Source: Candidatus Omnitrophota bacterium
GTDB taxonomy: Bacteria; Omnitrophota; Gorgyraeia; Zapsychrales; Zapsychraceae
Reading direction: 5' to 3'
Length of the DNA stretch: 64,000 bases
NCBI GenBank assembly: GCA_029261065.1
Contig: JAJDCB010000030.1
Coordinates: 324,876 to 388,875 of the forward strand
The notes under the pieces were generated by a model. The model searched no databases. It was given only the letters and a program-made list of their open reading frames with translations, and was not told the DNA's origin. The translations under genes and the position numbers were made by a program. Positions within the stretch are counted from its first letter, which is position 1; each line of letters opens with the position of its first letter. Of this stretch, positions 1 through 64,000 are shown one piece after another.

Positions 1-663
1 TTTACAAGCACTAATAAAGTCTATGGCGATTTGCCTAATCAGTTGGATCTTAAAGAACAAGACTCGAGATGGGAGCTATCTAACGATCATGAATTTTATG
101 ATGGTATAACAGAGAAAATGAGTATTGATCAATCAACGCATTCTTTGTTTGGGGCATCCAAACTTGCTGCAGATATTTTGGTGCAGGAATATGGCCGGTA
201 TTTTCAAATGAAGACTGCATGTTTTCGAGGAGGGTGTTTAACGGGACCGGCTCATTCGGGTGCGATGCTGCATGGTTTTCTTGCTTATTTAATGAAGTGT
301 TGTTTGACCTCGCAACCATATTCCGTTTTCGGATATAAAGCTAAGCAGGTTCGTGATAACATTCATAGCTATGATTTGATTCAGGCATTTTATGAGTTTT
401 ATAAATCCCCTAAAGAAGGTGAGGTTTATAATATAGGTGGTGGACGTGATAGAAGTATTTCTATGCTTGAGGCGATAGCGATGTGTGAGAAAATTACAGA
501 GAAGAAATTCGATTATAAGGTTGTTGATCAACCAAGAATGGGCGATCATATGTGGTATATCTCGGGTTTATCAAAATTTCAAAATCATTACCCCCAGTGG
601 CAACAAACATTTTCTCTGGAAGATACACTTATTGAGATATGCGAAGAACTTAAAAAAAGATAA
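1..663 (+). CDS. NAD-dependent sugar epimerase/dehydratase (extended SDR), C-terminal part; 5' end truncated by the window edge
   Basis: Frame 1 is open from base 1. Contains the KVYGD and YGASK-type (Y-x3-K) motifs typical of nucleotide-sugar epimerases. Ends TAA at 663. Confidence 0.7.
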
Positions 664-683
664 CATCTTTCCCACCACAAGTG

Positions 684-1253
684 CTACGAACTTTTTTCCA
701 TCAAAACTTTAATCTTATTTAATAATTTTTGCGCCTCATCGGTATGTACAAGCCGCCGCATACTTAAATAAGTCTGCTCTACATCCTTTTGCTGATCTTT
801 TTTAAAATAGGCTAAAGCAAGGCTGTAATAAGAATCAAAGTAAGCTTTATCTTGTTTTAAAGACGTTCGAAAATGTAGGATGGCTTGATCCAACAATCCT
901 TGATTCAAATAAATTTTTCCAATTGTATGGTAGACTTCTGCAAATTCATACTCTTGTGCTTTTAAATCGACAATAGATTGATAGTGTTTGAGATACAGAT
1001 CCTTGTTTCCTTCCTTTTTAAAAAGATTGCCTAATTGAAAATGGCTAAAAGCATAGGAAGGGTTGTGCTTTAAAGATGTGTCATAAAATTTTTTGGCTTT
1101 CTTAATATTATTTTGTTTTTGTTGATTTTGCGCTAACGCATAATAAAGAGACCCATAGTGCGGGACAGCTCGATTTGTCTCAAGAGTGCGTAATAAAACA
1201 AGGGCGCAAATAAGTAGAAGAGTATATCGATATTCGATCAATAATTTTTTCAT
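684..1253 (-). CDS. TPR-repeat protein with N-terminal signal peptide
   Basis: Hydrophobic N-terminus (LLLICALVLL). Repeated Y/F-rich 34-aa-like helical motifs (YYALAQ, FKKEGN, KIYLNQG). Overlaps the upstream gene by 4 nt. Confidence 0.5.
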   Translation of the reverse strand: MKKLLIEYRYTLLLICALVLLRTLETNRAVPHYGSLYYALAQNQQKQNNIKKAKKFYDTSLKHNPSYAFSHFQLGNLFKKEGNKDLYLKHYQSIVDLKAQEYEFAEVYHTIGKIYLNQGLLDQAILHFRTSLKQDKAYFDSYYSLALAYFKKDQQKDVEQTYLSMRRLVHTDEAQKLLNKIKVLMEKSS

Positions 1254-2674
1254 GTCTTTATGCGGGATGTAAAAAGTTTATCTAAGCTATAAGCAGTTGT
1301 GATAACAAATAATGAAGCAATAGGAAAGCTATAGCGTGGGATGATGGTGCTTAAGGAATAAAGAGCTGTAAACGTGATAATAAAAATGATAAGAAAGGCT
1401 AGAAGTAAAAGTTCTGATTGTTTATTTTCATTGAGGGTAAAATGTGTTTTCAAATTTTGAAACGATACTTTTAATACATAGAAAAAGCCAAGCAGGGAAA
1501 GGCAAAAGGTTAGTAGTCGGATTCCGTTTTTAATTAAGGTGTTGCTAAAAAGTTGCGAAAGCCAAGAGGGATATTTGACACCCCCAATTTGTGTTGATTC
1601 CCAGAATAATATCTTAAAGCTTTCTAAGAAGGTTAATGTTGTATATTTAAACGGATTTTTTAAAATGAGTTCTTTAGAAAGAGAAAACATAATGCCATTC
1701 ATATCTTCTCGACGATAACCTTGGTCATACAGTTCTAATGATTTTAAATGTCCAATGCCAGAATCGGCAAAAGAGGATTGATATTCGCATTCTTCTGGGT
1801 CTGCAAAGCGATTACAAACTCCTTCTCCAGGAATGGAGGTAAGAAAGGCTTTAAGCCTTTTTGATGTCATAGGTTCTACCCGTTTTACAGTTTTTGCATA
1901 CAAAATCCAGGCGCCTCGATCTGTGAAGGCAAAATTGTTGTTGTATTTTTGATTTAAGGATTTAATGGAATAGGTAAAAGAGTTTATGAGTCCTAATGTG
2001 ATAAATAAAAAGATAATGCCTTTTTTAAAAATGACATAATTTTTCTTAAAGAGGGACACAAGTAAAAGAATATAAAAGGGGCAAAGAAAAACAAGAATTT
2101 GATATTCGAAAATGGCTTTTGAGGAGATAAGGAGTATATAGAGAAACGCGAATAGAAGGCTGTTTCTAATAACAGATGCGGTGGAGTCGTTGTGAATAGA
2201 TTGCCATATTTTTGGGCTTATCAAGACAATAGCTAAGACAAGAGGATATGTAATGATTTCAGAGAATAAACTAAAGGTCGAGTTAATAAGAGCGGGAGAA
2301 AATCCAAGCATAATAATTGATAAAGCTTGAAAAGACGTTTTGACTTTAAGTGTGCGTAATATTTTGAGAGTCAGTATTTGAGTGACAAATAATATGATGA
2401 TTTGCATGATTTTTTGGACAGGAATATAAGAGGTGTGAAAAATGTCAGAGATAAACATAGAGAAGGCAACTAAGCATGGATACAAGGGTTCTCTATTTGG
2501 TCCTGTTTCAAAATATTTAACCCAGCCCTCTTTATAAATCATTTTTCCTAGGTCTTCATATCCGACAGCGTCAAAGATGATTTGCATCTCAGCGGTGAAG
2601 AAGAGGTAGGTCCAGTACAGGAAGCAGAGGGCGAAGGCCGGAAGGATGTTGGATTTGAGTAGGTGTTTGAGCAT
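1250..2674 (-). CDS. polytopic inner-membrane protein with a central soluble loop; possible glycosyltransferase or polymerase-like envelope protein
   Basis: At least 8 predicted TM helices with a soluble domain of about 130 aa between them. Start placed at the internal ATG (MLKHLL...) because the longer ORF start at 2716 lies inside a palindromic repeat. Confidence 0.45.
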   Translation of the reverse strand: MLKHLLKSNILPAFALCFLYWTYLFFTAEMQIIFDAVGYEDLGKMIYKEGWVKYFETGPNREPLYPCLVAFSMFISDIFHTSYIPVQKIMQIIILFVTQILTLKILRTLKVKTSFQALSIIMLGFSPALINSTFSLFSEIITYPLVLAIVLISPKIWQSIHNDSTASVIRNSLLFAFLYILLISSKAIFEYQILVFLCPFYILLLVSLFKKNYVIFKKGIIFLFITLGLINSFTYSIKSLNQKYNNNFAFTDRGAWILYAKTVKRVEPMTSKRLKAFLTSIPGEGVCNRFADPEECEYQSSFADSGIGHLKSLELYDQGYRREDMNGIMFSLSKELILKNPFKYTTLTFLESFKILFWESTQIGGVKYPSWLSQLFSNTLIKNGIRLLTFCLSLLGFFYVLKVSFQNLKTHFTLNENKQSELLLLAFLIIFIITFTALYSLSTIIPRYSFPIASLFVITTAYSLDKLFTSRIKT

Positions 2675-2690
2675 GTTTTTACTATTACGA

Positions 2691-2774
2691 GATCCCCGCT
2701 TTCGCGGGGATGACAATTATTATGTCATCTTTGTATGACTTCTACCGGTGTCATCCCCGCGGAAGCGGGGATTC
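2691..2774. repeat. pair of inverted dRS3-like palindromic units (GATCCCCGC-N4-GCGGGGATGACA and its complement)
   Basis: Seen directly. Two about 25-bp units in opposite orientation separated by about 33 bp. Same family as the units at 6400, 22918 and 23685. Confidence 0.7.
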
Positions 2775-2878
2775 GTGAGAGGTTATTAGTCTCAAGCGTT
2801 TCCTCCATTCAGCGAGGACGACATGGTTATACTAACGCAAAACCTCATTCATATCAAACACATCCACTCAAAATTTTC

Positions 2879-2907
2879 TTGACAGATATTTAAGCTTCAT
2901 CTATAGT
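2879..2907 (+). promoter_or_regulatory. sigma70-type promoter (TTGACA-17 bp-TATAGT) driving the B12 riboswitch leader
   Basis: TTGACA at 2879-2884, 17-nt spacer, TATAGT at 2902-2907. Confidence 0.5.
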
Positions 2908-2929
2908 TAGCGCGTTGTCTTGCTCTTTA

Positions 2930-3130
2930 GATGTCAATTATTCTATTTTGGTCCTCGTAATGTGTCAGAGCAAAGAGGATAAAAGGAAATCCTGTGAAAG
3001 TCAGGAGCAGTCCCGCTACTGTAACTTGTGATATTTTTACAAGAAGTCAGAACACTGCCAAAATAGTTATTCAGTATTTCTCGCGTGAGACGAGGGTTAT
3101 TGAGCATATATTTTGGGAATAAGAAAGAGG
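2930..3130 (+). promoter_or_regulatory. cobalamin (adenosylcobalamin) riboswitch aptamer
   Basis: AAGGAAATCCTGTGAAAGTCAGGAGCAGTCCCGCTACTGTAAC matches the cobalamin-riboswitch core consensus, including a B12-box-like CCCGCtACTGTAA (GGTGAAAnTCC...GAGC.G.CCCGCCACTGTAA in the consensus). A second ACACTGCCA element lies downstream. It sits upstream of a BtuB-like receptor. Confidence 0.6.
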
Positions 3131-3134
3131 GTGC

Positions 3135-3172
3135 CTCCCAATCGATTTTATAATCGATTGGGAGTTTTTTTT
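3135..3172 (+). terminator. intrinsic terminator, expression platform of the riboswitch
   Basis: Perfect 12-bp stem CTCCCAATCGAT / ATCGATTGGGAG followed by T8. Confidence 0.65.
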
Positions 3173-3175
3173 GTG

Positions 3176-3258
3176 CACGTTTTTTTGCACAAAAATAAAC
3201 GAGTTTTTTCTGCGCGTTTTTCAGCACAAAAATAAACGAGTTTTTTTTGCCCGCAAAA
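3176..3258 (+). repeat. two direct copies of a 24-bp imperfect palindrome (GCACAAAAATAAACGAGTTTTTT) between the terminator and the btuB start
   Basis: Seen directly. Each copy contains CGTTTTT-N6-AAAAATAAACG dyad symmetry. Possible operator. Confidence 0.4.
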
Positions 3259-3268
3259 AAAGGATTCA

Positions 3269-5263
3269 ATGAAAAGATATGTCTTAAGTGTTTTAGTAGC
3301 AACAGTTTTTGTTTTAAATGCGTATAGGGTTGAAGCAAAATTAATAACAGAACATGATGAGGTCGTTGTCACAGCAACACGCATTGCTCAATCGAATTAT
3401 AAGATTGCAAGCAACGTCACGGTTCTGACCGCGGAACAAATTCAGGCGTCGCCCGCGCAAAATTTGGCTGACATCTTAGAAGAAGCGGTGGGTGTTTTTG
3501 TAACAGATAATAGTACCTTAAGATCAAAGGTTATCGATATTCGTGGATTCGGTGATACGGCAACACGAAATGTCTTGGTGTTAATTGATGGCAGACGTGT
3601 CAACGCAATTGACATCTCTGCTCCAGACCTTACTCAAATTCCGTTAGAGGCCATTGAGCGTATCGAAATTATTCGAGGAGCTGGTTCTGTTCTCTATGGA
3701 GATAATGCGGTAGGGGGTGTTGTTAACATCATTACAAAACAAGGGGAAGGTGAGTTCTCTGGATATGTAGGGGGCACACATGGAAATTATGATGCGCGTA
3801 GTACGGACATGGAAGTGTCCGGTGAGAAAAACAATGTTTCTTATTATTTTTTCTCTAAGTATAACGATCAGCGCGGTTATCGTAAGAATAGTGATTTGTT
3901 AGCTAAGGATTTTAGTTCACGTTTAGGCTACGACTTTACCGATACTATTAAAACGGATTTAAGTGTTGGTTATCATAAGGATGTCCAAGAGTTACCCGGG
4001 GGCTTAAGTGGTCCAAACTTAACAACATTGGGTCGACGAGGATCAGCATCTAATAATGATACATCTTCAAGCACCGATCGTTATGTAAAATTGACATTGG
4101 ACGTGGAACCCTGGCCAGAAGATGAAACATTAGGGGAGATCGTTGTTGATTTTTATTATCGCAATCGCGATGTTTATACAGAGTTTAACTCTTTTAGTTC
4201 TTTTCATACCAAGCGATCTTTGGACACCAAAGGCCTTAGCGCTAAATACATCTTTGATCGTACCATTTTTGAGAAGGAAGTTAATTTTGTAACAGGTATC
4301 GATTATTATGAACATGAAAATGATATCTTAGGAAGTGGAACAAATCCGGATGATTTAACCATTTCTAAAGATGAATACGGTATTTATGGATTTTTGCAGT
4401 ATGAATTAATGGATGATGTCTTTATTAATGGAGGAACCCGTTATCATAAAGCGGATTATACGTTTAATCAGAGAAACCTAATGACGGAAAGTGATCGTGA
4501 TCCAGATGATTGGGTCTCTATGGTCGGTGCGAAATGGGAATATGCGAAAGGTTCTAGTATTCATATGAATGCGCAACAAACATTTCGTTTTCCAACAACA
4601 GATGAATGGTATAGTTCCTTTTCTGGAACACTTAATACCGCTTTGGATCCTCAATCGGGCATTCAATATGAGGCTGGCATCAAACATAATTTTGATGATA
4701 TCGCTATTGTGAGTGTCACTCCTTATTATATTTTAATGGATGACGAAATATTTTTTGATCCCGTCACATTCGCCAATGGTAATCTAGACAAAACGCGACG
4801 GATTGGTGTTGAGTTTAGTAAAAAGGTGGATTTACTTAGTATTTTTGAGTTAGATATTCTTGATAAACTTGAATACTTTGCTAATTATACATTTCAGAAT
4901 CCAGAGTTTATAAGGGGAGCGAATAAGGGGAAAGATGTCCCATTGGTTCCTCGTCAACAAGCAGGAACGGGACTTATTGTCGGGTTTAATGACCATGTCA
5001 CTGTTTCGTTATTAGGAACTTATATTGGGTCACGCTTTGCTATCAATGACACCGCTAATGCCACGACACCAGCTAAACCTTATTTCATTTTTGATGGAAA
5101 GGTTTCCTACAAGTTAAAACATCTTGAGGTCTTTGGTTCCGTCAACAACATCACTAATGTGTTATATTCTCCATTTGTTGTTAAGTCAGCGTTTAGTTCA
5201 ACCAAAAACTTTTTTCCAGCTCCTGAACGGAATTTTACGGCTGGAGTGAAGTTTAGGTTTTAA
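3269..5263 (+). CDS. btuB: TonB-dependent outer-membrane receptor, BtuB-like (vitamin B12/corrinoid)
   Basis: Signal peptide. TonB box DEVVVTATR. Plug-domain motifs VLVLIDGRRVN and GGVVNIIT are close to E. coli BtuB. C-terminal aromatic residue (RF). Sits downstream of the B12 riboswitch. Confidence 0.75.
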   Translation: MKRYVLSVLVATVFVLNAYRVEAKLITEHDEVVVTATRIAQSNYKIASNVTVLTAEQIQASPAQNLADILEEAVGVFVTDNSTLRSKVIDIRGFGDTATRNVLVLIDGRRVNAIDISAPDLTQIPLEAIERIEIIRGAGSVLYGDNAVGGVVNIITKQGEGEFSGYVGGTHGNYDARSTDMEVSGEKNNVSYYFFSKYNDQRGYRKNSDLLAKDFSSRLGYDFTDTIKTDLSVGYHKDVQELPGGLSGPNLTTLGRRGSASNNDTSSSTDRYVKLTLDVEPWPEDETLGEIVVDFYYRNRDVYTEFNSFSSFHTKRSLDTKGLSAKYIFDRTIFEKEVNFVTGIDYYEHENDILGSGTNPDDLTISKDEYGIYGFLQYELMDDVFINGGTRYHKADYTFNQRNLMTESDRDPDDWVSMVGAKWEYAKGSSIHMNAQQTFRFPTTDEWYSSFSGTLNTALDPQSGIQYEAGIKHNFDDIAIVSVTPYYILMDDEIFFDPVTFANGNLDKTRRIGVEFSKKVDLLSIFELDILDKLEYFANYTFQNPEFIRGANKGKDVPLVPRQQAGTGLIVGFNDHVTVSLLGTYIGSRFAINDTANATTPAKPYFIFDGKVSYKLKHLEVFGSVNNITNVLYSPFVVKSAFSSTKNFFPAPERNFTAGVKFRF

Positions 5264-5274
5264 TTTGAAGGCAC

Positions 5275-5420
5275 GAGCATCGATTGGTGGTCATTAGCAA
5301 GAGCACTGATTAGTGGTCGCTTCAAGACCACCGATTAGTGGTCACTAGCAAGATCACCGATTGGTGGTCGCTAGCAAGAGCACTGATTGGTGTTCGCTTC
5401 AAGACCACCAATTGGTGATC
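5275..5420. repeat. tandem array of about 6 copies of a 26-bp unit (CACYGATTRGTGGTCRCTWSCAAGAS), each with a short palindrome (CACCGATTGGTG)
   Basis: Seen directly, immediately downstream of the btuB stop. Confidence 0.7.
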
Positions 5421-5424
5421 TTTT

Positions 5425-5447
5425 AATACGCATACCCATGGTATAAT
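5425..5447 (+). promoter_or_regulatory. candidate extended -10 promoter (TGGTATAAT)
   Basis: TGnTATAAT at 5438-5446 with a weak -35. Would give a leader of about 170 nt for the following gene. Confidence 0.3.
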
Positions 5448-5625
5448 CAATGCAACCCCATCAGCACACAAACAAAATTTGTATAGAAAAAGGCGATACT
5501 TATTTGGATTTAGATGGCAGGACTGTTTTTACAGAACAATATCTTTTAAAGCGTGGATACTGTTGTGAGAATAACTGCCGACACTGTCCTTATGGGTTTA
5601 GGCTTGATACATTTAAGGAGGCGTC

Positions 5626-6363
5626 ATGAACGCTGTTTTAAATTGGAGTGGGGGGAAAGATTCTTCTTTAACGTTACATTATTTAAATCAATCCAAAGAA
5701 TACGATGTGAAGTATTTATTGACGTCGGTCAGTAGTCAATATCAGCGTATTTCTATGCATGGGGTTCGTATCGAACTTCTTAAAACACAAGCTAAGAGTC
5801 TTGGCATTCCGTTGCGTATTATAGAGATGCCTGAGGAGCCAACCATGACGGAATATGATGCGTTGATGCGGCAGACTTTGGGCGTTTTTAAAAGAGAGGG
5901 GATTCGTCATTCTATTTTTGGTGATATTTTTTTGGAAGACTTAAAGAAATATAGAGAAGATCAATTGGCCAAGGTTGATTTTAAAGGCGTATTTCCTCTA
6001 TGGCTTAAATCAACACAGGAATTGGTCAAAGAGTTTATAGATTTAGGTTTTAAGGCTGTACTCGTGTGTGTGAATGAAAAGTTTTTGGATCAATCTTTTG
6101 TTGGACGGATCATTGATCACAGGTTTGTGAAAGATCTTCCCGCAAACGTTGATCCGTGTGGTGAAAATGGAGAGTTTCATACTTTTGTTTACGACGGCCC
6201 CATTTTTAAGGCACCTATTTCTTTTGAAAAGGGAGAGGTTGTTTATCGCAAATACAAAATGCGTGAATCTGATAATGAAGCTATGGATCAAGTTTGTCCA
6301 AGTTCGAAGGAATTAAAAATCCATACGGGTTTTTGGTATTGTGATTTGTTGCCTAGTGAATAA
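5626..6363 (+). CDS. Dph6/MJ0570-family PP-loop ATP pyrophosphatase (adenine-nucleotide alpha-hydrolase fold)
   Basis: N-terminal SGGKDS PP-loop (NWSGGKDSSL). Length of about 245 aa is typical of the MJ0570/diphthine-ammonia-ligase-like family. Strong RBS AAGGAGG 6 nt upstream. Confidence 0.65.
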   Translation: MNAVLNWSGGKDSSLTLHYLNQSKEYDVKYLLTSVSSQYQRISMHGVRIELLKTQAKSLGIPLRIIEMPEEPTMTEYDALMRQTLGVFKREGIRHSIFGDIFLEDLKKYREDQLAKVDFKGVFPLWLKSTQELVKEFIDLGFKAVLVCVNEKFLDQSFVGRIIDHRFVKDLPANVDPCGENGEFHTFVYDGPIFKAPISFEKGEVVYRKYKMRESDNEAMDQVCPSSKELKIHTGFWYCDLLPSE

Positions 6364-6399
6364 AAGAATGATTCAAAGTGTGTTATTCTAGAATCAACT

Positions 6400-6500
6400 G
6401 GATTCCCGATGTCTCGGGAATGACAAGTGTACTTGAACACTGGATTCCTGATGATTCAGGAATGACAGGACACCTTGTCATTCCCGCAAAAGCGGGAATC
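6400..6500. repeat. three dRS3-like units (GGATTCC-N-GGAATGACA, two direct and one inverted)
   Basis: Seen directly. ATTCCC/ATTCCT-N8-GGGAAT cores. Confidence 0.7.
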
Positions 6501-6535
6501 TACTTTGTTAATTTAATTGTGAAGAAGTAATCAAC

Positions 6536-7450
6536 ATGAAAAAACAAATCGCCGCTATTTTTTTACTTTTTGTCGTCACTGCGCTATTTTTCTCGCCAAA
6601 AAGTTTGTGTCAAACACAACTAGATGTACCGAGTTCTCATCAACGTATTATCTCGTTATCTCCATCGATTACCGAAATTCTTTACGCTCTTGGGGCTGGC
6701 GACCAAGTTGTTGGGGTTACGCGTTTTTGCAATTTTCCTCCTGAGGCTAAAGATAAACCAAAAGTAGGAGGGCTTCTTGATACTAGTTTCGAATTCATTT
6801 ATCGTCTTAAACCGGATCTTGTGTTGTTGCAAAAAGGTGAGATGGGCCAAAAGATGAAATTGGAACAAATGGGTGTGAAAACTGTGGAAACGAAAACGAA
6901 AAGCATTGAGAGCATTTTAGAATCGATTAAGCTGATTGGTGATCTTTTATCGAAGACGTCAGAGGCGAAGGCTATTATTAATCGTATTGAAAAGCGCGTC
7001 TCTTTCATTGAAACACAAACCCAAGGATTAAAGCCTCCTCGTGTTTTAATCACCTTCTCGCGTCATTTTGGGAAAAGAACCATTGAACAAGTTTACATCG
7101 CCGGTCAAGATACGTTTTTTGCAGATCTTTTAAGAGTCTCTGGGGGGAAAAACGCTTATGAGGGAACAGAATTTGTTACAAGTCCGTTAGTCTCCGCGGA
7201 GGGAATATTAAGAATGAATCCCGATATTATTATCGAGATTATGTCTAGTTTAGATGATTTGGGATTAACCCAAGAGGACGTATTAAAAGATTGGGAGAGT
7301 TTAAATCATTTGGATGCTTACAAAAATGAAAAGATATTTATTATCACAGATTCATTCATTGGTATTCCAGGACCCCGGATTGATCAATCTCTAGATGCGT
7401 TTGTACGCATTCTACATTCAGAGGTTGATTGGGAAGGTTTAGATGATTGA
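6536..7450 (+). CDS. btuF: periplasmic substrate-binding protein of a BtuF/HmuT-type (TroA-like) ABC importer
   Basis: Signal peptide. Motif RIISLSPSITEILYALGAGDQVVGVT is typical of cobalamin/heme/siderophore binding proteins. Genomic context with btuB and the riboswitch. Confidence 0.7.
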   Translation: MKKQIAAIFLLFVVTALFFSPKSLCQTQLDVPSSHQRIISLSPSITEILYALGAGDQVVGVTRFCNFPPEAKDKPKVGGLLDTSFEFIYRLKPDLVLLQKGEMGQKMKLEQMGVKTVETKTKSIESILESIKLIGDLLSKTSEAKAIINRIEKRVSFIETQTQGLKPPRVLITFSRHFGKRTIEQVYIAGQDTFFADLLRVSGGKNAYEGTEFVTSPLVSAEGILRMNPDIIIEIMSSLDDLGLTQEDVLKDWESLNHLDAYKNEKIFIITDSFIGIPGPRIDQSLDAFVRILHSEVDWEGLDD

Positions 7451-7460
7451 GGGTTTTAGA

Positions 7461-7642
7461 GCAAGAATAACCAAGTTACAAGAGACAAGGTACAAAAAAG
7501 AAACAAAAATCAATAACCAATTAACCAAACAGTTTGATTATTGGGTTATTGTGAATTGGTTATTTTTTGCCTTTGCGTCTAGAGACGCAGGTCACGGCCA
7601 AAGGCCGTGATATCTTGTACCTTGTAACTTGGTTATTCTTGC
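7461..7642. mobile_element. MITE-like element, copy A (182 bp) with perfect 22-bp terminal inverted repeats GCAAGAATAACCAAGTTACAAG
   Basis: Seen directly. Internal palindromes GCGTCTAGAGACGC and CACGGCCAAAGGCCGTG. Homologous copies at 15320, 41793 and 53507. Confidence 0.75.
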
Positions 7643-7665
7643 TCGTTATTCAAACTAGGATAATT

Positions 7666-8454
7666 ATGACAAATAATGTCGTTGAGTTTAATAATTTTTC
7701 ATTTTCATATGGATCCTCGCCCATTCTTCATCAGATCAATTTAAATGTGAAAGTTGGTCAGTATGTCTCTGTGATTGGCCCTAATGGTGCGGGGAAGTCT
7801 ACGCTTTTAAAGAATATCAATCGGATTGTCAAAGGTGGGACGGGGGAGGTTTTGCTTTTTGGAAAAGAATTGGCGCGTTATAAACAAAAAGACATTGGAC
7901 GATTAGTGGGTTATGTTCAACAGGCCCGTGATCGTATTTATTCTTACCGGGTTTTCGATTTTGTGCTCATGGGACGTTATCCGTATTTAAATCCCCTTTC
8001 TCGTGTGTCCTCTAAAGATAAAGATGTTGTTCATCACATGCTTGATGTTATGGGGATAGCCTCCTTTGCCAATCGTGATATGAACACGTTAAGTGGTGGG
8101 GAGCGGCAAAAGGTTTATTTGGCAGCCGCCCTTGCTCAAGAACCTAAACTGCTCCTCTTAGATGAACCCACGACGTATCTGGATCCAAAATATGAGGTTG
8201 AAATTCAAAAAACCATTTCAAAGACAACTAAAAGATTAGGCATATCCGTCATGCATGTCACGCATGATTTAAATCATATTTATCATTGGAGCCAACATGT
8301 CGTTGCAATGAAAGAAGGGCGCATTTTATTTCAGGGAAAAGCTCAAGATGTTTTAACGGAGTCGCATCTCAAAGATATATTTGATACGGAATTTCATTTG
8401 ATGAAGGATCCTGATTCAGGAAAAATAGTGATTGTTACGAAGGTGGGTGTGTAA
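7666..8454 (+). CDS. btuD: ABC importer ATP-binding protein (BtuD/FhuC-like)
   Basis: Walker A GPNGAGKST, signature LSGGERQ, Walker B LLLLDEPT. Start moved to the ATG at 7666 (RBS AGGA) because the longer ORF starts inside the MITE. Confidence 0.8.
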   Translation: MTNNVVEFNNFSFSYGSSPILHQINLNVKVGQYVSVIGPNGAGKSTLLKNINRIVKGGTGEVLLFGKELARYKQKDIGRLVGYVQQARDRIYSYRVFDFVLMGRYPYLNPLSRVSSKDKDVVHHMLDVMGIASFANRDMNTLSGGERQKVYLAAALAQEPKLLLLDEPTTYLDPKYEVEIQKTISKTTKRLGISVMHVTHDLNHIYHWSQHVVAMKEGRILFQGKAQDVLTESHLKDIFDTEFHLMKDPDSGKIVIVTKVGV

Positions 8455-8455
8455 A

Positions 8456-9436
8456 ATGGCTGTACGCACAAAAATTCTATGTCTTTTTATTATTTCATTA
8501 ATCACACTTATGATAGCCCCTTTGTTAGGGGCGAAGTTGATAGGGTTTAGTGATATTTTTGACGCGTCAAAAAACAATATTGATTCAGATGTGTTTTGGC
8601 AGATGCGTTTGCCGCGTGTATTAGTTGCCTTTATGGCTGGGGCTATATTTGCATTAAGCGGCATGGTCTTTCAGGCGTTGTTTCGCAATCCTTTGGTATC
8701 ACCTTTTACGTTAGGCGTGTCCGCCGGAGCTTCTTTCGGCGCATCCGTTTATATTTGGTTAGGTTTGGCGGTAAGCTTTTTAGGGATATCAGGCATATCA
8801 TTATTTTCTTTTTGTGGTGCGATGTTATCGATTGTTATTGTGTGGTCCTTAGCCAAGATGAAGGGAGGAACATCGGTAGCCACGATGTTGTTAGCCGGGG
8901 TTGCTGTTAGTTTCTTTTTTGGAAGTTTAATCTTATTCGTTCAATATTTAAGTGGCGTGGTGGAAGCCTTTAAAATTTCTCGGTGGTTAATGGGTGGTTT
9001 ATTTGTTTTTGGATATAAACCCGTTTTTGACATTCTACCCTTTGCCTTAATTGGTTTATGTTCTGTTTGGTACTTTACACATGAGTTAAATATTTTTACA
9101 ACAGGTGAAGAATTAGCCATCGCGCGTGGCGTGGATGTTGAGCGCACGGTCAAAATATTATTCTTTCTAATCTCCATCATGATCGGTGGCGTTGTCTCGG
9201 TCTGCGGCCCCATTGCCTTCATCGGCATCATCGCCCCCCACATCTGCCGCCTCATCGTAGGCCCCGATCACCGCTATCTCACGCCCGCCACATTTCTTTT
9301 CGGCGGCCTCTTCCTAACCATCTGCGACGCCCTATCCCGATCCCTCATAGCCCCCGCCGAAATCCCTGTAGGCATCATCACAGCCTTGCTTGGCGGTCCG
9401 TTTTTTTTGTGGTTGTTGGTTAAAAAAAGCTTATGA
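8456..9436 (+). CDS. btuC: ABC importer permease, FecCD/BtuC family
   Basis: About 10 TM helices and FecCD-family conserved blocks. ATG lies immediately after the btuD stop, with an AGGTGGGTG RBS. Confidence 0.75.
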   Translation: MAVRTKILCLFIISLITLMIAPLLGAKLIGFSDIFDASKNNIDSDVFWQMRLPRVLVAFMAGAIFALSGMVFQALFRNPLVSPFTLGVSAGASFGASVYIWLGLAVSFLGISGISLFSFCGAMLSIVIVWSLAKMKGGTSVATMLLAGVAVSFFFGSLILFVQYLSGVVEAFKISRWLMGGLFVFGYKPVFDILPFALIGLCSVWYFTHELNIFTTGEELAIARGVDVERTVKILFFLISIMIGGVVSVCGPIAFIGIIAPHICRLIVGPDHRYLTPATFLFGGLFLTICDALSRSLIAPAEIPVGIITALLGGPFFLWLLVKKSL

Positions 9437-9439
9437 TAT

Positions 9440-9540
9440 TATACCTTAAAGGGTATATTATAAGATAAATTATACCTTAATGGGGATAATTTATATGAAA
9501 TATACTTGAAATTATACCCGATTGGTGTTATATTTATATT
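9440..9540 (+). promoter_or_regulatory. HipB-operator-like palindromes (ATACC-N6-GGTAT and TATACC-N7-GGATAA) upstream of hipB
   Basis: Seen directly. Resembles the TATCC-N8-GGATA HipB operators (established for E. coli HipB). Confidence 0.3.
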
Positions 9541-9543
9541 GTT

Positions 9544-9777
9544 ATGGATGACAAAATACGAATAATAGATGGTGAGCCTATCTCTTTGCAAATAAAGAGT
9601 TTAAGAATGAAAAGTGGCTTAACTCAAGTTGAGTTTGCTAAACGGGTTGGGGTGGGCTTACGGTTTTTACGAGAGCTTGAGCAAGGGAAGACTACGGTAA
9701 GAATGGATAAGCTTGTACAGGTTTTGGATTTCTTAGGCTATCATTTAGATTTAAAGAAAAATGAACCGCAATATTAA
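9544..9777 (+). CDS. hipB: HipB-like XRE-family helix-turn-helix regulator
   Basis: 77-aa HTH protein (LTQVEFAKRVGV). First gene of a three-gene module. Confidence 0.7.
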   Translation: MDDKIRIIDGEPISLQIKSLRMKSGLTQVEFAKRVGVGLRFLRELEQGKTTVRMDKLVQVLDFLGYHLDLKKNEPQY

Positions 9778-9785
9778 AGGAAAAG

Positions 9786-10127
9786 GTGCTTATGAAGGTG
9801 TTAAGAAAAGCAAATGTTTTTTATATTAATGAATTGGCGGGGCATCTTACAGAGACTTCAGAAGGGTACATTTTTCAATACGATTCTAGCTTTTTAAAAA
9901 AGAATATCCCCATCTCTTTGACCTTACCTCCAAGGGAAGAGGCTTATGAATCAAAAGAATTATTTTTGTTTTTTAAAGGTCTTTTACCAGAAGGGTGGTA
10001 TTTGGATATCGTGAGTGCCACACAAAAAGTGGATAGCCAGGATTCATTTGGGGTCTTATTAGCTACGGCGAGTGTTGATACTATAGGTGCGGTTACGGTA
10101 AGGAAGGTCGATATTACAAATGAATGA
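9786..10127 (+). CDS. hipS: HipS-like protein (stand-alone HipA N-terminal subdomain)
   Basis: 113-aa protein between the HTH gene and the kinase gene, overlapping the kinase gene by 8 nt. Matches the HipB-HipS-HipT tripartite arrangement. Confidence 0.55.
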   Translation: MLMKVLRKANVFYINELAGHLTETSEGYIFQYDSSFLKKNIPISLTLPPREEAYESKELFLFFKGLLPEGWYLDIVSATQKVDSQDSFGVLLATASVDTIGAVTVRKVDITNE

Positions 10128-10983
10128 GAAATTTTTAAAAAAGATGTTTAATTCAACACGAACGCCGATAATAAATTTTGGTTTAGCCGATTTATCTCAA
10201 CAAGCGCAAAGATTAGCTGGAAAACTGTCCATCTCGGGTGTTCAGCCAAAATTATCCGTTAAGTTGGATAAAAAAAGTAATGAGTTAATTGTTGTTAATG
10301 ATGGGGGCGAATATATATTAAAACCACAAATCGCGACCTTCACGCATATTCCTGAGAATGAACAGTGTTGTATGGATATAGCAGAGAAGTTGGGTATTGA
10401 TATTCCTCTACATTGTTTGTTACCTTTAAAAGATAAAAGCTTTGCCTATGTCGTTAAAAGATTTGATCGAGATAAGGGTACAAAAATTCATCAAGAAGAT
10501 TTTGCGCAATTGCTTGAGCAAAATGATAAGTATAAAGGGTCTGTAGAGCATATTGGTCGAAAGTTAAAAGATATATCCTCAATTCCAGGTTATGATCTCC
10601 AATTGTTTTTTGAAAGGGTTGTCCTTAATTTTATCCTCGGGAATGGTGATGCCCATCTAAAAAATTATTCTATGTTATATAAAGATGGTAACACTCGATT
10701 AACTCCTGCCTATGATATTGTTTGTTCAAAGTTAGTTATCCCCGAGGAAGAAGACTCGGCCTTAACCATTAATGGTAAAAAGAATAATTTAAAAAGGGAT
10801 GATTTTGAGAAGTTAGCTGAGTATTTCAATATTCCTACGAAGGTTCGGTATGAAAAGTTTGAAGGAAAACTTGATGTAATGAACCAATGTATTGAATCTT
10901 CAAATATGAGTCAGGACAAGCAAAAGCGGTTTATCGAGATTATAAATGAGAGATTAAGACGTTTGGAGTTATTAAAAAGATAG
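10120..10983 (+). CDS. hipT: HipT-like Ser/Thr kinase toxin (HipA C-terminal kinase core)
   Basis: HipA catalytic motif GNGDAHLKNYS. Gly-rich loop SISGVQPKLS. Confidence 0.65.
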   Translation: MNEKFLKKMFNSTRTPIINFGLADLSQQAQRLAGKLSISGVQPKLSVKLDKKSNELIVVNDGGEYILKPQIATFTHIPENEQCCMDIAEKLGIDIPLHCLLPLKDKSFAYVVKRFDRDKGTKIHQEDFAQLLEQNDKYKGSVEHIGRKLKDISSIPGYDLQLFFERVVLNFILGNGDAHLKNYSMLYKDGNTRLTPAYDIVCSKLVIPEEEDSALTINGKKNNLKRDDFEKLAEYFNIPTKVRYEKFEGKLDVMNQCIESSNMSQDKQKRFIEIINERLRRLELLKR

Positions 10984-11090
10984 CAGGCGGTATATTTAAT
11001 AAAAGAAAATAGAATAAAAGAAAGAAATGTGAAGCTTTAGGTTTATCTGTTAATTTGATTTAATAAATTGTCTTTTTTGCCATCTCCACC

Positions 11091-11186
11091 CTCCTCATAG
11101 CCCCCGCCGAAATCCCCGTAGGCATCATTAAAGCTTTACTTGGGGGACCATTCTTCTTGTGGTTACTGGTGAAGAAGCGGTTATAA
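11091..11186 (+). repeat. duplicated copy 2 of the btuC 3' end (about 96 bp, about 85% identical, reading frame partly intact)
   Basis: Seen directly. CTCATAGCCCCCGCCGAAATCCCcGTAGGCATCAT...TTGTGGTT aligns with 9343-9436. Confidence 0.8.
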
Positions 11187-11285
11187 TTTCTCATAGTTAA
11201 TAATAATTGATAGTGTTTGGAAAAAGAGACAAATCATTGTAAACTTGTATTAATTATTCAAATTACATGAAATGGAGGAGAAGCT

Positions 11286-11507
11286 ATGACGACAAAAGAA
11301 ATTGAAAAAAGCGCATTGAAATTAAAGCCTCTTGAAAAAATTAAACTTGTCGATAAGTTATTAATTAGTCTAGATAAGCCCAATCCGGATATTGAACGGT
11401 TATGGCTAAAAGAGGCTGAATCTAGAGTTGATGCCTATGAGAAGGGTGAATTAAAAACTTCATCTTATGAAACAGTTAAAAAAAATACTAAAAGACGTAA
11501 AAAATGA
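11286..11507 (+). CDS. antitoxin of a ParE/RelE-type module (putative addiction-module component)
   Basis: 73 aa, charged C-terminus. Overlaps the downstream toxin gene by 4 nt (ATGA). Confidence 0.5.
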   Translation: MTTKEIEKSALKLKPLEKIKLVDKLLISLDKPNPDIERLWLKEAESRVDAYEKGELKTSSYETVKKNTKRRKK

Positions 11508-11797
11508 AAGTGTATCTTACTCTATTATCCAAAAAAGAATATCAAGAGGCTGTAGCGTATTATGACGAACAGAGTAGAGTGGTGGGAGATAAATTTATAG
11601 CTGAGGTTGAGGAGGCGATTGATTTGATTCGGTATTATGGGTTAGCATGGCCAAAAGTAACAAAGAATTTACGTAGATATGTCTTAAAGCGATTTCCTTA
11701 TATGATGTTGTACAAAATATATAAAGATCGAATCGTTATTTTTGCTATTGCCCATCAACATCGACATCCAAGTTATTACTTAAAGAGAACTTCTTAG
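11504..11797 (+). CDS. ParE/RelE-family toxin (plasmid stabilisation system protein)
   Basis: 97 aa. C-terminal H/R-rich region (AHQHRHPSYYLKR) typical of the ParE/RelE fold. Forms an operon with the upstream small gene. Confidence 0.55.
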   Translation: MKVYLTLLSKKEYQEAVAYYDEQSRVVGDKFIAEVEEAIDLIRYYGLAWPKVTKNLRRYVLKRFPYMMLYKIYKDRIVIFAIAHQHRHPSYYLKRTS

Positions 11798-11884
11798 AAT
11801 TGGCTGACACCTTTATTTTTTTGATTGATGTATGTAATATTTATGTTGCACTTGTAACATGAATGTTACAAGTCGGAAGCTACC

Positions 11885-11952
11885 TTCATCGCGCCCCCCG
11901 AAATCCCCGTAGGTATCGTTACGTCCTTGCTTGGAAAAGATTATAACTTCTG
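11885..11952 (+). repeat. duplicated copy 3 of the btuC 3' end (degenerate), preceded by the hairpin CTTGTAACAT-GAA-TGTTACAAG
   Basis: Seen directly. CCCCCCGAAATCCCCGTAGGTATCGTT...CTTGCTTGG aligns with copies 1 and 2. Confidence 0.7.
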
Positions 11953-12235
11953 AATTTTGACAAGGACATCTTTTATGACATATCTAGCATATAATTGTGT
12001 TATTTAATGATAAAAATATCATAAATTTCTGATTTCTCTTCCTTAATTATCCTACTTAAAATCATTTCATTTAACTATTCTAAGGATTTTAATCTCAAGA
12101 AAGAAAAAAGTCATCAAATAGCACCCTCACCCTATTGTGGTTTAATTTTGAGCTGTTTTAATTCGAAATTAATTATGATTCGGAGGAAAAAAGTAAACTA
12201 TTGAAATCACTAAAGTTAATTATTAAAGGAAAAAA

Positions 12236-12817
12236 ATGAAAAATTTGTTTTTTATTTTATTATTTGGTTTTTTTAGTTTAAGTGTATCCAATGTGTTTGC
12301 TGCGGTTATCGATGACAATGTTGTTTTAAATGCGTTTCGTATTGCCGTTGATGGACACCATTCGATTTTAAAAATGAAAGATGGTGTTGTTGACGTTTTT
12401 AAAGATAAAAGTGGGATTGATAAAGAAAGTTCGTTTAATCTTAATTATAACGCAGCAAGATCCGGAAATTCTTCCGCTTATTATTCTCCAGCAGTAAATA
12501 GCGATATGGTATTAATTTCTCAAACATTTCATGCCAGATCAAATGTTTCTAAGGCTCGAGTAATAGTTTTTATGGAAGATATCGATAGTGTTACTGAAGG
12601 CATAGATATAAAAGTTTATGTTAGTCGAGATGACACTTTTACCTGGGATAAAATTCCAACATTAACAGATGGTGGAGATTACGATCATGGAAAAAGAATG
12701 ATTTCTGGTAATATCACGGCTTTTACAAGTTCTGCTAATAATAAAATGGTTTTTAAGATTGAAACAGCCAAATCCAAAAATATGAAAATTTATGGAGTTG
12801 GTTTTTCTTGGGAATAA
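12236..12817 (+). CDS. secreted hypothetical protein (signal peptide, beta-rich)
   Basis: N-terminal signal peptide ending NVFA-A. RBS AAAGGA. Confidence 0.5.
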   Translation: MKNLFFILLFGFFSLSVSNVFAAVIDDNVVLNAFRIAVDGHHSILKMKDGVVDVFKDKSGIDKESSFNLNYNAARSGNSSAYYSPAVNSDMVLISQTFHARSNVSKARVIVFMEDIDSVTEGIDIKVYVSRDDTFTWDKIPTLTDGGDYDHGKRMISGNITAFTSSANNKMVFKIETAKSKNMKIYGVGFSWE

Positions 12818-12920
12818 TGTTGGTGTGTAAGCCAATTAAAAAGAAAGGAGGCAAGGAAAGATAAAGAAGGATCTTTAAAAAAGAAATCAAATTATAACTA
12901 AACAGAAAGGATTAGCAACA

Positions 12921-13442
12921 ATGAAAAAGTTTTTTATTTCTTTATTAGCTTTAGCGATTATTGGTAATGCTGGAAATCTTTTTGCTGCTGGTGATGCAAG
13001 AGGAGGGGCAGTTATTCCTCATGTACTATATAGGAATGTGTCTGCCTCTGAACGAATGGTACCAGCATATTTTATCTCAAATATTACTGCGGCAACTATA
13101 ACAGTAAGAATTAGGTTTTATGATAAGGCTGGAGCATTGATAACAGATGATGGTGTGGCAACATCTGGAACTATTCGCGGGACAAATGTTTCTAGTTATG
13201 ATGATAATATAACGGGGACTCCTGCTTCTGTTGAATTTGATTTAGGTGCAAATGATACAGGCTTTATTCAACTATTAGGTACTTCAACGACAGATTATGG
13301 CTACGCTGTTATTGATTGGGAACAATTAGACAGTGATGTAACAGTAGGTTTGGTTGCTCATGGATATGTAGATAGTATAATTAGTGCAGACACAACATAT
13401 TGGCGTTATGCTATACCAATTAATGGCGGGCTTCCATTCTAA
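12921..13442 (+). CDS. secreted hypothetical protein (signal peptide), possible distant paralogue of the previous gene
   Basis: Signal peptide ending NLFA-A. Gly/Thr/Asp-rich beta-type composition. Confidence 0.5.
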   Translation: MKKFFISLLALAIIGNAGNLFAAGDARGGAVIPHVLYRNVSASERMVPAYFISNITAATITVRIRFYDKAGALITDDGVATSGTIRGTNVSSYDDNITGTPASVEFDLGANDTGFIQLLGTSTTDYGYAVIDWEQLDSDVTVGLVAHGYVDSIISADTTYWRYAIPINGGLPF

Positions 13443-13468
13443 ATTGTAAAATGGCAAATTGATGAAAC

Positions 13469-13504
13469 AAGGCAAACCTGTTAGGTTTGCCTTGTTTTTT
13501 TATT
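13469..13504 (+). terminator. rho-independent terminator
   Basis: Stem CAAGGCAAACC / GGTTTGCCTTG followed by a T-run of 8 or more. Confidence 0.7.
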
Positions 13505-13633
13505 TTGAATTAATAAAAATGTTATTTTGGTACTTAAATTTTTTTAAAAGTGTTTTTATGTAACATGTTTGTTTTCAACAGCTTTCATTCTTTTGTGATT
13601 CGGTTTTTTCTGTTATCTATTAAAACATTATTC

Positions 13634-13661
13634 TTGACTCTTTGTTCCAGTGATCTATAAT
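13634..13661 (+). promoter_or_regulatory. near-consensus sigma70 promoter (TTGACT-16 bp-TATAAT) at the head of the polysaccharide locus
   Basis: TTGACT at 13634-13639 and TATAAT at 13656-13661. Confidence 0.5.
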
Positions 13662-13730
13662 ACTCATGTTCAATAATTGAACAGTCGTTTCAAGGATAAC
13701 CCCCAAATAAAAATTCGTACCTCGAAACTT

Positions 13731-14303
13731 ATGGATCACGAACACATTGATGAACGAGAGTTTGAGCTAATTAATATTGTTGGCGCCAAACTTGGTTCAA
13801 ATCAAAGAGATTTATCCCGCCACATGGACTTATCTTTGGGTTCCATCAATATGCTTTTGCGCAGACTCGTTGCCAAAGGTTTTATTCGCATTAATCAATT
13901 AGATAAAAGAAAAGTAGAATACATTCTCACACCACAAGGATTTACCGAGAAAATGCGTAAATCTATGAAATATACCCTTAAAACAATTAGTTCTATTGCT
14001 CTTATTAAAGATCGATTGAAAGAAGTGTTGTCGCATCTATACAAAGAAGGGGAGCGAAACTTTATCGTTTATGGAAAATCTGATCTCGCCCTTTTGGTTG
14101 CTCCTGTTTTTAATGATATTTCGTCTGATGATATTAAATTAACTTATATTGATCAATTATCGATAGAACAATTGCAGGGAACGCTTCTTGTTTGTCGTGA
14201 AAATTTTGATGCCTCAGCGGTTGATGGTCGCAAATATGTGCATTTACTTGAAGAAATTGCGAGTGACCCAAAATGGGTACAAACTAATTTAAGTTCGGTG
14301 TAA
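13731..14303 (+). CDS. winged-helix (MarR-like) transcriptional regulator with a C-terminal domain of unknown function
   Basis: wHTH segment LSRHMDLSLGSINMLLRRLVAKGFIRI. ATG at 13731 is preferred over the upstream TTG. Confidence 0.45.
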   Translation: MDHEHIDEREFELINIVGAKLGSNQRDLSRHMDLSLGSINMLLRRLVAKGFIRINQLDKRKVEYILTPQGFTEKMRKSMKYTLKTISSIALIKDRLKEVLSHLYKEGERNFIVYGKSDLALLVAPVFNDISSDDIKLTYIDQLSIEQLQGTLLVCRENFDASAVDGRKYVHLLEEIASDPKWVQTNLSSV

Positions 14304-14318
14304 AGGGAGAGAAACGTT

Positions 14319-15320
14319 ATGCAAAGAAACAAGGTTCTCGTTACAGGTGGAGCCGGTTTTATTGGAAGTCATGTGGTTGATCGACTGTTACAGGATCACC
14401 ATCAGATAACTGTTATTGATAATTTCTCGACGGGAAGACAGGCAAATCTTAATCATCTTAAAAGTAACCCTAATCTAACCATTATTGAAGCCGATATTCG
14501 CGATTTAGCTTCAATTGCGCCTCATTTTCAAAACATCGATATGGTTTTTCATCTAGCGGCATTAGCCGATATCGTACCCTCCATTGTTAATCCAACAGAA
14601 TATTATTCAGCCAATGTTATGGGATCTATGAATGTCCTTGAAGCTTCCCGGCAAGCAGGTGTTAAGCGTTTTGTTTATACCGCATCGTCTTCCTGTTATG
14701 GCATTCCAGATGAAACCGTAGCCACCAAAGAAACTCAAAGTATTGATACGCAATATCCGTATGCATTAACAAAATATATTGGCGAAGAAACCGCTTTTCA
14801 TTGGGCGAACATTTATGATCTACCTCTTGTGTCTTTAAGACTGTTTAATGTTTATGGTCCTCGTTCACGCACATCTGGAACGTATGGGGCTGTGTTTGGT
14901 GTGTTCTTGGCGCAAAAATTAAGTAATAAGCCGTTCACGGTTGTGGGTGATGGTGAACAGACGCGAGATTTTATTTTTGTCACGGATGTTGCTAACGCTT
15001 TTGTGACAGCCGCGTATTCTGAGGTTACCAACGAAGCTTTTAACGTAGGAACAGGAAAACCACAAAGTGTGAATAAGTTGGTGTCGCTTCTTGGTGGAGA
15101 AAAAATTCATATTCCCAAAAGACCTGGGGAACCAGATTGCACGTGGGCCGATATTACAAAGATTAAAAATCAACTGAGTTGGGCGCCGCAGGTTTCGTTT
15201 GAAGAGGGTGTGGGGGAGATTTTAAAAAATATTGATTATTGGAAGGATGCACCGGTTTGGACACCTGAGGCAATTGGAGAAGCTACGGAAGATTGGTTTA
15301 AGTATTTAGGGAAGAGTTAG
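14319..15320 (+). CDS. UDP-glucuronate decarboxylase (UXS/ArnA C-terminal-like) extended SDR
   Basis: VLVTGGAGFIGSHVVDRLL...VIDNFSTGRQANL closely resembles the UXS N-terminus. YxxxK motif present (YALTK). Confidence 0.6.
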   Translation: MQRNKVLVTGGAGFIGSHVVDRLLQDHHQITVIDNFSTGRQANLNHLKSNPNLTIIEADIRDLASIAPHFQNIDMVFHLAALADIVPSIVNPTEYYSANVMGSMNVLEASRQAGVKRFVYTASSSCYGIPDETVATKETQSIDTQYPYALTKYIGEETAFHWANIYDLPLVSLRLFNVYGPRSRTSGTYGAVFGVFLAQKLSNKPFTVVGDGEQTRDFIFVTDVANAFVTAAYSEVTNEAFNVGTGKPQSVNKLVSLLGGEKIHIPKRPGEPDCTWADITKIKNQLSWAPQVSFEEGVGEILKNIDYWKDAPVWTPEAIGEATEDWFKYLGKS

Positions 15321-15536
15321 CAAGAATAACCAAGTTACAAGATACAAGGTATCCCGCCGTCGGCGGGACCCCGCCAACGGCGGGGCAAAAAAGATACAAA
15401 AACCAATTACGGAACAACCAAACAGTTTGGTTATTTAGTTATTGGTGAATTGGTTATTTTTTGCCTTTGCGTCTAGAGACGCAGGTCACGGCCGAAGGCC
15501 GTGATATCTTGTAACTTGTACCTTGGTTATTCTTGC
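15320..15536. mobile_element. MITE-like element, copy B (217 bp), same TIRs plus a GC-rich hairpin insert (CCCGCCGTCGGCGGG / CCCCGCCAACGGCGGGG)
   Basis: Seen directly. Confidence 0.75.
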
Positions 15537-15551
15537 CAGGAGAGATACATC

Positions 15552-17087
15552 ATGAGCACTAACACAACAGAAAATAAAATCAAACCACGAGCCGAGTTAG
15601 CAAAGATCATTGCCCAAGAGAAAAAAAAGGGCAAGAAGGTCGTATTGTGTCATGGAGTTTTTGATTTGGTGCATTTAGGCCATATTCGTCATTTTAAGCA
15701 AGCGAAAAAAGAAGCGGATCTTCTCATTGTTTCGATTACAAAAGACAAACATGTCAAGCGCGGTCCGGGACGCCCTGTCTTTAATGAAATGTTGCGGGCT
15801 GAAACATTAGCGTCATTAGCGATGACCGATTATGTCTCTATTGTTGATTCTCCGACGGCCACAGATTTTATTAAAGCGATTAAACCAGACTTTTATGCCA
15901 AAGGTAACGACTATAAAGCTAAGGATAAAGATGTTACGGGGAAAATCTATGAAGAAGAAGACGCTATTGAATCCGTGGGAGGACGGCTTCTTTTTACGGA
16001 TGATATTACGTTTAGTTCCTCGCATCTCTTAAATAGTTACATTGATGCCTATCCGCCACAAACGACCAAGTTTTTACGAGCTTTAAAGAAGCGTTTTAGT
16101 GCTGATGATGTTATTCATTCTCTTGAAAAAGTAAAAAAGCTTAAAGCCTTGGTCATTGGTGATGCGATTATTGATCAGTATCATTACTGCAATCCTATGG
16201 GAAAATCCTCGAAAGAGCATCTTGTTGTGAATAAATATGAGTCTGAAGAGATGTTTGCTGGAGGAACGCTTGCGACGGCTAACAATGTGGCCAGCATTTG
16301 TGGAGAGGTTGATATGGTGACACTTTTAGGTCGAGAAAATGATCAGAAAGATTTTATAGAGAGTAAATTAGCCAAAAACGTTAATCCTATTTTTTTCTAT
16401 AGAGACGATGCCAATACGATTATTAAAAGGCGCTATGTTAATCAAGGTTCGGGGCGGAAGCTATTTGAAGTGTGTTTTATGAATGATGAAGAGATTAATA
16501 AAGATGTCGAATCTCAAATAAAGAAGTTTCTTCAAGCCTCGCTAAAAAAGTATGATGTGGTGGTTGTCTCAGATTTTGGACATGGTTTGTTAAGTAAGAA
16601 TTTGATTAAGCTCATTTGTCAGAAATCGAAATATTTAGCCGTTAATGTTCAAACAAATAGCGCCAATATTGGTTTTAATCTTGTTACGAAATATCCTTCG
16701 GCTAATTGTGTTTGTATCGATGAAATGGAGTTGCGATATGCAACACATGATAAGTTGGGGGATCTTAGAACGCACGCGAAGAAAGTGTACAGCCAAATGA
16801 ATTGTGATCATATTATTGCGACACGCGGTCCGCATGGATCGATTTGTTATTCAGAAGAAGCTGGATATCACAATACACCCGCTTTTGCCTATCGTGTTGT
16901 TGATGCTATTGGTGCGGGGGATGCCTTTTTTGCATATGTCGGCCCATGTTTTGCAGCAGGGTTACCTCAAGAATTGACAGCTTTTGTCGGTAATGCCGTA
17001 GGTTCCTTGGCTGTTCAAATTGTTTGTAATCGAGAGCCGGTTAATTTTGTTGAATTAAGTAAATTTATAACAAGGTTATTAAAATGA
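15552..17087 (+). CDS. bifunctional sugar-phosphate nucleotidyltransferase (cytidylyltransferase-like, N-terminal) / pfkB-family sugar kinase (C-terminal); HldE/RfaE-like with swapped domain order
   Basis: N-terminal HxGH motif CHGVFDLVHLGH. C-terminal pfkB signature DAIGAGDAF. RBS CAGGAGAG. Adjacent to gmhA. Confidence 0.6.
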   Translation: MSTNTTENKIKPRAELAKIIAQEKKKGKKVVLCHGVFDLVHLGHIRHFKQAKKEADLLIVSITKDKHVKRGPGRPVFNEMLRAETLASLAMTDYVSIVDSPTATDFIKAIKPDFYAKGNDYKAKDKDVTGKIYEEEDAIESVGGRLLFTDDITFSSSHLLNSYIDAYPPQTTKFLRALKKRFSADDVIHSLEKVKKLKALVIGDAIIDQYHYCNPMGKSSKEHLVVNKYESEEMFAGGTLATANNVASICGEVDMVTLLGRENDQKDFIESKLAKNVNPIFFYRDDANTIIKRRYVNQGSGRKLFEVCFMNDEEINKDVESQIKKFLQASLKKYDVVVVSDFGHGLLSKNLIKLICQKSKYLAVNVQTNSANIGFNLVTKYPSANCVCIDEMELRYATHDKLGDLRTHAKKVYSQMNCDHIIATRGPHGSICYSEEAGYHNTPAFAYRVVDAIGAGDAFFAYVGPCFAAGLPQELTAFVGNAVGSLAVQIVCNREPVNFVELSKFITRLLK

Positions 17088-17695
17088 GAGAAGCCATAAG
17101 AGAGAGTCGGTCTAGTTTAAAGAGTTTATTAGATAAAATTGAAGCAAGTGATGTTAGTGGAGGATTGTTATTTGAAGAGGCTGTTGAGTGCGCTGTTAAT
17201 ATTATCTTAGATTGCAAAAAATCGAACGGTAAGCTCATGGTGATCGGCAATGGAGGAAGTGCCGCTATTGCCAGTCATATCGCTACTGACTTTTGGAAAA
17301 ATGCTAAGGTCAAAGCGATGGCTTTTAATGACAGCGTGCACTTAACGTGTGTGAGTAACGATAATGGGTATGAACAAGTCTTTGAATATGGTGTTAACAC
17401 GTTTGGGGAATCAGAAGATGTGTTAATCGCCATTAGTAGTTCGGGACAATCTCCTAATATTTTAAGAGCAGCACAGGCCGCCCGCGATAAAGGAATAAAG
17501 GTCATCACATTATCAGGCTTTAAACAAGACAATATGTTGCGCGCTTTAGGTGATGTGAATTTTTATGTACCAGCATCTCATTATGGGTATGTAGAGGTTA
17601 TTCATCACTCTATTTGTCATAGTTTTATCGATATAACTATTCAACAAAATAATAAAACCAAGAATCAATCATCATTGGAAAGTGAAATTGTATGA
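17084..17695 (+). CDS. gmhA: sedoheptulose-7-phosphate isomerase (SIS domain)
   Basis: GmhA motifs VIGNGGSAAIASH and SSSGQSPNIL. ATGA overlap with the upstream gene. Confidence 0.8.
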   Translation: MREAIRESRSSLKSLLDKIEASDVSGGLLFEEAVECAVNIILDCKKSNGKLMVIGNGGSAAIASHIATDFWKNAKVKAMAFNDSVHLTCVSNDNGYEQVFEYGVNTFGESEDVLIAISSSGQSPNILRAAQAARDKGIKVITLSGFKQDNMLRALGDVNFYVPASHYGYVEVIHHSICHSFIDITIQQNNKTKNQSSLESEIV

Positions 17696-18690
17696 AAGAA
17701 ATAAAGACAGTACTTGTTACAGGGGGTGCCGGTTATGTTGGCGCTGTTTTAGTTCCAAAGTTGTTAAATGAAGGGTATCACGTCAGAGTGCTTGATTTGT
17801 ATTTGTATGGGGCCGATGTTTTTGATGGTATTGCAGATAAAACAAATTTAGAAGAAATAAAAGGGGATATTAGAGATCAAGAGTTGCTTAAAAAATCTTT
17901 GCAAGGATGTGATGCCGTTATTCATTTGGCATGCATTTCTAATGATCCAAGTTTTGAATTAAATCCAGAATTAGGCAAGTCTATTAATCTTGATGCCTTT
18001 AAACCGTTAGTGGATATATCAAAGGCCGCGGGTGTTGAGCGTTTTATTTATGCTTCAAGTTCCAGTGTTTATGGCATCAAAGAAGACCCTGAAGTAAGTG
18101 AAGATTTGCCTCTTGATCCGTTAACGGACTATTCCAAATTTAAAGCAGATTGTGAAACCATTCTTCTTGATGCGGCGAGTGATGATTTTACCGTTAATGT
18201 TTTACGACCAGCAACGGTTTGCGGTTATTCTCCTCGGTTAAGGTTAGATTTAACTGTTAACATTTTAACGAATCACGCGATCAATAAAGGTGAGATTACA
18301 GTTTTCGGAGGAGAGCAGCTTCGTCCTAATGTGCATATTGAAGATATCACCACGTTGTATGTTCAGTTGTTAACCTTGCCACATGAGAAGATTCATAAAA
18401 AAATTTTTAATGCGGGTTATGAAAATCATAAGGTTAAAGATATTGCCAATATGGTTAAGGCAACCTTAACACAAAACGTAGAGGTTAAGACGATTCCCTC
18501 AGATGATCATCGTTCCTATCATGTATCATCGAAAAAAATAAAAGAAGAAATTGGTTTTGAGCCAACGCACACCATCGAAGATGCGATTGCAGATATCAAA
18601 CAAGCTTTTGAAGAGAGTAAGGTTCCAAATCCCATGGAAGATAGCAAGTATTACAACGTCAAACGTATGAAGGAAGTTGATCTTAAATGA
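17692..18690 (+). CDS. NAD-dependent nucleotide-sugar epimerase/dehydratase (extended SDR), possibly a heptose-modifying enzyme
   Basis: TGGAGYVG Rossmann motif and YSKFK (YxxxK). Confidence 0.65.
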   Translation: MKEIKTVLVTGGAGYVGAVLVPKLLNEGYHVRVLDLYLYGADVFDGIADKTNLEEIKGDIRDQELLKKSLQGCDAVIHLACISNDPSFELNPELGKSINLDAFKPLVDISKAAGVERFIYASSSSVYGIKEDPEVSEDLPLDPLTDYSKFKADCETILLDAASDDFTVNVLRPATVCGYSPRLRLDLTVNILTNHAINKGEITVFGGEQLRPNVHIEDITTLYVQLLTLPHEKIHKKIFNAGYENHKVKDIANMVKATLTQNVEVKTIPSDDHRSYHVSSKKIKEEIGFEPTHTIEDAIADIKQAFEESKVPNPMEDSKYYNVKRMKEVDLK

Positions 18691-19316
18691 TTCAAACCGA
18701 GACGTCTATTTTTGGGATTGATTTTGATAACACCATTGTTTGTTACGATGAGGTGATTCATCGTAAGGCTGTTGAATGGGGTTTGATTGATGTTAATTTC
18801 TCAAAAAATAAAAAGTTGATACGTGATGCTATTCGTCAATTAGAAGATGGTGAGATGACTTGGCAGAAATTACAGGCTTATATTTATGGAGAGGGAATGG
18901 GCGAGGCGCGTTTGATTGACGAGGCGGCAACCTTCATTAAGAGTTGTCTGAAAAGTGATATTGATGTTTTTATTGTCAGTCACAAAACAGAATTTGCCAA
19001 TATGATCCCTAATGGCATCAATTTAAGAGAGCAGGCCTTAAACTGGATGGCGGAGAAGAATTTCTTCAAGCAAGAGGGTTTAGGCTTAAAAGAAAACCAA
19101 GTGTATTTTGAGTCAACGCGAGCGGGAAAATGTCAGAGGATCAAGGACCTTAACTGTACGCATTTTGTGGATGATTTGTTAGAGACATTTGAAGAGCCGT
19201 CTTTTCCAAAAGACGTTACAAAAATTTTATATGCCCCGGATTTAGAAAAGAAAGAGAGTCAGGCCATGACAGTTTTTAACCAATGGAAGGATATTAATGA
19301 GTGCTACTTTAGTTGA
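18687..19316 (+). CDS. HAD-superfamily phosphatase (candidate heptose bisphosphate phosphatase)
   Basis: DFDNT (DxDxT) motif I near the N-terminus. ATGA overlap. Heptose-gene context. Confidence 0.4.
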   Translation: MIQTETSIFGIDFDNTIVCYDEVIHRKAVEWGLIDVNFSKNKKLIRDAIRQLEDGEMTWQKLQAYIYGEGMGEARLIDEAATFIKSCLKSDIDVFIVSHKTEFANMIPNGINLREQALNWMAEKNFFKQEGLGLKENQVYFESTRAGKCQRIKDLNCTHFVDDLLETFEEPSFPKDVTKILYAPDLEKKESQAMTVFNQWKDINECYFS

Positions 19317-20370
19317 TACGGAACAAATTCCTTTAAATGAAGTGTTAACGATCGTCTCTGCGATGACGAAGAAGGCTATCGATCAAGTCCAACCGTTGAC
19401 AGGGGGGAAAAATAGTCGGGTTTTTAAATTAACAACATCCGATAATAAGAATTACGCTGCAAAATTTTATTTTCGAGATTCGTCAGATAAAAGAGATCGA
19501 TTGAATAATGAATATGGATCATTAGAAAAATTAGCAAAATATCAGGTTAAACACATTCCGCAACCGATTGCGATTTCAAAAGAACATTCGTGTGCGATTT
19601 ATTCGTTTCTTGAAGGTTCTGCAAAAAGAGATATCAAGAAAAAAGATATCGATGCTGCTATTAAGTTTATGACGCAGTTGAAGACAGTGCGAAAAAAATG
19701 TCAAGCGAATGATTTTATTGTGGCCTCTGAAGCGCATTTCTCTATGGTTGAAGTTTACAAACATGTTTATGACAGGCTTACAAAGTTGATGGCTATCGAG
19801 AATGATGAACCTATCTATAAAGACCTTTCTAATTTCTTAATCAGAGATTTATCACAAGTCTTTGTTCATCTACAAAGTTGGATGATAACGCAATGTGATA
19901 AAGAGGGCTTTGGTTTTTATGAACCTTTGGCCCAAGAAGACCGTATTCTTAGCCCATCAGACTTTGGATTTCATAATGCTCTATGTGATTCAAAAGGAGG
20001 GTGGACCTTTGTTGATTTTGAATATTTTGGATGGGATGATCCCGCCAAAATGATTTCAGATTTTCTCCTACATCCAGCGATGAATTTAACAGATGAGATG
20101 CGGCAATATTTTTTCCAAAAAGCGTGTGCATCTATGAAAACGGTTAACCCCAAAATAGCCAAACGTGTTGAGTTGATGTGTCCTTTGTTTGGGTTAAAGT
20201 GGTGTCTTATTTTTCTTAATGAATTTCTTCCCTCAGACTGTAATCGAAGGCATTTTGCAAATACCACATCCTTTGATGCCGATACGGTGCGTGAACTACA
20301 ACTAACAAAAGCAAAAGCGATGTTTAAACGCGTTTCAAACGTTTATAAAGAGTTTCCTTATCATGCCTAA
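19297..20370 (+). CDS. aminoglycoside/choline-kinase-like phosphotransferase (APH fold)
   Basis: Catalytic HN and DFE motifs (FGFHNALCD...FVDFEYFG). Confidence 0.55.
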   Translation: MSATLVDTEQIPLNEVLTIVSAMTKKAIDQVQPLTGGKNSRVFKLTTSDNKNYAAKFYFRDSSDKRDRLNNEYGSLEKLAKYQVKHIPQPIAISKEHSCAIYSFLEGSAKRDIKKKDIDAAIKFMTQLKTVRKKCQANDFIVASEAHFSMVEVYKHVYDRLTKLMAIENDEPIYKDLSNFLIRDLSQVFVHLQSWMITQCDKEGFGFYEPLAQEDRILSPSDFGFHNALCDSKGGWTFVDFEYFGWDDPAKMISDFLLHPAMNLTDEMRQYFFQKACASMKTVNPKIAKRVELMCPLFGLKWCLIFLNEFLPSDCNRRHFANTTSFDADTVRELQLTKAKAMFKRVSNVYKEFPYHA

Positions 20371-21193
20371 TCAAATATTAGACTACAAAACAAAACTAGA
20401 TGCGCGTTCAAAGTATCTTCGATCGCAGATTATTAAGGGACTCCGAGCTGGTCGTCGTGGGCATATTGGTGCTTCATTTTCATTAGTTGAAATTATGCGT
20501 GTGCTTTACGATGATATTTTAAAGTTTGATGCCACTAATCCTTCATGGAGTCAACGGGATCGTTGTATTTTAAGTAAAGGTCATGGGTGTTTGGCGTTGT
20601 ATGTGATGTTGGTTGATAAAGGGTTTATTCCAGAAGAAGAGCTTCTGAAGTTTTGTCAGGTTGACGGTATTTTAGGTGGGCATCCGGAACATAAAGTGGC
20701 TGGGGTTGAGGCCTCTACTGGAAGTTTGGGGCATGGATTATCGATTGGTTTGGGAATGGCGATCAATGCACGATACGAAAAAAATGGTGCGCGTGTGTTT
20801 GTTATTCTTGGAGATGGCGAAAGTAATGAAGGATCGGTTTGGGAGGCGGCGATGAGTGCAGGGAAAAATAAGCTAGAAAATTTGGTTGTCATGGTGGATT
20901 ACAACAAACATCAATCTTATGCCTCAACCTTTGAGGTTCAAGATTTAGAACCGTTTGCCGATAAGTGGCGCGCCTTTAACTTTGCAGTCAGTGAAGTCGA
21001 TGGTCATGATGTAAAGCAATTGAAAGAAGCGTTACAAAAACCTTCAAAAGAAGGAAAACCAACCGCTATTATTTGTCACACGGTTAAAGGCAAAGGGGTG
21101 CCTTACGCGGAAGGCAACATGCAATGGCATCATAAGAGTCGGATTTCAGATGAAGATATCAATTCCCTTTTAGAAGAAGTCGAGAAATATTAA
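20363..21193 (+). CDS. transketolase, N-terminal (ThDP-binding) subunit of a split transketolase
   Basis: GHxG and ThDP motif GDGESNEGSVWEA. Overlaps the upstream gene by 8 nt. Confidence 0.8.
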   Translation: MPNQILDYKTKLDARSKYLRSQIIKGLRAGRRGHIGASFSLVEIMRVLYDDILKFDATNPSWSQRDRCILSKGHGCLALYVMLVDKGFIPEEELLKFCQVDGILGGHPEHKVAGVEASTGSLGHGLSIGLGMAINARYEKNGARVFVILGDGESNEGSVWEAAMSAGKNKLENLVVMVDYNKHQSYASTFEVQDLEPFADKWRAFNFAVSEVDGHDVKQLKEALQKPSKEGKPTAIICHTVKGKGVPYAEGNMQWHHKSRISDEDINSLLEEVEKY

Positions 21194-21194
21194 T

Positions 21195-22139
21195 ATGCGA
21201 AAAACAGCTCTTAACTGTGTTTATGAATTAGCGAAATCTAACCCGGATATCTTTTTTATCGGATCTGATTTAGGCGTTGATACCTTAAAAGCATTTAAAG
21301 AAGAGATGCCTGAGCGTTTTTTGATGGAGGGGGTGAGTGAAGCCAATGTTGTTGGCATGGCTGCCGGTCTTGCTCTTGAGGGAAAGACGGTTTATGTCAA
21401 TACCATCGCAACGTTTTTAACCCGTCGTTGTTTTGAACAGGTTGTTTTGGATTTGGGGTTACATAATGTTAAGGTTCGCTTGATTGGAAATGGCGGCGGT
21501 GTTGTTTATGCCCCGTTAGGCCCAACACATTTAGCGATTGATGATATTGCTATCATGAGAGCCATTCCTAATGTGACCATTGTTGCCTGCGCGGATGCCG
21601 TTGAGATGAAGAAGTTGATTGTCCAAACCGTTGATTATCCAGGTCCTATGTACATTCGTTTAGCTAAAGGGCATGATCCTTTGGTGACGCAAGAAGAGAC
21701 TCCGTTTGAAATTGGTAAAGCGATTCGTATGAAGAGGGGAGATGATGGATTGATTTTAACAACGGGCATTACATTACGAACAGCTCTTGAGGCGATAAAA
21801 ACATTAGAAGTTCAAGGATTAGATGTGGGTATTGTACATGTCCCGACGATCAAACCGTTGGATACAGATTTTATTCGTACTCAAATTGATGCTGTCCCAT
21901 TAGTAGTCAGTGTCGAGGAGCACACCATTATGGGTGGATTAGGAAGCGCGATTGCTGAGTTGATTGCCGAATCAACGTTTGAAGCACCAAAAGGATTTAA
22001 ACGTATTGGTATTCCAGATATTTTTCCAGATCAATATGGGTCACAAGATAGTTTGATGGAGAGGTGCGGGGTATCTGCTGGAGCTATTGTTGCTGCGATT
22101 TGGGAAATCAGTAAGAAGTATGTAGTAAGTAGTAGGTAG
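21195..22139 (+). CDS. transketolase, C-terminal (pyrimidine-binding) subunit
   Basis: Transketolase pyrimidine-domain blocks. Starts 1 nt after the upstream stop. Confidence 0.8.
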   Translation: MRKTALNCVYELAKSNPDIFFIGSDLGVDTLKAFKEEMPERFLMEGVSEANVVGMAAGLALEGKTVYVNTIATFLTRRCFEQVVLDLGLHNVKVRLIGNGGGVVYAPLGPTHLAIDDIAIMRAIPNVTIVACADAVEMKKLIVQTVDYPGPMYIRLAKGHDPLVTQEETPFEIGKAIRMKRGDDGLILTTGITLRTALEAIKTLEVQGLDVGIVHVPTIKPLDTDFIRTQIDAVPLVVSVEEHTIMGGLGSAIAELIAESTFEAPKGFKRIGIPDIFPDQYGSQDSLMERCGVSAGAIVAAIWEISKKYVVSSR

Positions 22140-22251
22140 AAAGATAAAAGAGAATTAAGTAAGGAGTAAGTCGTAGGTGGTAGGTAGAAATGTGTTTTTG
22201 TTTTCTACTTACAACATACAACTTACTACCTACCGAACTAAAGGAGCAAGC

Positions 22252-22914
22252 ATGAGTCAACTATGTAACATCGTCACCCCATTACACCAACGGACATCAA
22301 GAAAATATATTGATCGGATGGTCGATGAAAAAGTTCAGTGTATGTATAAAGCGAAAGAATACGAGTTTGACTATTGGGATGGGGATAGAAGATTTGGGTA
22401 TGGCGGTTATAAATATGATGGGCGATGGAAAGAGGTTGCTGAACGTTTTATTGAACGTTATCAATTAAAGAGTGATGCCAAGATTTTGGATATTGGTTGC
22501 GGGAAGGCTCATTTGTTACATGAATTAAAAGAGTTGTTACCTGATGCTGAAGTTGTCGGGTTTGACATCTCCGACCATGGTATTAGTGATGCTCCAAAAG
22601 AGATTCGTGAGAATCTTTTTCGATATCGTGCTCAAGATAAATATCCTTGGGGTGATAAGCATTTTGATTTGGTTTTATCGTTAGGGTGCTTTCATAATCT
22701 ACGGATTTTCGAATTGGAATCCGCAGTTAAAGAAATGGAACGTGTCGGTAAAAATAAATACATTATGTTAGAAAGTTACCGCAACGAACTCGAACTCTTT
22801 AACCTCCAGTGCTGGGCCTTAACCTGCGAATCTTTTTTTGATACCGCAGAATGGATTTGGTTGTATCGGCATTTTGGGTATACGGGGGATTATGAGTTTA
22901 TTTATTTTGAATAA
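22252..22914 (+). CDS. class I SAM-dependent methyltransferase
   Basis: Motif I ILDIGCGKAHLL. RBS AAGGAG. The longer ORF start was rejected. Confidence 0.7.
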   Translation: MSQLCNIVTPLHQRTSRKYIDRMVDEKVQCMYKAKEYEFDYWDGDRRFGYGGYKYDGRWKEVAERFIERYQLKSDAKILDIGCGKAHLLHELKELLPDAEVVGFDISDHGISDAPKEIRENLFRYRAQDKYPWGDKHFDLVLSLGCFHNLRIFELESAVKEMERVGKNKYIMLESYRNELELFNLQCWALTCESFFDTAEWIWLYRHFGYTGDYEFIYFE

Positions 22915-22917
22915 CAG

Positions 22918-22991
22918 CTGTCATTCCCGCGGAAGCGGGGATCTGTACGGGATGACATTTGCGTGTGTCATTCCTGCGAAAGCGGAAAACC
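22918..22991. repeat. dRS3-like units (TGTCATTCCCGCGGAAGCGGGGATC and TGTCATTCCTGCGAAAGCGGAAAAC)
   Basis: Seen directly. Confidence 0.7.
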
Positions 22992-23022
22992 GTGCGGGTC
23001 GATTAATAGAGGAGAATAAAAT

Positions 23023-23325
23023 ATGATGACTAAAGATGATGTTGTTAAAATTCTTCGAGAAGAACAACCTTACTTAAAAAAAGAATTTGGTATAAAGAGA
23101 ATGGCTATATTTGGTTCTTTTGCGAAAAATACAGCCTCGGAATTAAGTGATGTTGATATTTTTATTGAATTTGATGGACGGTTAGGACTTAGATTCATGG
23201 AATTGGTTGAATATTTAGAAAAAAAACTAAATAGAGAGGTAGACATTCTGACACCAGGCGGTATGGAAGGAATTCGGGTAAAGAAAGTTGTTGAAGAAAT
23301 TCAAAGGAGTTTGTTAGATGTCTAA
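23023..23325 (+). CDS. MNT-type nucleotidyltransferase antitoxin
   Basis: GSFAKNTASELSDVDIFIEF nucleotidyltransferase motif (GS-x9-DxD). Confidence 0.7.
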   Translation: MMTKDDVVKILREEQPYLKKEFGIKRMAIFGSFAKNTASELSDVDIFIEFDGRLGLRFMELVEYLEKKLNREVDILTPGGMEGIRVKKVVEEIQRSLLDV

Positions 23326-23665
23326 ACGAGGAGATATTGAATTATTGAGCGATATTCAAGAGGCTATTAAAAGGATTTTTGAATATCGAGGACATATGAG
23401 TTACGAGCAGTTTATGGAAGATTTGAAAACTCAAGATGCGATTGTTAGAAATATGGAAATTGTTGGTGAGGCTGTGAAAGGTTTATCTGATGAGCTAAAA
23501 GGAAAATATCCACAAGTTTCTTGGAGTGAGTTAGCAAAAGTAAGAGATAAATTGATTCACCATTATTTTGGTGTAAATTATGACATTGTAATTGAAATCA
23601 TTGATGAAAATTTACCTAAAGTTCAACAGCATATTGAAGAAATTTCGGGTCAGATGTCAGGGTAG
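23318..23665 (+). CDS. HepT-type (DUF86) RNase toxin
   Basis: R-x4-H-x-Y motif (RDKLIHHY). 8-nt overlap with the MNT gene. Confidence 0.7.
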   Translation: MSKRGDIELLSDIQEAIKRIFEYRGHMSYEQFMEDLKTQDAIVRNMEIVGEAVKGLSDELKGKYPQVSWSELAKVRDKLIHHYFGVNYDIVIEIIDENLPKVQQHIEEISGQMSG

Positions 23666-23684
23666 TACTTGGTTTGTCATTTTA

Positions 23685-23790
23685 TCCCGAATTGTCATTC
23701 CCGTGAAAGCGGGAATCTATACGGAGCGATTAATATATTTTAGTTCATAGTTTTACTATTTTGAGGTTCCCGCTTTCGCGGGAATGACAA
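23685..23790. repeat. dRS3-like units (TGTCATTCCCGTGAAAGCGGGAATC and inverted GGTTCCCGCTTTCGCGGGAATGACA)
   Basis: Seen directly. Confidence 0.7.
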
Positions 23791-23823
23791 TATTATTAGT
23801 TAACAATTATTGAGAGATATCCC

Positions 23824-24915
23824 ATGCCAAGCCAAACACAGGAACAAGATCAGCAAGTAGATGCCAGCAAGACAAAAACTTCAAAAGCCGCAATTCTCGT
23901 CGAGCTAAACAAACCCCTAGAAATCGCCGAGATCGAATTACCAGAGCAACTTTTTTTTGGACAAGTACGCGTTAAGGTGAAGTACAGCGGCATTTGTGGC
24001 GCGCAGATTAATGAGATTGAGGGGGCGAAGGGGCCGGATAAATTTTTACCGCATTTGTTAGGGCATGAAGGATCCGGTGTGGTTGAAGAAGTTGGTCCGG
24101 GTGTTAAGACTGTCAAAGTTGGTGATCATGTGGTGTTGCATTGGCGTCCGAGTGATGGGTTGCAATGTGAGCCGCCGAATTATTCTTGGAATGGTAAAAA
24201 AGTTAATGCTGGTTGGGTGACCACGTTTAATGAGCGTGCGATTATTTCTGAAAATCGTTTAACAGTGATTCCAAAAGATTTTGATATGCGTATAGCTCCT
24301 CTGTTTGGATGTGCGGTGACAACAGCTGTGGGTGTTATCAATAATGATGCGCAGGTAAAAATGGGGCAATCGGTTGTTGTCTTTGGAGTAGGTGGTGTGG
24401 GTTTAAATATTGTTCAAGCCGCTGAGTTAGCATCAGCAACGCCTATCATTGCCATTGATTTAGTGGAATCTAAATTGACGATGGCGAGAAAGTTGGGTGC
24501 AACTCATAGTTTTCAATCCCAGAAGGTGGATGATTTAAAACAAGCGATTCGAGACATTGTAGGGGAAAAAGGACCAGATGTCATTATTGAAACAACAGGC
24601 AACGCGAGTGTGATTGAAATGGCGTATGAACTGACACACCCGGATGGTAAAACAATTCTTGTTGGTGTTCCTCGAAAAGGTGACAACATCTCTATTTATT
24701 CGTTACCGCTTCATTTTAAGAAAGTATTAACAGGTTCCCACGGTGGCAGCTGTGAACCTCATATTGATATTCCGCGATTAATCCGATTAAAGGAAAGCGG
24801 AAAGCTTAAATTAGATGAGCTGATCACTCATGAATTTAAATTGGAAGAAATTAATAAGGCATTAGAGGTATTAAAATCAGGTGATTCTGGCCGGATTATT
24901 ATTTCGATGGAATAA
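23824..24915 (+). CDS. zinc-dependent medium-chain alcohol dehydrogenase (class III ADH-like)
   Basis: GHEGSG(V) zinc-ligand motif and GxGxxG NAD fold (VFGVGGVGL). Confidence 0.75.
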   Translation: MPSQTQEQDQQVDASKTKTSKAAILVELNKPLEIAEIELPEQLFFGQVRVKVKYSGICGAQINEIEGAKGPDKFLPHLLGHEGSGVVEEVGPGVKTVKVGDHVVLHWRPSDGLQCEPPNYSWNGKKVNAGWVTTFNERAIISENRLTVIPKDFDMRIAPLFGCAVTTAVGVINNDAQVKMGQSVVVFGVGGVGLNIVQAAELASATPIIAIDLVESKLTMARKLGATHSFQSQKVDDLKQAIRDIVGEKGPDVIIETTGNASVIEMAYELTHPDGKTILVGVPRKGDNISIYSLPLHFKKVLTGSHGGSCEPHIDIPRLIRLKESGKLKLDELITHEFKLEEINKALEVLKSGDSGRIIISME

Positions 24916-24917
24916 AC

Positions 24918-25823
24918 ATGAGTTTAAGGACAATTTTTACTTTTTTGGTTTTGTTTGTGTGTGTTTCTACGTTCTTTGACATAAAAGTGGAAGGCGCGGT
25001 TGAACGTATTGAGTTGGATTATAAATTTACAACCAATACGGTAACAGAGTTTTATTTGTTGTCTCACTTTCTTGATGGAAAGGAAACGATTCGCTTAGGA
25101 GATCAGATTTATGGAGTTGAGAAATCTACCAACGAATTTTTTGTGGACTACTACCTTGATACACCTGATTTGAGTTTGTTAAAAGATGATACATCGTTGC
25201 GGATGCGATCAAGGTTTATTAATGGGCAGTTAAGTAAGAGACTCATTCAATTTAAAACACCAATTAAAGATAATGCAGATGCAAGGTTTGAACATAAGTT
25301 AAAAATTCCTAAAAGTACAGAATTTCAATCCATTACAGATGTTGTTAATTTTCTACAATTACCCACGCATACAAAGAATCGTGTTGTCAGTGAATTGTCT
25401 GACAGCATTAATCTTGCTTCATTACGGGAAGTCGTTGAGATTAATCAGATTAGAACACGGTACTATTTAACCAATGCTAAAGGCAAACCGTTTTATACCA
25501 TTACATTTGATGAGTCGTATGCCAGAAAGGGAATGGATATCATTCCTTTCTTTGAGATAGAATTTGAAATTAATGAAAAGAGAATGGGGCAAGCAAAAGA
25601 GGATGAAGCTAGCGTTTTATTAACTCAGATTCAAGAATTAATTCAAAAAGCCAAATCAACACAAATTTCTATGCATTCGAATAATATTTCGAAGTATAAG
25701 CGTGCCATCAATTCGCTTGGCATTGATACAACGCAAACGAAGGGTATAACGTTTTCATTTGTGTTGGTGATCATAGCTGGTATTTTGATCGGTTTTTATT
25801 TGTTAAAGGAGAGAAAATCATGA
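24918..25823 (+). CDS. CYTH/triphosphate-tunnel-metalloenzyme-like domain protein with N-terminal signal and C-terminal TM anchor
   Basis: N-terminal ELDYK (ExDxK-like), RMRSR (RxR), and C-terminal FEIEFEI (ExExE) strands arranged as in the CYTH fold. C-terminal TM helix. Confidence 0.4.
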   Translation: MSLRTIFTFLVLFVCVSTFFDIKVEGAVERIELDYKFTTNTVTEFYLLSHFLDGKETIRLGDQIYGVEKSTNEFFVDYYLDTPDLSLLKDDTSLRMRSRFINGQLSKRLIQFKTPIKDNADARFEHKLKIPKSTEFQSITDVVNFLQLPTHTKNRVVSELSDSINLASLREVVEINQIRTRYYLTNAKGKPFYTITFDESYARKGMDIIPFFEIEFEINEKRMGQAKEDEASVLLTQIQELIQKAKSTQISMHSNNISKYKRAINSLGIDTTQTKGITFSFVLVIIAGILIGFYLLKERKS

Positions 25824-26509
25824 CGTTACAACAGTTGCAAGACTACTTTACAACCCTTGCCCCTGATAGTGTTTTGGGATTTAGTGTTAATTTAGTGTTA
25901 GCGGCATTTTTAACAACGATTTTAAGTCGTTTTTACATTAAATACGGTCGATCTTATTCCGATCGCCATGTTTTAGCTAACAATTTTATTATCATCACCT
26001 TAACGACCATGATGGTTATTACTGTGATTAAGTCTTCATTAGCTTTGTCTCTGGGATTAGTGGGAGCTCTTTCGATTGTTCGTTTTCGAACAGCTATCAA
26101 GGAACCTGAGGAGTTGGCTTATTTATTTTTATGTATTGGTATTGGATTAGGTCTCGGGGCATCAGCCCGTCGAACAACATTTATTGTTTGTGGCATGATC
26201 TTTTGCATTATTTGGTATCGAGCGAACAAGCGAAAAGAAGTTACGTATCCTAATTTGTCTTTAATTGTTTCAAAGACGATTGGCAATGGGCAAAAGGCGG
26301 TATTAAAAGATTTGATTGAGATTATTAAAAAACATTGCAGCCGTGTGGATGTTATTAGGTTTGAAGAATCTCAAGAGCATCTTGAATCTTCCTTTCATAT
26401 TGAATGTGCTTCGTTTGATAGTGTTCAATTTATACGAGATGACATAAAAAAAGCAGATGATGCGATGCATATTACCTTTATCGATAATAGTGCGGGTAAG
26501 GTTCTTTAA
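25820..26509 (+). CDS. small polytopic membrane protein (DUF4956-like)
   Basis: 3-4 TM helices followed by a soluble C-terminal domain. ATGA overlap. Its position between CYTH/VTC and CotH-like genes is typical of DUF4956. Confidence 0.35.
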   Translation: MTLQQLQDYFTTLAPDSVLGFSVNLVLAAFLTTILSRFYIKYGRSYSDRHVLANNFIIITLTTMMVITVIKSSLALSLGLVGALSIVRFRTAIKEPEELAYLFLCIGIGLGLGASARRTTFIVCGMIFCIIWYRANKRKEVTYPNLSLIVSKTIGNGQKAVLKDLIEIIKKHCSRVDVIRFEESQEHLESSFHIECASFDSVQFIRDDIKKADDAMHITFIDNSAGKVL

Positions 26510-26526
26510 GGGTAGAGAATTCAAAT

Positions 26527-29091
26527 ATGTTAATTAAAAATGAACAGCAATCATCGTTAAAGCAATCAAAGGAAACTTTAAAAAATATTCTTTCCGGAAT
26601 TGTAAAAAAAAGAAATATTGTAGCGGGTGTTTGTTTCTTATTGATTGTTCTCATTTATGTCACTGTGACGTTTGTGTTGCTTTATGATAAAGGCGATTTC
26701 TATACGGAATTACGAAATTCTCTTAAGGGTGTAAAGAATTTACCAGCGTATGTGGTGCTTCTACCTAAACAAATTTACAGACGTCTGACAACGGAACCGA
26801 AACAATTGGCTATTGAAATCAGTCCTAGGAATTTTCAAAAGTTGATGCAATGGAGGCAAGATAGTATTGATAATGGTCTCGTTATTAAAGAGCACAAACA
26901 GTATCTAAAAGGAACGATTCGTGAAAATGGAGGAGATCCTAAAGATATACGTCTGCGGTTAAAAGGTGATGCTGCTTATTATCATATGGATACTTCAAAA
27001 TGGTCGTTAAGAGTTGTTATGGAAGGCGAGGATAACATTTTTGGGATGCAACGCTTTTCTTTGCAGCATCCTCAACGAAGATCCTATTTGCGTTCTTTTA
27101 TTTTTCATAAAATGCTGGAGCTTGAGGGTGTGATGAGTATTAATTATGATTTAGTTCGCGTTACGATTAATGGGGCTGATAAGGGTATTTATAATATAGA
27201 AGAGGTTCCAAGTGCTGCGATGATAAAGAGACATAATAGAGAAGAAGGTGTCTTTGTGCGATTTGATGAAGGTCCTCACATGACAGAGAAAGTTGATCAA
27301 TCGGCTTATAAAGATGCTTATCTTGGCTCTGCGATTATTACGATCGGACAGCGTGAAGTTTTCAATCAACCGCGTTTGAAAGAACATTTTTTGAGGGCCA
27401 CGGAGTTACTTAATGGTTTTCGCCATGGAGATTTAGTTGCCCATGAAGTCTTTGATATTCAATCCATGGCGCGATGGATGGCCATTGGCGATATTTTAGG
27501 ATGTTGGCATGGTTTTGGGTTAGGTAACAAACGATTTTATTATAATCCGGATTTAGATCGTTTACAGCCTATTGGATGGGATGGTGTTGATGAAAATAAT
27601 TTTGGAATCGTGGGAAAGGATCCGCATGGTGATCGCCTTTTTCGTTTAGATGATCCTTATATGGATCCAGAAACGGTGTTTTGGAAAGAAATTTTTGATG
27701 ATCAGATTTTATTAACAGAGTATATTCGCACTTTAGATCGCATGACACAACCCGAGTATTTAGACAATCAATTAACTAAGATAGAAGATGACTTGCAGGA
27801 ATATCTTCCGACATTACAACGGGATTATCCTCAATTTACTTTAGAGCGTGATGTTCGGATGATTAAGGATGTTCAAGACTACATACGACGGGTTTATTTA
27901 TATCCTGTTAAAAATATTCATGCTTATTTTGAAGATTATTATGAGAAGGTCTTAACTCTTGGTTTTACAAATCGTAAGCCGATTCCAGTCGAAATTTTAA
28001 GCGTTCGTCAGAGGTCAGATAACGTCGAATTAATTCCAGAAGGGGAACGCATAATGTTAACTGGAAAGGCTCCTTTAAAACCTCCTGTTTATCAGAGAGT
28101 TAAGTTTCAAGGGGTGAGTCACATAGATTTGGATTCTGCATCGATGAATGATTTGGAGGTGAAGTACAGAGTTTTAGGTTTGGAGCAGGTACGAACGGAA
28201 ACCATTTATGATTGGAAGCGATATGATTCAGCTGAGTTTAAAGAAAGGCGTCATCATTTGAAAACAAATTTGGCTGGATTGGAGTTCTTAGAAATAGATG
28301 AAAAGAGCAAAGAAATATTTATTAAAAAGGGGACGTGGACGTTAACGAAAACCTTGCGCGTGCCCAAAGGTTTCACACTTCGAGCTGAAGCTGGAACAAA
28401 AATATTATTAGATGAAGCGGCTATCGTCTCATTGTCTCCAGTCGTTTTTCGTGGAACAGAAGAGGATCCTATTATTATTGAAGGCAAAAGCATTGGTAAC
28501 ACAGGTTTAGTGATTAAGGATACCGATTTAACATCTACCTTTGAGTATGTTCAATTTAGAAATTTATCCAAACCTAATTTCTGGGAGTGGGAGGTGAATA
28601 GTTCTGTAACCTTTGAAAATGCTTCTTTGAATATCAAGGATTGCATTTTCGACAAGAGTCGAACAGATAATTTTGTCAGTGTGATTAATGCTTTTTTTCA
28701 AATCGATCAAGTTGTCTTTCGGGATAGTTTAAAATCAGCTCTTTCCATTAATTTTAGCAAAGGTTATTTATCAGATCTTATCGTCAAAACAACAGGCAAG
28801 CATGCCCTTATATTAACGGGATCTCAAGTTGAAGTGCACAATATGAATATAGATGATGTAAAGGTTTCTGGTATTAAGCTTCAAGATAGTAGCAAACTTG
28901 ATTTCGCTTCAGGAAGCATTCGAAGATGTTCACATGCCGTTAATGTAGAGGGTTTATCTTCAGCTCTTTTAGATTCTGTTTTGATTAAGGAATGTGACAA
29001 TCAGCCTTTTTTTGTGAGTGATGATTCGACTTTAAGTTTTAATGGTCAAAATATTTTAAACACGGAACCTGTGGTTCAAGCTGCAAAGTAG
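26527..29091 (+). CDS. CotH-like atypical kinase family protein with N-terminal TM helix and C-terminal right-handed beta-helix region
   Basis: 854 aa. Single N-terminal TM. Central region resembles CotH. C-terminal repetitive beta-helix-like segments. Confidence is from general architecture only. Confidence 0.35.
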   Translation: MLIKNEQQSSLKQSKETLKNILSGIVKKRNIVAGVCFLLIVLIYVTVTFVLLYDKGDFYTELRNSLKGVKNLPAYVVLLPKQIYRRLTTEPKQLAIEISPRNFQKLMQWRQDSIDNGLVIKEHKQYLKGTIRENGGDPKDIRLRLKGDAAYYHMDTSKWSLRVVMEGEDNIFGMQRFSLQHPQRRSYLRSFIFHKMLELEGVMSINYDLVRVTINGADKGIYNIEEVPSAAMIKRHNREEGVFVRFDEGPHMTEKVDQSAYKDAYLGSAIITIGQREVFNQPRLKEHFLRATELLNGFRHGDLVAHEVFDIQSMARWMAIGDILGCWHGFGLGNKRFYYNPDLDRLQPIGWDGVDENNFGIVGKDPHGDRLFRLDDPYMDPETVFWKEIFDDQILLTEYIRTLDRMTQPEYLDNQLTKIEDDLQEYLPTLQRDYPQFTLERDVRMIKDVQDYIRRVYLYPVKNIHAYFEDYYEKVLTLGFTNRKPIPVEILSVRQRSDNVELIPEGERIMLTGKAPLKPPVYQRVKFQGVSHIDLDSASMNDLEVKYRVLGLEQVRTETIYDWKRYDSAEFKERRHHLKTNLAGLEFLEIDEKSKEIFIKKGTWTLTKTLRVPKGFTLRAEAGTKILLDEAAIVSLSPVVFRGTEEDPIIIEGKSIGNTGLVIKDTDLTSTFEYVQFRNLSKPNFWEWEVNSSVTFENASLNIKDCIFDKSRTDNFVSVINAFFQIDQVVFRDSLKSALSINFSKGYLSDLIVKTTGKHALILTGSQVEVHNMNIDDVKVSGIKLQDSSKLDFASGSIRRCSHAVNVEGLSSALLDSVLIKECDNQPFFVSDDSTLSFNGQNILNTEPVVQAAK

Positions 29092-29099
29092 TTAATCAT

Positions 29100-29795
29100 A
29101 TGAGATTTTTATTAAACAAATATAAAGACAAAGATTTTCGATCCGAATTAAAGTACGTATTTCAAAATGTTGATGAAAAATTTCTTGAACGTAACATTAA
29201 AAAGCATCCAGCTTTGTTTTCAGAGATTTTTCATAAACGTTGGATTAATAACATTTATTTTGATTCGGCGGATCTCAATGCCTATTACAGCAGCATAGAT
29301 GGTTTGTCACCTAGAATTAAGGTAAGGGTGCGTTGGTATAATGATTTTTTCGGATTCATTCACCCTACGTTGGAATTTAAGATGAAGCAAGCTAACAAAA
29401 ATGTTAAAGCATTATATGAATTAGATCCTATGTCTATTCCATCGAGAATATCAATTTTTCAATTAAAGAAAATAATATTAACGAATCCCGCTTTACCAAG
29501 AGAAATTAAAAATGCGCTTCAGTCTTTAAGACCAACAATGATCAATCGTTATGAACGTCAATATTACATGTCGCAAGATAAAGCTTTTCGTGTCACTGTC
29601 GATAGATCCGTTAACGTGGCTTCTTTATTAAATACGCATACGTTATCGACCATGAAAAAACTCCCCGCAGGTTTTACAATTTTAGAGATGAAATATAAAG
29701 ATGATTATCAACAAGCAGGTCAAATCATACACGAGTTTGCCGCTCACTTGCAATACACGCGTATGTCTAAATATACAGTTGGGCTGGAATATTAA
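29100..29795 (+). CDS. VTC/CYTH-like domain protein (polyphosphate-polymerase-domain family)
   Basis: ELKYVF and RVRW motifs resemble the VTC-domain tunnel-strand motifs. About 230 aa, typical for bacterial VTC proteins. Confidence 0.35.
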   Translation: MRFLLNKYKDKDFRSELKYVFQNVDEKFLERNIKKHPALFSEIFHKRWINNIYFDSADLNAYYSSIDGLSPRIKVRVRWYNDFFGFIHPTLEFKMKQANKNVKALYELDPMSIPSRISIFQLKKIILTNPALPREIKNALQSLRPTMINRYERQYYMSQDKAFRVTVDRSVNVASLLNTHTLSTMKKLPAGFTILEMKYKDDYQQAGQIIHEFAAHLQYTRMSKYTVGLEY

Positions 29796-29801
29796 AAGGT
29801 C

Positions 29802-29853
29802 GTCCCCGTTTTGTCGGGGCCGAACCTCGTCATTTTTTAATAGTAAAATGACG
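29802..29853 (+). terminator. candidate terminator (two hairpins, CCCCG-N6-CGGGG and CGTCATTTTTT-N6-AAAATGACG)
   Basis: Seen directly. The T-run is embedded in the second hairpin. Confidence 0.3.
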
Positions 29854-29873
29854 AAATGCCGGGAGTAAGGTTA

Positions 29874-31112
29874 ATGGAATCTTGTCGTCTTTGTCGTAAT
29901 GCAAACATGTCGCCGATCTTAGAATTAGGATCTCATCCTATTGCGCATCGTTTTTTAAACGATCCTTCGGTTAAGGAGTATGTGCATCCTATTGCTCTTG
30001 AATTATGTGAAGAATGTGGGCTTATCCAATTAAAAGAACCTGTGGATCCCAAGCTTTTATATTCTGAATATTTTTGCTTGAGCTCCTGGAAATGGCAACC
30101 TCATATGTCAAGGTTGGCTGAGCTTGTTAACGAACTTCCTGGATTAGATAAGTCGGCCAAAGTTTTAGAAATTGGATGTAACGATGGAGGCTTTTTACAG
30201 GTGTTAAAAGAGCTTGGTTTTGAAAATGTGATGGGTGTGGAGCCCGCACAAGATGCTGTTGATTTAGCAAAGCAAAGAAATTTGAATGTCATCGGAACAT
30301 ATTTTAATAAAGAGGTGGCCAAAGATATTCTATCAAGTTTTGGTCAGGTTGATTTTTTAGTGTCTCGGCAAATGTTAGAACATATTACGGATTTAGATGA
30401 AATGAAAGAAGCGATGCGGATGGTTTTGAAACCTGGTGGTTTGCTTTTTATTGAAGTTCCTAATTTCGAATTTAATTTGTCAGTTGCTGACTACAGTGGC
30501 ATTTGGGAGGAGCACTCAAATTATTTTACAAAGGATAGCCTTTCAAAATTTATGGCAGATATAGGTGTTGAGATGACGCATTGGGAAACAGCTAATTTTA
30601 GTGGAGATGCTTTAATCGCTTTTGGTCGATCGGTTGAGGGTGCGGTTGAGGGTGCGGTTGAAGTTCACGCAGAGCAATATTTACCAACTCTTCGCAAAAA
30701 AGTTTTAGCGTATAAAGAACACTGGCCCATATTTAAGAGTAGTTTTTCTAATTATTTAAAAGAGCATAACGATCAAGGTGGCAAAGTTTCCGTTTTTGGA
30801 GCAGGCTGTCGGGCTTGTTCTTTGATTAATTATACGCAATTAACGCCCTACATTGATTGTTTTATTGATGATCAGCCAGAGAAGCAAGGGAAGTTTATGC
30901 CTGGTTCAAAATTACCTGTGTATCCTAGTGATGCGCTAAAAGAACGTGGCATTGATTTATGTTTATTAGCGGTGAATGCCGAAAATGATGAGAAGGTTAT
31001 GGCGAAACATGAAGCCTTTCAGCAAAGGGGAGGCAAGTTTATTCCTATTTTACCTCCGAGTCAAAATCTTTTACCCTTTTGGAGTCTTGCGGATGCTTAC
31101 GAAAAAGTTTAA
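29874..31112 (+). CDS. nucleotide-sugar C-methyltransferase (TylC3/NovU-like; N-terminal zinc ribbon, SAM MTase, C-terminal C-methyltransferase domain)
   Basis: CRLC...CEEC zinc ribbon. LEIGCNDGGF motif I. RBS GGAGTAAGG. Confidence 0.6.
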   Translation: MESCRLCRNANMSPILELGSHPIAHRFLNDPSVKEYVHPIALELCEECGLIQLKEPVDPKLLYSEYFCLSSWKWQPHMSRLAELVNELPGLDKSAKVLEIGCNDGGFLQVLKELGFENVMGVEPAQDAVDLAKQRNLNVIGTYFNKEVAKDILSSFGQVDFLVSRQMLEHITDLDEMKEAMRMVLKPGGLLFIEVPNFEFNLSVADYSGIWEEHSNYFTKDSLSKFMADIGVEMTHWETANFSGDALIAFGRSVEGAVEGAVEVHAEQYLPTLRKKVLAYKEHWPIFKSSFSNYLKEHNDQGGKVSVFGAGCRACSLINYTQLTPYIDCFIDDQPEKQGKFMPGSKLPVYPSDALKERGIDLCLLAVNAENDEKVMAKHEAFQQRGGKFIPILPPSQNLLPFWSLADAYEKV

Positions 31113-31620
31113 TGATGAAGTCCTTTATCCGGATGAGCGTATCGTTAAAGTTTCTCATTCTCAGATAGAAGATTTAAAAGCTCAAGCGCTTAAGAATGAA
31201 CGTAAAAGAATAAGACTTTGTACTCATATGGATGTTTCAGATAGTGTTCATGAGATGTTAATCGTTCATAATCGCGATACGTATGTCAGACCACATAAAC
31301 ATATCGATAGAATGGAGTCTTTTCATATTATAGAAGGTTTGTGTGATGTCATTTTATTTGATGAGGAAGGAAATATTCGTGAGGTCGTTGAGATGGGCGA
31401 TGTTTCTTCCGGTAAGACATTTTATTACAGGATTTGTGATGCTATATATCATACTTTGATTATTGAGTCAGAAACATTAGTCTTCCATGAGACGACAAGT
31501 GGTCCCTTTAATAGAGAAGGTTCTGTTTTTGCTCCTTGGTCGCCTGAGGAGCACGAAGAAGAAAAAGTTAAATCATTTATTAATAGGATTAAAGCCAACA
31601 GGAATAGCTATGAGTCATGA
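31093..31620 (+). CDS. cupin-fold protein (WbuC/FdtA-like sugar ketoisomerase family)
   Basis: His-containing cupin motifs (RPHKH, ESFHIIEG). Located between the two C-methyltransferase genes. Confidence 0.35.
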   Translation: MLTKKFNDEVLYPDERIVKVSHSQIEDLKAQALKNERKRIRLCTHMDVSDSVHEMLIVHNRDTYVRPHKHIDRMESFHIIEGLCDVILFDEEGNIREVVEMGDVSSGKTFYYRICDAIYHTLIIESETLVFHETTSGPFNREGSVFAPWSPEEHEEEKVKSFINRIKANRNSYES

Positions 31621-32878
31621 CATGAAATCAGGTGAAGGAATAGATGTTTTAGATGATGTTATTCGACGAGAAGATTGTCGATTATGTCAGAGTAAGAATT
31701 TAAAATTGGTTTTAAAGCTTGAACCCACACCACTAGCTGATTCGTATATCCCAGAAGCTACGAAGCAAAGTATTTATCCTCTAGATTTATATCTGTGCGA
31801 GGATTGTGGTTTCACTCAACTTCTAGATGTTGTCCAGCCACAGGTTATTTATTTTGATTATTTATTTGAAACAAAGACTTCTTTAGGTCTTGTGGAGCAC
31901 TTTGGAAGGTATGCCGATGAGGTTCTTCAAAAGATTAAGCCGGCTCAAGATTCATTAGTTGTTGATATTGGCAGTAACGATGGATCTCTTCTTCAATTTT
32001 TTAAAAAACAAGATATGAAAGTATTAGGGGTTGATCCGGCTCGAGAAATAGCGCGAAAGGCTACTGAAGAGGGGGTTGAGACGTTGGCTGAATTGTTTAG
32101 TGAAGAGTTGGGGCGTTCTTTAAGAGAAGAGCGTGGGGCTGCATCCATTATTACTGTGAATAATTTGTTTGCAAATGTGGATAATCTCATAGATATGACA
32201 GCGGGGATAAGGGGATGGCTTGCTGAAGATGGGGTTTTTGTCTTTGAAAGTTTTTATTTAGTTGATCAAATTGAAAACATGGTTTTTGATTTTTCGTATC
32301 ACGAACATATTTCTTACTTTTCTGTTAAACCATTAGCCGCATTTTTTAAGAGTCAAGGCATGGAGCTTTTTGATGTTAAGCGCGTTCCTACAAAGGGTGG
32401 GTCGTTACGTTATTTTATTCAAATAGCCGGTGGCCCTCGTAAAGTGACCTCTGAGGTTCAAGATCTCATTGATCTTGAAACGAGTTTGAATATCCATCAA
32501 CCAGAAGCTTTTAAAAAATTTGAAGAGAAAATTAATCAAGCTAAAGAAAATCTTTTAAGTTTGTTAGACGATATCCATGCAAAGGGTCAAACTGTCGCAG
32601 CTTATGGTGCATCGGCTACTTCTACAACAATGATTTATCATTTCGATCTGACCAAAAGATTGTCTTTTATCATTGATGATAATCCACAACGGCAAGGTTT
32701 GTTTAGTCCTGGCTGTCACATCCCTGTGAAATCACCTGAGGATATTTATAAAGAGAAGCCGGATTACATCTTAGTTTTGGCTTGGCGATATTATAAAGCG
32801 ATTATGACAAATCATAAAAATTATACCGATGAGGGTGGGCGTTTTATTATTCCTTTACCGGAATTGGAAATTTTATAA
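31610..32878 (+). CDS. second nucleotide-sugar C-methyltransferase (paralogue of 29874-31112)
   Basis: CRLCQ...CEDCGFTQL zinc ribbon. VDIGSNDGSL motif I. Same architecture as the first copy. Confidence 0.6.
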   Translation: MSHDMKSGEGIDVLDDVIRREDCRLCQSKNLKLVLKLEPTPLADSYIPEATKQSIYPLDLYLCEDCGFTQLLDVVQPQVIYFDYLFETKTSLGLVEHFGRYADEVLQKIKPAQDSLVVDIGSNDGSLLQFFKKQDMKVLGVDPAREIARKATEEGVETLAELFSEELGRSLREERGAASIITVNNLFANVDNLIDMTAGIRGWLAEDGVFVFESFYLVDQIENMVFDFSYHEHISYFSVKPLAAFFKSQGMELFDVKRVPTKGGSLRYFIQIAGGPRKVTSEVQDLIDLETSLNIHQPEAFKKFEEKINQAKENLLSLLDDIHAKGQTVAAYGASATSTTMIYHFDLTKRLSFIIDDNPQRQGLFSPGCHIPVKSPEDIYKEKPDYILVLAWRYYKAIMTNHKNYTDEGGRFIIPLPELEIL

Positions 32879-32879
32879 G

Positions 32880-33986
32880 ATGACAAATGCTGTAAAAAAA
32901 GATAATAAGACAGCTGTTCCTTGGTGGCGAATCTCTTTTGGGGAGCCAGAGGTTCAAAAATTAAGAGATTCTGTTTTATCAGAACATATCAGTGCGGGGC
33001 CTGTTACTGAAGAATTTGAAAAGCAGTTGGCTGATCAATTAGATGTGGCGTATGCCGTAGCTACGACGAGTGGTAGTGTCGCCTTACTTATGGCGTTAAT
33101 GGCTTTAGATATTCAAGAGAATGATGAGATTATTATGCCTAACCGGACATGGATTGCGACGGCACACGCGGCATTAATGTTAAAGGCCAAACCTGTCCTT
33201 ATCGATGTTGTCAAAGATGTTCCTTTGATGGACGTGTCAGCCATTGAAGAAAAAATAACCTCAAAGACAAAAGCTATTCTTCTTGTTCATCTCAATGGAC
33301 GTTCTGTGGATATGAAGGCGATTGAAATTATAAAAAAGAAATACAATATTCCCGTGATCGAAGATGCTTGTCAGGCTATTTTTTCAAAAAATCCTCAAGG
33401 ATTTTTAGGAACACAATCGGAAATAGGCTGTTTCTCTTTGGGAACGACAAAATTGATTTCTTCCGGTCAAGGCGGTGTCGTTGTGACACAGAATAAAGGT
33501 ATCTATGAAAAATTAAAAGCTATTCGTAATCATGGCGTTAAAGATAATTTTACGGATCACTGGTCCTCACTTGGTTTTAATTTTAAATATACAGACTTAC
33601 AAGCTTCGTTTGCCCTTGTTCAACTGACACGTGTTGATGGTCGTATCAAGAGGCTCAAGGATATCTATCGAGAATATAAAGAAGGTTTGAAAGGTCATCC
33701 TTTGTTGAGATTGGTTCCTACAAAATTAGAAGAAGGTGAGTTGCCTTTGTATGCTGAGATTTTGTGTTTAGACCGCAGAAGACTTACGACATATTTAGAA
33801 TTAAATGGTGTTCAAGTACGACCATTGCCCCCGAGTTTGGATATATCGGACTATATTCAAAAAAAGGATGAATTTCCAAATTCGAAATTGTTCGCGAATA
33901 ATGGTATGTATCTGCCTTGTGGGCCAGATCAGCCTTTAGAGAATGTTAAGCGTGTTATTGATTTGTTAAAAGATTTTAGGAGTTAA
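32880..33986 (+). CDS. DegT/DnrJ/EryC1/StrS-family PLP-dependent sugar aminotransferase
   Basis: Family blocks, including a lysine-containing region (CFSLGTTKLIS). Confidence 0.75.
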   Translation: MTNAVKKDNKTAVPWWRISFGEPEVQKLRDSVLSEHISAGPVTEEFEKQLADQLDVAYAVATTSGSVALLMALMALDIQENDEIIMPNRTWIATAHAALMLKAKPVLIDVVKDVPLMDVSAIEEKITSKTKAILLVHLNGRSVDMKAIEIIKKKYNIPVIEDACQAIFSKNPQGFLGTQSEIGCFSLGTTKLISSGQGGVVVTQNKGIYEKLKAIRNHGVKDNFTDHWSSLGFNFKYTDLQASFALVQLTRVDGRIKRLKDIYREYKEGLKGHPLLRLVPTKLEEGELPLYAEILCLDRRRLTTYLELNGVQVRPLPPSLDISDYIQKKDEFPNSKLFANNGMYLPCGPDQPLENVKRVIDLLKDFRS

Positions 33987-33989
33987 AAG

Positions 33990-34982
33990 ATGACGGGAAT
34001 AGTTTTAGGAACATCTGAGTTTACAGTCCAAATGACGAAGGCCTTATTAGAGAAGGGGGTCGAGGTCTTAGCGCTGATTTCGATGCCTGCCGAAAAACAG
34101 CCTGTTGGATCATTAAACTTAGCTGATTTTGCGTGTGATAACCAAATGACATATTTAGAAGTAGAAGATATTAATGGAGAAGAAAGCCTAAATTTTATGA
34201 AGGGCTTAGAGCCTGACGTGATTTTTTCATCTTGGCCAAAAATTTTAGGTAAGGATGTTCTTGATATTGCTAAGCGTTGTTGTGTCGGTTCGCATCCAAC
34301 AGAGCTTCCTCTTAACAGAGGACGTCATCCTTTGCACTGGATGATAGCGTTGGGAATGGAGAAGTCAAAATTTACCTTCTTTGAAATGGATCAAGGCGTT
34401 GATACAGGTGATATTTTATTGCAAGTTCCTTTTACCATTGATCAAGATGAAACCATTGATCAACTTATTTTGAAAGTTAATCGTTTAGCTTATGAGGTAA
34501 CAAAGGAGTTGGTGGATATTTTGATGAAAGGGGATTTGATAACAAAGATTAAACAAGATCACGCTCAGGCTAATTATTGGCGTAAACGTAACTCCAGAGA
34601 TGTTGTCCTTGATGTGCGGATGTCGAGAAAAATGATTATCAACACGGTACGTTCTTTTACGTCGCCTTTTTCTTATGCCAAACTTATTGTAGAAGATTCT
34701 CTTATTTGCATAATAGATGCTCGAGCTATGGAACAACCCGTTGATTGTCTTCATTTGGAGCACGGTAAGATTATTAATGTTGAGACGTTTAAGATACAGA
34801 TAAAAGTTGAAGATGGAATTGTTGAATTGACAAGTTTAGAGCCTTTGCCTGATTTACTGCGAGAACAGCATTATGTTTATTCGCCTATAGAGTATTTATT
34901 GCGTTATCCAAAGAAGCTTTCAAAAGAATTGTTATCTGAGAATCAGTCTGCGGAAAATACCATTGTTTATAAAGAGAAGTGA
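33990..34982 (+). CDS. sugar N-formyltransferase (Fmt/ArnA N-terminal-like)
   Basis: Formyltransferase catalytic motif SHPTELPLNRGRHPL (HxSLLPxxRG) and a C-terminal domain. Confidence 0.65.
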   Translation: MTGIVLGTSEFTVQMTKALLEKGVEVLALISMPAEKQPVGSLNLADFACDNQMTYLEVEDINGEESLNFMKGLEPDVIFSSWPKILGKDVLDIAKRCCVGSHPTELPLNRGRHPLHWMIALGMEKSKFTFFEMDQGVDTGDILLQVPFTIDQDETIDQLILKVNRLAYEVTKELVDILMKGDLITKIKQDHAQANYWRKRNSRDVVLDVRMSRKMIINTVRSFTSPFSYAKLIVEDSLICIIDARAMEQPVDCLHLEHGKIINVETFKIQIKVEDGIVELTSLEPLPDLLREQHYVYSPIEYLLRYPKKLSKELLSENQSAENTIVYKEK

Positions 34983-34995
34983 AGGTTTAAAAATT

Positions 34996-36228
34996 ATGCC
35001 AAAAGATGAAGAACAATATAAACCTATAAGTTGGAAAACACCCAAGCGAATTCTGCTTTTGATTCTAGGTTTGCCTATCTATGCGGTTGCTAAGTTGATA
35101 ATTTTATTAGTTCCTTTTCGCGTCGGTCATTTTTGGAATTGTGAACGGATAGGGCATTTGTCGGTGAATACGGAATTATATTTAAGAGAGAAGTTAAAAG
35201 ATATTAAGACATCAAAGGAACGCCATGTTTTTATTTGTGGACGTCCGGCGAATGAAGCTTTATTGAAAATCATTTCACGTAAGGTGACTGTGATTAGAAG
35301 TGCAGCGCTGTTAAAAATATATCATGTTGTTCGTAGTTTTATAGGTGAGTCAGGTTTTTGGGTGGATCAGCCAAGTGTTTATTATATCAGTGGTAAACTC
35401 GATGATGATCAACCTCAATTGGAATTTTCTAAAGAAGAAGAGCTGCAGGGCGAAGAACTCACGAAATCCATGGGAATACCAAAGGGGAACACCTTTGTTT
35501 GTTTTCATGTGCGTGATCAAGCGTATTTAAATCATGCTTTTCCTAAGAATCAAAAACAATGGTCTTATCATAGTTACCGTGATTGTACGTTAGAGAATTA
35601 TCTTCCAGCCATGGAATATCTTGCAGGATTGGGCATTTATGTATTGCGTATGGGGCATATTGTCGAAAAAACATTAGCAACGGATAATCCGTTGATCATT
35701 GATTATGCCAATAATCATCGCACGGACTTTGGTGATGTTTATTTAAGTGCTCGGTGTAAATTTTTTGTAGCCTCAGAAGGTGGTTTAAGTAGTGTGCCAT
35801 GGAGTTTTAATGTTCCTGTTGTTTATACCAATTCTATTCCTTGTGTGGGAACAATTGGTTGGAGAAAAGATGATCTGACTATCTCTAAGAAACTTTTGAG
35901 TGAAAAAGAATCGCGTTATTTGACGTATTCTGAGATTTTAGAATTAGGAGCGGATGAGTGGTTTCATGCTGAGCAATATGAAAAGGCTGGAGTCAAAACG
36001 ATAGAAAATACATCACAAGAAATATTGGATGTTGTTAAAGAGATGAACGGACGTTTAGAAGATTCTTGGCAGGGACAGCCGCAGGATGAGCAAGATCTTA
36101 CTCGTTACCGTGCCCTTATCCCTAAGGGACATCGTATTTATGGTTTTACATCTCGTATGGGCACACAATACATGCGTGATTATCAAGCGTTGTTGGAACA
36201 AAAACAAGGTCATTATGCAGATATCTGA
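34996..36228 (+). CDS. hypothetical protein, possible glycosyltransferase
   Basis: One N-terminal TM helix and a soluble domain of about 380 aa. No motif recognised. Confidence 0.3.
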   Translation: MPKDEEQYKPISWKTPKRILLLILGLPIYAVAKLIILLVPFRVGHFWNCERIGHLSVNTELYLREKLKDIKTSKERHVFICGRPANEALLKIISRKVTVIRSAALLKIYHVVRSFIGESGFWVDQPSVYYISGKLDDDQPQLEFSKEEELQGEELTKSMGIPKGNTFVCFHVRDQAYLNHAFPKNQKQWSYHSYRDCTLENYLPAMEYLAGLGIYVLRMGHIVEKTLATDNPLIIDYANNHRTDFGDVYLSARCKFFVASEGGLSSVPWSFNVPVVYTNSIPCVGTIGWRKDDLTISKKLLSEKESRYLTYSEILELGADEWFHAEQYEKAGVKTIENTSQEILDVVKEMNGRLEDSWQGQPQDEQDLTRYRALIPKGHRIYGFTSRMGTQYMRDYQALLEQKQGHYADI

Positions 36229-38155
36229 GTTATATAGAGAAGAATCGATATGGAATAAAAAAGGCGTGATGATGTTGCTGCTTTTGGGTGTTGCTTTGTG
36301 GGTGTTAACGCCGCGTTTTTATGAACCGACTGGAGAGAGCTGGAGATCATGGGCTGCGGCAAGAATATTAACTGAGACGGGCGGGTTTCCTGTTTTTTCA
36401 ATGGGGCCTCTCTATGTTTTTTTCTTACAGTTTTTTAGGTTGTTTGAGTATCCATTCTCGATGATGAGTGAATTTTTGATTATGCATTTTTTGACATACA
36501 TAGCTATTTTTTTAATGTTGCGATGTGTTTTATCGGATGTATGGAGTTTTATCTTAACATGTGCTTGGATTCCGGCATTAACGATTGTTGAGCCAGGTGG
36601 GATGATTCCCGCGATTGGTTTGTTGGCTTTATATATTAAAGAAGGGTGGAAGCAAAAGAATGTAGAGGAGTTGATGCCTTTAACATTGTTTGTTGCTACG
36701 TTATGCCATAATGCGTTTTTACCATTTTTAGCAGGACATATGATTGGAGTTATCTTTAAAAGAATTAAAGAAAAGACATTGGTCTTGAAATTGCCATGGA
36801 TGCCGTTTAAGTCATGTGGAGTTAAGTTTATCCTTAAGAGTTTATTGTTTTGTTTATTGTTATGCACTTTGCTTATGCCATCTAAACGCATTGATCATAA
36901 TCATATGCTCATTGATCCAAAGTATGCGCCTGTTTCTATAGAGAAAGGAATGACAACAGCTTTTTTTATGATTGGAAACTGGAAATACATTTATCGCACT
37001 ATGCCTGAAGATAGCTGGAGTAAGCAAGATTGGTATTTATCGAATGATGAAGCTTTTGGGGGCGCCCAATCTGTTTTAGAGGCTTTTATTAAGGCCCCTC
37101 AAACGGCGATCAACAATATTTTTGAGAACGTTGGAGCTATTGCACATGTACCAGCTCTTTTTGTTGTTGGGAATGTATCCAATCCTCTTGTTGTGCTAGC
37201 CGTTGTTCTTTTTTCAATAGGGTGTATGGAAGTTTTCATAACGTATGGTTACTTGGGCAGATGGCCGCATTTATTTGCCGTTACTCTTGGAACGATCGGA
37301 GTTATCGGGGCGTTGCTCTTAACATGGTTTAGTCAGCGGTATCTGCTGGCGTTATTACCTATTGGATTACTTATGGTGACCCATATAGGACGGGGTTTAT
37401 GTCGTTTGATAAAAACGTGTACGCTAAAAGAGCAAAGTTCTTGTTCTCGTCCATGGCTGATGGTAGTAGTTGTTGTTTGTATAGTATTAGGTGTTGTTTT
37501 TAATGAGTGGGTTATTGCTTCTCTTTTTCATAAAACATTATCGGTTACATCTCGTTTACAAATATGGTCATTGGATATGTTTTTAATCATGTCTGGATGT
37601 CTTTTCTTCATTTTTAAAAAATATTCTATTTCTCTTTTATCTCAGGAAGATATAGGTGAAAGTTATCTGATGACGCATTTGATTATTGGTGTTAGTGTCG
37701 TCACGGTATTTCTTACAGTTTTTCCTTATCCAAAAGGAATTAAGCATCAGATGATTGCTGTTTTCAATCAAAAGGGAATGTTGAGGGATATGAAGTATCA
37801 AAGTATGGTGAGTGCGCGACAAGCTTTATTAAAGCATACAAAAAACACGGATCGTATTTTGGCGTTAGAAGCAAATTGGATTAAGGCCTTTATGCCTGTC
37901 GAGTTAGGTAGTGTTTCTCATATTCACAGCTTGCCGCCTTTTAAGGATGCTCAAGAGGAAGTCGATAATTTCTTTTCTAAGATTAACGTTGTATGGGTTA
38001 ATCCCTTGTGGGCTGATTATAACAAAGAAGTATCGACAACGAATTTGCGATATCGTTTACATGTAGAGCCCTTTTTGAAGAAGGCGTTGCAGAACGGTTG
38101 GGAAGTAACGGAAATTGATGGGTTTTGGAAAATATATCGTCGAAGTAACAGTTAA
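36215..38155 (+). CDS. large polytopic membrane protein (candidate polysaccharide polymerase or GT-C-like)
   Basis: At least 12 TM helices followed by a C-terminal soluble domain of about 150 aa. Start is uncertain; an alternative ATG at 36269 has a better RBS. Confidence 0.35.
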   Translation: MQISELYREESIWNKKGVMMLLLLGVALWVLTPRFYEPTGESWRSWAAARILTETGGFPVFSMGPLYVFFLQFFRLFEYPFSMMSEFLIMHFLTYIAIFLMLRCVLSDVWSFILTCAWIPALTIVEPGGMIPAIGLLALYIKEGWKQKNVEELMPLTLFVATLCHNAFLPFLAGHMIGVIFKRIKEKTLVLKLPWMPFKSCGVKFILKSLLFCLLLCTLLMPSKRIDHNHMLIDPKYAPVSIEKGMTTAFFMIGNWKYIYRTMPEDSWSKQDWYLSNDEAFGGAQSVLEAFIKAPQTAINNIFENVGAIAHVPALFVVGNVSNPLVVLAVVLFSIGCMEVFITYGYLGRWPHLFAVTLGTIGVIGALLLTWFSQRYLLALLPIGLLMVTHIGRGLCRLIKTCTLKEQSSCSRPWLMVVVVVCIVLGVVFNEWVIASLFHKTLSVTSRLQIWSLDMFLIMSGCLFFIFKKYSISLLSQEDIGESYLMTHLIIGVSVVTVFLTVFPYPKGIKHQMIAVFNQKGMLRDMKYQSMVSARQALLKHTKNTDRILALEANWIKAFMPVELGSVSHIHSLPPFKDAQEEVDNFFSKINVVWVNPLWADYNKEVSTTNLRYRLHVEPFLKKALQNGWEVTEIDGFWKIYRRSNS

Positions 38156-38174
38156 AATAAATTAGGATATTAAT

Positions 38175-38960
38175 ATGAAAATAGTTATTTTATGTGGAGG
38201 GAAGGGCACGCGCATCCGCGACGTTTCCGAAGTATTACCTAAACCCATGTTGCCTGTGGGCAATCGCCCTGTTTTATGGCACATCATGAAAATTTATTCT
38301 CATTATGGGTTTAATGATTTTGTGTTGTGCTTAGGGTATAAGGGTTGGACGATTAAGGAATTTTTTCTTAATTATCAAGCTATGATTAGTGATATCACGA
38401 TTGATTTAGGTGATAAAAATTCTGTGACGTTTCATGATAAGGTTGATGAATCGAGTTGGAAGGTGACACTTGTCGATACAGGCGAAGAAACCCAAACAGC
38501 TGGACGAATTTGGGGTGCGAAAGAGTATCTTAAAGATTGTGATACGTTTGGCATTACTTATGGTGATGGTGTGGCTGATGTGAATGTCGCAGAGTTATTA
38601 AAGCAACATAAAGATTCTGGGTTGTTAGGAACGATTACAGGTGTGCAACCGTTAGGGCGTTTTGGTGAAATTCAGTTGGAAGATAATGTTATCCGTGAAT
38701 TTAATGAAAAGCCAAATGTAAGTGCTGGACTCATTAATGGAGGTTTTATGGTCTTTGAACAAGAAGTGTTGGATAAATATTTCACTTCAAATAAAACACA
38801 TTCGTTAGAGCAACATGTGATCCCAAAAATTGTCAAAGATCGACAAGTAGGGATTTATAAACATAAGGGCGCGTGGCAGTGTATTGATACGCCGCGAGAA
38901 TATAATATGTTAAATCAATTTTGGTCGGAAGACCAAGCGTTTTGGAAGGTATGGAAATGA
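38175..38960 (+). CDS. rfbF: glucose-1-phosphate cytidylyltransferase
   Basis: MKIVILCGGKGTRIRDVSEVLPKPMLPVGNRP matches the RfbF/DdhA N-terminus. Confidence 0.85.
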   Translation: MKIVILCGGKGTRIRDVSEVLPKPMLPVGNRPVLWHIMKIYSHYGFNDFVLCLGYKGWTIKEFFLNYQAMISDITIDLGDKNSVTFHDKVDESSWKVTLVDTGEETQTAGRIWGAKEYLKDCDTFGITYGDGVADVNVAELLKQHKDSGLLGTITGVQPLGRFGEIQLEDNVIREFNEKPNVSAGLINGGFMVFEQEVLDKYFTSNKTHSLEQHVIPKIVKDRQVGIYKHKGAWQCIDTPREYNMLNQFWSEDQAFWKVWK

Positions 38961-39961
38961 GTATAAATCAAGATTATTGGAACAAGCGTCGTGTTTTAAT
39001 CACGGGGCATGAAGGGTTTTTAGGGGCATGGTTAACAAAGGTGCTTGTTGGGTGCGGCTCTGAAGTTGTTGGTCTTGATAAAGTTATTGATAGAGAGAAT
39101 ACAGTTCTTCATGAAGTGAGCGGCAAATTTGAAGGTATTGAAGGTAACATTGCGGATTTTAACCTTGTGAAAAAAATCATGGATGATTTTAAACCTCAAA
39201 CCATTCTTCATATCGCAGCTGAGGCTATCGTTGGAGTGGCTAACAAAAATCCTATTGCAACATTTGAATCCAATATTCAAGGAACCTGGAATATTTTAGA
39301 GGCGGCACGTGATAATAAAGAGCTTGAAGGTATCGTTGCTGCCTCAAGTGATAAAGCTTACGGGTCACATGAGAACCTTCCCTATACAGAAGACATCGCT
39401 CTTCATGGGGATCATCCTTATGATGTGTCAAAAAGTTGTTCGGATTTGTTGTGTCGATCCTATTTTTTAACGTTTAAGGTTCCTGTCTGTGTCACACGTT
39501 GCGGTAATATTTATGGACCAGGTGATCATAATTTCTCACGCCTTATTCCAGATGCGGTTTGTTGTGCCTTAAAAGAAGAGCAATTTATCATTCGTAGTGA
39601 TGGGGAATTTACTCGTGATTATATTTATGTGGAAGATGTCGTCAACGCTTATTTAACGTTAGCTGAGAAGATGAAAGTTTTGAAACTAGAGGGAGAGGCC
39701 TTTAATTTTAGTAATGACAGACCTTTAAGTGTTCTTGATGTTTTTAAACGTATTTCGAGTAATGTGAATAAAAAAAATGTGGAACCCCGTATTTTAAATG
39801 AAGCGCAATTTGAAATTAAGCATCAGTACTTATCATCGCAAAAGGCGAAGGACATTCTTAGTTGGGAATCTCAATTTTCTATAGATGAGGGGTTAAAGGA
39901 TACCATTTCTTGGTATGCAACAAATGTTTTAGATGTTAAAGAAGCATCTTCAAATCGGTAA
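38957..39961 (+). CDS. rfbG: CDP-glucose 4,6-dehydratase
   Basis: ATGA overlap with rfbF. VLITGHEGFLG and YDVSK (YxxxK) motifs. Confidence 0.8.
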   Translation: MSINQDYWNKRRVLITGHEGFLGAWLTKVLVGCGSEVVGLDKVIDRENTVLHEVSGKFEGIEGNIADFNLVKKIMDDFKPQTILHIAAEAIVGVANKNPIATFESNIQGTWNILEAARDNKELEGIVAASSDKAYGSHENLPYTEDIALHGDHPYDVSKSCSDLLCRSYFLTFKVPVCVTRCGNIYGPGDHNFSRLIPDAVCCALKEEQFIIRSDGEFTRDYIYVEDVVNAYLTLAEKMKVLKLEGEAFNFSNDRPLSVLDVFKRISSNVNKKNVEPRILNEAQFEIKHQYLSSQKAKDILSWESQFSIDEGLKDTISWYATNVLDVKEASSNR

Positions 39962-39978
39962 GCTTAGATAAAGGATAT

Positions 39979-41766
39979 ATGTTGAAATTCGTTAAATTAA
40001 AAAATTATAAAGAGGTCTTATGGTTTTTCTTTAAACCTTATAAGTTCCAAAGTATGGGTGTTTTTTGTCTGATGGCATTGGCGGGAGCTCTTGAGGCATT
40101 TAATTTGCTTGCGATCTATCCTATTATTAATTATGGCTTGGCATTGGAAAATCAAAGTCGGGCGCTTCAATTTTTGGATTCTCTTGTTGTAAGTTTAGGT
40201 GATGACAATTTATTTTTGTCGGCCTGTGTATTGCTGTTAATTGCATCTTTCTTGGCGGTTCTGGCAAAGGTTGCGTATCATGTGTTCTCTAATTTGCTTA
40301 TTAAAAATATTGTAGGTGATCATCAAAAGAAGATTTTTCAGAAATTCTTAAATGCTGAATATAAATATTTTGTTAGAAGCCAACAAGGTAAATTGATTTA
40401 TGCTGGAACGACCGCCACGACACGTATGGCCAACAATATTGTTTATACGTTAAGGTTGGTTAATAGTTTGATAACCTGTACTTTTTATGCAGTCATGTTA
40501 ACGGTGTTAGCATGGCAGGGTATGATTCTTATTACTTTTATTGGTATACTTTACATGGTTTTTACAAAGGTTATTCTTCAAAAGGTTATTAATCGTTACG
40601 CACATCTTAATGTTGAAGAGGAGAGAAAGAAGAATGTCATTTTAAATGAATTTATTACAGGCATTAAACCGATTAAAGCCTTTAATAATAATCGATATTG
40701 GCAAGGAAGATATGATCAAACAGTTGAGCGTAGTGTGATGTTTAATTTTAAGGTTCTTATAGGACACATTATGCCGGATATCTTTTTAAAATTTACATTT
40801 TTTGTAACTTTTGCATTGATTGGTATTTTTATGCATATGCGTTTGTCAGGTCAAATTTTACCTGTATTACCTTTATTAGCTACCTTTACCATGGTGGCTA
40901 GTCGATTATTTCCTTATGTGGGGTTAATCGGATTTGATATTATGGCGATTGCGCGTGTTATGCCAGATACAAAAATTGTTTATGACCTTCTGAATAAAGA
41001 TATTGAAGATCATCGTGATGGGACGTTGGTGGCAGATACATTTCGTGATTGTGTCAGATTAAATAACGTATTTTTTAGATATAAAGGAATGGATGAGGAT
41101 TTGTTAAAAGGTGTTTCGTTGAGTATCAAAAAGGGAGAAATGACGGCCATTGTTGGGCATTCGGGTTCAGGGAAATCGACTCTTGTGAGTCTTCTTTTAA
41201 AATTATATGACGTTGATAAGGGGAATATTACGGTGGATGGCATTGATCTTAAAACGTTAAGTAAGAAATCATATTTAACTCAGATTGGTTATGTCAGTCA
41301 GGAAATTTTCTTATTTAATGGAACGATTAAAGATAATATTCGCTTTGGAGATCAAGAATCAACAGATGAAGATATTATTCAAGCGGCACAATTAGCGAAT
41401 GCGCATGAGTTTATTATAGATACAGAGAATGGATATGACTCACTTGTGGGGGATGCAGGAGTTAAATTATCGGGTGGACAAAGACAGCGTATTGCAATTG
41501 CGCGCGCGATGTTACGCCAACCAAAAATAATTATTTTAGATGAAGCGACAAGTTCGCTTGATAATATTTCTGAAAAAGCGGTGCAAGAAGCCATATTTAA
41601 AGTATCACAAAGGACAACGGTCGTTGTGATTGCGCATCGGCTTTCGACGGTTCAAAAGGCGGATAAGATTATTGTGTTTGAGAATGGTGAGGTGCAGGAA
41701 GAAGGAAAGCATGATGAGTTATTGGCGGGGAAGAATCGTTATTTTGAGTTGTATACGGCAAGTTAG
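39979..41766 (+). CDS. ABC exporter, fused permease and ATPase (MsbA/lipid A-type exporter family)
   Basis: 6 TM helices then an NBD with GHSGSGKST, LSGGQRQR and ILDEATS motifs. Confidence 0.8.
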   Translation: MLKFVKLKNYKEVLWFFFKPYKFQSMGVFCLMALAGALEAFNLLAIYPIINYGLALENQSRALQFLDSLVVSLGDDNLFLSACVLLLIASFLAVLAKVAYHVFSNLLIKNIVGDHQKKIFQKFLNAEYKYFVRSQQGKLIYAGTTATTRMANNIVYTLRLVNSLITCTFYAVMLTVLAWQGMILITFIGILYMVFTKVILQKVINRYAHLNVEEERKKNVILNEFITGIKPIKAFNNNRYWQGRYDQTVERSVMFNFKVLIGHIMPDIFLKFTFFVTFALIGIFMHMRLSGQILPVLPLLATFTMVASRLFPYVGLIGFDIMAIARVMPDTKIVYDLLNKDIEDHRDGTLVADTFRDCVRLNNVFFRYKGMDEDLLKGVSLSIKKGEMTAIVGHSGSGKSTLVSLLLKLYDVDKGNITVDGIDLKTLSKKSYLTQIGYVSQEIFLFNGTIKDNIRFGDQESTDEDIIQAAQLANAHEFIIDTENGYDSLVGDAGVKLSGGQRQRIAIARAMLRQPKIIILDEATSSLDNISEKAVQEAIFKVSQRTTVVVIAHRLSTVQKADKIIVFENGEVQEEGKHDELLAGKNRYFELYTAS

Positions 41767-41792
41767 GGAAGAGGATTTATGCATACAATGTG

Positions 41793-41956
41793 CAAGAATA
41801 ACCAAGTTTATTCTGTTGTTTGATTTTTCTCATTTTGTTTCTTGATTATTTTTTGCCAGGCATCCAGAGATGCCGGTCCCAACCAAAGGTTGGGATATCT
41901 TGCCCCGCTTTTGGCGGGGTCACGCCGAAGGCGGGATACCTTGTACCTTGGTTATT
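41793..41956. mobile_element. MITE-like element, copy C (degenerate, about 164 bp) with a GC-rich hairpin
   Basis: Seen directly. GCAAGAATAACCAAGTT...CCTTGGTTATTC. Confidence 0.6.
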
Positions 41957-41999
41957 CCAGCGCGGTTAATTTAATTAATGATTACCATAAGGACATATT

Positions 42000-42974
42000 A
42001 TGAAAAACATTTTAATCACCGGCTCAGGCGGTTTCATCGGTTCCCATCTTACAGAAGAATGCGTTAAGCGCGGATTTAAAGTGCGAGCATTTTTGCATTA
42101 TAATTCATCTAGTTCTCGAGGATGGCTTGAGGATTCGGTTTATAAAAATGATATTGAATTTATTTCAGGTGACGTTCGGGATTATGATGCGGTTTCAAGT
42201 GCGATAAAGGGGTGTGATGGTGTTTTTCATCTCGCAGCCCTTGTGGGTATTCCTTATTCTTACGTGTCCCCACTAGCCTACATCCGAACAAATGTTGAGG
42301 GCACGTACAATGTTTTACAATCTTCTCGTGAATATAATGTGAAAAATTGTTTGGTCACATCAACAAGCGAGACGTACGGTACGGCTCAACATGTTCCGAT
42401 TGATGAAAAACATCCACGTAATGCTCAATCGCCTTATGCGGCGAGTAAGGTTGCTGCCGATCAATTGGCGTTAAGTTATTATCGTTCGTTTGATTTACCT
42501 GTCAAAATTGTGCGCCCCTTTAACACGTTTGGCCCACGACAATCCGCAAGAGCCATTATTCCAACGGCTATTTGTCAAATGCTTAAAGGGCAGATGGAGC
42601 TTAAGTTTGGAAATTTATCGCCGACACGGGATTTTACGTTTGTTAAAGATACGGTTGCTGGCATGATTGCTATTGCCCAGTGTGAAAAGCTTAACGGAGA
42701 GGAAGTGAATATCGGTATGAATCAAGAAATTTCCATTGGAGATTTAATCCAAAAGATTGCAAAACTCATAAACACCTCAAGCAAAATAAAACAAGATCAA
42801 TCGCGCGTAAGACCTGAGGCGAGCGAAGTTCAGCGATTACTTTGTGATAATACAAAAATTTTTAAAGAAACAAATTGGAAGCCCCAATACACTTTGGAAA
42901 AAGGGTTAACAGAAACGATAGACTCTATCGCCAAGAGTTTACATCTTTATAAACCGGAATTATACAATGTCTAA
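42000..42974 (+). CDS. NAD-dependent nucleotide-sugar 4,6-dehydratase/epimerase (LegB/PseB-like candidate)
   Basis: ILITGSGGFIGSHL and YAASK (YxxxK) motifs. Immediately followed by a DegT aminotransferase gene. Confidence 0.7.
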   Translation: MKNILITGSGGFIGSHLTEECVKRGFKVRAFLHYNSSSSRGWLEDSVYKNDIEFISGDVRDYDAVSSAIKGCDGVFHLAALVGIPYSYVSPLAYIRTNVEGTYNVLQSSREYNVKNCLVTSTSETYGTAQHVPIDEKHPRNAQSPYAASKVAADQLALSYYRSFDLPVKIVRPFNTFGPRQSARAIIPTAICQMLKGQMELKFGNLSPTRDFTFVKDTVAGMIAIAQCEKLNGEEVNIGMNQEISIGDLIQKIAKLINTSSKIKQDQSRVRPEASEVQRLLCDNTKIFKETNWKPQYTLEKGLTETIDSIAKSLHLYKPELYNV

Positions 42975-44160
42975 AGTCATACCACTATCCGAACCATCCT
43001 TAAATGGGCGCGAATGGGACAATATTAAAGAGTGTCTTGATACGGGTTGGGTTTCAACAGCGGGGAAGTTTGTTGATCGATTTGAAGAAGGTATTGCGCA
43101 ATATACACATTCTAAGTTTGCTATTGCGACAAGCAGTGGGACGGCGGCTTTGCATGTCTCTTTGTTGCTAGCAGGTGTTATGCCAGATGATGAAGTTATT
43201 GTTCCAACACTTACATTTATAGCACCCATTAATACGGTTCGATATGTTCAGGCACATCCAGTCTTTATGGATTGTGATTCCTATTTTAATTTGGATGTAG
43301 AGAAGGTTCGAAATTTTATTTTAAAGGAAACAGAATTTAAAGGTGGTGTGAGTCGAAATAAGACCTCACAAAGAGTCATTCGAGCTATTATTCCTGTCCA
43401 CATGTTTGGACATGCCGTGGATTTAGAATCATTAACAGGTCTTTTAGAAGAACGGAATATTAAGATCATTGAAGATGCGACGGAAAGTTTGGGGGCGAGT
43501 TACACTCAAGGCAAATTAAAGGGAAGAGCAACAGGGACCGTTGGCCAATTGGGATGTTTTTCTTTTAATGGCAATAAAATTATTACCACAGGTGGCGGTG
43601 GGATGATTGTTACGGATGATGAACAGCTAGCTTTAAAAGCTAAATATTTAACAACACAAGCCAAAGATGATGGGATTCGAAATATTCATCATGAGGTCGG
43701 TTACAATTTTCGACTCAATAATATTCAAGCGGCAATGGGTGTAGCTCAGTTGGAGTCGCTACCAGAAATTATTGCAAAGAAGAAGAATAATTACATGCTT
43801 TATAAAAGTAAATTACAAGATGTTGCCGGCATCAACTTAGTTAATACTCCTGATTATGCCGAATCAAACTATTGGATGTATGCCATCAATATATGTAAGG
43901 AAACATTCGGTCAAAGCTGTGAGAATGTTATGAATGTGTTGTTAAGTCATGACGTTGGGGTGAGACCTTTATTTTATCTCAATCATTTACAAAAGCCGTA
44001 TGCTGATTGTCAATCATATAACGTTGAATTGGCGAAGCAATTATTAGAAATAACACTGTGTGTGCCAAGCAGTGCAGACTTAAAGGAAGAAGATATTGAT
44101 TTTATTATTGGTTTAATCAAAGGTATGAGCCAGAGAGTAAGTTCTGGTCTAGTTAACTAG
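42967..44160 (+). CDS. DegT-family PLP-dependent aminotransferase (LegC/PseC-like candidate)
   Basis: DegT family blocks. 8-nt overlap with the upstream dehydratase gene. Confidence 0.75.
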   Translation: MSKVIPLSEPSLNGREWDNIKECLDTGWVSTAGKFVDRFEEGIAQYTHSKFAIATSSGTAALHVSLLLAGVMPDDEVIVPTLTFIAPINTVRYVQAHPVFMDCDSYFNLDVEKVRNFILKETEFKGGVSRNKTSQRVIRAIIPVHMFGHAVDLESLTGLLEERNIKIIEDATESLGASYTQGKLKGRATGTVGQLGCFSFNGNKIITTGGGGMIVTDDEQLALKAKYLTTQAKDDGIRNIHHEVGYNFRLNNIQAAMGVAQLESLPEIIAKKKNNYMLYKSKLQDVAGINLVNTPDYAESNYWMYAINICKETFGQSCENVMNVLLSHDVGVRPLFYLNHLQKPYADCQSYNVELAKQLLEITLCVPSSADLKEEDIDFIIGLIKGMSQRVSSGLVN

Positions 44161-44165
44161 GGTAT

Positions 44166-44196
44166 TTGACCTAGTCCCCGCCGTTGGCGGGGTCAA
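44166..44196 (+). terminator. GC-rich hairpin (TTGACC..CCCCGCC-GTT-GGCGGGG..GGTCAA), same motif as inside the MITEs
   Basis: Seen directly. No clean U-tract follows. Confidence 0.3.
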
Positions 44197-44271
44197 TTCG
44201 TACTTCTAATTTATGCTTCCTTTGGTCGCATAAATTAAGTTCTCATTGAAATAAGGAGAAATGAAGAAATT

Positions 44272-46458
44272 ATGAAAAGAGAAATTAAAATTTTAAGTAC
44301 TCTAGGGCCATCAAGCATGGAAACATCAACGATTAAGAAATTAGATGATATGGGTGTGGGGGTATTTCGCATTAACTTATCACATACCCCTCTTGATCAA
44401 ATTGAAAAAAATGTAAAGCACATTATCGCATCAACGGATAAACCTCTTTGTTTGGATTTGGAAGGGGCGCAAGTGCGTAGTGGTTTGATGGCCAATAACA
44501 GAGATGTTTTTGAAGAAGGGGGCGTTGTTCGCATTCACAAAGATCCTTTGGTGGGGGATGCTAAGAATATCAATTTGACGCCCAGTTTTGTTGTCGATGA
44601 GATTGAACCTGGAGATTTGATTAGTATCGATTTCGATACATTATTGTTGCATGTTTATAAAAGAGAAGGTGAGACTCTTTTGGCGAAAGTTGTCAGTGGT
44701 GGAACAGTGGGAAGTAATAAAGCTGTGACGGTTGATCGTAATATTATTTTGCCCCCCTTATCACCGAAAGATAAAGAAGCGGTTGTGATTGGATTAAAAC
44801 ACAAGGTTCCTTATATTGCATTATCTTTTGCGAATCGAAAAAGTGATGTTGAAGAATTAAGAGCTTTAGTGGGGGATAAGATGAAAATTATTTCTAAGAT
44901 CGAAAGTCGTGATGGTCTTCGTAATCTAGAAGAGATTCTTATCGCGTCAGATGCAGCTTTAATCGATCGAGGTGATATGTCTCGCGAGGTATCGATTGAA
45001 TTAATTCCTTCTATTCAAAAACGGATCATCAAGAAGGCTAATGATTTGCATACTCCGATTTATGTGGCTACCAATCTTTTGGAGTCCATGGTTGATCGTC
45101 CTGTTCCGACACGGGCTGAGGTTAATGATATTATTAACACGTTGTTAGATGGAGCCAATGGTTTGGTGCTTGCCGCAGAGACGGCCATTGGTCGTTATCC
45201 AGTTGAATGTGTCAATATGGTGAGGCGATTGTCAAAGGCCTTTAACAATACAGATAGCGAAACAACTTTAATGGAGATGGCCAATCAAGAGGTGTCATCA
45301 CTACATCTTAATAAACCGCATGGCGGGGTTATGGTTAATAAAAAAAAATTTACTGCTAATCAGGAACGTATTGCAGGTTTAAGAAAATTGTTTGTTGATG
45401 AAACGGTTCTTTTAGATGTGCAACAAATAGCGGTTGGAACGTATTCTCCTGTTGATGGTTTTATGAATAGAGATGAGATTCATTCGGTGCTTGATGATTA
45501 TAAGCTTCCCTCAGGTGATGTCTGGACGCTACCTATATGTTTGCAAGCCAAGAAAGAGGATATCAAACATTTAAGAGTTGGTGATGAGATTGCTCTTGTT
45601 TCAAAAAGAGATGATGTGATTTATGCCGTGTTGCATCTAGATGATGTGTATAACTTTGATTTTAATGATATTTCTCAAAAATGGTTTAATACGACAGACA
45701 AAAATCATCCTGGCGTGAATAAATTAAGTCAATCGGGTGAATGTTTTCTTGGCGGGAAAGTAGATTTAATTAGACGTTTGCCATCGGAATATCAACAATA
45801 CACGTTAACGCCTTTACAAACACGTCAAATCTTTGAGAAAAAAGGGTGGAACACCATTGTTGGATTTCACACGCGTAATGTGGTGCATCGCGCTCATGAA
45901 TTTCTTCAACTAACAGCCCTTGATCGTTATGGCATTGATGGATTGTTCGTTCACCCCATTATTGGTCCTAAGAAAAAAAATGATTATAACCCGGATGTGA
46001 TTTTAAAAAGTTATTCCATGATGATGGATCAGTTTTATCCAAAAAACCATGTGGTTTTAGGAGCCTTTCTTTCCTATAGTCGCTATGCAGGCCCAAGAGA
46101 AGCTGTTTTTACAGCTCTTTGTCGCAAGAATTTTGGATGCACCCATTTTATTGTTGGCCGAGATCATACGGGTGTTGGAGATTTTTATTCTAAGGATGCT
46201 TCCAAGGAATTATTTGGGCAATTAGGAGATATCGGTATTCAACCCGTTTTTTTTGATGAAGTTCATTATTGTCAAAGTTGTAAGTTGTACGTTGAAAAAT
46301 GTGATCATGCCAAGGAAGACATCAAACATATTAGTGGCACCCAAGCGCGAGAGATGTTTTCAAAAGGTGAACAGCCTCCGGCGTGGTTTATGCGTGAAGA
46401 AATTAGTCGTATTATTTTAGAAGATATTACTAATCAAAAAGAGGTTTTTGTCACATGA
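44272..46458 (+). CDS. fusion protein: pyruvate-kinase-like catalytic domain (N-terminal) + sulfate adenylyltransferase/ATP sulfurylase (C-terminal)
   Basis: N-terminal PK blocks RINLSH, IISKIESRDG, IDRGDMS and VATNLLESMVDRPVPTRAEVNDI..DGANGLVLAAETA.GRYP. C-terminal sulfurylase blocks GFHTRNVVHRAHE and GRDHTG. Confidence 0.65.
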   Translation: MKREIKILSTLGPSSMETSTIKKLDDMGVGVFRINLSHTPLDQIEKNVKHIIASTDKPLCLDLEGAQVRSGLMANNRDVFEEGGVVRIHKDPLVGDAKNINLTPSFVVDEIEPGDLISIDFDTLLLHVYKREGETLLAKVVSGGTVGSNKAVTVDRNIILPPLSPKDKEAVVIGLKHKVPYIALSFANRKSDVEELRALVGDKMKIISKIESRDGLRNLEEILIASDAALIDRGDMSREVSIELIPSIQKRIIKKANDLHTPIYVATNLLESMVDRPVPTRAEVNDIINTLLDGANGLVLAAETAIGRYPVECVNMVRRLSKAFNNTDSETTLMEMANQEVSSLHLNKPHGGVMVNKKKFTANQERIAGLRKLFVDETVLLDVQQIAVGTYSPVDGFMNRDEIHSVLDDYKLPSGDVWTLPICLQAKKEDIKHLRVGDEIALVSKRDDVIYAVLHLDDVYNFDFNDISQKWFNTTDKNHPGVNKLSQSGECFLGGKVDLIRRLPSEYQQYTLTPLQTRQIFEKKGWNTIVGFHTRNVVHRAHEFLQLTALDRYGIDGLFVHPIIGPKKKNDYNPDVILKSYSMMMDQFYPKNHVVLGAFLSYSRYAGPREAVFTALCRKNFGCTHFIVGRDHTGVGDFYSKDASKELFGQLGDIGIQPVFFDEVHYCQSCKLYVEKCDHAKEDIKHISGTQAREMFSKGEQPPAWFMREEISRIILEDITNQKEVFVT

Positions 46459-47012
46459 GTCAAGCACGTGTGCTGTGGTTTACAGGTTTGTCAGGTTCAG
46501 GCAAATCAACGATTGCTGAAGGGTTGTGCCAACGTCTTCTAGATAGAGGTTTTAAGGTTAGGATTTTGGATGGAGATGATATTCGAGAATCTTATCCTAA
46601 AAGTCTTGGATTTACACCTGAAGATATAAAAACGAATAATCGATTGATTGCGCAAATGTGTTTAGATCAAACTCAAGAGTATGATTTTCTATTAGTACCT
46701 GTGATTGCTCCATTTCAAGAATCTAGAAGCGAATCAAAGAAGATGTTAGGGGATCAATTGTCTTTTGTTTATGTCAAAGCGTCTTTAGATACGGTTATTG
46801 AAAGAGATACGAAAGGATTTTATAAAAAAGCCTTAAACAAAGAGATTGAGCATTTTATTGGAATCGATCCAAGGGTTCCTTATGAAGAGCCGGAAAATGC
46901 AGAGATCGTTTTGGACACAGAGCAACACAGGGTTGATGATTTAATCTTAAGGGTTGAAATTTTTTTAAAATTGGATTTAAACAAGAATGAAACAGTCTCA
47001 AACAACACATAA
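46455..47012 (+). CDS. cysC: adenylyl-sulfate (APS) kinase
   Basis: VLWFTGLSGSGKSTIA P-loop and CysC-family length. ATGA overlap. Confidence 0.85.
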   Translation: MSQARVLWFTGLSGSGKSTIAEGLCQRLLDRGFKVRILDGDDIRESYPKSLGFTPEDIKTNNRLIAQMCLDQTQEYDFLLVPVIAPFQESRSESKKMLGDQLSFVYVKASLDTVIERDTKGFYKKALNKEIEHFIGIDPRVPYEEPENAEIVLDTEQHRVDDLILRVEIFLKLDLNKNETVSNNT

Positions 47013-48645
47013 TACAGCGCTACCAGGGATCTTTCAATTTTTAAAGAAACAAGCTGTGCAATTAAGGTATGGCAAAGAATTGAAATTGAGGAAAAACTGG
47101 TATTATCAACCTTTGAGTGAAGGGCTGCATGGATTGGAATTCTTTAAATCAACAACTCTGACACCCCATTGGCTGACATTAAATCAGGAATTAAGAGCTG
47201 GTGTTATGATTGATCAAAAGAAAGGCTTTATTTTAGAAATCAATGCCACAGAGGACATCGAATGGATTCAATGTGCTGTGGGTGCTCTTAAAAAAAGTGA
47301 GATTAAAAGAGTAAGAATTTCTATTGATGACAAATGCAAAGCGGAAATTTTGGATATGGCAACAGATATTTGGAATGATATGCGTATAAAAATTGAAGGG
47401 CAACAAACAAGCTTTCAATTAAGGGTTGAATGGGAAGGAGCGGGCACGTTGTATTATTCGCATCCTTTTATTAACAAAGGCATATCCCCTAAAGAAGCAA
47501 ACTCTCAAAAGAATATTATTTGTTTGGTGTTAGATGGTATCACAGCGGAATGTATTGATAAGGACAGGACGCCTCATATGTATGCTTTTTTTAAAGGCGG
47601 GGTTGAGTGTAGCAATGTTTACTCTCAAGGAGATTGGACGCTGCCGGCTTTCTCATCGATGTTAACAGGACAATATCCTTCTAAACATGGTGTGACAAAT
47701 CCAGACCAACATGAAACGGTTTTGGATGCAAAAACGCAGACGTTGCCACAGCTATTAAGAGAAGGCGGTTATCGCACCTTTGGTTATTCAAGCCATCTTC
47801 GATTTAATCCCGCTTATGGCCATGCGAAAGGTTTTGAACGATTCTTTTTTCGACCCTTAGCCTATGACCATAACTATGTTCAGCAAATACACGAAGCGAT
47901 ATGGCAGCTTGAGGCCCACCGGGATGAACCAAACTTTTTATTTCTTCATTTTTTTGATTCGCATCCACCGTATAAGCCGTTTACGTATTTAAAGAATGTT
48001 TTAACAAAACCTTTTAGAACAGGGGACTCTTCGTATCGAACGAAGGAAGATGGTGACGATCGTTATGAATTGGATGATCGGTTAACAAAATTAAAAGAAA
48101 TGGACTTGGCTTTTGGAATGTTTTTTTCGTATCTAAAAGAGCAGCCTTGGTTTGATCAATCCACCGTTATTCTTACGGCTGATCATGGGGTGACTCAAGT
48201 TCAGGAGAAAAAACCTTTATTATTATTTGATCGCGTCAATATTCCTTTATTTGTACGATCAAGTGAATTGAGTCAACACAAGAACAGTGATTTTGTTGAG
48301 GGTAATGTTGACTTGATGGCTTCAATTCTACATTTGGCGCAAATTGAGACGCCACCGAACGTAGATGGAAGGTTGTGGTCTTTTTTAGGTGGAGAGATAA
48401 GAAATCAAGCCTTTAGTGAATCGTTATATAGAAAAGTTTACTCAGCGGTGATACGCGATCATTCCAACTGTTATCATTTTAAATGTCCCTTTGATGAGAT
48501 TACAAGAAAGATTAGTTTCGAAGCCCTTGAATCTCTTACGGCTTATAAGCGTGTTAATGGACGAGATGTGGAAGAAGATGTTGTGGTTGAAAATAATCAG
48601 CAAGGTGATGTTCAGGATAAATTTAGAAAATATTTAGAGGTCTAG
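46987..48645 (+). CDS. alkaline-phosphatase-superfamily protein (sulfatase/phosphotransferase-like, predicted Thr nucleophile) with an N-terminal domain of unknown function
   Basis: Blocks VLDGIT..D..RTP, TLPAFSSMLTG (Thr in the C-x-P-x-R position) and LTADHG. Confidence 0.45.
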   Translation: MKQSQTTHNTALPGIFQFLKKQAVQLRYGKELKLRKNWYYQPLSEGLHGLEFFKSTTLTPHWLTLNQELRAGVMIDQKKGFILEINATEDIEWIQCAVGALKKSEIKRVRISIDDKCKAEILDMATDIWNDMRIKIEGQQTSFQLRVEWEGAGTLYYSHPFINKGISPKEANSQKNIICLVLDGITAECIDKDRTPHMYAFFKGGVECSNVYSQGDWTLPAFSSMLTGQYPSKHGVTNPDQHETVLDAKTQTLPQLLREGGYRTFGYSSHLRFNPAYGHAKGFERFFFRPLAYDHNYVQQIHEAIWQLEAHRDEPNFLFLHFFDSHPPYKPFTYLKNVLTKPFRTGDSSYRTKEDGDDRYELDDRLTKLKEMDLAFGMFFSYLKEQPWFDQSTVILTADHGVTQVQEKKPLLLFDRVNIPLFVRSSELSQHKNSDFVEGNVDLMASILHLAQIETPPNVDGRLWSFLGGEIRNQAFSESLYRKVYSAVIRDHSNCYHFKCPFDEITRKISFEALESLTAYKRVNGRDVEEDVVVENNQQGDVQDKFRKYLEV

Positions 48646-48650
48646 AGGCT

Positions 48651-49292
48651 ATGAATGATGTTGTTGTTATCGGAGGTGGAGGACATGCGCGGGTTGTCAT
48701 TAGTCTTTTAAAGAAAATAAAAGATTATCATGTGTTGGGATATGTGGCTCAGGAGGATAATGGAGACATTCTTGGGGTTTCGTATTTGGGGAGTGATCAA
48801 AAGTTAGAAACTATAATAAAAGAAAATCCGAGATGTGCGGCTGTTATTGGTGTTGGTAAAATTGATTTAGAAGATAAGCGTATGGCAATAAAAGCAAAAT
48901 TAGAACTATTAAAATTTGATTTACCAGCAATTGTTTCTCCTTTTGCGATTATTAATGAGAATATATTTTTAGGAGAGGGCGTGGTGATCATGGATGGAGT
49001 TGTAATACAAACAGGAGCGAGGATTGGAAATTGCGCACTTGTAAATACGGGGTGTTGTGTTGATCATGATTGCGTGATTGGAGACAATGTTCATCTCGCC
49101 CCTGGCGTTTCTTTAAGTGGTGGCGTTGAGATTGGGGATAATAGTTTGATAGGCACAGGTTCTAGTGTTGTGCAATATAAGAAAATTGGAAAGGATTGTT
49201 TGATTGGGGTAGGAAGTGCTGTTGTTGATGATTGTGTAAGTTCTGGTACGTATGTCGGCGTGCCGGCAAGAAAAGTGAAAGACTCGTCATGA
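48651..49292 (+). CDS. hexapeptide-repeat N-acetyltransferase, PglD/NeuD/LegH-like
   Basis: N-terminal VVIGGGGHARVV Rossmann-like motif plus C-terminal left-handed beta-helix repeats. Confidence 0.75.
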   Translation: MNDVVVIGGGGHARVVISLLKKIKDYHVLGYVAQEDNGDILGVSYLGSDQKLETIIKENPRCAAVIGVGKIDLEDKRMAIKAKLELLKFDLPAIVSPFAIINENIFLGEGVVIMDGVVIQTGARIGNCALVNTGCCVDHDCVIGDNVHLAPGVSLSGGVEIGDNSLIGTGSSVVQYKKIGKDCLIGVGSAVVDDCVSSGTYVGVPARKVKDSS

Positions 49293-50320
49293 GTAAAAGA
49301 AGAAAAAAAGTTTATATTATTGGCGAAGCTGGCGTTAATCATAATGGCAGTTTAAAGTTAGCCAAACAATTAATTGATGTGGCGGCCCGTTGTGGGTGTG
49401 ATGCGGTCAAGTTTCAAGTGTTTCAAGCGGATCTGCTTTTAAGCAAGAAGGCTCATTTGGCTCAGTATCAAAAAGAGGGCATCAGTTCAAAAATCAAGAC
49501 ACAACATGACCTTATAAAGGGATTAGAATTGTCTTTTGAAGATTTCGAAAAGTTATACAAGCATTGTGAGAAGAGGGGTATTGAATTTTTGGCAACGCCT
49601 TTTGATAAGACAAGTGTGGATTGGTTAATGGCATTAAAGGTTTCGTGTTTTAAAATTTCTTCGGGCGAACTAACCAATTTACCGTTTTTAGATTATGTGT
49701 CACGCAAGAAAAAACCAATGATATTATCGACGGGAATGGCTAATATGGATGAGATTAAAGAAGCTGTCGATACGATTAAGAAGAATAACAGTAAAATTGT
49801 TCTGTTGCATTGTATTACAGAATATCCGGCGCCCATGGATCAATTAAATTTGCGCGCGATACAAACGTTGCAGAATCATTTTGGTGTTGAAGTTGGTTTC
49901 TCTGACCATTCGTTGGGCATTGAAGCCTCTCCTGCGGCAGTGGCTTTGGGAGCGACGATTATAGAAAAACATTTTACGTTGGATCGAGGAATGGCTGGTC
50001 CAGATCATAAGGCGTCCTTAGAAGAAAATCAGCTTAAAAACATGATCACAAATATTCGTCTTGTGGAATCGGCTTTAGGAGACGGTGTTAAGAAAATTGC
50101 GGCATGCGAGAAGAAATATGTAGATTTAGTGCGCAAGAGTTTGGTTGCGGTCTCAACCATAGATAAGGGACAAGTTATTAAAGAGTCAGATCTAGCGATT
50201 AAGAGGCCTGCCGGAGGAATTGGACCAAAAGCATTTAATCGAGTCATTGGGCTAAAAGCACGGAAACGAATTGTATCAGACAGTATTATTCGTTGGAGCG
50301 ATGTTTATGAAAAAGCGTAA
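49289..50320 (+). CDS. neuB: N-acetylneuraminate-synthase-family enzyme (LegI/NeuB-like)
   Basis: VYIIGEAGVNHNGS N-terminus and C-terminal SAF domain. ATGA overlap. Confidence 0.85.
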   Translation: MSKRRKKVYIIGEAGVNHNGSLKLAKQLIDVAARCGCDAVKFQVFQADLLLSKKAHLAQYQKEGISSKIKTQHDLIKGLELSFEDFEKLYKHCEKRGIEFLATPFDKTSVDWLMALKVSCFKISSGELTNLPFLDYVSRKKKPMILSTGMANMDEIKEAVDTIKKNNSKIVLLHCITEYPAPMDQLNLRAIQTLQNHFGVEVGFSDHSLGIEASPAAVALGATIIEKHFTLDRGMAGPDHKASLEENQLKNMITNIRLVESALGDGVKKIAACEKKYVDLVRKSLVAVSTIDKGQVIKESDLAIKRPAGGIGPKAFNRVIGLKARKRIVSDSIIRWSDVYEKA

Positions 50321-51488
50321 AATATGTATCATTTCAGGATCACGCGCGGATTATAGTCATATGTATTGGCTTATTAAAGAATGTGATCAAGATAAAGACA
50401 TTAATCTTCAGCTTTTGGCGACAGGCATGCATTTATCGAAACGTCATGGTTTGAGTTATCAGATGATTCAACAAGATGGCTTTAAGATTGGGAAGAAAAT
50501 TGATATTCTCCGTTACTCTAACACAGATGAAGGGGTTGCTCATAGTGTGGGGTTAGGGTGTCAACTGTTTACAAAAGCGTACAAAGAACTAAAGCCAGAT
50601 ATTGTTGTGATTTTTGCAGATCGTTTTGAGATGATGGCGGCTTGCCTATCAGCTTACATGTTAAAGATTCCCATCGTTCATCTGCATGGAGGAGAAACAT
50701 CTCAAGGTGCGCTTGATGAAGCAATACGACACAGTATTACGAAAATGGGATCGGTTCATTTTACGGCTACTGAGGATTATCGTCGACGCGTTGTTCAATT
50801 AGGGGAAAATCCAAAACGTGTTTTTCACGTAGGTTCCCCAGGATTAGAATCGTTGTCCCATCAAAAATATTTGAGCAAGAGCGAGTTAGCTAAAAAATTA
50901 AAATTTGATTTTGATGGTCAAGTAGCCCTTATGACTTATCATCCGGTTACGCTTGAGAAAAATACAGTTACAAAGCACGTGGGGCAATTACTCAAAGCTA
51001 TAAAAGCAACATCTCTTAAGGTGATTATGACTAAGTCAAATGCGGATGCTCAAGGTGATGTGATTAACAAGATGTTGCGTGATTTTTGTCGTGATAACCC
51101 CAAACGATTTAAGCTTTATGATTATTTGGGTCAATTTCTCTATTATAATTGTCTGAAATCTGCAGATGTGTTAATCGGTAACTCATCAAGCGGTATTGTT
51201 GAGGCTCCGTCTTTTAAGATACCAGTTGTTAATGTCGGTGATAGACAAAAGGGACGAGTTCGTTCGGTTAATATTATTGATGTTAATAATTCAACAGCCA
51301 ATATTTTAGCTGGAATAAAAAAAGCGTTATCCAAAAGCTTTTTAACAAAATTAAAGGGAATGAATAATCCTTATCAGAAGTATAAAGATGGACGCGTTGC
51401 GTATCGCATTAAAGAAAAATTAAAGAAAATAAAGTTGGATGATTCGATTTTAAAAAAAGAATTTTACGATATCAAGTTTCAGTATTAA
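50307..51488 (+). CDS. neuC: hydrolysing UDP/GDP-HexNAc 2-epimerase (NeuC/LegG-like)
   Basis: KICIISGSRADYSHM N-terminus and epimerase_2 family blocks. Confidence 0.8.
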   Translation: MKKRKICIISGSRADYSHMYWLIKECDQDKDINLQLLATGMHLSKRHGLSYQMIQQDGFKIGKKIDILRYSNTDEGVAHSVGLGCQLFTKAYKELKPDIVVIFADRFEMMAACLSAYMLKIPIVHLHGGETSQGALDEAIRHSITKMGSVHFTATEDYRRRVVQLGENPKRVFHVGSPGLESLSHQKYLSKSELAKKLKFDFDGQVALMTYHPVTLEKNTVTKHVGQLLKAIKATSLKVIMTKSNADAQGDVINKMLRDFCRDNPKRFKLYDYLGQFLYYNCLKSADVLIGNSSSGIVEAPSFKIPVVNVGDRQKGRVRSVNIIDVNNSTANILAGIKKALSKSFLTKLKGMNNPYQKYKDGRVAYRIKEKLKKIKLDDSILKKEFYDIKFQY

Positions 51489-51497
51489 AGGAATGCT

Positions 51498-52568
51498 ATG
51501 AAATTAAAGGTTAGAAAAATGTTTGTGGAAGAAGATTTGTCCGTTAAGGAAGCTATGCGCAAGATGAGTGAGATTGGTGAGAAAATTCTCTTTGTCGTTA
51601 ATAATCAGAAAAAGCTTCTTGGAACGGTGACTGATGGTGATATTCGTCGTTGGGTGTTGGCAGAGGGAGCTTTGACGGAGGAGATTAAGAAAGTTTATAA
51701 TCCAAAACCATTTTACGTTGATAAAGGAAGCGATGTGAAGGAAGCCAAAGAAATTATGCTTAAAGAAAAGTTAGGCGGTCTTCCTGTTTTAGATGAGGAT
51801 AAGGTTGTCGATGATGTTTTGTTGTGGGACCGTGTTTGGGGAGCCAATGGGGGGGAGATCAAAAATAAGATTGATATTCCGGTTCTTATTATGGCAGGGG
51901 GAAAAGGCACGCGCTTAGATCCTTTCACAAAAGTATTGCCTAAGCCGTTGATACCTATCGGTGAGAAAACAATAATTGAAATTATTCTTGATAAATTTAA
52001 ACAATATGGCACTAAAGAGTATTACATCTCTATTAATCATAAATCACGCATGATGAGGGCTTTCTTTGAAGAAGTTAATACAGGGTTTTCCATTCATTTT
52101 GTTGAGGAGAAAAAACCTTTAGGCACGGCGGGAAGTTTGAAGTTGTTAGAGGGAAAAATCAAGAAGTCTTTAATTGTTTCAAATTGCGACATTATTATTG
52201 ATGCCGATTATAACGATATTGTTGATTTTCATTATGCAAAAAAGAATGATATTACAATTGTTGGTTCCTTCCGACATTTTACTGTACCTTATGGGATTTG
52301 TCAGATCGAAGAAGGTGGTAATTTGGTAAGCATGCAAGAAAAGCCAGAGTACGACTTATTAGTTAACACAGGGATGTATGTGATTAATAAAAGTGTTTTT
52401 AAATTTGTAAAGAAAAACAAATATTTAAATATGACGAGTTTAATTGATATTGTTAAAGATCAAGGTGGCAAGGTAGGCGTGTTTCCTATTGATGAAAAAT
52501 CTTGGATTGATGTAGGCCAATGGGAAGACTATCATCGCGCTATTCGTGCTTTTGAATTAAAACAGTAA
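51498..52568 (+). CDS. CBS-domain + sugar-1-phosphate nucleotidyltransferase (PtmE-like)
   Basis: Tandem CBS pair at the N-terminus, then GGKGTRL nucleotidyltransferase motif. Confidence 0.7.
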   Translation: MKLKVRKMFVEEDLSVKEAMRKMSEIGEKILFVVNNQKKLLGTVTDGDIRRWVLAEGALTEEIKKVYNPKPFYVDKGSDVKEAKEIMLKEKLGGLPVLDEDKVVDDVLLWDRVWGANGGEIKNKIDIPVLIMAGGKGTRLDPFTKVLPKPLIPIGEKTIIEIILDKFKQYGTKEYYISINHKSRMMRAFFEEVNTGFSIHFVEEKKPLGTAGSLKLLEGKIKKSLIVSNCDIIIDADYNDIVDFHYAKKNDITIVGSFRHFTVPYGICQIEEGGNLVSMQEKPEYDLLVNTGMYVINKSVFKFVKKNKYLNMTSLIDIVKDQGGKVGVFPIDEKSWIDVGQWEDYHRAIRAFELKQ

Positions 52569-52580
52569 AGGGAATCAATT

Positions 52581-53468
52581 ATGAAAAATGTTCGCGTTAT
52601 CGCCCGACTTGATATTAAGGGACCTAACCTTGTTAAAGGTATTCATCTAGAAGGTTTAAGGGTGTTGGGAAAGCCAGAACACTTTGCCCAATATTATTAT
52701 GAAAATGGGGCGGATGAATTATTTTATATGGATATTGTGGCCAGTTTGTATGGAAGAAATAGTTTATTAGATATTATTGAACGCACATCTAAAGAAGTTT
52801 TTATTCCTATTATTGTAGGCGGAGGTTTAAGAACGATTGAAGATATTAATGCTGTACTTCGCGCGGGAGCTGATAAGGTATCCCTTAATACAGCCGCGAT
52901 TAAAAATCCTGATTTTATCCGACAAGCCGCTAATCGGTTTGGATCGTCAACGATTATCGTTTCTATTGAGGCAATAAAGGAAAAGGAAGGACAGTATTTT
53001 GTTTATACGGATAATGGTCGTGAATATACTGGCAAAGAAGTTTTTCAATGGGCGAGAGAGGTATGCGAGTTGGGGGCTGGGGAAATTATGATAACTTCTG
53101 TTGATCGGGAAGGCACAGGGACAGGTTATGATCTTGAGTTAACTAAAAAAGTGGCTGAGTCTGTTCCTATTCCTGTCATTGCATGTGGTGGGGCTGGTCG
53201 ATTGGAACATATTGAAAATGTTGTTATTGAGGGTAAGGCTGATGCGTTAACGGTGGCATCTATGATTCATTATGATTTTATTAAGCATCACACGATTGAG
53301 GCGGATTACTCAGCGGAAGGAAATGTTGAATTTCTAAAAAAGAAAATGATTTTCTCTAAAATAGAGACAGTTAGTTTAGAAACGATTAAGAGTCATCTCA
53401 TGAACTCTGGCATCAATTGTCGTTTTAAACATCATGGCGAAATCAACAAACCATTAAACATATGTTGA
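52581..53468 (+). CDS. HisF-like cyclase subunit (WbuZ-like) of a glutamine-dependent sugar amidotransferase complex
   Basis: HisF (beta/alpha)8 blocks, e.g. IIVGGG. Confidence 0.75.
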   Translation: MKNVRVIARLDIKGPNLVKGIHLEGLRVLGKPEHFAQYYYENGADELFYMDIVASLYGRNSLLDIIERTSKEVFIPIIVGGGLRTIEDINAVLRAGADKVSLNTAAIKNPDFIRQAANRFGSSTIIVSIEAIKEKEGQYFVYTDNGREYTGKEVFQWAREVCELGAGEIMITSVDREGTGTGYDLELTKKVAESVPIPVIACGGAGRLEHIENVVIEGKADALTVASMIHYDFIKHHTIEADYSAEGNVEFLKKKMIFSKIETVSLETIKSHLMNSGINCRFKHHGEINKPLNIC

Positions 53469-53506
53469 ATTCGCTTAAGGCCAGGGCATTGTCAAAAGAG
53501 CAATGA

Positions 53507-53655
53507 AAGATACAAGTTACAAGACACAAGATACAAAAAAATATCAATGTTCAAGGTCCAATAACCAAAAAGGCTATCGTCAAGAAATTGTTTGGAATTT
53601 TTATTTTGTGAATTGTTTCTTTTTTGTATCTTGTGTCTTGTAACTTGGTTATTTT
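53507..53655. mobile_element. MITE-like element, copy D (degenerate; GTTACAAGACACAAGATACAAAAAA ... TTTTTTGTATCTTGTGTCTTGTAACTTGGTTATT)
   Basis: Seen directly. It separates the hisF-like and hisH-like genes. Confidence 0.55.
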
Positions 53656-53699
53656 ATAGAGTTTTTGACAATACGAAGACCATATCAAGGAGCTAATAA

Positions 53700-54404
53700 A
53701 TGTCTGAGAAACGAGATCAGTATGTAGCTATTATTGATTATAAGATGGGTAATCTATTTAGTGTTAAGCAAGCTTGTGAGCAAGTTGGTATTAAGGCTAT
53801 TGTTACAGAAAAAAAAGAAGAGATTCTTAATGCTTCTGGGCTGATATTGCCTGGCGTCGGAGGTTTTGGTGATGCCATGCAACATTTAAGGGATCTAGAT
53901 TTAATTGAGGTGATCAGAGATGAGATTGCTGCTGGCAAACCTTTGTTAGGGATTTGTTTAGGGTTACAGTTGCTTATGTCTGAGAGCGAAGAATTTGGAT
54001 CCCATGAGGGGCTTGGATTAATTGAGGGAAAGGTTAAAAAATTTAAATTAGAAAATAGTGAAGGTCGGGTGAGTAAAGTTCCTCAAGTGGGCTGGAATCA
54101 GATTGCTAGTGTACGGACAAAACAAGAATTACATTGGAATCAAACGCCATTGCAACATATTAAGGAAGATGATTATTTGTATTTTGTGCATTCTTATTTT
54201 GTTGAACCTACGTTAAGTGATGTTGTTTTATCTCAAAGCACATACGAGGGAGTGTCATTTTGTTCTAGCGTTTTAAAAGATAATATATTTGCTGTTCAAT
54301 TTCATCCTGAGAAGAGTGCCTCTGTTGGGCTTCAGATCTATAAGAATTGGTTTACACAATTTTGTCAAGAACCTACAAATAAGGAGATGAGTCGTGTTTT
54401 TTAA
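53700..54404 (+). CDS. HisH-like class I glutamine amidotransferase (WbuY-like)
   Basis: Catalytic Cys block GICLGLQLL and the H-P-E triad region (QFHPEKS). Confidence 0.75.
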   Translation: MSEKRDQYVAIIDYKMGNLFSVKQACEQVGIKAIVTEKKEEILNASGLILPGVGGFGDAMQHLRDLDLIEVIRDEIAAGKPLLGICLGLQLLMSESEEFGSHEGLGLIEGKVKKFKLENSEGRVSKVPQVGWNQIASVRTKQELHWNQTPLQHIKEDDYLYFVHSYFVEPTLSDVVLSQSTYEGVSFCSSVLKDNIFAVQFHPEKSASVGLQIYKNWFTQFCQEPTNKEMSRVF

Positions 54405-56886
54405 TAAAACGTTAGATAAGTATATGTCCCAGAAAGTTACAGATGTTAAATTTTGCAAGAAATGCGTCGTCTCTAATCAAAGACCTCGAATCAATCTTGA
54501 TGAAGATGGTGTGTGTAGTGCCTGCCGTTTTGCTCATCAGAAACATAACAAGATTGATTGGGCTTCGCGTGAAAAAGATTTGATTGAGTTATTAGATCAA
54601 TATAGATCTAAAGATGGGAGCTATGATTGTATTGTTCCTGTCAGCGGTGGAAAAGATAGTGGTTATGTGGCGCATCAACTTAAATTCAAATATGGGATGC
54701 ATCCTTTGACTGTGACTTGGGCTCCGTTTTTGTATACGGATATTGGATGGCAAAATTATATTAGTTTTAAAGACACTGGTTTTGATAATGTGCTTTGTTT
54801 TCCTAATGGAAAGATACATCGCAAGTTATCACGTCTAAGCTTTGAACTTGTAGGTGACGCTTGGGAGCCTTTTGCGTATGGACAAAAAGCTTATGCTTTT
54901 CAAATTGCTGTTAAGTTTAAAATTCCTCTTATTTTTTATGGAGAAAGTGGTGAGGTTGAATATGGGGGTTCTGTTAAGAATATAGACAAACCTTCTGAAG
55001 GAATTACTGATTGGAAAAACTTTTATTATAAGGGATCAAGTTTGGACGAGATTGCCAAGCATGGTTTAGAGTGTGGTTTTTTAACGGAAGAAGAAGTTAA
55101 AGATAAATCATTCGAGTTTTATAATCCTCCTAATATGGAAGAGGTTGAGAAAATTGGTGCGCAGATGCATTGGTTTTCTTTTTACAAAAAATGGGTTCCT
55201 CAAGAAAATTATTATTATGCCGTGGAGCATTTAGCGTTCCAAGCTAATCCTGGACGATCTGAAGGGACATATTCGAAATATGCAAGCTTAGATGATAAAA
55301 CAGATGGTTTTCACTATTATTTGGGTTATATCAAGCACGGATTAGGAAGAACGACATCTGATGCTGCCCATGAAATTCGAGATGGCCATTTAACAAGAGA
55401 AGAGGGTGTTGCTCTTGTGCAAAGATACGATGGAGAGTTTCCGAAAAAATATTTTAAAGAGTTTTTAGAATATTTGGAAATTGATGAATACCAATTTAAT
55501 GAAGTGATTGATTTTTATAGAAATATGTCGCCTCATCTTTGGAAAAAAGAAGATGGTGTTTGGAAATTGACGCATCAAGTCACGGATTTAAATGTTAAAC
55601 GTGAAAAAATTGAAGTTCAACCGGAGGTTAAGTCCGTTGAAGTTAAAGCATCCAATGAGAAAATTTTCTCAAAACATGGATTACCGGAAAAGGTTATTTT
55701 TTGTAAAAGTTGTGTCATGTCGAATCAGCGTCCCGCATCTAGTGTTGAATTTAAACATAAGGTCACGCATAAACATCGCGCCTTAAGGATTAACGATGAA
55801 GGAATTTGCGATGCTTGCCAATATGCTCGGCAAAAAGATAAGATTCAATGGAAAAAAAGAGAAGATGAACTGCTTCAATTGTTGGATAAACATCGTCGGA
55901 CTGATGGACAATATGATTGTATTGTTCCTGGTAGCGGGGGGAAAGATAGTTGTTATGCTTCCCATATTTTAAAATACAAATATGGCATGCATCCTTTAAC
56001 GATCACATGGCCACCTATTTTGTATACCGATATTGGATACAAAAATTTTCGAAATTGGATTAGTGTCGGGGGATTTGACAATATCTCTTTTAATTATAAC
56101 GGTAAAAATCATGCGTTATTAACTAAATTAGCTATTCAGAATTTGTTACATCCTTTTCAACCGTTCATTTTAGGTCAGAAAAATCTTGCTCCAAAGATTG
56201 CGATTAAGTATGACGTGCCGCTTATTTTTTACGGAGAAAATGAAGCGGAATATGGTAACCCAATCGCGGATAATGTCTCCTCTATGCGAGATAAATCTTA
56301 TTACACGATGTCGAATTTGGATGAAGTCTTTTTGGGTGGGGTTTCTGTAAAGGAGTTGATGGAAAAATATGGATTATCCTATCATGATGTGCAAACATAT
56401 TTGCCCGCCGATCATCAGGAGATTCAACGTTCGAAGACGGAGGTTCATTATCTTGGTTATTATTTAAAATGGACCCCTCAAGAATCTTATTATTACGCTG
56501 TGGAACATACGGGATTTGAAGCGAATCCTGTAAGGACAGAAGGGACTTACAGCAAATATAATAGTCTTGATGATAAAATCGATGGCCTACATTATTATAC
56601 GACATTTGTAAAGTTTGGTTTGGGTCGGGCCACTTATGATGCTTCACAAGAGATTAGAAATAAACATTTAACGCGTGAAGAGGGGATGGCTCTTGTTAAG
56701 AGGTTTGATGGAGAGTTTCCCGAACGTTATTTTAAAGAAGTGATGGATTTCATTGGAATGAGCGAAGATGAATTTAGAAATAATTGTGATAGATTTCGTT
56801 CGCCTCATTTATGGGAAAAACAAGCGGGAAGTTGGAAATTAAGAAATTCTATCTATGAACAATCAGATCAACTTGTTTTAGGATGA
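54394..56886 (+). CDS. tandem-duplicated, fused N-acetyl-sugar amidotransferase (two WbuX-like PP-loop modules in one 830-aa protein)
   Basis: Two internal repeats, each with a Cys-rich N-terminus (CKKCVVSNQRP...CSAC; CKSCVMSNQRP...CDAC) and a PP-loop (VPVSGGKDSGY; VPGSGGKDSCY). GTG start with an AAGGAG RBS. Confidence 0.7.
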   Translation: MFFNKTLDKYMSQKVTDVKFCKKCVVSNQRPRINLDEDGVCSACRFAHQKHNKIDWASREKDLIELLDQYRSKDGSYDCIVPVSGGKDSGYVAHQLKFKYGMHPLTVTWAPFLYTDIGWQNYISFKDTGFDNVLCFPNGKIHRKLSRLSFELVGDAWEPFAYGQKAYAFQIAVKFKIPLIFYGESGEVEYGGSVKNIDKPSEGITDWKNFYYKGSSLDEIAKHGLECGFLTEEEVKDKSFEFYNPPNMEEVEKIGAQMHWFSFYKKWVPQENYYYAVEHLAFQANPGRSEGTYSKYASLDDKTDGFHYYLGYIKHGLGRTTSDAAHEIRDGHLTREEGVALVQRYDGEFPKKYFKEFLEYLEIDEYQFNEVIDFYRNMSPHLWKKEDGVWKLTHQVTDLNVKREKIEVQPEVKSVEVKASNEKIFSKHGLPEKVIFCKSCVMSNQRPASSVEFKHKVTHKHRALRINDEGICDACQYARQKDKIQWKKREDELLQLLDKHRRTDGQYDCIVPGSGGKDSCYASHILKYKYGMHPLTITWPPILYTDIGYKNFRNWISVGGFDNISFNYNGKNHALLTKLAIQNLLHPFQPFILGQKNLAPKIAIKYDVPLIFYGENEAEYGNPIADNVSSMRDKSYYTMSNLDEVFLGGVSVKELMEKYGLSYHDVQTYLPADHQEIQRSKTEVHYLGYYLKWTPQESYYYAVEHTGFEANPVRTEGTYSKYNSLDDKIDGLHYYTTFVKFGLGRATYDASQEIRNKHLTREEGMALVKRFDGEFPERYFKEVMDFIGMSEDEFRNNCDRFRSPHLWEKQAGSWKLRNSIYEQSDQLVLG

Positions 56887-56894
56887 AATAATTA

Positions 56895-57836
56895 ATGATG
56901 AAGATAGTTATGTTTGGATTAGGTTCAATTGGTCATAGGCATGCCAGGATCTTAAAAGATCATTTTGATTGTAAGCTGTATGCTTATCGTCGGAAAAAAG
57001 GTGAGGGTAACGACTTGGGGGTAGAAGAAATTGATAGCGATCAAGAGCTTCAAGCCCTTAATGCCGATATCGCCTGTATTTGTAATCCAACATCGTTTCA
57101 TATGGATACAGCTATAAAATGTGCCAAGTTAAATATGCATTTGTTCATTGAAAAACCGTTGTCGCATTCTTTATCAAAAATTGATGAGCTAACATCGTTG
57201 TGTCATAAGAAACATTTGACGTGTTACACGGCATATAACTTAAGGTTTCATCCTGTTATAGGAAAGATTAAAGTGTTGCTTCAGAAAAGAAAGTTGTATC
57301 ACGCACGCATTGTTTGTAGTTCTTATTTACCTGATTGGCGAGCAGATCAAGATCATAAGTTAAGCTACTCCTCATCAAAAGAATTGGGGGGCGGTGTTGT
57401 TTTTGATTTGTCCCACGAATTGGATTTTACGCAGTATCTTTTTGGATCAATTAAAGAGATGGAGGGGCATTATCTTCGACGTGCTGATATCACCCTTGAT
57501 TCGGAGGACTGTGTGGATATCTTGTTGCGTTGTGACGATAATTTACCGGTGAATATGCATCTTAATTTTTTATCTCACCTTAAGGAGCGTACGATCAAAG
57601 TAGATTTTGAAAATGGATATATCGTGGGTGATTTAATGAATAATGAAGTCCGGTTTTATTGTGATGGTGAGCTTCAACAATTTAGTTTTGATGAGAATAT
57701 GCATGATGTCTATCGCAATCAATGGCAGTATTTTTTTGATCATATGAATAAACCAAAGGGGATGAATCAAATTGATGAATCCAAAGAATTATTAGAAAAA
57801 ATGGTGAAATTTAAGGTTGAAGCACATGCAGGATAG
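56895..57836 (+). CDS. Gfo/Idh/MocA-family NAD(P)-dependent oxidoreductase (PtmF-like)
   Basis: N-terminal Rossmann motif MFGLGSIGHRH. Confidence 0.65.
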   Translation: MMKIVMFGLGSIGHRHARILKDHFDCKLYAYRRKKGEGNDLGVEEIDSDQELQALNADIACICNPTSFHMDTAIKCAKLNMHLFIEKPLSHSLSKIDELTSLCHKKHLTCYTAYNLRFHPVIGKIKVLLQKRKLYHARIVCSSYLPDWRADQDHKLSYSSSKELGGGVVFDLSHELDFTQYLFGSIKEMEGHYLRRADITLDSEDCVDILLRCDDNLPVNMHLNFLSHLKERTIKVDFENGYIVGDLMNNEVRFYCDGELQQFSFDENMHDVYRNQWQYFFDHMNKPKGMNQIDESKELLEKMVKFKVEAHAG

Positions 57837-58542
57837 AATTTTATTAACGGTGGCTGCTCGAGGGGGATCTAAAGGGGTTAAGAATAAAAATATTCGTGAT
57901 CTTAATGGACTTCCTTTAATCGCGCACACTATTAATCAAGCCATAGCTTGGGGAAAAGCGGATTCAATTGTTTGTTCGACTGATTCACAAGATATTGCCG
58001 ATGTTGCTCGTGAATATGGAGCTCAAGTGCCTTTTATGCGTCCTGAACATTTAGCGGAAGATACTTCAGGAAAACGGGATGTGCTTAAACACGCTTTAAA
58101 ATATATGGAAGATCAGACGCTAAGCAAATTTAACATCCTTATTGATCTAGATGCAACAGCTCCCATTCGTACTTTAAGCGATTTGGATGGTTCTTTGGAA
58201 TTGTTTAAAGAAAAACAAGCGAAGTGTGTTTTCAGTGTAACACCTGCACGAAAGAATCCTTATTTTAATATGGTGGAGCTCGATGCTAACAATGTCTCAA
58301 GGTTATCCAAGAATTTAAAAAAACCGTTAGTTCGAAGGCAAGATGCACCAAAGGTATTTGATATGAATGCTTCTATTTATATTTATGATCGCGAGTTTTT
58401 ATTGGATGAAAAGTCAGATACCGTATTTTCAGATCAATCCTATGCCTGGGTGATGGATGAAATATCCGCTTTTGATATTGATACCGAACAAGATTTTCGG
58501 TTTTTAGAATTTTTAACTAAAGAACAGTTGGTTCAACTATGA
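57826..58542 (+). CDS. neuA: CMP-nonulosonic acid synthetase (acylneuraminate cytidylyltransferase; LegF/PtmB/NeuA-like)
   Basis: N-terminal AARGGSKGVKNKN motif. Confidence 0.8.
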   Translation: MQDRILLTVAARGGSKGVKNKNIRDLNGLPLIAHTINQAIAWGKADSIVCSTDSQDIADVAREYGAQVPFMRPEHLAEDTSGKRDVLKHALKYMEDQTLSKFNILIDLDATAPIRTLSDLDGSLELFKEKQAKCVFSVTPARKNPYFNMVELDANNVSRLSKNLKKPLVRRQDAPKVFDMNASIYIYDREFLLDEKSDTVFSDQSYAWVMDEISAFDIDTEQDFRFLEFLTKEQLVQL

Positions 58543-59327
58543 TCGATTATTTATCTAAATTTTCACTTAAAGGGAAAAAGGCTGTTGTCACAGGTGGTTG
58601 TGGGCTTATTGGTGGTGAGATCGTTTCGGCATTATCTCAAGCCGGAGCAGATGTTCTGGTGGCTGACATTAATAAAGAGAAGGCCTCACAGATTATTGGA
58701 GAAGGTCGGGATCATGAAGGAGGTGTCGCGTTTTATCATTTTGATATAACTGATATCGAGCAGTTAAAAAGTAATATAGAAAATATGACAAAACAAGCAA
58801 CACAAGTGGATATTTGGGTGAATAGTGCTTATCCAAGAACAGAGGACTGGGCGGCAGCTCCGGAAGATATAAAAGCAGATTCGTGGCAAAAAAATGTAGA
58901 TATGCAGTTAAATTCTTTTTCTCTTTCGTCAAAATATATTGCTGAGCACATGAAAGAAAGAGGTGGGAGCATTATTAATTTAGGCTCCATTTACGGTGTA
59001 TTAGGGCCAGATTTTAGCGTGTACGATGGAACGGAAATGACTAACCCAATGGCATACGCCGCCATAAAAGGTGGCATTATTAATTGTGATCGTTATCTGG
59101 CTTCGTATTTTGGAAAATTTAATGTTCGTGTTAACACCGTTTGTCCTGGTGGCGTTTTTGCGGATCAAAATGCTACGTTTGTTAAAAATTATAATAAGAA
59201 AACGCCTTTAGGGCGTATGGCCAAGACAGAAGAAGTTGCTTCTGCTGTTTTGTTTTTAGCCTCAGATGCTGCTTCCTATATTACGGGAAGTACATTTTTG
59301 GTCGATGGTGGGTGGAGTATTGTTTAA
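58539..59327 (+). CDS. short-chain dehydrogenase/reductase (PtmA-like)
   Basis: TGGCGLIGG cofactor motif and YAAIK (YxxxK). ATGA overlap. Confidence 0.75.
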   Translation: MIDYLSKFSLKGKKAVVTGGCGLIGGEIVSALSQAGADVLVADINKEKASQIIGEGRDHEGGVAFYHFDITDIEQLKSNIENMTKQATQVDIWVNSAYPRTEDWAAAPEDIKADSWQKNVDMQLNSFSLSSKYIAEHMKERGGSIINLGSIYGVLGPDFSVYDGTEMTNPMAYAAIKGGIINCDRYLASYFGKFNVRVNTVCPGGVFADQNATFVKNYNKKTPLGRMAKTEEVASAVLFLASDAASYITGSTFLVDGGWSIV

Positions 59328-59345
59328 AGAAAGTGATGTGTATTG

Positions 59346-60326
59346 ATGAGTAGGGCTTTTGTTGCAGATAAAAAAAGACTCATAAAGAATTTGGTCATTA
59401 TTGATGGTCATGTTCGGACTGGTAAGTTTTTTATGGGTAATGTATTGGATGGGTTTGAAAAGATCGATCATTATCAGTGTGTTGGCGTCTTAGAACAAGT
59501 GCCTCATTTGGAGTACTTGGGATTTATCCCAAGGCAAACAGCAAAATTTTTGATTCAAACAACCATTGATACTTATGGTTATAACATGCGTGTAGGACGC
59601 GATTTAAATTTTCGAAAAGGTGATAAATCTAGTTTAGTAGGGAGTTTTGAGGAAAAAAGATATGTTAAGCGTATGAATGAAGAGAAGGGGTATAAGCAAG
59701 TTTTAAGGGATATTGCAAGTGATGGAAGATATTCCGTTTTTATCCTTCATGAAATCATGATGAATATAAAACTATTGTTTGAAGCCTTTCCACAGTTAAA
59801 AGTTTTAAGGATGAATCGTCATCCTGTTGATGTGATTCATTCTTGGTATAAAAAGGGATGGTGCAAAAGGGAGGCAACCGATCCATTTTCATTCGGACCA
59901 TGTATAACAGCAAAGGATGGTGATATAGCATGGTATGCGCATCCTTGGCGAGAGAAATATAATGTGTTATCCCATATGGATCGTGTTATTGAGTGTTTAA
60001 ACTATTTATCTAGAAGTGCAAAAAAAGGCTATGCTTCGCTTGAGAGTAAATATCAAAAACGGATTAACGTTATTTCTTATGAAAATTTGGTAGAAGAGCC
60101 TCAAAAAGTTTTAAAGAGTATTGGCAAGTTTTTAAAAATAGATCCTTCAAAACATATGTCAAAGATATTAGAGAAAGAACATTGCCCAGGAAAGATATCG
60201 TTAGATGCTAGAGAAGATAAAAAGAAATTTATTGAGAAAAAAGCGTCAAGAGCAGGTTTTGAGACGTTGTTGCGTTTATCAAAAGAGTATGAAGACAATT
60301 ATCAGTTGTTAAATTGGCTGCAATAG
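59346..60326 (+). CDS. PAPS-dependent sulfotransferase-like protein
   Basis: 5'-PSB-like HVRTGKF and a strong 3'-PB-like RHPVDVIHSWY (compare SULT RNPKDVAVSYY). PAPS-synthesis genes sit in the same locus. Confidence 0.55.
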   Translation: MSRAFVADKKRLIKNLVIIDGHVRTGKFFMGNVLDGFEKIDHYQCVGVLEQVPHLEYLGFIPRQTAKFLIQTTIDTYGYNMRVGRDLNFRKGDKSSLVGSFEEKRYVKRMNEEKGYKQVLRDIASDGRYSVFILHEIMMNIKLLFEAFPQLKVLRMNRHPVDVIHSWYKKGWCKREATDPFSFGPCITAKDGDIAWYAHPWREKYNVLSHMDRVIECLNYLSRSAKKGYASLESKYQKRINVISYENLVEEPQKVLKSIGKFLKIDPSKHMSKILEKEHCPGKISLDAREDKKKFIEKKASRAGFETLLRLSKEYEDNYQLLNWLQ

Positions 60327-60334
60327 AGAAACTT

Positions 60335-62413
60335 ATGAGTCAAAAAGATACAAATAAAAGAATTGAAAGAATTTGTTGGATTGAACAACTAGATGTTGTT
60401 TCTTTATTGAGTTTTTTATCTTTGCATGCAAAGAGCAAATTTTCGCATGTCAAATATACAAGAGTTTCAAGAAGAGCTTTAAAGTTATTCCAACTGTTTT
60501 GCAAAAAAGATTGTGATGTGTCTGCTGTTGAATTTGCTCATAGAGAGGTTACGGTCTTTGATAAGTTACAAGTTATTAGAGAATACGATAAAAATAACAA
60601 TACAACCTCTTCATTAAATTCATATGATTTGGCTAAAGAAGGGATTCTTAAAAATATTGTAGGTCATGGAGCAACTCAAAAGATGAGTCAATTTCTTGAT
60701 CAGGAATTGGCGATGGAATTAAAGGGGCCTTTGAGTTTGATTCAGCAGATTCAATTAGATAAGAATTCTGATAGGGAAGTTAATAGTGTTATCAATCATG
60801 TATTGGTGAAAAATACGCCGTGGGTTTCTTCTCTTAATGGTTATATTAAATCCAATAATTTATCTATTGTCTTAAATCCTTTTTTTAATATAAGAGGGGC
60901 CTTGGCCTTAGTTTATCAACCGATTAAGCTGTTGTGTGAGCTTTTGGCAAATGGTTTATTAATGTTAGTGGGACAAAGTGTGCATAAAAGAGAGATTCCT
61001 AAAAATAGGAAGATTGCGGTATTATTCGCGCAGGGTGCGAATTTGGAAAAACGTTGTGATTTTTACTGGTATTCTCGATCGTTGTTTAGCCCTGATGATA
61101 TCATTGTATATTTTAAGACACACTTGCATCCTCCTACGGAGAAAGTTATAAAATTACTCAAAGGTTATGCTTTGCCTTGGTTAAAATTAATGCCACGAAG
61201 ATTGAAACTGTCTCCAACGCAGCAAACAGCATTTGAGATTAACATATTTCCTTGCTCAGAATACAGTAAGGGTATTAAAAGAACAATGAAGTTAGCGTGG
61301 GCGTTGCTATTTGCTCATGGAAAAGAAGGTTATTTCGGATTCTATTGGTTTTGGCCTAAATTACTTCATCTTATGGATGATGTTCATTTTTTCCGTGCTT
61401 TTTTTGAAGTTTATAATGTGAAGTTGCATTATGGTGCGTATGAATACGGGCGGCATATGATGGCTGCTAATATTGCTATCGATATGGAAGATGGGGTGGA
61501 TCTTTGTCATCATTGGTCTAATTACGATTTTGTTGATATCCCATTAAGTAAGCCTCATGATGTGTATTTTACGTGGGGACCCTATTTTAAGAATAATTTC
61601 TTCGATCAACCCTTTTATCATGTAAAAAATTATGTTTCCTCCGGGTATATTCACGATTTTACATTTTCGTTATATAAAGAATTGGCCCAAAAACATAAAG
61701 AGAGATTGTTAGAAAAGGGAGCTAAGTTTATTATTAGTTTCTTTGATCAAGAGTTATGGGATATTGAATCTATTTGGAATAAAGAACATATCCGTATGTA
61801 TCAATTTTTATTGGAGTTACTTATTGAAAATAAAGATTTAGGGCTTATCATTAAACCAAAAAAGATTTCTTCTAATGAACATTTTAAGACGTGTTACCCT
61901 GGGCTAAAAGATTTGTTTTTAAAGGCGTTAGAAACTAAAAGACTTATACTTCTTGATAAATTCTCTGTTCCTTGTGAAGCGGCTATGGCTTCTGATCTTG
62001 CGATAGGCATGGGTGTTTCCAGTTCGCCTTCACTGGAGGCTGCTCTTTTAGGTATTAAATCTGTAACTTACGATGCCGAAGGCGTGGGCCATCATCCTAT
62101 GTATGAAAAAGGAATTAATAATGTCATTTTCTCTGATATTGAAGCTATGAAACAATCCGTCCGAAAGTGTTTAGACCAAACAGATGATTGTCATGTCGGT
62201 GATTATTCTTTTGTCATAGATGATGTGGATCCATTTCGAGATGGTCGATCTCGAGAACGTGTTGGAGAGTATGTATGCTCTTTATTAGATAGTATTAATA
62301 AGGGAAAACACAAAAAGGAAGCTATTGATTTAACAAATGAAGAATATAGAGGGCGTTACGGTTTTGATTCTGTAATGCCACGGATCAATGAAGATCAACT
62401 CGTTAACCATTAG
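60335..62413 (+). CDS. large hypothetical cytoplasmic protein (candidate glycosyl- or nonulosonate transferase)
   Basis: ORF of about 690 aa with no recognisable motif. Located between the sulfotransferase and dehydrogenase genes. Confidence 0.3.
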   Translation: MSQKDTNKRIERICWIEQLDVVSLLSFLSLHAKSKFSHVKYTRVSRRALKLFQLFCKKDCDVSAVEFAHREVTVFDKLQVIREYDKNNNTTSSLNSYDLAKEGILKNIVGHGATQKMSQFLDQELAMELKGPLSLIQQIQLDKNSDREVNSVINHVLVKNTPWVSSLNGYIKSNNLSIVLNPFFNIRGALALVYQPIKLLCELLANGLLMLVGQSVHKREIPKNRKIAVLFAQGANLEKRCDFYWYSRSLFSPDDIIVYFKTHLHPPTEKVIKLLKGYALPWLKLMPRRLKLSPTQQTAFEINIFPCSEYSKGIKRTMKLAWALLFAHGKEGYFGFYWFWPKLLHLMDDVHFFRAFFEVYNVKLHYGAYEYGRHMMAANIAIDMEDGVDLCHHWSNYDFVDIPLSKPHDVYFTWGPYFKNNFFDQPFYHVKNYVSSGYIHDFTFSLYKELAQKHKERLLEKGAKFIISFFDQELWDIESIWNKEHIRMYQFLLELLIENKDLGLIIKPKKISSNEHFKTCYPGLKDLFLKALETKRLILLDKFSVPCEAAMASDLAIGMGVSSSPSLEAALLGIKSVTYDAEGVGHHPMYEKGINNVIFSDIEAMKQSVRKCLDQTDDCHVGDYSFVIDDVDPFRDGRSRERVGEYVCSLLDSINKGKHKKEAIDLTNEEYRGRYGFDSVMPRINEDQLVNH

Positions 62414-62428
62414 AATTAGGATAATCTC

Positions 62429-63682
62429 ATGAATAAGAAAATAGATACGAATAAAGAATTGGATATGGTCATTGTTGGAGGCCTTGGACATGTTGGATTA
62501 CCATTAGGGTTGTCTTTTGCCAATGAAGGTCAAAAGGTCTGTCTGTATGACATTGACGAAAGGAATGCAGAGCATGTAAAAAACGGAAAAATGCCGTTTG
62601 TCGAGTATGAGGCTGAGCCTATCTTAAAAAAGGTTCTCGCCAATGGTCAACTTACGATTTCTCAGGATAAAAGTGTGATTTCAAAGGCGAAGTATGTTGT
62701 AATTGCTATCGGGACACCAGTGGATGAGTATTTGACACCAAAGGTAAGATCCTTTTTTGAACTTTTTGATGGGCTAAAAGATTATTTAGATGAAGAACAA
62801 ATTATTATTATCCGTAGCACGGTCTATCCTAAGACATGTCAACAATTGGCAAAGTATTTAGAGAAGAAAGGTGAGCGTTATAACATAGCCTATTGTCCTG
62901 AGCGTATTGTTCAAGGGTACTCAATTAAAGAGCTTAAAGAGTTACCACAAATCATATCAGGTATTAATGATTTATCGATCGAGAAGGCTAATGATCTTTT
63001 TAGTCTCCTATCACCAAAGATCATCAAAGTCTCTATTGAGGAGGCCGAGTTGGCGAAACTTTTTACAAATGCCTGGCGATATATTCAGTTTGCCATGGCG
63101 AATCAGTTCTACATGATTTCAGAGAGTTTTGGGGTGGATTTCAATCGTGTTAGAAATGTCATGATGGATAGTTATGGTCGGGTGGCAAGTTTGCCAGGTG
63201 CAGGATTTGCAGCTGGACCATGTTTGCTTAAAGATACCATGCAACTTGTTGCTTCATGCAGTAATAATTTTTTTATGGGAAATGCCGCGATGATGGTTAA
63301 TGAAGGGTTGCCTAATTTTCTTGTGGAAAAACTACAATCAAAATTTGATTTAAATCAAAAGACTGTTGGTGTTTTGGGTATGGCTTTTAAAGCAGATATT
63401 GATGATATTAGAGACTCCTTATCCTATAAGCTTTGTAAGATTCTCAAATTTCACGGCGCTGAGGTTATTTGTTCAGATGATTATGTGAATGATAAGAATT
63501 TTGTGTCTAAAGAAGAATTGATTAAACGGTGCGACATTATTGTTGTTGGTGTCCCACACAGTCAATATCGCGACATCGTTATTCCAGATCATATTGAATT
63601 GATGGATTTATGGGGTATCGCGAAAAGAGATGTATCTGAGGCTGCAAATGAATTTTCAAACCGGATTAAAGTTAAGGTTTAA
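62429..63682 (+). CDS. UDP-glucose/GDP-mannose dehydrogenase-family nucleotide-sugar dehydrogenase
   Basis: N-terminal NAD motif VIVGGLGHVGL. Catalytic Cys region (AGPCLLKD) and central domain. Confidence 0.75.
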   Translation: MNKKIDTNKELDMVIVGGLGHVGLPLGLSFANEGQKVCLYDIDERNAEHVKNGKMPFVEYEAEPILKKVLANGQLTISQDKSVISKAKYVVIAIGTPVDEYLTPKVRSFFELFDGLKDYLDEEQIIIIRSTVYPKTCQQLAKYLEKKGERYNIAYCPERIVQGYSIKELKELPQIISGINDLSIEKANDLFSLLSPKIIKVSIEEAELAKLFTNAWRYIQFAMANQFYMISESFGVDFNRVRNVMMDSYGRVASLPGAGFAAGPCLLKDTMQLVASCSNNFFMGNAAMMVNEGLPNFLVEKLQSKFDLNQKTVGVLGMAFKADIDDIRDSLSYKLCKILKFHGAEVICSDDYVNDKNFVSKEELIKRCDIIVVGVPHSQYRDIVIPDHIELMDLWGIAKRDVSEAANEFSNRIKVKV

Positions 63683-63683
63683 G

Positions 63684-64000
63684 ATGGCTTTTAAGCGAGA
63701 TATAGATACTATCTTAGTAACTGGGGCTTCGGGGAAACTCGGAAGTAGCATTGTTAGTTCCGGTTTATTTAAGAATATCTTAAGTCCTTCAAGAGAAGAG
63801 TTGGATATAACGGATAGCAACTCTGTGAATAAATATATCGAATCTTACGATTTTGATGCTGTTATTCATTGTGCGGCTTTAGCTAGGGTTAAGATGTGCG
63901 AAAAAGAGCCGCAAAAAGCTAGATCCACAAACGTTTATGGTACGGGACATTTAGTCGATGCCATAACGAAGAAAGAAGCTCAATTGCATACAGCTATCCG
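63684..64000 (+). CDS. RmlD-like (dTDP-4-dehydrorhamnose reductase family) SDR, N-terminal part; 3' end truncated by the window edge
   Basis: ILVTGASGKLG ... ELDITD ... DAVIHCAA layout matches the RmlD substrate-binding family. Open to the window end. Confidence 0.55.
   Translation, partial: MAFKRDIDTILVTGASGKLGSSIVSSGLFKNILSPSREELDITDSNSVNKYIESYDFDAVIHCAALARVKMCEKEPQKARSTNVYGTGHLVDAITKKEAQLHTAI

Follow-up and report, generated by a model that had tools for sequence, protein, structure and literature searches.

The best reading of the genes described here is that they form a self-contained, horizontally mobile nucleotide-sugar cassette, which heads a large surface-polysaccharide locus. We propose, with a confidence that falls a little short of even, that the core of this cassette would make an NDP-heptose-like sugar, to which a ThDP enzyme, here a split transketolase, would then add a two-carbon unit. 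If this reading is true, surface sugars with branched or extended skeletons would make up a class so far unknown.

Gene organization of the cassette

The window, that is, the whole 64,000-nt stretch of DNA that was analyzed, carries the cassette upstream of a legionaminic-acid-type cluster. All genes that the preliminary description placed between 15552 and 22914 were confirmed at their coordinates on the + strand, in the tightly overlapping order NTK, SIS, SDR2, HAD, APH, TKN, TKC and MT (Table 1). That inventory had nevertheless omitted SDR2, inside the interval, and had missed SDR1, the MarR-like gene and the Zn-ADH, which belong to the same conserved cassette. HMM searches bore out the described domains (CTP_transf_like/PfkB, SIS_2, APH, transketolase and methyltransferase), except for the HAD protein of the window, for which the Pfam search gave no match.

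Table 1. Features of the cassette and of the insertion within it (window coordinates).
Feature	Coordinates	Strand	Evidence
MarR-like winged-helix regulator	13677..14303	+	Pfam HTH_24/MarR_2; weak TIGR04176 MarR_EPS match
SDR1, GalE-like NAD-dependent epimerase/oxidoreductase	14319..15320	+	Pfam Epimerase, 207 bits
NTK, nucleotidyltransferase + pfkB kinase, 511 aa	15552..17087	+	Pfam, NCBIfam, alignment, AF2/Foldseek
SIS, GmhA-like SIS-domain sugar-phosphate isomerase	17084..17695	+	Pfam SIS_2
SDR2, putative NDP-sugar oxidoreductase	17692..18690	+	Pfam Epimerase
HAD, HAD-superfamily phosphatase	18687..19316	+	Invariant HAD motifs among orthologues
APH, APH-family small-molecule kinase	19297..20370	+	PF01636 above Pfam cut-off
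TKN, split transketolase N subunit (ThDP diphosphate-binding domain)	20363..21193	+	Transketolase_N, 163 bits
TKC, split transketolase C subunit (pyrimidine-binding + C-terminal domains)	21195..22139	+	Transket_pyr + Transketolase_C
MT, class I SAM methyltransferase, ~220 aa	22252..22914	+	Methyltransf_31/25/11
MNT/HepT-type toxin-antitoxin pair	23023..23665	+	NTP_transf_2 and HepT-like
Zn-ADH, Zn-dependent medium-chain alcohol dehydrogenase	23824..24915	+	ADH_N/ADH_zinc_N

From NTK through TKN, neighboring start and stop codons overlap by 4–20 bp (4 bp between the NTK stop and the SIS start), and a terminator scan from 13.7 to 25 kb found nothing convincing; together, these observations argue that the cassette genes form one operon. 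A strong terminator (13464–13498) and a promoter-like site (13634–13661, score 11/12) lie upstream of the MarR-like gene. This gene occupies the head of the operon, and an HTH homologue of it precedes the cassette in four other loci (L002, L003, L007 and L008).

At the other end, orthologous cassettes have no toxin-antitoxin pair and place MT next to ADH; the pair is therefore an insertion outside the pathway. Orthologues of the Zn-ADH (43–73% identity) lie directly 3' of MT in L008, L028, L079, L040 and L074, so that this enzyme is an accessory member of the cassette, displaced downstream by the insert. MT is a class I SAM enzyme, with orthologues at 45–77% identity; since these are about 220 aa long, its translation probably begins with the ATG at 22252 and not with the GTG at 22177.

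A reversed HldE-like fusion and a GmhA-like isomerase form the proposed core

NTK is an uninterrupted ORF from its ATG to its stop, with an N-terminal cytidylyltransferase-like domain followed by a pfkB kinase. Pfam places CTP_transf_like at residues 50–141 and PfkB at 215–506 of the ORF as read from its GTG (528 aa), numbers that fall by 17 in the 511-aa protein, while NCBIfam assigns the N-terminal half to rfaE_dom_II and the C-terminal half to rfaE_dom_I, the order opposite to that of HldE, as the preliminary description had proposed. Two separate genes or a frameshift artefact had been the concern, and the latter is ruled out by over 4,596 database sequences of ~510 aa that share this domain order at 66–71% identity, by the invariance of the HLGH (nucleotidyltransferase) and GAGD (kinase) motifs in an alignment of 24 sequences, and by the AF2 model (mean pLDDT 81).

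On these profiles and on structure comparison, both halves are closest to HldE domains. Using Foldseek, the closest solved structure to the kinase half was HldA (E 4e-23), ahead of ribokinases (6e-16). None of the NCBIfam scores comes near its equivalog cut-off: NTK reaches 186 (cut-off 521), with 137 (345) for rfaE_dom_I and 106 (181.5) for rfaE_dom_II. PGAP labels the family merely as 'PfkB family carbohydrate kinase'.

The neighboring isomerase presents a similar picture. Its best structure matches are GmhA (E 1e-26), and it scores 110 bits with TIGR00441 gmhA, whose cut-off is 209. Across 45 orthologues, H61, S55, D94, S119, S121 and S124 are kept, E65D and Q172E are invariant, and R69 and D169 are absent, a residue pattern that marks SIS as a distinct subfamily nearest to GmhA. 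Given the low equivalog scores of both proteins and the two invariant SIS substitutions, heptose is a best guess for the core sugar, and the substrate may be other than sedoheptulose-7-phosphate. The NDP-heptose with a two-carbon extension, predicted at the outset, hence stands unevenly: the C2 transfer fits the comparative evidence, and its heptose part is the best guess just given. The finished sugar may also carry phosphate, as that prediction had it.

The split transketolase is replaceable and has an altered acceptor site

Residues are numbered after an E. coli TktA reference sequence, and this numbering proved self-consistent. TKN conserves H26, H66, H100, D155 and N185, and TKC conserves R358, D381, E411 and H473; these residues, those for cofactor and donor included, are kept in all 42 cassette transketolases compared. 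In the window TKC, H461 is replaced by G, D469 by L, R520 by K and S385 by D. Among the 42 enzymes, position 461 is always G, L at 469 gives way only occasionally to Q, G or N, and 520 carries K or T except for single loci with S, V or R; position 385 is variable. The best PDB match of TKC, the canonical split transketolase of C. hydrogenoformans (6yaj, E 4e-52), keeps H, D and R at positions 461, 469 and 520. Judged by these residues, the cassette transketolases are without the canonical acceptor and phosphate contacts and are not housekeeping enzymes.

A two-subunit ThDP enzyme is present in 38 of the 42 loci with full flanks, as a split transketolase in 31 and as an E1 alpha/beta pair in 7. 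Overall, E1 alpha occurs in 17/81 loci, 16 of which lack the transketolase, so the split transketolase and the pyruvate-dehydrogenase-E1-like pair are almost mutually exclusive. In L074 and on an Azospirillum oryzae plasmid, the layout of the window is reproduced with E1 alpha/beta at the transketolase position. This substitution, together with the altered residues, upholds the earlier view that the transketolase is not a housekeeping one. On the NTK tree, the sets of loci with transketolase or E1, with HAD and with MT are interleaved. Since NTK and SIS are equally conserved with and without the transketolase, this interleaving argues that the ThDP enzyme tailors a common product instead of supplying a special precursor.

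E1-type enzymes (alpha-KADH2) are established C2-branching enzymes for keto-sugars, and the same role has been proposed, and is unproven, for the split transketolases of miharamycin and amipurimycin (PMC12247030). The role in C2 addition that the preliminary description ascribed to split transketolases of glycan loci is thus limited to these proposals; no transketolase is known that accepts either ketones or NDP-sugars (PMC12247030).

HAD and APH travel with the transketolase

The HAD phosphatase named in the preliminary description is present: its four motifs (DxDxT, S98, K148 and D162-D163) are invariant in 18 orthologues, 7 of which match PF12710, weakly. An insert of ~80 residues has the size of a C1 cap, and a PDB search gave no relative except phosphoserine phosphatase (E 0.11). 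In APH, K56, D222, N227 and D240 are invariant across orthologues. The nearest folds to its AF2 model (pLDDT 87), among them choline and ethanolamine kinases, corramycin phosphotransferase and NahK, are all distant (TM ~0.55–0.6); by these comparisons, APH is a distinct subfamily.

HAD is accompanied by the APH kinase in 20/21 loci, and the transketolase is also present in 19 of those 20. The HAD-APH-TKN-TKC block is fixed in 25/25 metagenome loci, and fusion proteins join HAD to APH (P0129, P0238) and APH to TK_N (P0244). Many cassettes with NTK and SIS are without HAD, which is also absent from the transketolase class accompanied by radical-SAM enzymes. Because HAD and APH track the transketolase and not the heptose-like core, HAD is probably not the GmhB of the pathway.

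Oxidoreductases and methyltransferase

SDR1 is the most constant neighbor of NTK, lying directly upstream of it in most loci (55–71% identity), and in the PDB it most resembles the UDP-hexose and UDP-HexNAc 4-epimerases 7ys8, 6bwl and 4zrm. The best match of SDR2 is 6vo6/6vo8 (145 bits, the next ~100), which we take to be C. jejuni Cj1427. Cj1427 is a GDP-heptose C4-dehydrogenase (PMC10680097). By this similarity, SDR2 is a candidate for making a keto group on the NDP-sugar. Loci that lack SDR2 have a radical-SAM/SPASM enzyme between SIS and TK, which fits an alternative, anaerobic activation of the acceptor; in some loci, TK is present without either SDR. The MT gene travels with the ThDP enzyme, being present in 23/29 loci with the transketolase and in 3/13 without it.

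Distribution

The cassette is modular and spans many phyla, with at least 588 genome loci. Cultured carriers include Bradyrhizobium, Azospirillum and Solidesulfovibrio, the last with the cassette among pse genes, and the annotations of cassette genes in carriers are generic throughout. Bradyrhizobium iriomotense and Solidesulfovibrio carbinolicus are among these cultured carriers. DegT aminotransferases are frequent neighbors (30 loci). We found no characterised orthologue of the cassette enzymes in the PDB, NCBIfam or the literature, and no description of the cassette in the literature.

Proposed pathway and alternatives

What the analysis shows is which genes are present, how their domains are ordered and conserved, how the genes co-occur or fuse, and which residues they keep or change; from this we infer all substrates and reactions, the core steps by homology, the tailoring steps from comparative genomics and active-site changes. 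In the core, SIS would convert a ketose phosphate, most likely sedoheptulose-7-phosphate, into an aldose phosphate, the HldA-like kinase half of NTK would phosphorylate the anomeric position, and the nucleotidyltransferase half would yield the NDP-sugar. The Cj1427-like SDR2 would then probably oxidise a ring hydroxyl to a ketone, and SDR1 would probably epimerise or reduce the NDP-sugar. The core as proposed has no assigned GmhB-like phosphatase for the conversion of the bisphosphate into the 1-phosphate. In turn, the split transketolase would move a dihydroxyethyl (glycolaldehyde) unit from ThDP to the carbonyl of the NDP-sugar, giving a hydroxyacetyl-branched or two-carbon-extended sugar, and MT and Zn-ADH would act on the newly added group. 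More speculatively, APH and HAD, as one unit with the transketolase, would most likely add a temporary phosphate to the substrate or donor of that enzyme and later take it off again.

An ordinary NDP-heptose pathway, which keeps the more conservative part of the preliminary interpretation, would distribute these roles differently: the split transketolase would only supply sedoheptulose-7-phosphate from pentose phosphates, HAD would be GmhB and complete the classical four steps with SIS and the two halves of NTK, and the SDRs, MT and APH would decorate the product. The window does hold a candidate gene for each classical step, the transketolase retains R358 and D381 as well as every cofactor and donor residue, and polysaccharide loci often include their own precursor-supply genes. 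We nevertheless consider this pathway unlikely, as H461, D469 and R520, which bind the acceptor 2-OH and the sugar phosphate, are altered in the cassette enzymes and kept in the canonical split transketolase, and as the pyruvate-using E1 pair that replaces it elsewhere cannot make sedoheptulose-7-phosphate. Moreover, the cassette occurs in Bradyrhizobium and Azospirillum, in which a normal pentose-phosphate pathway is expected, and HAD tracks TK and APH, not NTK and SIS.

There is also a small chance that the chain is built before activation, with the transketolase adding C2 to an aldose phosphate to give a longer ketose phosphate, e.g. octulose-8-phosphate, which SIS would isomerise, the kinase and HAD would bring to the 1-phosphate, and the nucleotidyltransferase would activate to an NDP-octose or NDP-nonose. 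Such a route would parallel LmbR/LmbN/LmbP/LmbK/LmbO of lincomycin, would give HAD a natural role, and is favored by the deviation of SIS from GmhA at catalytic positions and by the altered acceptor pocket. However, the conservation of NTK and SIS is the same whether a locus has TK, E1 alpha/beta or neither, and these loci interleave on the NTK tree; from pyruvate, E1 alpha/beta would produce a 1-deoxy-ketose, which is unusable by an aldose-ketose isomerase, and yet SIS is present in most E1 loci; and HAD is absent from the radical-SAM-associated class. A role of the ThDP enzyme in making an activated two-carbon acyl unit (glycolyl by TK, acetyl by E1), with which an amino sugar or a nonulosonic acid in this glycan would be acylated, appears very improbable. 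Split transketolases do feed glycolyl units in quinocarcin-type pathways, and the DegT neighbors, the pse genes of Solidesulfovibrio and the legionaminic-acid-type cluster in the window would agree with it, but lipoyl/E2, ACP or acyltransferase partners are not conserved with the cassette, an acetyl-only E1 pair would be redundant with acetyl-CoA, and the tight linkage of NTK, SIS and SDR would be left unexplained.

Comparison with known systems

In ADP-heptose synthesis, HldE, or HldA plus HldC (heptose-7-P kinase and heptose-1-P adenylyltransferase), has the same two catalytic domains as NTK, whose HxGH and GAGD motifs are intact and whose gene likewise adjoins that of a GmhA-like isomerase. 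NTK differs in its reversed domain order, in an identity to HldA of only 22–23%, and in being a separate, very conserved ~510-aa family. Similarly, the cassette transketolases share fold, split architecture and ThDP, metal and donor residues with the housekeeping enzymes (E. coli TktA; 6yaj), and depart from them by H461G, mostly D469L, mostly R520K/T, and a variable S385.

The known or proposed ThDP branching systems (YerE-like lyases; the alpha-KADH2 of aldgamycin, avilamycin and kibdelomycin; the proposed miharamycin and amipurimycin split transketolases) use NDP-keto-sugars as substrates. As in these systems, the two-subunit ThDP enzyme of the cassette lies among NDP-sugar oxidoreductases, aminotransferases and methyltransferases, and TK and E1 alpha/beta can replace each other in a single architecture; the cassette TK keeps H100, in line with a C2 donor that bears a hydroxyl group. 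Those cases come from actinomycete secondary-metabolite clusters, or are YerE-type enzymes in LPS, and 13 other predicted split transketolases are all from Streptomycetes (PMC12247030). The cassette, in contrast, is found in surface-glycan loci of Gram-negative and uncultured phyla, with a heptose-like instead of a 6-deoxyhexose core and a dedicated kinase/phosphatase pair, sometimes fused to TK.

The capsular heptose route of C. jejuni employs GmhA, HddA, GmhB and HddC, followed by the Cj1427 C4-dehydrogenase, epimerases and reductases. Its kinase is of the GHMP type and its guanylyltransferase is a separate protein of the NTP_transferase family. Oxidation of the NDP-heptose at C4 by an SDR provides a 4-keto handle for tailoring (PMC10680097), and 6vo6/6vo8 is likewise the best solved relative of the cassette SDR2. 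The C. jejuni route, unlike the cassette, has neither a ThDP enzyme nor an APH/HAD pair. In the lincomycin octose route, LmbR is a transaldolase, LmbN a GmhA-like isomerase, LmbP a kinase, LmbK a phosphatase and LmbO a nucleotidyltransferase, so that, as in the cassette, a carbon–carbon enzyme of the pentose-phosphate pathway stands beside GmhA/HldE-type activation towards a higher-carbon NDP-sugar. There, the transaldolase forms the carbon–carbon bond before isomerisation, whereas for the cassette transketolase the modular distribution argues for a later step.

Organisation of the gene run

Plus-strand genes run without a break between 13.6 and 25 kb of the window, with a strong terminator (13464-13498) followed by a promoter-like site (13634-13661; 11/12) on the 5' side of the run. 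From the fusion enzyme NTK through the transketolase N subunit, neighbouring genes overlap by 4-20 bp and therefore form one operon. Further downstream, a toxin-antitoxin pair separates the methyltransferase (MT) from the alcohol dehydrogenase (ADH), genes that adjoin each other in orthologous cassettes.

Genes of the cassette region (window positions)
Feature	Position	Strand	Basis
MarR-like regulator	13677-14303	+	Pfam/NCBIfam domain assignment
SDR1, GalE-like SDR	14319-15320	+	
NTK, 511-aa fusion enzyme	15552-17087	+	
SIS-domain isomerase (SIS)	17084-17695	+	
SDR2, second SDR	17692-18690	+	
HAD-type protein (HAD), 209 aa	18687-19316	+	
APH-family kinase (APH)	19297-20370	+	
Transketolase N subunit (TKN)	20363-21193	+	
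Transketolase C subunit (TKC)	21195-22139	+	
Class I methyltransferase (MT)	22252-22914	+	
MNT/HepT toxin-antitoxin pair (MNT-type nucleotidyltransferase and HepT-like RNase)	23023-23665	+	
Zn-dependent alcohol dehydrogenase (ADH)	23824-24915	+	

Core enzymes: the fusion protein, the isomerase and SDR2

The preliminary description had presented NTK as a bifunctional enzyme with a domain order opposite to that of HldE, and both Pfam and NCBIfam bear this out: the N-terminal domain is cytidylyltransferase-like, with rfaE_dom_II as best model, and the C-terminal one is a pfkB kinase, best matched by rfaE_dom_I. NTK is encoded by one ORF, and its full-length orthologues number in the thousands, which rules out the frameshift or two-gene artefact that had been named as a caveat. 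The kinase half matches PF00294 (E 1.4e-20) and TIGR02198 (137 bits), and a Foldseek search with the AF2 model (pLDDT 81) returned HldA (4e84/4e8w; E 4e-23, TMt 0.85) as its closest structures, seven orders of magnitude ahead of the best ribokinase (E 6e-16). The nucleotidyltransferase half matches PF01467 and TIGR02199 (106 bits), and the catalytic motifs HLGH (24 sequences) and GAGD are invariant. Scores stay below the curated HldE cut-offs, both for the full-length model NF008454 (186 vs 521) and for the domain models (137 vs 345 and 106 vs 181.5). Because NTK is closest to HldE/HldA, yet lies far under the cut-offs of all HldE models, we predict by homology that it functions like HldE, but it belongs to a separate family.

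A search of 5.8 billion proteins gave more than 4,596 matches to NTK. The best 120 of these are all about 510 aa long with the identical two-domain order and 66-71% identity, and derive mostly from Omnitrophota and Planctomycetia MAGs; the nearest relatives are only about 70% identical. In cultured strains, PGAP labels the orthologues only as 'PfkB family carbohydrate kinase'. Five other loci (L020-L023 and L033; e.g. L023:521-1006) carry, directly 5' of NTK, a stand-alone gene for a 160-aa cytidylyltransferase-like protein with 51% identity to the N-terminal half of the window enzyme; this nucleotidyltransferase has been either duplicated or split off.

The isomerase was compared with GmhA on the SIS fold, the phosphate-binding serine loop and the catalytic or metal residues H61, E65, Q172 and H180. 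Among 45 orthologues, S55, H61, D94, S119, S121 and S124 are retained, every one has Asp in place of E65 and Glu in place of Q172, R69 and D169 are missing, and position 180 is His in 34. The protein scores 110 against TIGR00441 (cut-off 209). As for SDR2, its closest solved relative is 6vo6/6vo8, which we take to be the GDP-heptose C4-dehydrogenase Cj1427. That activity is documented for Cj1427 (PMC10680097).

Distribution and modularity of the cassette

Scanning genome contigs with a single protein gave no match; an alignment-based rescan covering one genome per GTDB species recovered at least 588 cassette loci. The best 80 of them are spread over Omnitrophota, Planctomycetota, Nitrospirota, Chloroflexota, Desulfobacterota, Bdellovibrionota, Alphaproteobacteria and several archaeal lineages, and their cultured carriers include Bradyrhizobium iriomotense, B. 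sacchari, B. huanghuaihaiense and Terasakiella sp. PR1. When the window proteins were mapped onto the loci, the invariable core proved to be SDR1-NTK, usually with SIS and SDR2, and the accessory sets (TK, MT, HAD, APH and others) differed from locus to locus. The cassette is conserved, mobile and modular.

The ThDP-dependent enzyme illustrates this modularity. Counting only the 42 loci with full 10-kb flanks, 31 have a split transketolase (TK), seven have a PDH-E1-like alpha/beta pair instead, and four have neither. In the full set of 81 loci, 17 have E1 alpha, all but one of them without transketolase. One such locus (L074) reads NTK-SIS-SDR1-SDR2-MT-E1alpha-E1beta-ADH, which is the window layout with TK swapped for E1; on plasmid NZ_CP054615.1 of Azospirillum oryzae KACC 14407 the PGAP annotation gives SDR-SDR-NTK-SIS-SDR-E1alpha-E1beta-DegT-DegT. 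The ThDP enzymes of the cassettes adjoin NDP-sugar SDRs, DegT proteins and C-methyltransferases. This setting and the interchange of TK with E1 alpha/beta give contextual support to a putative keto-sugar branching reaction, in which a C2 unit carried by ThDP would be ligated to an NDP-keto-sugar carbonyl. In a neighbour-joining tree built from NTK, neither the kind of ThDP enzyme (TK, E1 or none) nor the presence of HAD/APH sorts the loci, which are all intermixed, and SIS and NTK of TK-free loci are as similar to the window proteins as those of TK-bearing loci. From these patterns we infer that the ThDP enzyme has an exchangeable yet integral tailoring role, in which it would act on a product common to the loci and would not serve to supply a special precursor.

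An alternative cassette type (L002, L006, L010, L023, L027 and L031) has a 355-aa radical-SAM/SPASM enzyme between SIS and the transketolase, in the position of SDR2/HAD/APH. Four of these loci (L002, L006, L010 and L031) carry a second radical-SAM gene 3' of the methyltransferase. The radical-SAM enzymes match generic SPASM models only, with weak similarity to DesII in L023 and L031.

An altered acceptor site in the split transketolase

To locate functional residues, 42 cassette transketolases were aligned to E. coli TktA, in a reference numbering that agrees with all residue numbers of the literature. The residues that bind cofactor, metal and donor (H26, H66, H100, D155, N185, R358, D381, E411 and H473) are conserved throughout, except for a gap at H26 in L052 that is probably a start-codon or alignment artefact. 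The phosphate-binding H461 is Gly in all 42, and D469, which binds the acceptor 2-OH, is Leu in most of them. Of the other phosphate-binding positions in the same 42 enzymes, R520 is Lys or Thr (with Ser, Val and Arg in one locus each) and S385 is variable. The cassette enzymes therefore carry the ThDP, metal and donor-histidine signature of a canonical transketolase (EC 2.2.1.1) and depart from its acceptor and phosphate signature (H461, D469, R520 and S385). By contrast, the biochemically validated split transketolase of Carboxydothermus hydrogenoformans (6yaj), their best PDB match, retains His, Asp and Arg where they differ. Transketolases of the class without HAD/APH, which adjoin radical-SAM/SPASM enzymes in place of SDR2, have Thr at 520 and Ile at 385.

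H100, which is Phe in DXS, is retained in the cassette enzymes and points to a hydroxylated C2 (dihydroxyethyl) intermediate as the probable reaction species. The altered residues, together with the replacement by E1, argue strongly against a housekeeping role for this transketolase.

A phosphatase and a kinase linked to the transketolase

Of 21 cases, 20 have HAD and APH together, and TK is present in all but one of these 20 loci. A reciprocal scan of metagenome contigs seeded with TKC returned 25 loci in which the upstream sequence extends for 7 kb or more; all 25 contain a fixed HAD-APH-TKN-TKC block, and 19 have NTK at 37% identity or more. Gene fusions occur in other genomes, HAD-APH in P0129 and P0238 (560 aa) and APH-TK_N in P0244 (625 aa), Rosetta-stone evidence suggesting that phosphatase, kinase and transketolase act together.

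All four catalytic motifs are present in HAD, and motifs I and II are separated by an insert of about 80 residues. The window protein has no match in Pfam or NCBIfam, including any GmhB model, and a profile search against the PDB gave phosphoserine phosphatase as its only, marginal, relative. Nor does it have the profile of GmhB, its partners being TK and APH, not NTK and SIS; its co-occurrence with TK/APH and the HAD-APH fusions led us to reject an assignment as GmhB, which is unlikely.

The kinase had been described as an APH-like phosphotransferase, and it passes the PF01636 cut-off. Four residues, K56, D222, N227 and D240, are invariant and correspond to the ATP-binding lysine, the D-x4-N catalytic motif (D222 and N227) and the metal-binding aspartate. 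Its AF2 model (pLDDT 87) adopts the APH fold; the nearest solved structures are distant (TM about 0.55-0.6), with the model equidistant from choline/ethanolamine kinases, antibiotic kinases and NahK. A profile search against the PDB gave marginal matches only, and the AF2 model has no close structural neighbour. HAD and APH belong with the transketolase, not with the heptose core. Our guess is that they would put a transient phosphate on, and then take it off, the transketolase substrate or donor.

The surrounding glycan locus

The surrounding 40 kb form a very large glycan locus with sugar C-methyltransferases, DegT aminotransferases, a formyltransferase, an ABC exporter, a sulfation module and a legionaminic-acid-type cluster. 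Four genes in mid-locus (24918-29795) encode a CYTH-domain protein with a signal/TM segment, a DUF4956 protein, an 854-aa CotH-kinase-like protein and a VTC-domain protein, a combination that suggests an envelope chemistry based on polyphosphate or triphosphate. They are followed (29856-34982) by two sugar C-methyltransferases (PF08484), a 214-aa ORF (30976-31620), a DegT aminotransferase and a formyltransferase. Some start codons are probably miscalled here, as there is an overlap of about 130 bp between the predicted ORFs. The second C-methyltransferase (42% identity) and the 214-aa ORF (46%) match families limited to TK-bearing cassettes (18/18 loci), and they may be part of the same extended pathway.

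Region 44272-48645 resembles a module that activates sulfate for the glycan, and it includes an unusual pyruvate-kinase-barrel fusion: a 728-aa protein joins this barrel to PUA_2 and ATP-sulfurylase, and is followed by an APS kinase and a membrane protein of the sulfatase/phosphodiesterase family. The legionaminic-acid-type genes (42000-58542) comprise a 4,6-dehydratase, a DegT aminotransferase, a PglD-like acetyltransferase, NeuB, a NeuC-like 2-epimerase, a CBS-NTP_transferase, a HisF/HisH-like pair, a GFO oxidoreductase and a CMP-sugar synthetase. The cassette likewise lies among pse genes in Solidesulfovibrio carbinolicus (L084). Just 5' of the glycan locus, region 9786-10983 holds a 113-aa ORF and then the C-terminal domain of a HipA-like kinase toxin (10120-10983); the region follows an uptake operon with a TonB receptor and a FecCD-type ABC system (3269-9436).

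Proposed pathway and alternative explanations

The reading that we prefer, at a little short of an even chance, is that the core makes an NDP-heptose-like sugar to which the ThDP enzyme adds a C2 unit. Mechanistically, the core would convert a ketose phosphate into an NDP-activated aldose. Heptose is the best candidate for this sugar, given that SIS resembles GmhA, the kinase half resembles HldA and the best solved relative of SDR2 (6vo6/6vo8) is presumably Cj1427. A carbonyl would then be made by an SDR, or by a radical-SAM enzyme in anaerobes, and the ThDP enzyme would add the two-carbon unit, hydroxyacetyl in the case of TK and acetyl in that of E1 alpha/beta. The new group would be finished by MT, the Zn-dependent ADH and SDR1.

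Were the cassette a plain heptose pathway, with TK as its supplier of sedoheptulose-7-P, the altered transketolase residues, the replacement of TK by E1 alpha/beta and the link of HAD to TK/APH would all be hard to accommodate, and we regard this explanation as unlikely. Chain extension upstream of activation, as in lincomycin, is similarly improbable in view of the modular distribution of the ThDP enzyme and the presence of SIS in E1 loci. Very little probability falls to the ThDP enzyme as a donor of C2-acyl groups, since the loci are without any conserved carrier or acyltransferase; the rest of the probability is assigned to no explanation.

Returning to C2 addition on an activated heptose-like sugar, we propose more tentatively a wider picture: a large, unrecognised pathway family in hundreds of bacterial and archaeal species, in which a dedicated ThDP enzyme may attach a C2 unit to an NDP-heptose-like sugar by a C-C bond. 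The split TK would be the first natural transketolase with an NDP-keto-sugar acceptor, working in a kinase-transketolase-phosphatase assembly, and the products would be chemically unseen branched or nine-carbon surface sugars. The cassette is found in cultured, genetically tractable strains, with Solidesulfovibrio carbinolicus DSM 3852 (pDCAR1) as a further carrier, making the hypothesis directly testable.

If true, uncharted higher or branched sugars would be part of the envelopes of a great many environmental bacteria, plant-associated Bradyrhizobium and Azospirillum among them. More than 4,500 proteins now called only 'PfkB family carbohydrate kinase' would gain a testable function, as would the linked and equally large APH-like and HAD-like families.

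Comparison with known systems

E1-type enzymes are established C2-branching catalysts of keto-sugars in antibiotic pathways, and for miharamycin and amipurimycin the same role has been proposed for split transketolases but never shown, with further candidates in a bioinformatic survey coming from Streptomycetes only (PMC12247030). If our reading is true, natural transketolases carboligate onto nucleotide sugars, a reaction so far proposed for two actinomycete antibiotics and undemonstrated; biocatalysis groups seek such a transketolase for functionalised tertiary alcohols. The bradyrhizose cluster, as published, is a separate 11-gene operon unlike the cassette, and we found no description of the cassette among curated models, solved structures and the reachable literature. 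Taken globally, the cassette would combine known kinds of chemistry, HldE-type activation and ThDP-dependent sugar branching, and what is unusual in it is the reversed fusion, the naturally re-engineered transketolase pocket and the kinase-transketolase-phosphatase unit.

Follow-up and report, generated by a model that had tools for sequence, protein, structure and literature searches.

A MNT/HepT gene pair within a cluster of dRS3-type REP units at a conserved operon junction of a probably Omnitrophota-like genome

The locus is situated in an operon of the nucleotide-sugar type, which encodes an HldE-like kinase/cytidylyltransferase-like protein, a SIS isomerase, epimerases, a split transketolase, a methyltransferase (MT) and a Zn-dependent dehydrogenase (ADH). 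In the window (the whole 64-kb stretch of DNA that was analyzed), MT is the last operon gene before an 871-bp block at 22919-23789, and ADH is the first operon gene after it. The block consists of repeats and a MNT/HepT gene pair: four full repeat units and one degenerate partial unit are present. The features are listed in Table 1. The only other copy of the locus (L001) is identical and was found on a 3.7-kb Logan contig, which ends at the repeat; the gene call on this contig gives 220 aa for MT.

Table 1 Features of the MNT/HepT locus and positions of the repeat units in the window.
Feature	Position	Strand	Remarks
Site A, units	2688-2715; 2749-2776	-; +	tags inward
Site A, span	2688-2776		between minus-strand gene and cobalamin riboswitch
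Site B, units	6398-6425; 6440-6467; 6476-6503	-; -; +	three units
Site B, span	6398-6503		between Diphthami_syn_2 gene and BtuF-like binding-protein gene
SAM-dependent methyltransferase (MT)	22252-22914	+	Pfam Methyltransf_31/25/11; stop codon TAA 22912-22914
Site C, units	22919-22946; 22966-22993	+; +	two units
REP unit C_fwd1	22919-22946	+	TGTC-ATTCCCGC-GGAA-GCGGGGAT-CTGT; left block end
REP unit C_fwd2 with tail CCGTGCGGGTCGATTAATA	22966-23008	+	degenerate stem; left copy of 43-nt direct repeat
Cassette leader	23010-23022	+	Shine-Dalgarno AGGAG 23010-23014, 8 nt before ATG
MNT (MntA-like) nucleotidyltransferase, putative antitoxin	23023-23325	+	100 aa; PF01909 (E = 1.4e-13), PF18765
HepT (HEPN) ribonuclease, putative toxin	23318-23665	+	115 aa; PF01934 (E = 8.6e-27)
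Degenerate partial unit TGTCATTTTATCCCGAAT	23675-23692	+	in 27-nt trailer; sequence reading
Site D, units	23693-23720; 23762-23789	+; -	two units
REP unit D_fwd with tail CTATACGGAGCGATTAATA	23693-23735	+	right copy of direct repeat; left arm of inverted dimer
REP unit D_rev	23762-23789	-	right arm of inverted dimer 23693-23789; right block end
Residual spacer before ADH start codon	23790-23823	+	34 nt; about as long as the entire MT-ADH gap in relatives
Zn-dependent alcohol dehydrogenase (ADH)	23824-24915	+	PF00107/PF08240

The initial annotation had named the gene pair MNT/HepT, and the matches to PF01909 and PF01934 agree with this. The HepT gene starts within MNT, with an overlap of 8 nt. 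When the translations were read, the GS-x9-13-DxD motif of MNT (GSFAKNTASELSDVDIF) and the Rx4H motif of HepT (RDKLIH) were intact. In the HepT/MntA type VII toxin-antitoxin (TA) system, in which adenylylation by the antitoxin neutralizes the toxin, a small MNT gene likewise overlaps a downstream HepT gene. However, the pair at our locus has no predicted promoter of its own, and its NCBIfam equivalog scores (37.4 bits for MntA_antitoxin and 45.8 bits for HepT_toxin) are lower than the cut-off of 60 bits. Because of these scores, the pair may be assigned to type VII at the family level only. The GC content of the pair is 32.4%, against 38.2% and 42.3% in the neighboring genes and 37% in the window. 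The closest HepT homologues are 59-68% identical and come mostly from Omnitrophota and Elusimicrobiota MAGs, and the pairing of MNT with HepT recurs in the relatives examined. The repeat units are absent from the contigs of three of the closest HepT homologues (P0125, P0126 and P0127; 63-65% identical). Therefore, the pair does not travel with the repeat.

ADH has orthologues in 56 genome loci. Homologous operons from many phyla, 46 in number, have an MT orthologue (64-80% identical) directly upstream of ADH; the median gap between the two genes is 22 nt and the gap is 97 nt or less in 40 operons. MNT/HepT was not found between MT and ADH in any of the 46. Apart from the identical L001, the nearest ADH homologue is only 76% identical, and the operon comparison is therefore a cross-phylum one. 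The absence of MNT/HepT from the 46 junctions and the low GC content of the pair are consistent with an insertion, and the description of the pair as inserted into an otherwise biosynthetic operon, which had been given initially, fits the adjacency of MT and ADH in these operons. Thus, the block at our locus is a lineage-specific, derived insertion in a conserved operon junction. Other inserts are present at the MT-ADH junction in 6 of the 46 operons across phyla: for example, a PDDEXK_3 ORF (L048), other palindromic repeats (L037 and L042) and a reverse-strand gene (L028). These inserts are seen between phyla and are not an exchange at the strain level. An operon junction can thus be a repeated target of small selfish inserts in different phyla. 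The locus is a clean and datable example, and the 46 homologous operons supply the ancestral state of the junction.

In the block, C_fwd1 and D_rev form an outer inverted repeat of 26 nt (88% complementary) with the tags facing outward. C_fwd2 is placed in tandem orientation 47 nt after C_fwd1, and its copy on the right side is D_fwd: direct repeats of 43 nt, in which 34 of 43 positions are identical, enclose the TA pair. An accessory pair is found within a small repeat cluster in which an outer inverted pair and an inner direct pair are both preserved. The inverted dimer at site D is 97 nt long, with arms of 28 nt that are 93% complementary, and its predicted folding energy is -28.6 kcal/mol (z = -7.5). 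A tail (CGG-N2-CGATTAATA) is common to the three plus-strand units at the TA locus and is absent from the units at sites A and B. Because of this shared tail, the three plus-strand units are taken as shown to be local copies of one another. The segment 22948-22957 (CGGGATGACA) was considered as a truncated inverted unit; however, the alignment favors the shared tail. The initial annotation had stated that units flank the pair on both sides, and they do so closely: the left repeat including its tail stops 14 nt ahead of the MNT start codon, and after the HepT stop codon the degenerate partial unit follows at 9 nt and the first full right-hand unit at 27 nt. No target-site duplication was evident at the block on sequence reading, and no second copy of the block was found within the window. 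When the region 22000-24200 was scanned, neither a plus-strand promoter nor a terminator was predicted; the seven promoter-like matches were all on the minus strand and were at the chance level (shuffle mean, 7.1). For this reason, the idea that the units are intrinsic terminators or promoters was discarded.

The dRS3 motif ATTCCC-N8-GGGAAT gave three exact and two one-mismatch matches in the window. At this threshold (one mismatch or fewer) 0.15 matches are expected, and none of 100 shuffles reached five. By a looser reading, we found nine hairpin units, TGTC-ATTCCCGC-GAAA-GCGGGAAT, at four intergenic sites (A to D in Table 1), and these are the four regions to which repeat units had been assigned in the initial annotation. 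In all nine units, a TGTC tag precedes a stem of 8 bp that begins with AT and encloses a 4-nt loop (8+4+8). Stem pairing is kept in 95.8% of the cells across the nine units, compensatory changes occur in three of the eight stem pairs, and the covariation score was reached by none of 500 shuffles. For example, the stem variant ATCCCCGC/GCGGGGAT at site A is a compensatory T:A to C:G change, and the middle unit at site B shows a compensatory C:G to T:A change. Changes of the G-U type are also present. The predicted fold of site A has an energy of -34.7 kcal/mol (z = -10.9). The units matched no Rfam family; a cobalamin riboswitch elsewhere in the window was the sole match.

All nine units are intergenic, and the genes on either side of sites B, C and D are co-directional. 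Units are arranged as inverted pairs at sites A, B and D and in tandem at site C. The 3′ tail is CCA in two of the nine units (B_rev1 and B_rev2) and CTC, TCG, CTA, CTG or CCG in the remainder. The spacers between units are 8-46 nt long, except for the 699-nt stretch between hairpin units (22993 to 23693) that carries the TA pair, and two tail types recur. Units occupy 4 of the 59 gene junctions of the window. The probability that both TA junctions are occupied by chance is 0.0035, or 0.044 when only the 17 gaps of 60 nt or more are counted.

Di Nocera, De Gregorio and Rocco (2013; PMC3733652) defined the CGTC-1 family of REPs by an unpaired 5′ tetranucleotide tag CGTC (with the variants TGTC and CCTC) and a stem of 8 bp whose first two positions are A and T, closed by a loop of 4 nt. 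The units carry a short unpaired 3′ tail, mostly CCA, lie mostly in intergenic regions between co-directional or convergent genes and often form inverted dimers; Neisseria dRS3 and Rickettsia RPE-6 are members (PMC3733652). Because the tag, stem and loop of all nine window units fit this published definition, the repeat of the window is the already described CGTC-1 family of tagged REPs, which includes Neisseria dRS3 and is also known as NTS/SRM. The initial annotation had called the repeats dRS3-like, and the tag, stem and loop confirm this. It had also spoken of a comparable repeat family; the kind was correctly recognized, but the wording understated the relation, because it is the same widespread family that has already been described (PMC3733652, PMC11893778). 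Since the family is extremely widespread, its presence in a low-GC genome other than Neisseria is expected.

The window units share with published CGTC-1 REPs the TGTC tag variant, the stem, the loop, the intergenic setting between co-directional genes and the inverted dimers that fold into long hairpins. They differ from them in four respects. The CCA tail is present in only two of the nine units; the head-to-tail tandem of site C is an arrangement deemed negligible in PMC3733652; the tags at sites A and B face inward; and Omnitrophota, from which the best protein matches of our window come, is not among the five phyla of that study.

Under the name NTS/SRM, the repeat has been described as the single-stranded DNA that is targeted by SsnA, a GIY-YIG nuclease (Chenal et al. 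2025; PMC11893778). The cognate ssnA gene, of the single-domain GIY-YIG type, is typically itself flanked by the motif (NTS-ssnA-NTS), and Ssn cleavage is strand-specific and adjoins the hairpin. Ssn has so far been shown only to cut single-stranded DNA, not to transpose, and according to Chenal et al. it is still to be elucidated what Ssn nucleases and their motifs do in other bacteria (PMC11893778). We searched the window with the degenerate SRM motif HGTCWYN(0-2)YYVSBRHN(0-5)WNVSBRGN(0-2)RNCYNB (PMC11893778). Five matches were obtained, all at units (five of nine, C_fwd1 being one that fits), and 100 first-order Markov simulations gave a mean of 0.05 and a maximum of 1. The core CGTCATTCCCGCG-N-CGCGGGAATC is shared with NTS/SRM, and the motif flanks GIY-YIG genes of about 96 aa in the contigs sampled, as published. 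In contrast, the window units are three positions off the strict Neisseria NTS: the best two units (one of them D_fwd) have three mismatches to the consensus CGTCATTCCCGCGMAVGCGGGAATCYRG, no unit has fewer, and the NTS definition of one mismatch at most includes none of the window units. A further difference is that the 64-kb window contains no ssnA homologue; tblastn over its whole length detected no Ssn-type GIY-YIG gene.

REPINs (Bertels and Rainey 2011; PMC3116915) resemble the inverted units in that REP doublets with a short spacer fold into one hairpin. However, REPINs have a GTAG tag and depend on RAYT, whereas CGTC REPs are found without RAYT and without an associated tyrosine transposase (PMC3733652). 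The REPIN/RAYT family was ruled out by the TGTC tag, and there is no Y1 transposase among the ORFs scanned. It should be mentioned that the Pfam scans, in which neither RAYT nor another recombinase was found, covered about 30 of the approximately 60 genes of the window. The combination of a promoterless cassette with palindromes also brought an integron cassette with an attC site to mind. This was set aside as unlikely: the scanned ORFs, which make up about half of the genes, include no integrase, and on reading the units show none of the core-site features of attC.

Parallels in arrangement are known from Neisseria. In NIME arrays, dRS3 units alternate with members of RS repeat families of about 50-150 bp, and Bentley et al. 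proposed that an array-flanked gene recombines into a chromosomal array (PMC1797815). Our locus and the NIME arrays (Parkhill 2000; Bentley 2007; PMC1797815) have in common clusters of dRS3-type units with short spacers, adjoining a variable or accessory gene. The differences are that only four or five units and no recognizable RS spacer families are present here, that a TA pair within an operon takes the place of the surface-protein gene, and that the host is not Neisseria, with neither a DNA uptake sequence nor a dRS3-targeting phage recombinase seen. The minimal mobile elements (MMEs) of Saunders and Snyder, as far as they are presented in PMC1797815, are syntenic sites between conserved genes at which the strains carry alternative cassettes, and are not described there as bounded by dRS3. 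The locus has in common with MMEs, so presented, a short accessory cassette (three genes or fewer) that lies between conserved genes and lacks mobility genes: conserved MT and ADH flank an 871-bp insert, which holds only MNT and HepT. However, alternative cassettes among strains define MMEs in that account, whereas the comparison at our locus is between phyla. The initial annotation had taken dRS3/NIME repeats as the boundaries of Neisseria MMEs; this merges two concepts, because MMEs are defined otherwise and NIMEs are separate (PMC1797815). Its statement that the host is not Neisseria is correct. The DNA uptake sequence GCCGTCTGAA does not occur in the window, and a Neisseria origin is ruled out by this result together with the GC content of 37% and the best protein matches, which are to Omnitrophota and other environmental MAGs.

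We surveyed metagenome and viral contigs for the 24-nt core of the repeat. The contigs that contain the core number at least 120 in the metagenome sample and at least 120 in the viral sample, with GC contents of 29-71%, and in the metagenome copies the 3′ tail CCA(G) dominates. GIY-YIG genes adjoin units in 7 of the 120 loci from metagenomes and in 6 of the 120 viral ones. In five metagenome loci (L071, L091, L093, L100 and L107), the GIY-YIG gene is flanked on both sides by inverted units. Among the small ORFs in the 120 metagenome loci, TA-type families account for 3 of 78 by units and at least 2 of 135 away from them, and this difference is not significant. An independent parallel to the TA bracket of the window was observed in L115 (58% GC), in which direct repeats of 137 nt (approximately 95% identical), which contain a unit, enclose a PIN_3/RHH pair.

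These results bear on the idea, put forward in the initial annotation, that the repeats delimit a TA cassette. At our locus the units do flank the pair, and this part stands. However, no cassette exchange at the repeats could be demonstrated: the nearest ADH homologue is only 76% identical, TA-type genes are not significantly enriched beside units in the 120 metagenome loci, the HepT relatives examined lack the repeat, and the other TA modules in the window (HipBA and ParDE-like) have no adjoining units. Moreover, sites A and B, two of the four sites, flank ordinary genes.

The explanation that we prefer, and to which we give somewhat less than an even chance, is that the TA pair was captured, by recombination at REP units, into a NIME-like cluster of REPs at an operon junction that is permissive. 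The MNT/HepT pair, which is promoterless, low in GC and type VII-like, is embedded in the REP cluster in the orientation of the operon. Capture may have taken place by either of two routes: an array-flanked gene could have recombined into a chromosomal array, as for NIMEs, or a circular or transformed fragment carrying one unit could have been integrated by a single crossover. Both routes would leave direct repeats. The repeats would then be sites of homology or nicking and not dedicated cassette machinery. Because no promoter or terminator separates the pair from the operon, the TA genes are probably transcribed by read-through, and the pair may then have been retained by addiction. It should be mentioned that the direct repeats are only 79% identical. 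Therefore, the event is old, or it never happened in that way. Every part of the locus is of a known kind, and the locus adds one more genome, probably Omnitrophota-like, to those with the CGTC/dRS3/NTS family. If such brackets prove recurrent, the repeats would be linked to gene capture far from Neisseria.

The principal alternative, which we consider somewhat unlikely, is independent co-occurrence. In this case, the TA pair would have been inserted by an unrelated route and REPs would have colonized the neutral flanks later, or the reverse, and the junction would simply be permissive. CGTC REPs are known from intergenic DNA between unidirectional genes (PMC3733652), and the unrelated inserts at the MT-ADH junction in L048, L037, L042 and L028 show such permissiveness. 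The ordinary genes beside sites A and B, the non-significant TA enrichment by units and the absence of units from the closest TA relatives examined are also in agreement with co-occurrence. However, the tail shared by the three plus-strand units at the TA locus and absent at sites A and B points to local copying and not to independent arrivals. Moreover, the occupancy of both TA junctions has a low probability if it is random, and inverted units form the exact ends of the block, directly at the ancestral junction.

Recombination at REP units could also be more specialized than in our preferred explanation. The CGTC/NTS units might be attachment sites for the capture and loss of promoterless TA cassettes, integron-like without an integrase, and nicking of single-stranded DNA by Ssn during transformation or replication would perhaps initiate the process. 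We regard this as improbable. Three observations are compatible with it: the 43-nt bracket, the 137-nt bracket of L115 and, in the window, a copy of the btuC 3′ end behind each of two further TA modules. All of them would then be single-crossover scars of cassette insertion.

A composite non-autonomous element, in which the 871-bp block moves as a whole and is mobilized in trans by the enzyme that spreads the REPs (an Ssn-type GIY-YIG nuclease or a transposase), is very unlikely. The inverted units with outward tags resemble those around the GIY-YIG genes of the five metagenome loci, the layout mirrors the published arrangement of ssnA (PMC11893778), and a tight junction was interrupted cleanly. 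Against this, the block lacks a second copy in the window and an evident target-site duplication, no related TA pair with such ends was found among the HepT homologues examined, and the demonstrated activity of Ssn is limited to cutting single-stranded DNA (PMC11893778). In addition, the outer arms are only 88% complementary and the inner units are surplus to this model. A mainly RNA-level function, in which transcribed hairpins set segmental mRNA stability or processing and insulate TA and operon expression from each other, is equally unlikely: the units do lie in the path of transcription of a co-directional operon that has neither promoter nor terminator close to them, their stems have been maintained through compensatory and G-U type changes, and REPs have been proposed to work as RNA elements (PMC3733652), but both unit orientations occur at the same sites together with long palindromic dimers of the DNA type, the only demonstrated partner of the family acts on single-stranded DNA and not on RNA (PMC11893778), Rfam gave no match and the direct-repeat bracket is left unexplained.

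The two genes between sites C and D encode a nucleotidyltransferase of 100 amino acids (MNT; PF01909) and a HepT ribonuclease of 115 amino acids (PF01934). They overlap by 8 nt, and a GS...DxD motif and an Rx4H motif are legible in their translations. Together with the nine repeat units in the table, these genes agree with the initial annotation, whose coordinates and description of the repeats and the pair were correct. Relatives of the Zn-dehydrogenase gene (ADH) that follows the pair were found in 56 genome loci from Omnitrophota, Verrucomicrobiota, Acidobacteriota, Nitrospirota, Latescibacterota and Burkholderiales, and also from Methanoregula. The genes there keep the order epimerase, 209-aa protein, APH-family kinase, split transketolase, methyltransferase (MT) and ADH. 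In the 46 loci holding both MT and ADH, these two genes stand a median of 22 nt apart (no more than 97 nt in 40 of the 46), and neither MNT nor HepT lies between them in any of the 46. Repeat units are absent from all 56 loci. In the window, MT and ADH are 909 nt apart: the MT stop is followed by 4 nt, a block at 22919-23789, 34 nt and the ADH start. The 34-nt spacer has about the length of one complete ancestral spacer. The GC content of the pair is 32.4%, versus 38.2% and 42.3% for its neighbours. Thus, the MNT/HepT pair is an insertion in a conserved operon junction, and the proposal that the repeats enclose an inserted pair was borne out. No plus-strand promoter or terminator was predicted within 22000-24200, which suggests that the pair is probably cotranscribed with the operon. 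The operon order is kept at 56-80% protein identity in the homologous loci L002-L050, from Omnitrophota to Proteobacteria and Methanoregula, which implies that an uncharacterised pathway of sugar modification has spread widely by horizontal transfer. A short tandem array, a 48-nt duplication (22104-22190, 82% identical), reaches from the end of the transketolase C-subunit gene into the spacer that precedes MT.

The same junction holds other inserts elsewhere. In a Verrucomicrobiia MAG (L048:9545-10000), it contains a PD-(D/E)XK ORF (PDDEXK_3, "GxxExxY"-type) with its own short flanking repeats, and in a Xanthobacteraceae MAG (L028:6775-8019) a reductase-like gene on the reverse strand. Two further operon loci (L037:627-876 and L042:9659-10000) carry palindromic repeats of the CCCTCTCCC/GGGAGAGGG type. 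Since other lineages have taken up such unrelated inserts, the junction itself tolerates insertions; the MT-ADH junction is a recurrent insertion point.

Repeat units, toxin-antitoxin genes of the second island and MITE-like repeats in the window (strand in brackets)
Feature	Position
Site A units	2688-2715 (-), 2749-2776 (+)
Site B units	6398-6425 (-), 6440-6467 (-), 6476-6503 (+)
Site C units	22919-22946 (+), 22966-22993 (+)
Site D units	23693-23720 (+), 23762-23789 (-)
HipB-like HTH	9544-9777
Split HipA	9786-10127, 10120-10983
73-aa ORF and ParE toxin	11286-11797
MITE-like repeats	7459-7644, 15320-15536, 41900-41964, 53488-53672

The window contains five matches to the pattern ATTCCC-N8-GGGAAT (at most one mismatch), versus 0.15 expected. 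Repeat finding and a looser scan gave nine units in total, each oriented by a 5' TGTC tag. All nine have the same layout: tag, 8-bp stem, 4-nt loop, return stem and short tail. This layout is that of the CGTC-1 family (8-bp stem beginning with AT, 4-nt loop, short tail), to which Neisseria dRS3 belongs, among the "CGTC-tagged" REPs of Di Nocera et al. (PMC3733652). Chenal et al. (2025) named the oriented 28-nt form NTS and defined a degenerate Ssn-related motif, SRM (PMC11893778). Of the nine units, five conform to the published SRM pattern, versus 0.05 expected; the strict Neisseria NTS consensus is reached only if three mismatches are allowed. The repeats are therefore of the dRS3 kind, as first supposed, and what had been taken for a comparable family is the same described, ubiquitous one. 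A metagenome scan with TGTCATYCCCG-N6-CGGGRAT gave at least 120 matches on contigs of 29-69% GC, and a scan of viral contigs with the repeat core also gave at least 120. Among the metagenome matches listed, the copies are mostly inverted doublets of 68-112 nt with the tags outward. In many of these loci (within L058-L177), six-frame ORFs over the units yield the recurring pseudo-peptides VIPAKAGIQ, SFPRKRES, CHSRASGNP and IPAFAGMT; where they turn up in a "hypothetical protein" annotation, they are translated repeat and no genes.

SsnA is a small GIY-YIG protein that cleaves single-stranded DNA beside the motif, and the motif typically lies on the flanks of its gene (PMC11893778). Among the matches listed, five metagenome contigs (L071, L091, L093, L100 and L107) and two viral contigs (L206 and L255) carry a GIY-YIG gene of about 96 aa that is tightly flanked on both sides by inverted units with the tags outward; these contigs have 40-56% GC. 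Among the viral matches listed, six loci have GIY-YIG beside units. GIY-YIG was also the top Pfam family of unit-adjacent small ORFs (5/78 versus 1/135 away from units). Thus, the ssnA-NTS association is reproduced independently of Chenal et al., viral-class contigs included, and this confirms that the window repeat belongs to the NTS/SRM class.

The 871-bp block is bounded by an inverted pair of units (22919-22944 and 23764-23789) with the tags outward, 88% complementary. The three plus-strand units of the block share the tail C-T/C-R-T-R-CGG..., which the units of sites A and B do not have. Because 22966-23008 and 23693-23735 are identical at 34 of 43 positions, CGATTAATA included, the pair is bracketed by direct repeats; these are only 79% identical. 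Between them, the pair has a 13-nt leader with AGGAG and a 27-nt trailer with a degenerate partial unit. The two site C units are in tandem, 47 nt apart, whereas tandem arrangement of CGTC-1 REPs is described as "negligible" (PMC3733652).

Tentatively, we favour the explanation that CGTC-1/NTS REPs form a small NIME-like cluster at the permissive MT-ADH junction and that the pair entered by recombination at REP units. If an incoming circle or fragment carried a unit, one crossover with a resident unit would produce a direct-repeat bracket like the one seen here, and the pair may have been retained thereafter through addiction. Every component is of a known kind. The value of the locus lies in its clean ancestral-state comparison and its preserved inverted-plus-direct repeat architecture, which makes it a usable test case for NTS-type repeats and gene capture outside Neisseria.

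That the repeats colonised neutral DNA independently seems to us less likely. Units are present at 4 of the 59 gene junctions of the window. The probability that random placement occupies both junctions of the pair is 0.0035, or 0.044 when the count is restricted to gaps of 60 nt or longer, of which there are 17; both values are post hoc, and the gaps are largely made of the repeats themselves. Other observations count against a general role of the repeat in delimiting cassettes. Elsewhere, further unit-bracketed segments hold ordinary genes, for example phosphate-transport permease-like and glycoside hydrolase-like ones (by translation reading only). TA-type Pfam families account for 3/78 unit-adjacent small ORFs versus at least 2/135 away from units. 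No units were found in the contigs of the examined HepT/MNT relatives (63-65% identical, largely Omnitrophota MAGs), or near the other TA modules of the window, HipB/HipA and the ParE-type pair.

That the block is a composite unit-cargo-unit element moved in trans is improbable. Some loci do speak for the repeat as a cassette boundary more widely. The closest parallel to the window architecture is on an unrelated metagenome contig of 58% GC (L115:1161-2650), which has a reverse-strand PIN_3 toxin with an RHH/HicB-type antitoxin between 137-nt direct repeats. These are about 95% identical, and each contains, besides one NTS-type unit, a second hairpin (GTAGGATGGGCTTTAGCCCATGCGG). In two other metagenome contigs, a Phd/YefM antitoxin is flanked by two direct units (L167) and a DUF433 protein by two dimers (L108). 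In the 64-kb window, tblastn found no ssnA homologue. Minimal mobile elements, which the initial annotation took to be bounded by dRS3-type repeats, are defined by their flanking genes and not by dRS3 (PMC1797815).

There is a slight chance that the hairpins act chiefly at the RNA level, which is compatible with the other explanations. Across the nine units, 95.8% of stem cells are paired, and three of the eight stem pairs show both-sided changes (T:A to C:G at site A, and C:G to T:A in unit 6440-6467); the covariation score of the stems exceeded that of every shuffle. When folded, the dimers at sites A, B and D form single long hairpins (z = -7.5 to -10.9). Site C gave z = -1.9 and no single long hairpin.

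The similarity between sites A and D reaches past the hairpin unit: 2672-2717 and 23746-23791 (46 nt, CATnGTTTTACTATTnnGAG plus unit) are 85% similar. At site A this stretch takes in what are probably the start codon and leader of a minus-strand gene (1250-2675), and at site D it lies inside the dimer spacer. Either the repeat has a second subtype of tail, or the 5' end of the gene was built on a repeat. Site A is also just upstream of a cobalamin riboswitch (2932-3076; 55 bits, E = 6e-11), which is followed at 3269-9436 by genes for a TonB-dependent receptor, a BtuF-like binding protein, an ABC ATPase and a FecCD permease. A short tandem array with a 25-26-nt period (5271-5420) lies between the TonB receptor gene and the next gene.

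Downstream of the permease gene, which is of the FecCD/BtuC type (8432-9436), comes the second TA island (9343-11934). A copy of the final ~95 nt of this gene stands after HipA (11093-11187, 81% identical), and a third, shorter copy follows ParE (11886-11934). Thus, each TA module is bracketed by direct repeats of the 3' end of the target gene, the trace that successive insertions, by single crossover or site-specific, would be expected to leave. An unrelated MITE-like family of about 185 nt has terminal inverted repeats of about 35 nt (GCAAGAATAACCAAGTTACAAGATACAAGGTA) with GC-rich hairpins inside. Each copy sits where an operon begins or ends, just ahead of a gene start, and 7551-7642 and 15445-15536 are 97% identical.

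What the first reader, a model, noticed from the sequence alone, without database searches (positions are those of the whole stretch)
23824..29795. ADH - CYTH - DUF4956-like - CotH - VTC gene set embedded in the glycan locus: candidate uncharacterised envelope phospho-modification system
The block contains a Zn alcohol dehydrogenase, a signal-peptide CYTH-like protein with a TM anchor, a small polytopic membrane protein, a TM-anchored 854-aa CotH-like atypical kinase with a beta-helix tail, and a VTC/CYTH-like protein. It is tightly linked, bounded upstream by dRS3-like repeats and downstream by a terminator. CotH kinases and triphosphate-tunnel (CYTH/VTC) domains both handle nucleotide or polyphosphate substrates. 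Their recurrent co-occurrence has no assigned function. Placement inside an LPS or capsule locus suggests phosphorylation or polyphosphate-type decoration of a surface polymer or protein.
Basis: inference. Interest (0 to 1): 0.7.

Follow-up and report, generated by a model that had tools for sequence, protein, structure and literature searches.

The report
Split polyphosphate synthase with exported kinase-like enzyme
Four of the five flagged genes form a conserved, functionally uncharacterised module found across Bacteria and Archaea: a yeast-Vtc4-like polyphosphate polymerase inside the cell, a membrane partner, and a kinase-like enzyme plus a phosphohydrolase outside the membrane, which may deliver phosphate to surface sugars where there is no ATP.

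Summary
All five ORFs lie at the stated coordinates, and ADH, CYTH, DUF4956, CotH and VTC all pass Pfam's curated cut-offs.

DUF4956-CotH-VTC is a conserved unit:
- 502 loci in species-representative genomes encode relatives.
- Of 39 loci with full flanks, 33 carry all three genes, 27 in the same order.
- 16 of the best 80 loci are archaeal.

The anchored, exported CYTH is a recurrent fourth member in this branch. Other branches carry an exported metallophosphoesterase at that place. The ADH is not conserved. The upstream repeats bracket a toxin-antitoxin cassette, not the module.

Component findings:
- VTC keeps every Vtc4 catalytic residue, including the Lys that separates active Vtc4 from inactive Vtc2/3.
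- DUF4956 looks MgtC-like (membrane domain plus ACT-like domain), not Vtc1-like.
- The CotH-like protein is N-in/C-out with a polysaccharide-type beta-helix. It has His-Gly where CotH has its catalytic Asp.

Best model, mostly inferred: polyphosphate is made inside, passed across the membrane, and used outside to phosphorylate a glycan.

The triad was already noted beside Gram-positive pel operons, with no mechanism assigned. I rate this a new variant of a known but uncharacterised module, interest about 0.65.

The parts
24918..25823 (+). Exported, membrane-anchored CYTH (triphosphate tunnel) protein, 301 aa. Signal/TM segment at residues 6-24 (24933-24989), tunnel domain at about 28-262 (24999-25703), C-terminal TM at 277-295 (25746-25802), then KERKS.
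   Evidence: Pfam CYTH 44.3 bits. Hydrophobic segments. A family of 143 representatives of about 300 aa was found by full HMMER scan. The alignment shows a signal peptide followed by R-I-E-x-[ED]-Y-K, and invariant R30, D77, D81, R95, R97, K113, E125, K127, R179, R181, D198, E215, E217, E220 and K259. The gene lies next to DUF4956-CotH-VTC in L001, L085, L088 and a JGI contig.
25820..26509 (+). DUF4956 membrane protein, 229 aa. Five helices at residues 18-138 (25871-26233) and a C-terminal ACT/PII-like domain at 145-222 (26252-26485).
26527..29091 (+). CotH-like protein, 854 aa. K/R-rich N-tail, then TM at residues 34-52 (26626-26682), kinase-like domain at 93-458 (26803-27900), beta-sandwich at 464-560 (27916-28206), and right-handed beta-helix at 588-843 (28288-29055).
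   Evidence: Pfam CotH 41.8 bits. A family profile hits B. cereus CotH 5jd9 at E 4e-9. AF2 model has pLDDT 82. Foldseek gives 5jda at E 4e-13 and TM 0.69, then GH87 glucanases, tailspikes and polysaccharide lyases for the tail. An N-terminal anchor is present in 67 of 75 relatives. The flank charge bias indicates N-in in 62 of 69.
27508..27582 (+). Catalytic-loop region of the CotH-like domain: H328-G329 ... N334 ... R336-F-Y-Y-N340-P ... D352.
   Evidence: Alignment of 84 family members with B. cereus CotH. The column of the CotH catalytic Asp (B. cereus D224, B. subtilis D228, essential per PMC7821199) is G, A or S and never D. The preceding column is His in 82 of 84. N334 (= N229) is conserved in 83 of 84. 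D352 (= D247/D251) is D in 77 of 84.
29100..29795 (+). Stand-alone VTC (Vtc4-type triphosphate tunnel) protein, 231 aa, with no TM segment and so cytoplasmic.
   Evidence: Pfam VTC 85.5 bits. A profile of 58 relatives hits yeast Vtc4, Vtc2 and Vtc3 at E about 1e-10. K18, R76, R78, K94, Y151, R153, E196, S223 and K224 are invariant or nearly so. They align to Vtc4 K200, R264, R266, K281, Y359, R361, E426, S457 and K458, the residue list given in bioRxiv 10.1101/2023.01.27.525886.
29798..29854 (+). Structured spacer after the VTC stop codon, with two hairpins at 29798-29826 and 29827-29854. Possible terminator or attenuator.
   Evidence: RNA fold gives -26.7 kcal/mol and z = -5.2. A weak consensus terminator hit lies at 29815-29829 followed by a T-run.
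23824..24915 (+). Zn-dependent medium-chain alcohol dehydrogenase, 363 aa. It is adjacent and probably co-transcribed, but it is NOT a conserved member of the module.
   Evidence: Pfam ADH_N and ADH_zinc_N. No NCBIfam equivalog reaches its cut-off. No homologue was found in any of the 84 related loci. A radical-SAM gene or an ABC transporter lies at this place in L001, L085 and the JGI contig.

Best explanation
CYTH-DUF4956-CotH-VTC is one operon-encoded machine that spans the inner membrane and moves phosphoryl groups from the cytoplasm to the periplasmic face.

- Step 1. The cytoplasmic VTC protein is an active Vtc4-type tunnel enzyme that polymerises polyphosphate from the gamma-phosphate of ATP. 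The complete catalytic residue set is shown; the activity is inferred.
- Step 2. VTC works on the MgtC-like DUF4956 protein. The invariant R88-F-R90...K94-E-P-E-E segment and the ACT-like domain of DUF4956 face the cytoplasm. DUF4956 anchors the polymerase and passes the chain across the membrane. This is inferred by analogy with the yeast VTC complex. There is no homology to Vtc1.
- Step 3. Outside, where there is no ATP, the membrane-tethered CotH-like enzyme uses the exported polyphosphate as donor. Its beta-helix holds a polysaccharide, and the enzyme phosphorylates or polyphosphorylates a glycan intermediate of the surrounding O-antigen-like locus. The topology, fold and altered active site (His-Gly in place of the catalytic Asp, extra invariant Arg and His) are shown; donor and acceptor are inferred.
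- Step 4. The exported, anchored CYTH tunnel enzyme hydrolyses or trims polyphosphate or its tri/pyrophosphate remnants. In other lineages an exported metallophosphoesterase fills this role (inferred).
For: The module is a conserved unit:
- The genes abut or overlap.
- 502 genome loci encode relatives.
- 33 of 39 fully flanked loci have DUF4956 and VTC within 3 kb, 27 of them in the order DUF4956-CotH-VTC.
- DUF4956-seeded look-ups return the same triad.

VTC looks catalytically competent. It has profile homology to Vtc4 at E about 1e-10. All nine Vtc4 triphosphate/Mn ligands are conserved, including K458 (here K224), which is Ile or Leu in inactive Vtc2/3.

The split topology is conserved:
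- VTC lacks a hydrophobic segment in 53 of 55 relatives.
- CotH has an N-terminal anchor in 67 of 75.
- Net charge is +3.7 on the N side against +0.5 on the C side, with N greater than C in 62 of 69.
- CYTH has a signal peptide and a C-terminal anchor across its family.
- The host is a diderm, since the window encodes a TonB-dependent receptor.

Two unrelated exported phosphohydrolases occupy the fourth slot. CYTH fills it in the window, L001, L085, L088 and a JGI contig. A signal-peptide or Tat-signal Metallophos protein fills it in at least 11 other loci.

The CotH tail resembles polysaccharide-active beta-helices.

Context is a glycan locus in the window and in L001, L002, L003, L085, L089, L090 and the JGI contig. 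Three of these (window, L001, L090) also carry sulfation genes.

Deleting the DUF4956 and CotH homologues in S. intermedius lowers Pel polysaccharide and aggregation (PMC12345266).
Against: No activity of any component has been measured.

- DUF4956 shows no sequence or fold similarity to the Vtc1/Vtc4 membrane channel, and no MgtC-family protein is known to be a channel.
- The catalytic Asp of CotH is missing. The domain could therefore be a pseudokinase or carry out other chemistry. I could not inspect model coordinates to see where His328 sits.
- No polyphosphate-dependent CotH-like enzyme is known.
- A survey of the two nearest ORFs on each side in 36 genome loci was heterogeneous. Glycan families were the commonest but matched only 3-5 of 115 ORFs each. 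The link to glycans is therefore frequent, not obligate.
- The beta-helix is absent from some four-gene relatives, where CotH is 567-573 aa.
Confidence: 0.35

Rival explanations
1. Polyphosphate itself is the product. VTC and DUF4956 make and export polyphosphate to the periplasm or cell surface as a polyanionic layer, a cation or phosphate store, or a matrix component. The CotH-like protein binds or anchors the chain to a glycan through its beta-helix without catalysing transfer, acting as a pseudokinase. CYTH or Metallophos sets chain length or recovers phosphate.
For: The Vtc4 catalytic set is complete. The canonical catalytic Asp is lost in the CotH-like domain. Exported phosphohydrolases recur in the module. 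By my own recollection, the yeast vacuole likewise pairs VTC with lumenal polyphosphatases, one of them a metallophosphoesterase.
Against: The kinase-like core is under strong constraint: R144, G147, N334, R336-F-Y-Y-N-P, D352 and H328 are conserved in 77-84 of 84 members, including both metal ligands. This argues for catalysis rather than mere binding. Export through DUF4956 is as unproven here as in the main model.
Confidence: 0.2
2. The CotH-like protein is an ATP-using protein kinase, as in spore coats. It phosphorylates envelope or polysaccharide-synthesis proteins and so regulates glycan output. VTC and DUF4956 only tune phosphate or polyphosphate homeostasis. This is the suggestion made for the pel-linked genes.
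For: The domain belongs to Pfam CotH and has the CotH fold. This hypothesis is stated in 10.1101/768473 and PMC12345266. The ACT/PII-like domain on DUF4956 suggests ligand-sensing regulation.
Against: The catalytic domain is extracytoplasmic across the family, where ATP is not available. The Asp essential for CotH kinase activity (PMC7821199) is absent in all 84 members. The polysaccharide-type beta-helix tail points to a glycan partner rather than a protein. This model does not explain strict synteny with a polymerase that has a full catalytic set, nor the exported phosphohydrolases.
Confidence: 0.12
3. The two tunnel enzymes do not handle polyphosphate. VTC and CYTH act on nucleotides or other triphosphates, for example as triphosphatases or cyclases, and the module is a signalling or nucleotide-salvage device that happens to sit in glycan loci.
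For: The CYTH/TTM superfamily includes adenylate cyclases, thiamine triphosphatase and RNA triphosphatases (established knowledge). There is a weak NCBIfam hit of CYTH to class IV adenylate cyclase at E 0.0075, far below its cut-off. The ACT/PII-like domain could bind nucleotides.
Against: VTC carries the Vtc4-specific Ser-Lys pair (S223-K224) that distinguishes the polymerase from inactive paralogues. The CYTH domain is exported, so it is away from nucleotide pools.
Confidence: 0.08

Closest known systems
cotH / polyphosphate-polymerase / DUF4956 (plus DUF4832) accessory genes of Gram-positive pel operons (Whitfield et al. 2020, 10.1101/768473; S. intermedius SIR_1592-1594, PMC12345266)
   Same: The same three Pfam families lie in one contiguous block. 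The CotH-like protein is exported, DUF4956 is described as an MgtC-like membrane domain plus ACT domain, and the block sits next to polysaccharide genes. The mechanism is unknown in both cases.
   Different: There are no pel genes and no DUF4832 in the window. The host is a diderm. The CotH tail is a beta-helix rather than FN3, and the protein is anchored by an N-terminal TM helix. An exported CYTH protein is added. The 2025 paper reports failing to find the triad outside pel loci, whereas here it is found in at least 502 genomes, including Archaea.
Yeast VTC complex (Vtc4/Vtc3 or Vtc2/Vtc1), the eukaryotic polyphosphate polymerase-translocase
   Same: The catalytic tunnel domain is homologous (E about 1e-10) and all Vtc4 active-site residues are present. 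A soluble catalytic part is paired with a small polytopic membrane protein. A phosphohydrolase lies on the far side of the membrane.
   Different: There is no SPX domain. The catalytic domain is not fused to a membrane domain. The membrane partner is MgtC-like with an ACT-like domain and shows no detectable similarity to Vtc1. A CotH-like enzyme is added, which the eukaryotic complex lacks.
Bacillus CotH spore-coat Ser/Thr kinase (PDB 5JD9/5JDA)
   Same: The atypical kinase fold matches (Foldseek TM 0.69, E 4e-13). The metal-binding Asn and Asp are conserved.
   Different: The catalytic Asp (B. subtilis D228) is replaced by Gly, Ala or Ser, with an invariant His one residue earlier. Extra invariant basic residues are present: R144, R162, R336 and H153. 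The protein is membrane-anchored and extracytoplasmic. It has beta-sandwich and beta-helix extensions. No sporulation context is present.
MgtC/SapB/YhiD family membrane proteins
   Different: This is a separate Pfam family (DUF4956). Its own invariant motif is KSSLALSLGLVGALSIVRFR..IKEPEE. It is always paired with VTC here, and no link to the F1Fo ATPase or to PhoR is known.

Membership tests
Pfam VTC / Vtc4-type polyphosphate polymerase catalytic domain | Profile match above the curated threshold and homology to the Vtc4 tunnel domain | tested here: met
   85.5 bits against GA 23. The family profile hits Vtc4, Vtc2 and Vtc3 chains at E 2e-10 to 5e-9.
Pfam VTC / Vtc4-type polyphosphate polymerase catalytic domain | Triphosphate/Mn ligands K200, R264, R266, K281, Y359, R361, E426, S457 and K458, where K458 distinguishes active Vtc4 from Vtc2/3 | tested here: met
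   Window residues K18, R76, R78, K94, Y151, R153, E196, S223 and K224 are invariant or at least 90% conserved in 58 relatives. The residue list comes from 10.1101/2023.01.27.525886.
Pfam VTC / Vtc4-type polyphosphate polymerase catalytic domain | Synthesis of polyphosphate from ATP | not testable with these tools
   Needs an enzyme assay.
Eukaryotic VTC complex (as a system) | SPX regulatory domain and a Vtc1-type three-helix membrane domain forming the channel | tested here: not met
   The VTC protein is 231 aa with only the VTC domain. DUF4956 has no profile hit to Vtc chains and no fold hit among the top matches. It resembles MgtC instead.
Pfam CotH / CotH protein kinase | Profile match above threshold and the CotH atypical kinase fold | tested here: met
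   41.8 bits against GA 23.8. 5jd9 at E 4e-9 by profile. 5jda at E 4e-13 and TM 0.69 by fold.
Pfam CotH / CotH protein kinase | Catalytic Asp (B. subtilis D228, B. cereus D224) | tested here: not met
   The aligned column is G in 35, A in 31 and S in 13 of 84 family members, never D, and is G329 in the window. His is at the preceding column in 82 of 84. The essential role of D228 is from PMC7821199.
Pfam CotH / CotH protein kinase | Metal-binding Asn and Asp (B. cereus N229 and D247, B. subtilis D251) | tested here: met
   N334 is conserved in 83 of 84. D352 is D in 77 of 84, and N in the other 7.
CYTH / triphosphate tunnel metalloenzyme superfamily | Profile match, an N-terminal ExExK-type motif, and conserved acidic and basic tunnel residues | tested here: met
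   44.3 bits against GA 23.2. The motif is R30-I-E-L-D-Y-K36. R95, R97, K113, E125, K127, R179, R181, D198, E215, E217, E220 and K259 are invariant in 38 relatives.
Pfam DUF4956 | Profile match above threshold | tested here: met
   63.4 bits against GA 30.6. More than 8000 relatives all carry PF16316.
MgtC family | Pfam MgtC match and a C-terminal ACT-like domain | tested here: inconclusive
Gram-positive pel accessory module (cotH, polyP polymerase, DUF4956, DUF4832) | Contiguity with pelDEADAFG and presence of DUF4832 | tested here: not met
   Pfam scans of 55 ORFs of the window (50 flanking plus the 5 flagged) show heptose, branched-sugar, nonulosonic-acid and sulfation genes. No Pel or DUF4832 family was found.
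Known anti-phage defence systems | Match to any PADLOC model | tested here: not met
   No hits for any of the five proteins.

The most novel reading that the evidence does not exclude
Prokaryotes possess their own VTC-type polyphosphate synthase that extrudes the polymer through an MgtC-like membrane partner. An exported CotH-like enzyme, with His in place of the kinase catalytic Asp, uses that polyphosphate as phosphoryl donor to modify surface glycans. This would be an ATP-independent supply line for phosphorylation outside the cytoplasmic membrane, present in both Bacteria and Archaea.
Probability: 0.25. Interest if true: 0.9.

Novelty: new variant of a known kind. Interest (0 to 1): 0.65.

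Why it matters
Reviews of polyphosphate biology treat VTC as the eukaryotic polymerase and PPK1/PPK2 as the bacterial ones. A catalytically complete Vtc4-like enzyme spread across Bacteria and Archaea would change that picture and bear on the origin of the eukaryotic complex.

A second open question is how any phosphorylation could be powered outside the cytoplasmic membrane. A polymerase inside, paired with a kinase-like enzyme and phosphohydrolases outside, gives a concrete hypothesis that can be tested with four small proteins. It would also give the MgtC-like fold a biochemical role.

The module sits in O-antigen, capsule and exopolysaccharide loci, and its homologues affect Pel-dependent aggregation in a pathogen. 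Its product may therefore be a surface-antigen or biofilm determinant.

Tried and rejected
- **Look-ups that found nothing.** An exact look-up of the window CotH protein in the contig index found no record. Cluster look-ups gave no names or accessions. The window's own genome was not among the genome-contig hits. The organism is therefore unidentified beyond being a diderm with about 37% GC.
- **PDB searches.** Single-sequence searches with VTC, CYTH and DUF4956 found nothing useful. Only family profiles reached Vtc4.
- **DUF4956 as a Vtc1-like channel.** Rejected at the level of detectable homology.
- **ADH as a module member.** Rejected.
- **Repeats as module boundaries.** Rejected, because they bracket the MNT/HepT pair.
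- **Defence system.** No PADLOC hit.
- **Obligate link to glycan loci.** Not supported by the nearest-ORF survey, although Pfam-annotated neighbourhoods are mostly glycan loci.
- **Chance co-location of the genes.** Rejected by synteny across phyla.
Full report
**1. Observation**

Between successive genes there is a 2-nt gap (ADH to CYTH), a 4-nt overlap (CYTH to DUF4956), a 17-nt gap (DUF4956 to CotH) and an 8-nt gap (CotH to VTC). Every domain assignment made by eye passes Pfam's curated cut-off:

| Domain | Bits | Threshold |
|---|---|---|
| ADH_N | 59.2 | 23.5 |
| ADH_zinc_N | 90.2 | 31.8 |
| CYTH | 44.3 | 23.2 |
| DUF4956 | 63.4 | 30.6 |
| CotH | 41.8 | 23.8 |
| VTC | 85.5 | 23 |
| Beta_helix | 20.1 | 25.9 |

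Only the beta-helix is sub-threshold. It is recovered in homologues and in the structure model. NCBIfam has no model for the four non-ADH proteins, and PADLOC has none for any of the five.

**2. Is it a unit?**

The closest CotH relative (48% identity, L001) lies in CYTH-DUF4956-CotH-VTC order, behind the same split transketolase and methyltransferase genes as in the window. A radical-SAM gene replaces the ADH there. More distant relatives (26-29% identity) keep DUF4956-CotH-VTC.

A scan of one genome per species found 502 loci encoding relatives. The best 80 are 25-32% identical. They come from more than 25 bacterial lineages and from 16 archaeal genomes, including Methanosarcina, Methanolobus, Methanogenium and DPANN.

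I built HMMs from the window proteins and scanned all ORFs of the 84 loci.
- DUF4956 is present in 72 loci and VTC in 64. The CYTH protein was found only in L001 and the ADH in none.
- Among 39 independent loci with at least 3 kb on both sides, 33 carry both partners within 3 kb, and 27 of those are in the order DUF4956-CotH-VTC.
- Starting instead from two DUF4956 proteins returned the same triad.

The triad is therefore a conserved module. The ADH is a local neighbour.

**3. The fourth component**

The word-indexed search found only one relative of the CYTH protein. A full HMMER scan of 1.84 billion representatives found 143, most about 300 aa and full length.

All four relatives with enough context lie beside DUF4956, CotH and VTC: L001, L085, a JGI contig and L088. 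Their alignment shows a signal peptide, then R-I-E-x-[E/D]-Y-K within a few residues of its end. The full set of tunnel residues follows (R95, R97, K113, E125, K127, R179, R181, D198, E215, E217, E220, K259), and most have a C-terminal TM helix.

None of the 80 genome loci has this CYTH protein. However, at least 11 of the fetched loci (10 of the 80 genome loci plus L090) carry a gene for a signal-peptide metallophosphoesterase-like protein directly after CotH. Three more carry a Tat-signal Metallophos protein. Two unrelated exported phosphohydrolases thus alternate at the same place in the module.

**4. VTC**

Single-sequence PDB search failed. A profile of 58 relatives hits yeast Vtc4, Vtc2 and Vtc3 at E 2e-10 to 5e-9. 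The cryo-EM paper on the VTC complex lists the residues that bind triphosphate and Mn and are needed for synthesis: K200, R264, R266, K281, Y359, R361, E426, S457 and K458. K458 is the single difference from inactive Vtc2/3. The alignment maps these to window K18, R76, R78, K94, Y151, R153, E196, S223 and K224. All are invariant or at least 90% conserved in the family. The protein has no SPX domain and no hydrophobic segment.

**5. DUF4956**

The family is very large: more than 8000 hits saturated the search, and JGI labels many of them YhiD-like. The AF2 model (pLDDT 78) has five helices at residues 18-138 followed by a beta-alpha-beta-beta-alpha-beta domain.

That C-terminal domain matches PII-like SbtB, ACT domains and MgtC C-terminal domains. 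42 of 64 members weakly match Pfam MgtC. This agrees with the description of S. intermedius SIR_1592. No similarity to the Vtc1 or Vtc4 membrane domain was detected.

The best conserved stretch is K71-SSLALSLGLVGALSIV-R88-F-R90..I-K94-EPEE98. By loop charges, the R/K cluster and the ACT-like domain face the cytoplasm. This orientation is an inference.

**6. CotH-like protein**

The model (pLDDT 82) has five parts:
- an N-terminal TM helix,
- a kinase-like domain (residues 93-458),
- a beta-sandwich (464-560),
- a right-handed beta-helix (588-843).

Foldseek finds B. cereus CotH first (E 4e-13, TM 0.69). It then finds GH87 glucanases, phage tailspike depolymerases, polysaccharide lyases and an alginate epimerase.

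The orientation is supported at family level. 67 of 75 relatives have the N-terminal anchor. The 15 residues before it carry net +3.7 against +0.5 after it, with N greater than C in 62 of 69. The enzyme is therefore outside the membrane. The window encodes a TonB-dependent receptor, so in this host that means the periplasm.

The active site is altered. B. subtilis D228 and D251 are essential for CotH activity, and they correspond to B. cereus D224 and D247.
- D247 aligns with D352 (D in 77 of 84), and N229 aligns with N334 (83 of 84).
- The D224 column is Gly, Ala or Ser and never Asp. The preceding residue is His in 82 of 84.
- R144, R162, R336 and H153 are family-invariant where B. cereus CotH has V, H, A and E.
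- The CotH proteins of the four-gene relatives show the same W-H-[GA] motif.

**7. Context and boundaries**

The window is one long + strand glycan locus. It contains:
- HldE-like, SIS, epimerase and APH-like genes;
- a split transketolase and methyltransferases, including two sugar C-methyltransferases;
- DegT aminotransferases, a formyltransferase and an ABC exporter;
- a PK-PUA-ATP-sulfurylase fusion, an APS kinase and a sulfotransferase;
- NeuB, a 2-epimerase and a CMP-transferase, the nonulosonic-acid genes.

No pel genes and no DUF4832 are present.

Locally they flank an MNT/HepT toxin-antitoxin pair inserted between the methyltransferase and the ADH. The spacer after VTC is strongly structured, although it is only a weak consensus terminator.

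Pfam-annotated neighbourhoods of relatives are glycan loci in 7 of 8 cases. Three of the loci (window, L001, L090) also have sulfation genes. A cruder survey of the two nearest ORFs on each side in 36 genome loci was heterogeneous. Glycan families were the commonest, but each matched only 3-5 of 115 ORFs.

**8. Mechanism**

The following points are shown:
- the module is conserved;
- a Vtc4-like enzyme with a complete active site is on the inside;
- an MgtC-like membrane protein always accompanies it;
- a CotH-fold enzyme with a polysaccharide-type tail and an altered catalytic loop is on the outside;
- an exported phosphohydrolase of one of two families is often present.

The inferred model is that polyphosphate is made at the inner face, handed across the membrane with the help of DUF4956, and used outside as phosphoryl donor for a glycan, with the hydrolase trimming or recycling the polymer. 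I put about 0.35 on this complete chain.

Confidence is higher for some parts. The module being a functional unit is about 0.95. VTC being an active tunnel enzyme is about 0.8, and it being a polymerase is about 0.55.

The rivals are:
- polyphosphate itself as the exported product, with CotH as a binder (0.2);
- an ATP-dependent protein kinase with a regulatory role, as suggested for pel loci (0.12);
- non-polyphosphate substrates for the tunnel enzymes (0.08).

**9. What is known**

Whitfield et al. (10.1101/768473) listed cotH, a polyphosphate polymerase, DUF4956 and DUF4832 as accessory genes of Gram-positive pel operons. The 2025 S. intermedius study (PMC12345266) showed that deleting the DUF4956 and CotH genes lowers Pel and aggregation. 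It left the mechanism open and stated that the triad could not be found outside pel loci. C. perfringens NELoc-2 has the same families.

No paper in the library assigns a function. The module is therefore known as a gene neighbourhood but not as a system. New here are:
- its breadth, with at least 502 genomes in Bacteria and Archaea and independence from pel;
- the conserved inside/outside split;
- the full Vtc4 residue set;
- the Asp-to-His-Gly change;
- the alternating exported phosphohydrolases;
- this diderm, O-antigen-type, four-gene variant.

**10. Limits**

Nothing here measures activity. Model coordinates could not be inspected. Homologue sampling was seeded from this clade, and the organism is unidentified.

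Noticed in passing
window 22919-23008 and 23691-23791 (also 2692-2772 and 6402-6499): A family of palindromic repeats, GTCATTCCCGCGAAAGCGGGAAT, has 8 copies against 0 expected. Two direct copies lie before an MNT/HepT toxin-antitoxin pair (23023-23665) and an inverted pair lies after it. This looks like a small mobile or insertion-site element.
   Followed up: partly
L019:12366-13484, L090:10258-11349, L049:12388-15250, L032:12674-13768, L016:3613-4824, L031:3775-4701, L005:3343-4416, L008:12366-13427, L068:7978-9096; also L020:10052-10945, L028:5176-6183, L041:13203-14081: Exported metallophosphoesterase-like proteins are encoded inside the DUF4956-CotH-VTC module in many lineages, with a signal peptide in one group and a Tat motif in another. 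They sit at the place where this window has the exported CYTH protein.
   Followed up: partly
window 44272-47012 and 59343-60326; L090:317-3684; L001:15897-17282: An unusual fusion of pyruvate-kinase barrel, PUA and ATP-sulfurylase, together with an APS kinase and a sulfotransferase, lies in the same locus. The same fusion and a sulfotransferase flank the module in L090, and L001 has a sulfotransferase. The glycan may carry both sulfate and phosphate.
   Followed up: no
window 46987-48645: A 552-aa protein has a Sulfatase/alkaline-phosphatase-superfamily domain at residues 194-453 behind an N-terminal region. By recollection, this architecture is like phosphoethanolamine or phosphoglycerol transferases. 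It would be another candidate periplasmic phospho-modifier in the locus.
   Followed up: no
window 20363-22139, 22177-22914, 29856-32878: A split transketolase, a methyltransferase and two sugar C-methyltransferases (Methyltransf_13/14) suggest synthesis of a branched or chain-extended sugar. The same transketolase-methyltransferase-radical-SAM set travels with the four-gene module in L001 and L085. The ADH at 23824-24915 more probably belongs to this sugar pathway.
   Followed up: partly
L028:7966-11025, L041:16488-19544, L064:2-1048: Some loci carry a second, longer CotH paralogue of about 1020 aa with a different catalytic-loop sequence (N-T-N-H-V-R-F-G-S-D-N), sometimes with duplicated DUF4956 and VTC genes. 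In the family alignment, 7 sequences have Asn at each of H153, D310 and D352. I did not check whether these are the same 7 sequences.
   Followed up: no
literature, PMC12345266: The 2025 S. intermedius paper states that the DUF4956/polyP-polymerase/CotH synteny could not be found outside pel loci. The scans here find it in hundreds of genomes without pel genes.
   Followed up: yes
window 10120-10983: A HipA-like kinase toxin gene (HipA_C, E 5e-49) lies upstream of the glycan locus. The flanking small ORFs were not examined.
   Followed up: no
window 34963-38155, 54394-56886, 60314-62413: Four large ORFs in the glycan locus (421, 689, 830 and 699 aa) have no Pfam match at the thresholds used. 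They may be novel glycosyltransferases or polymerases.
   Followed up: no
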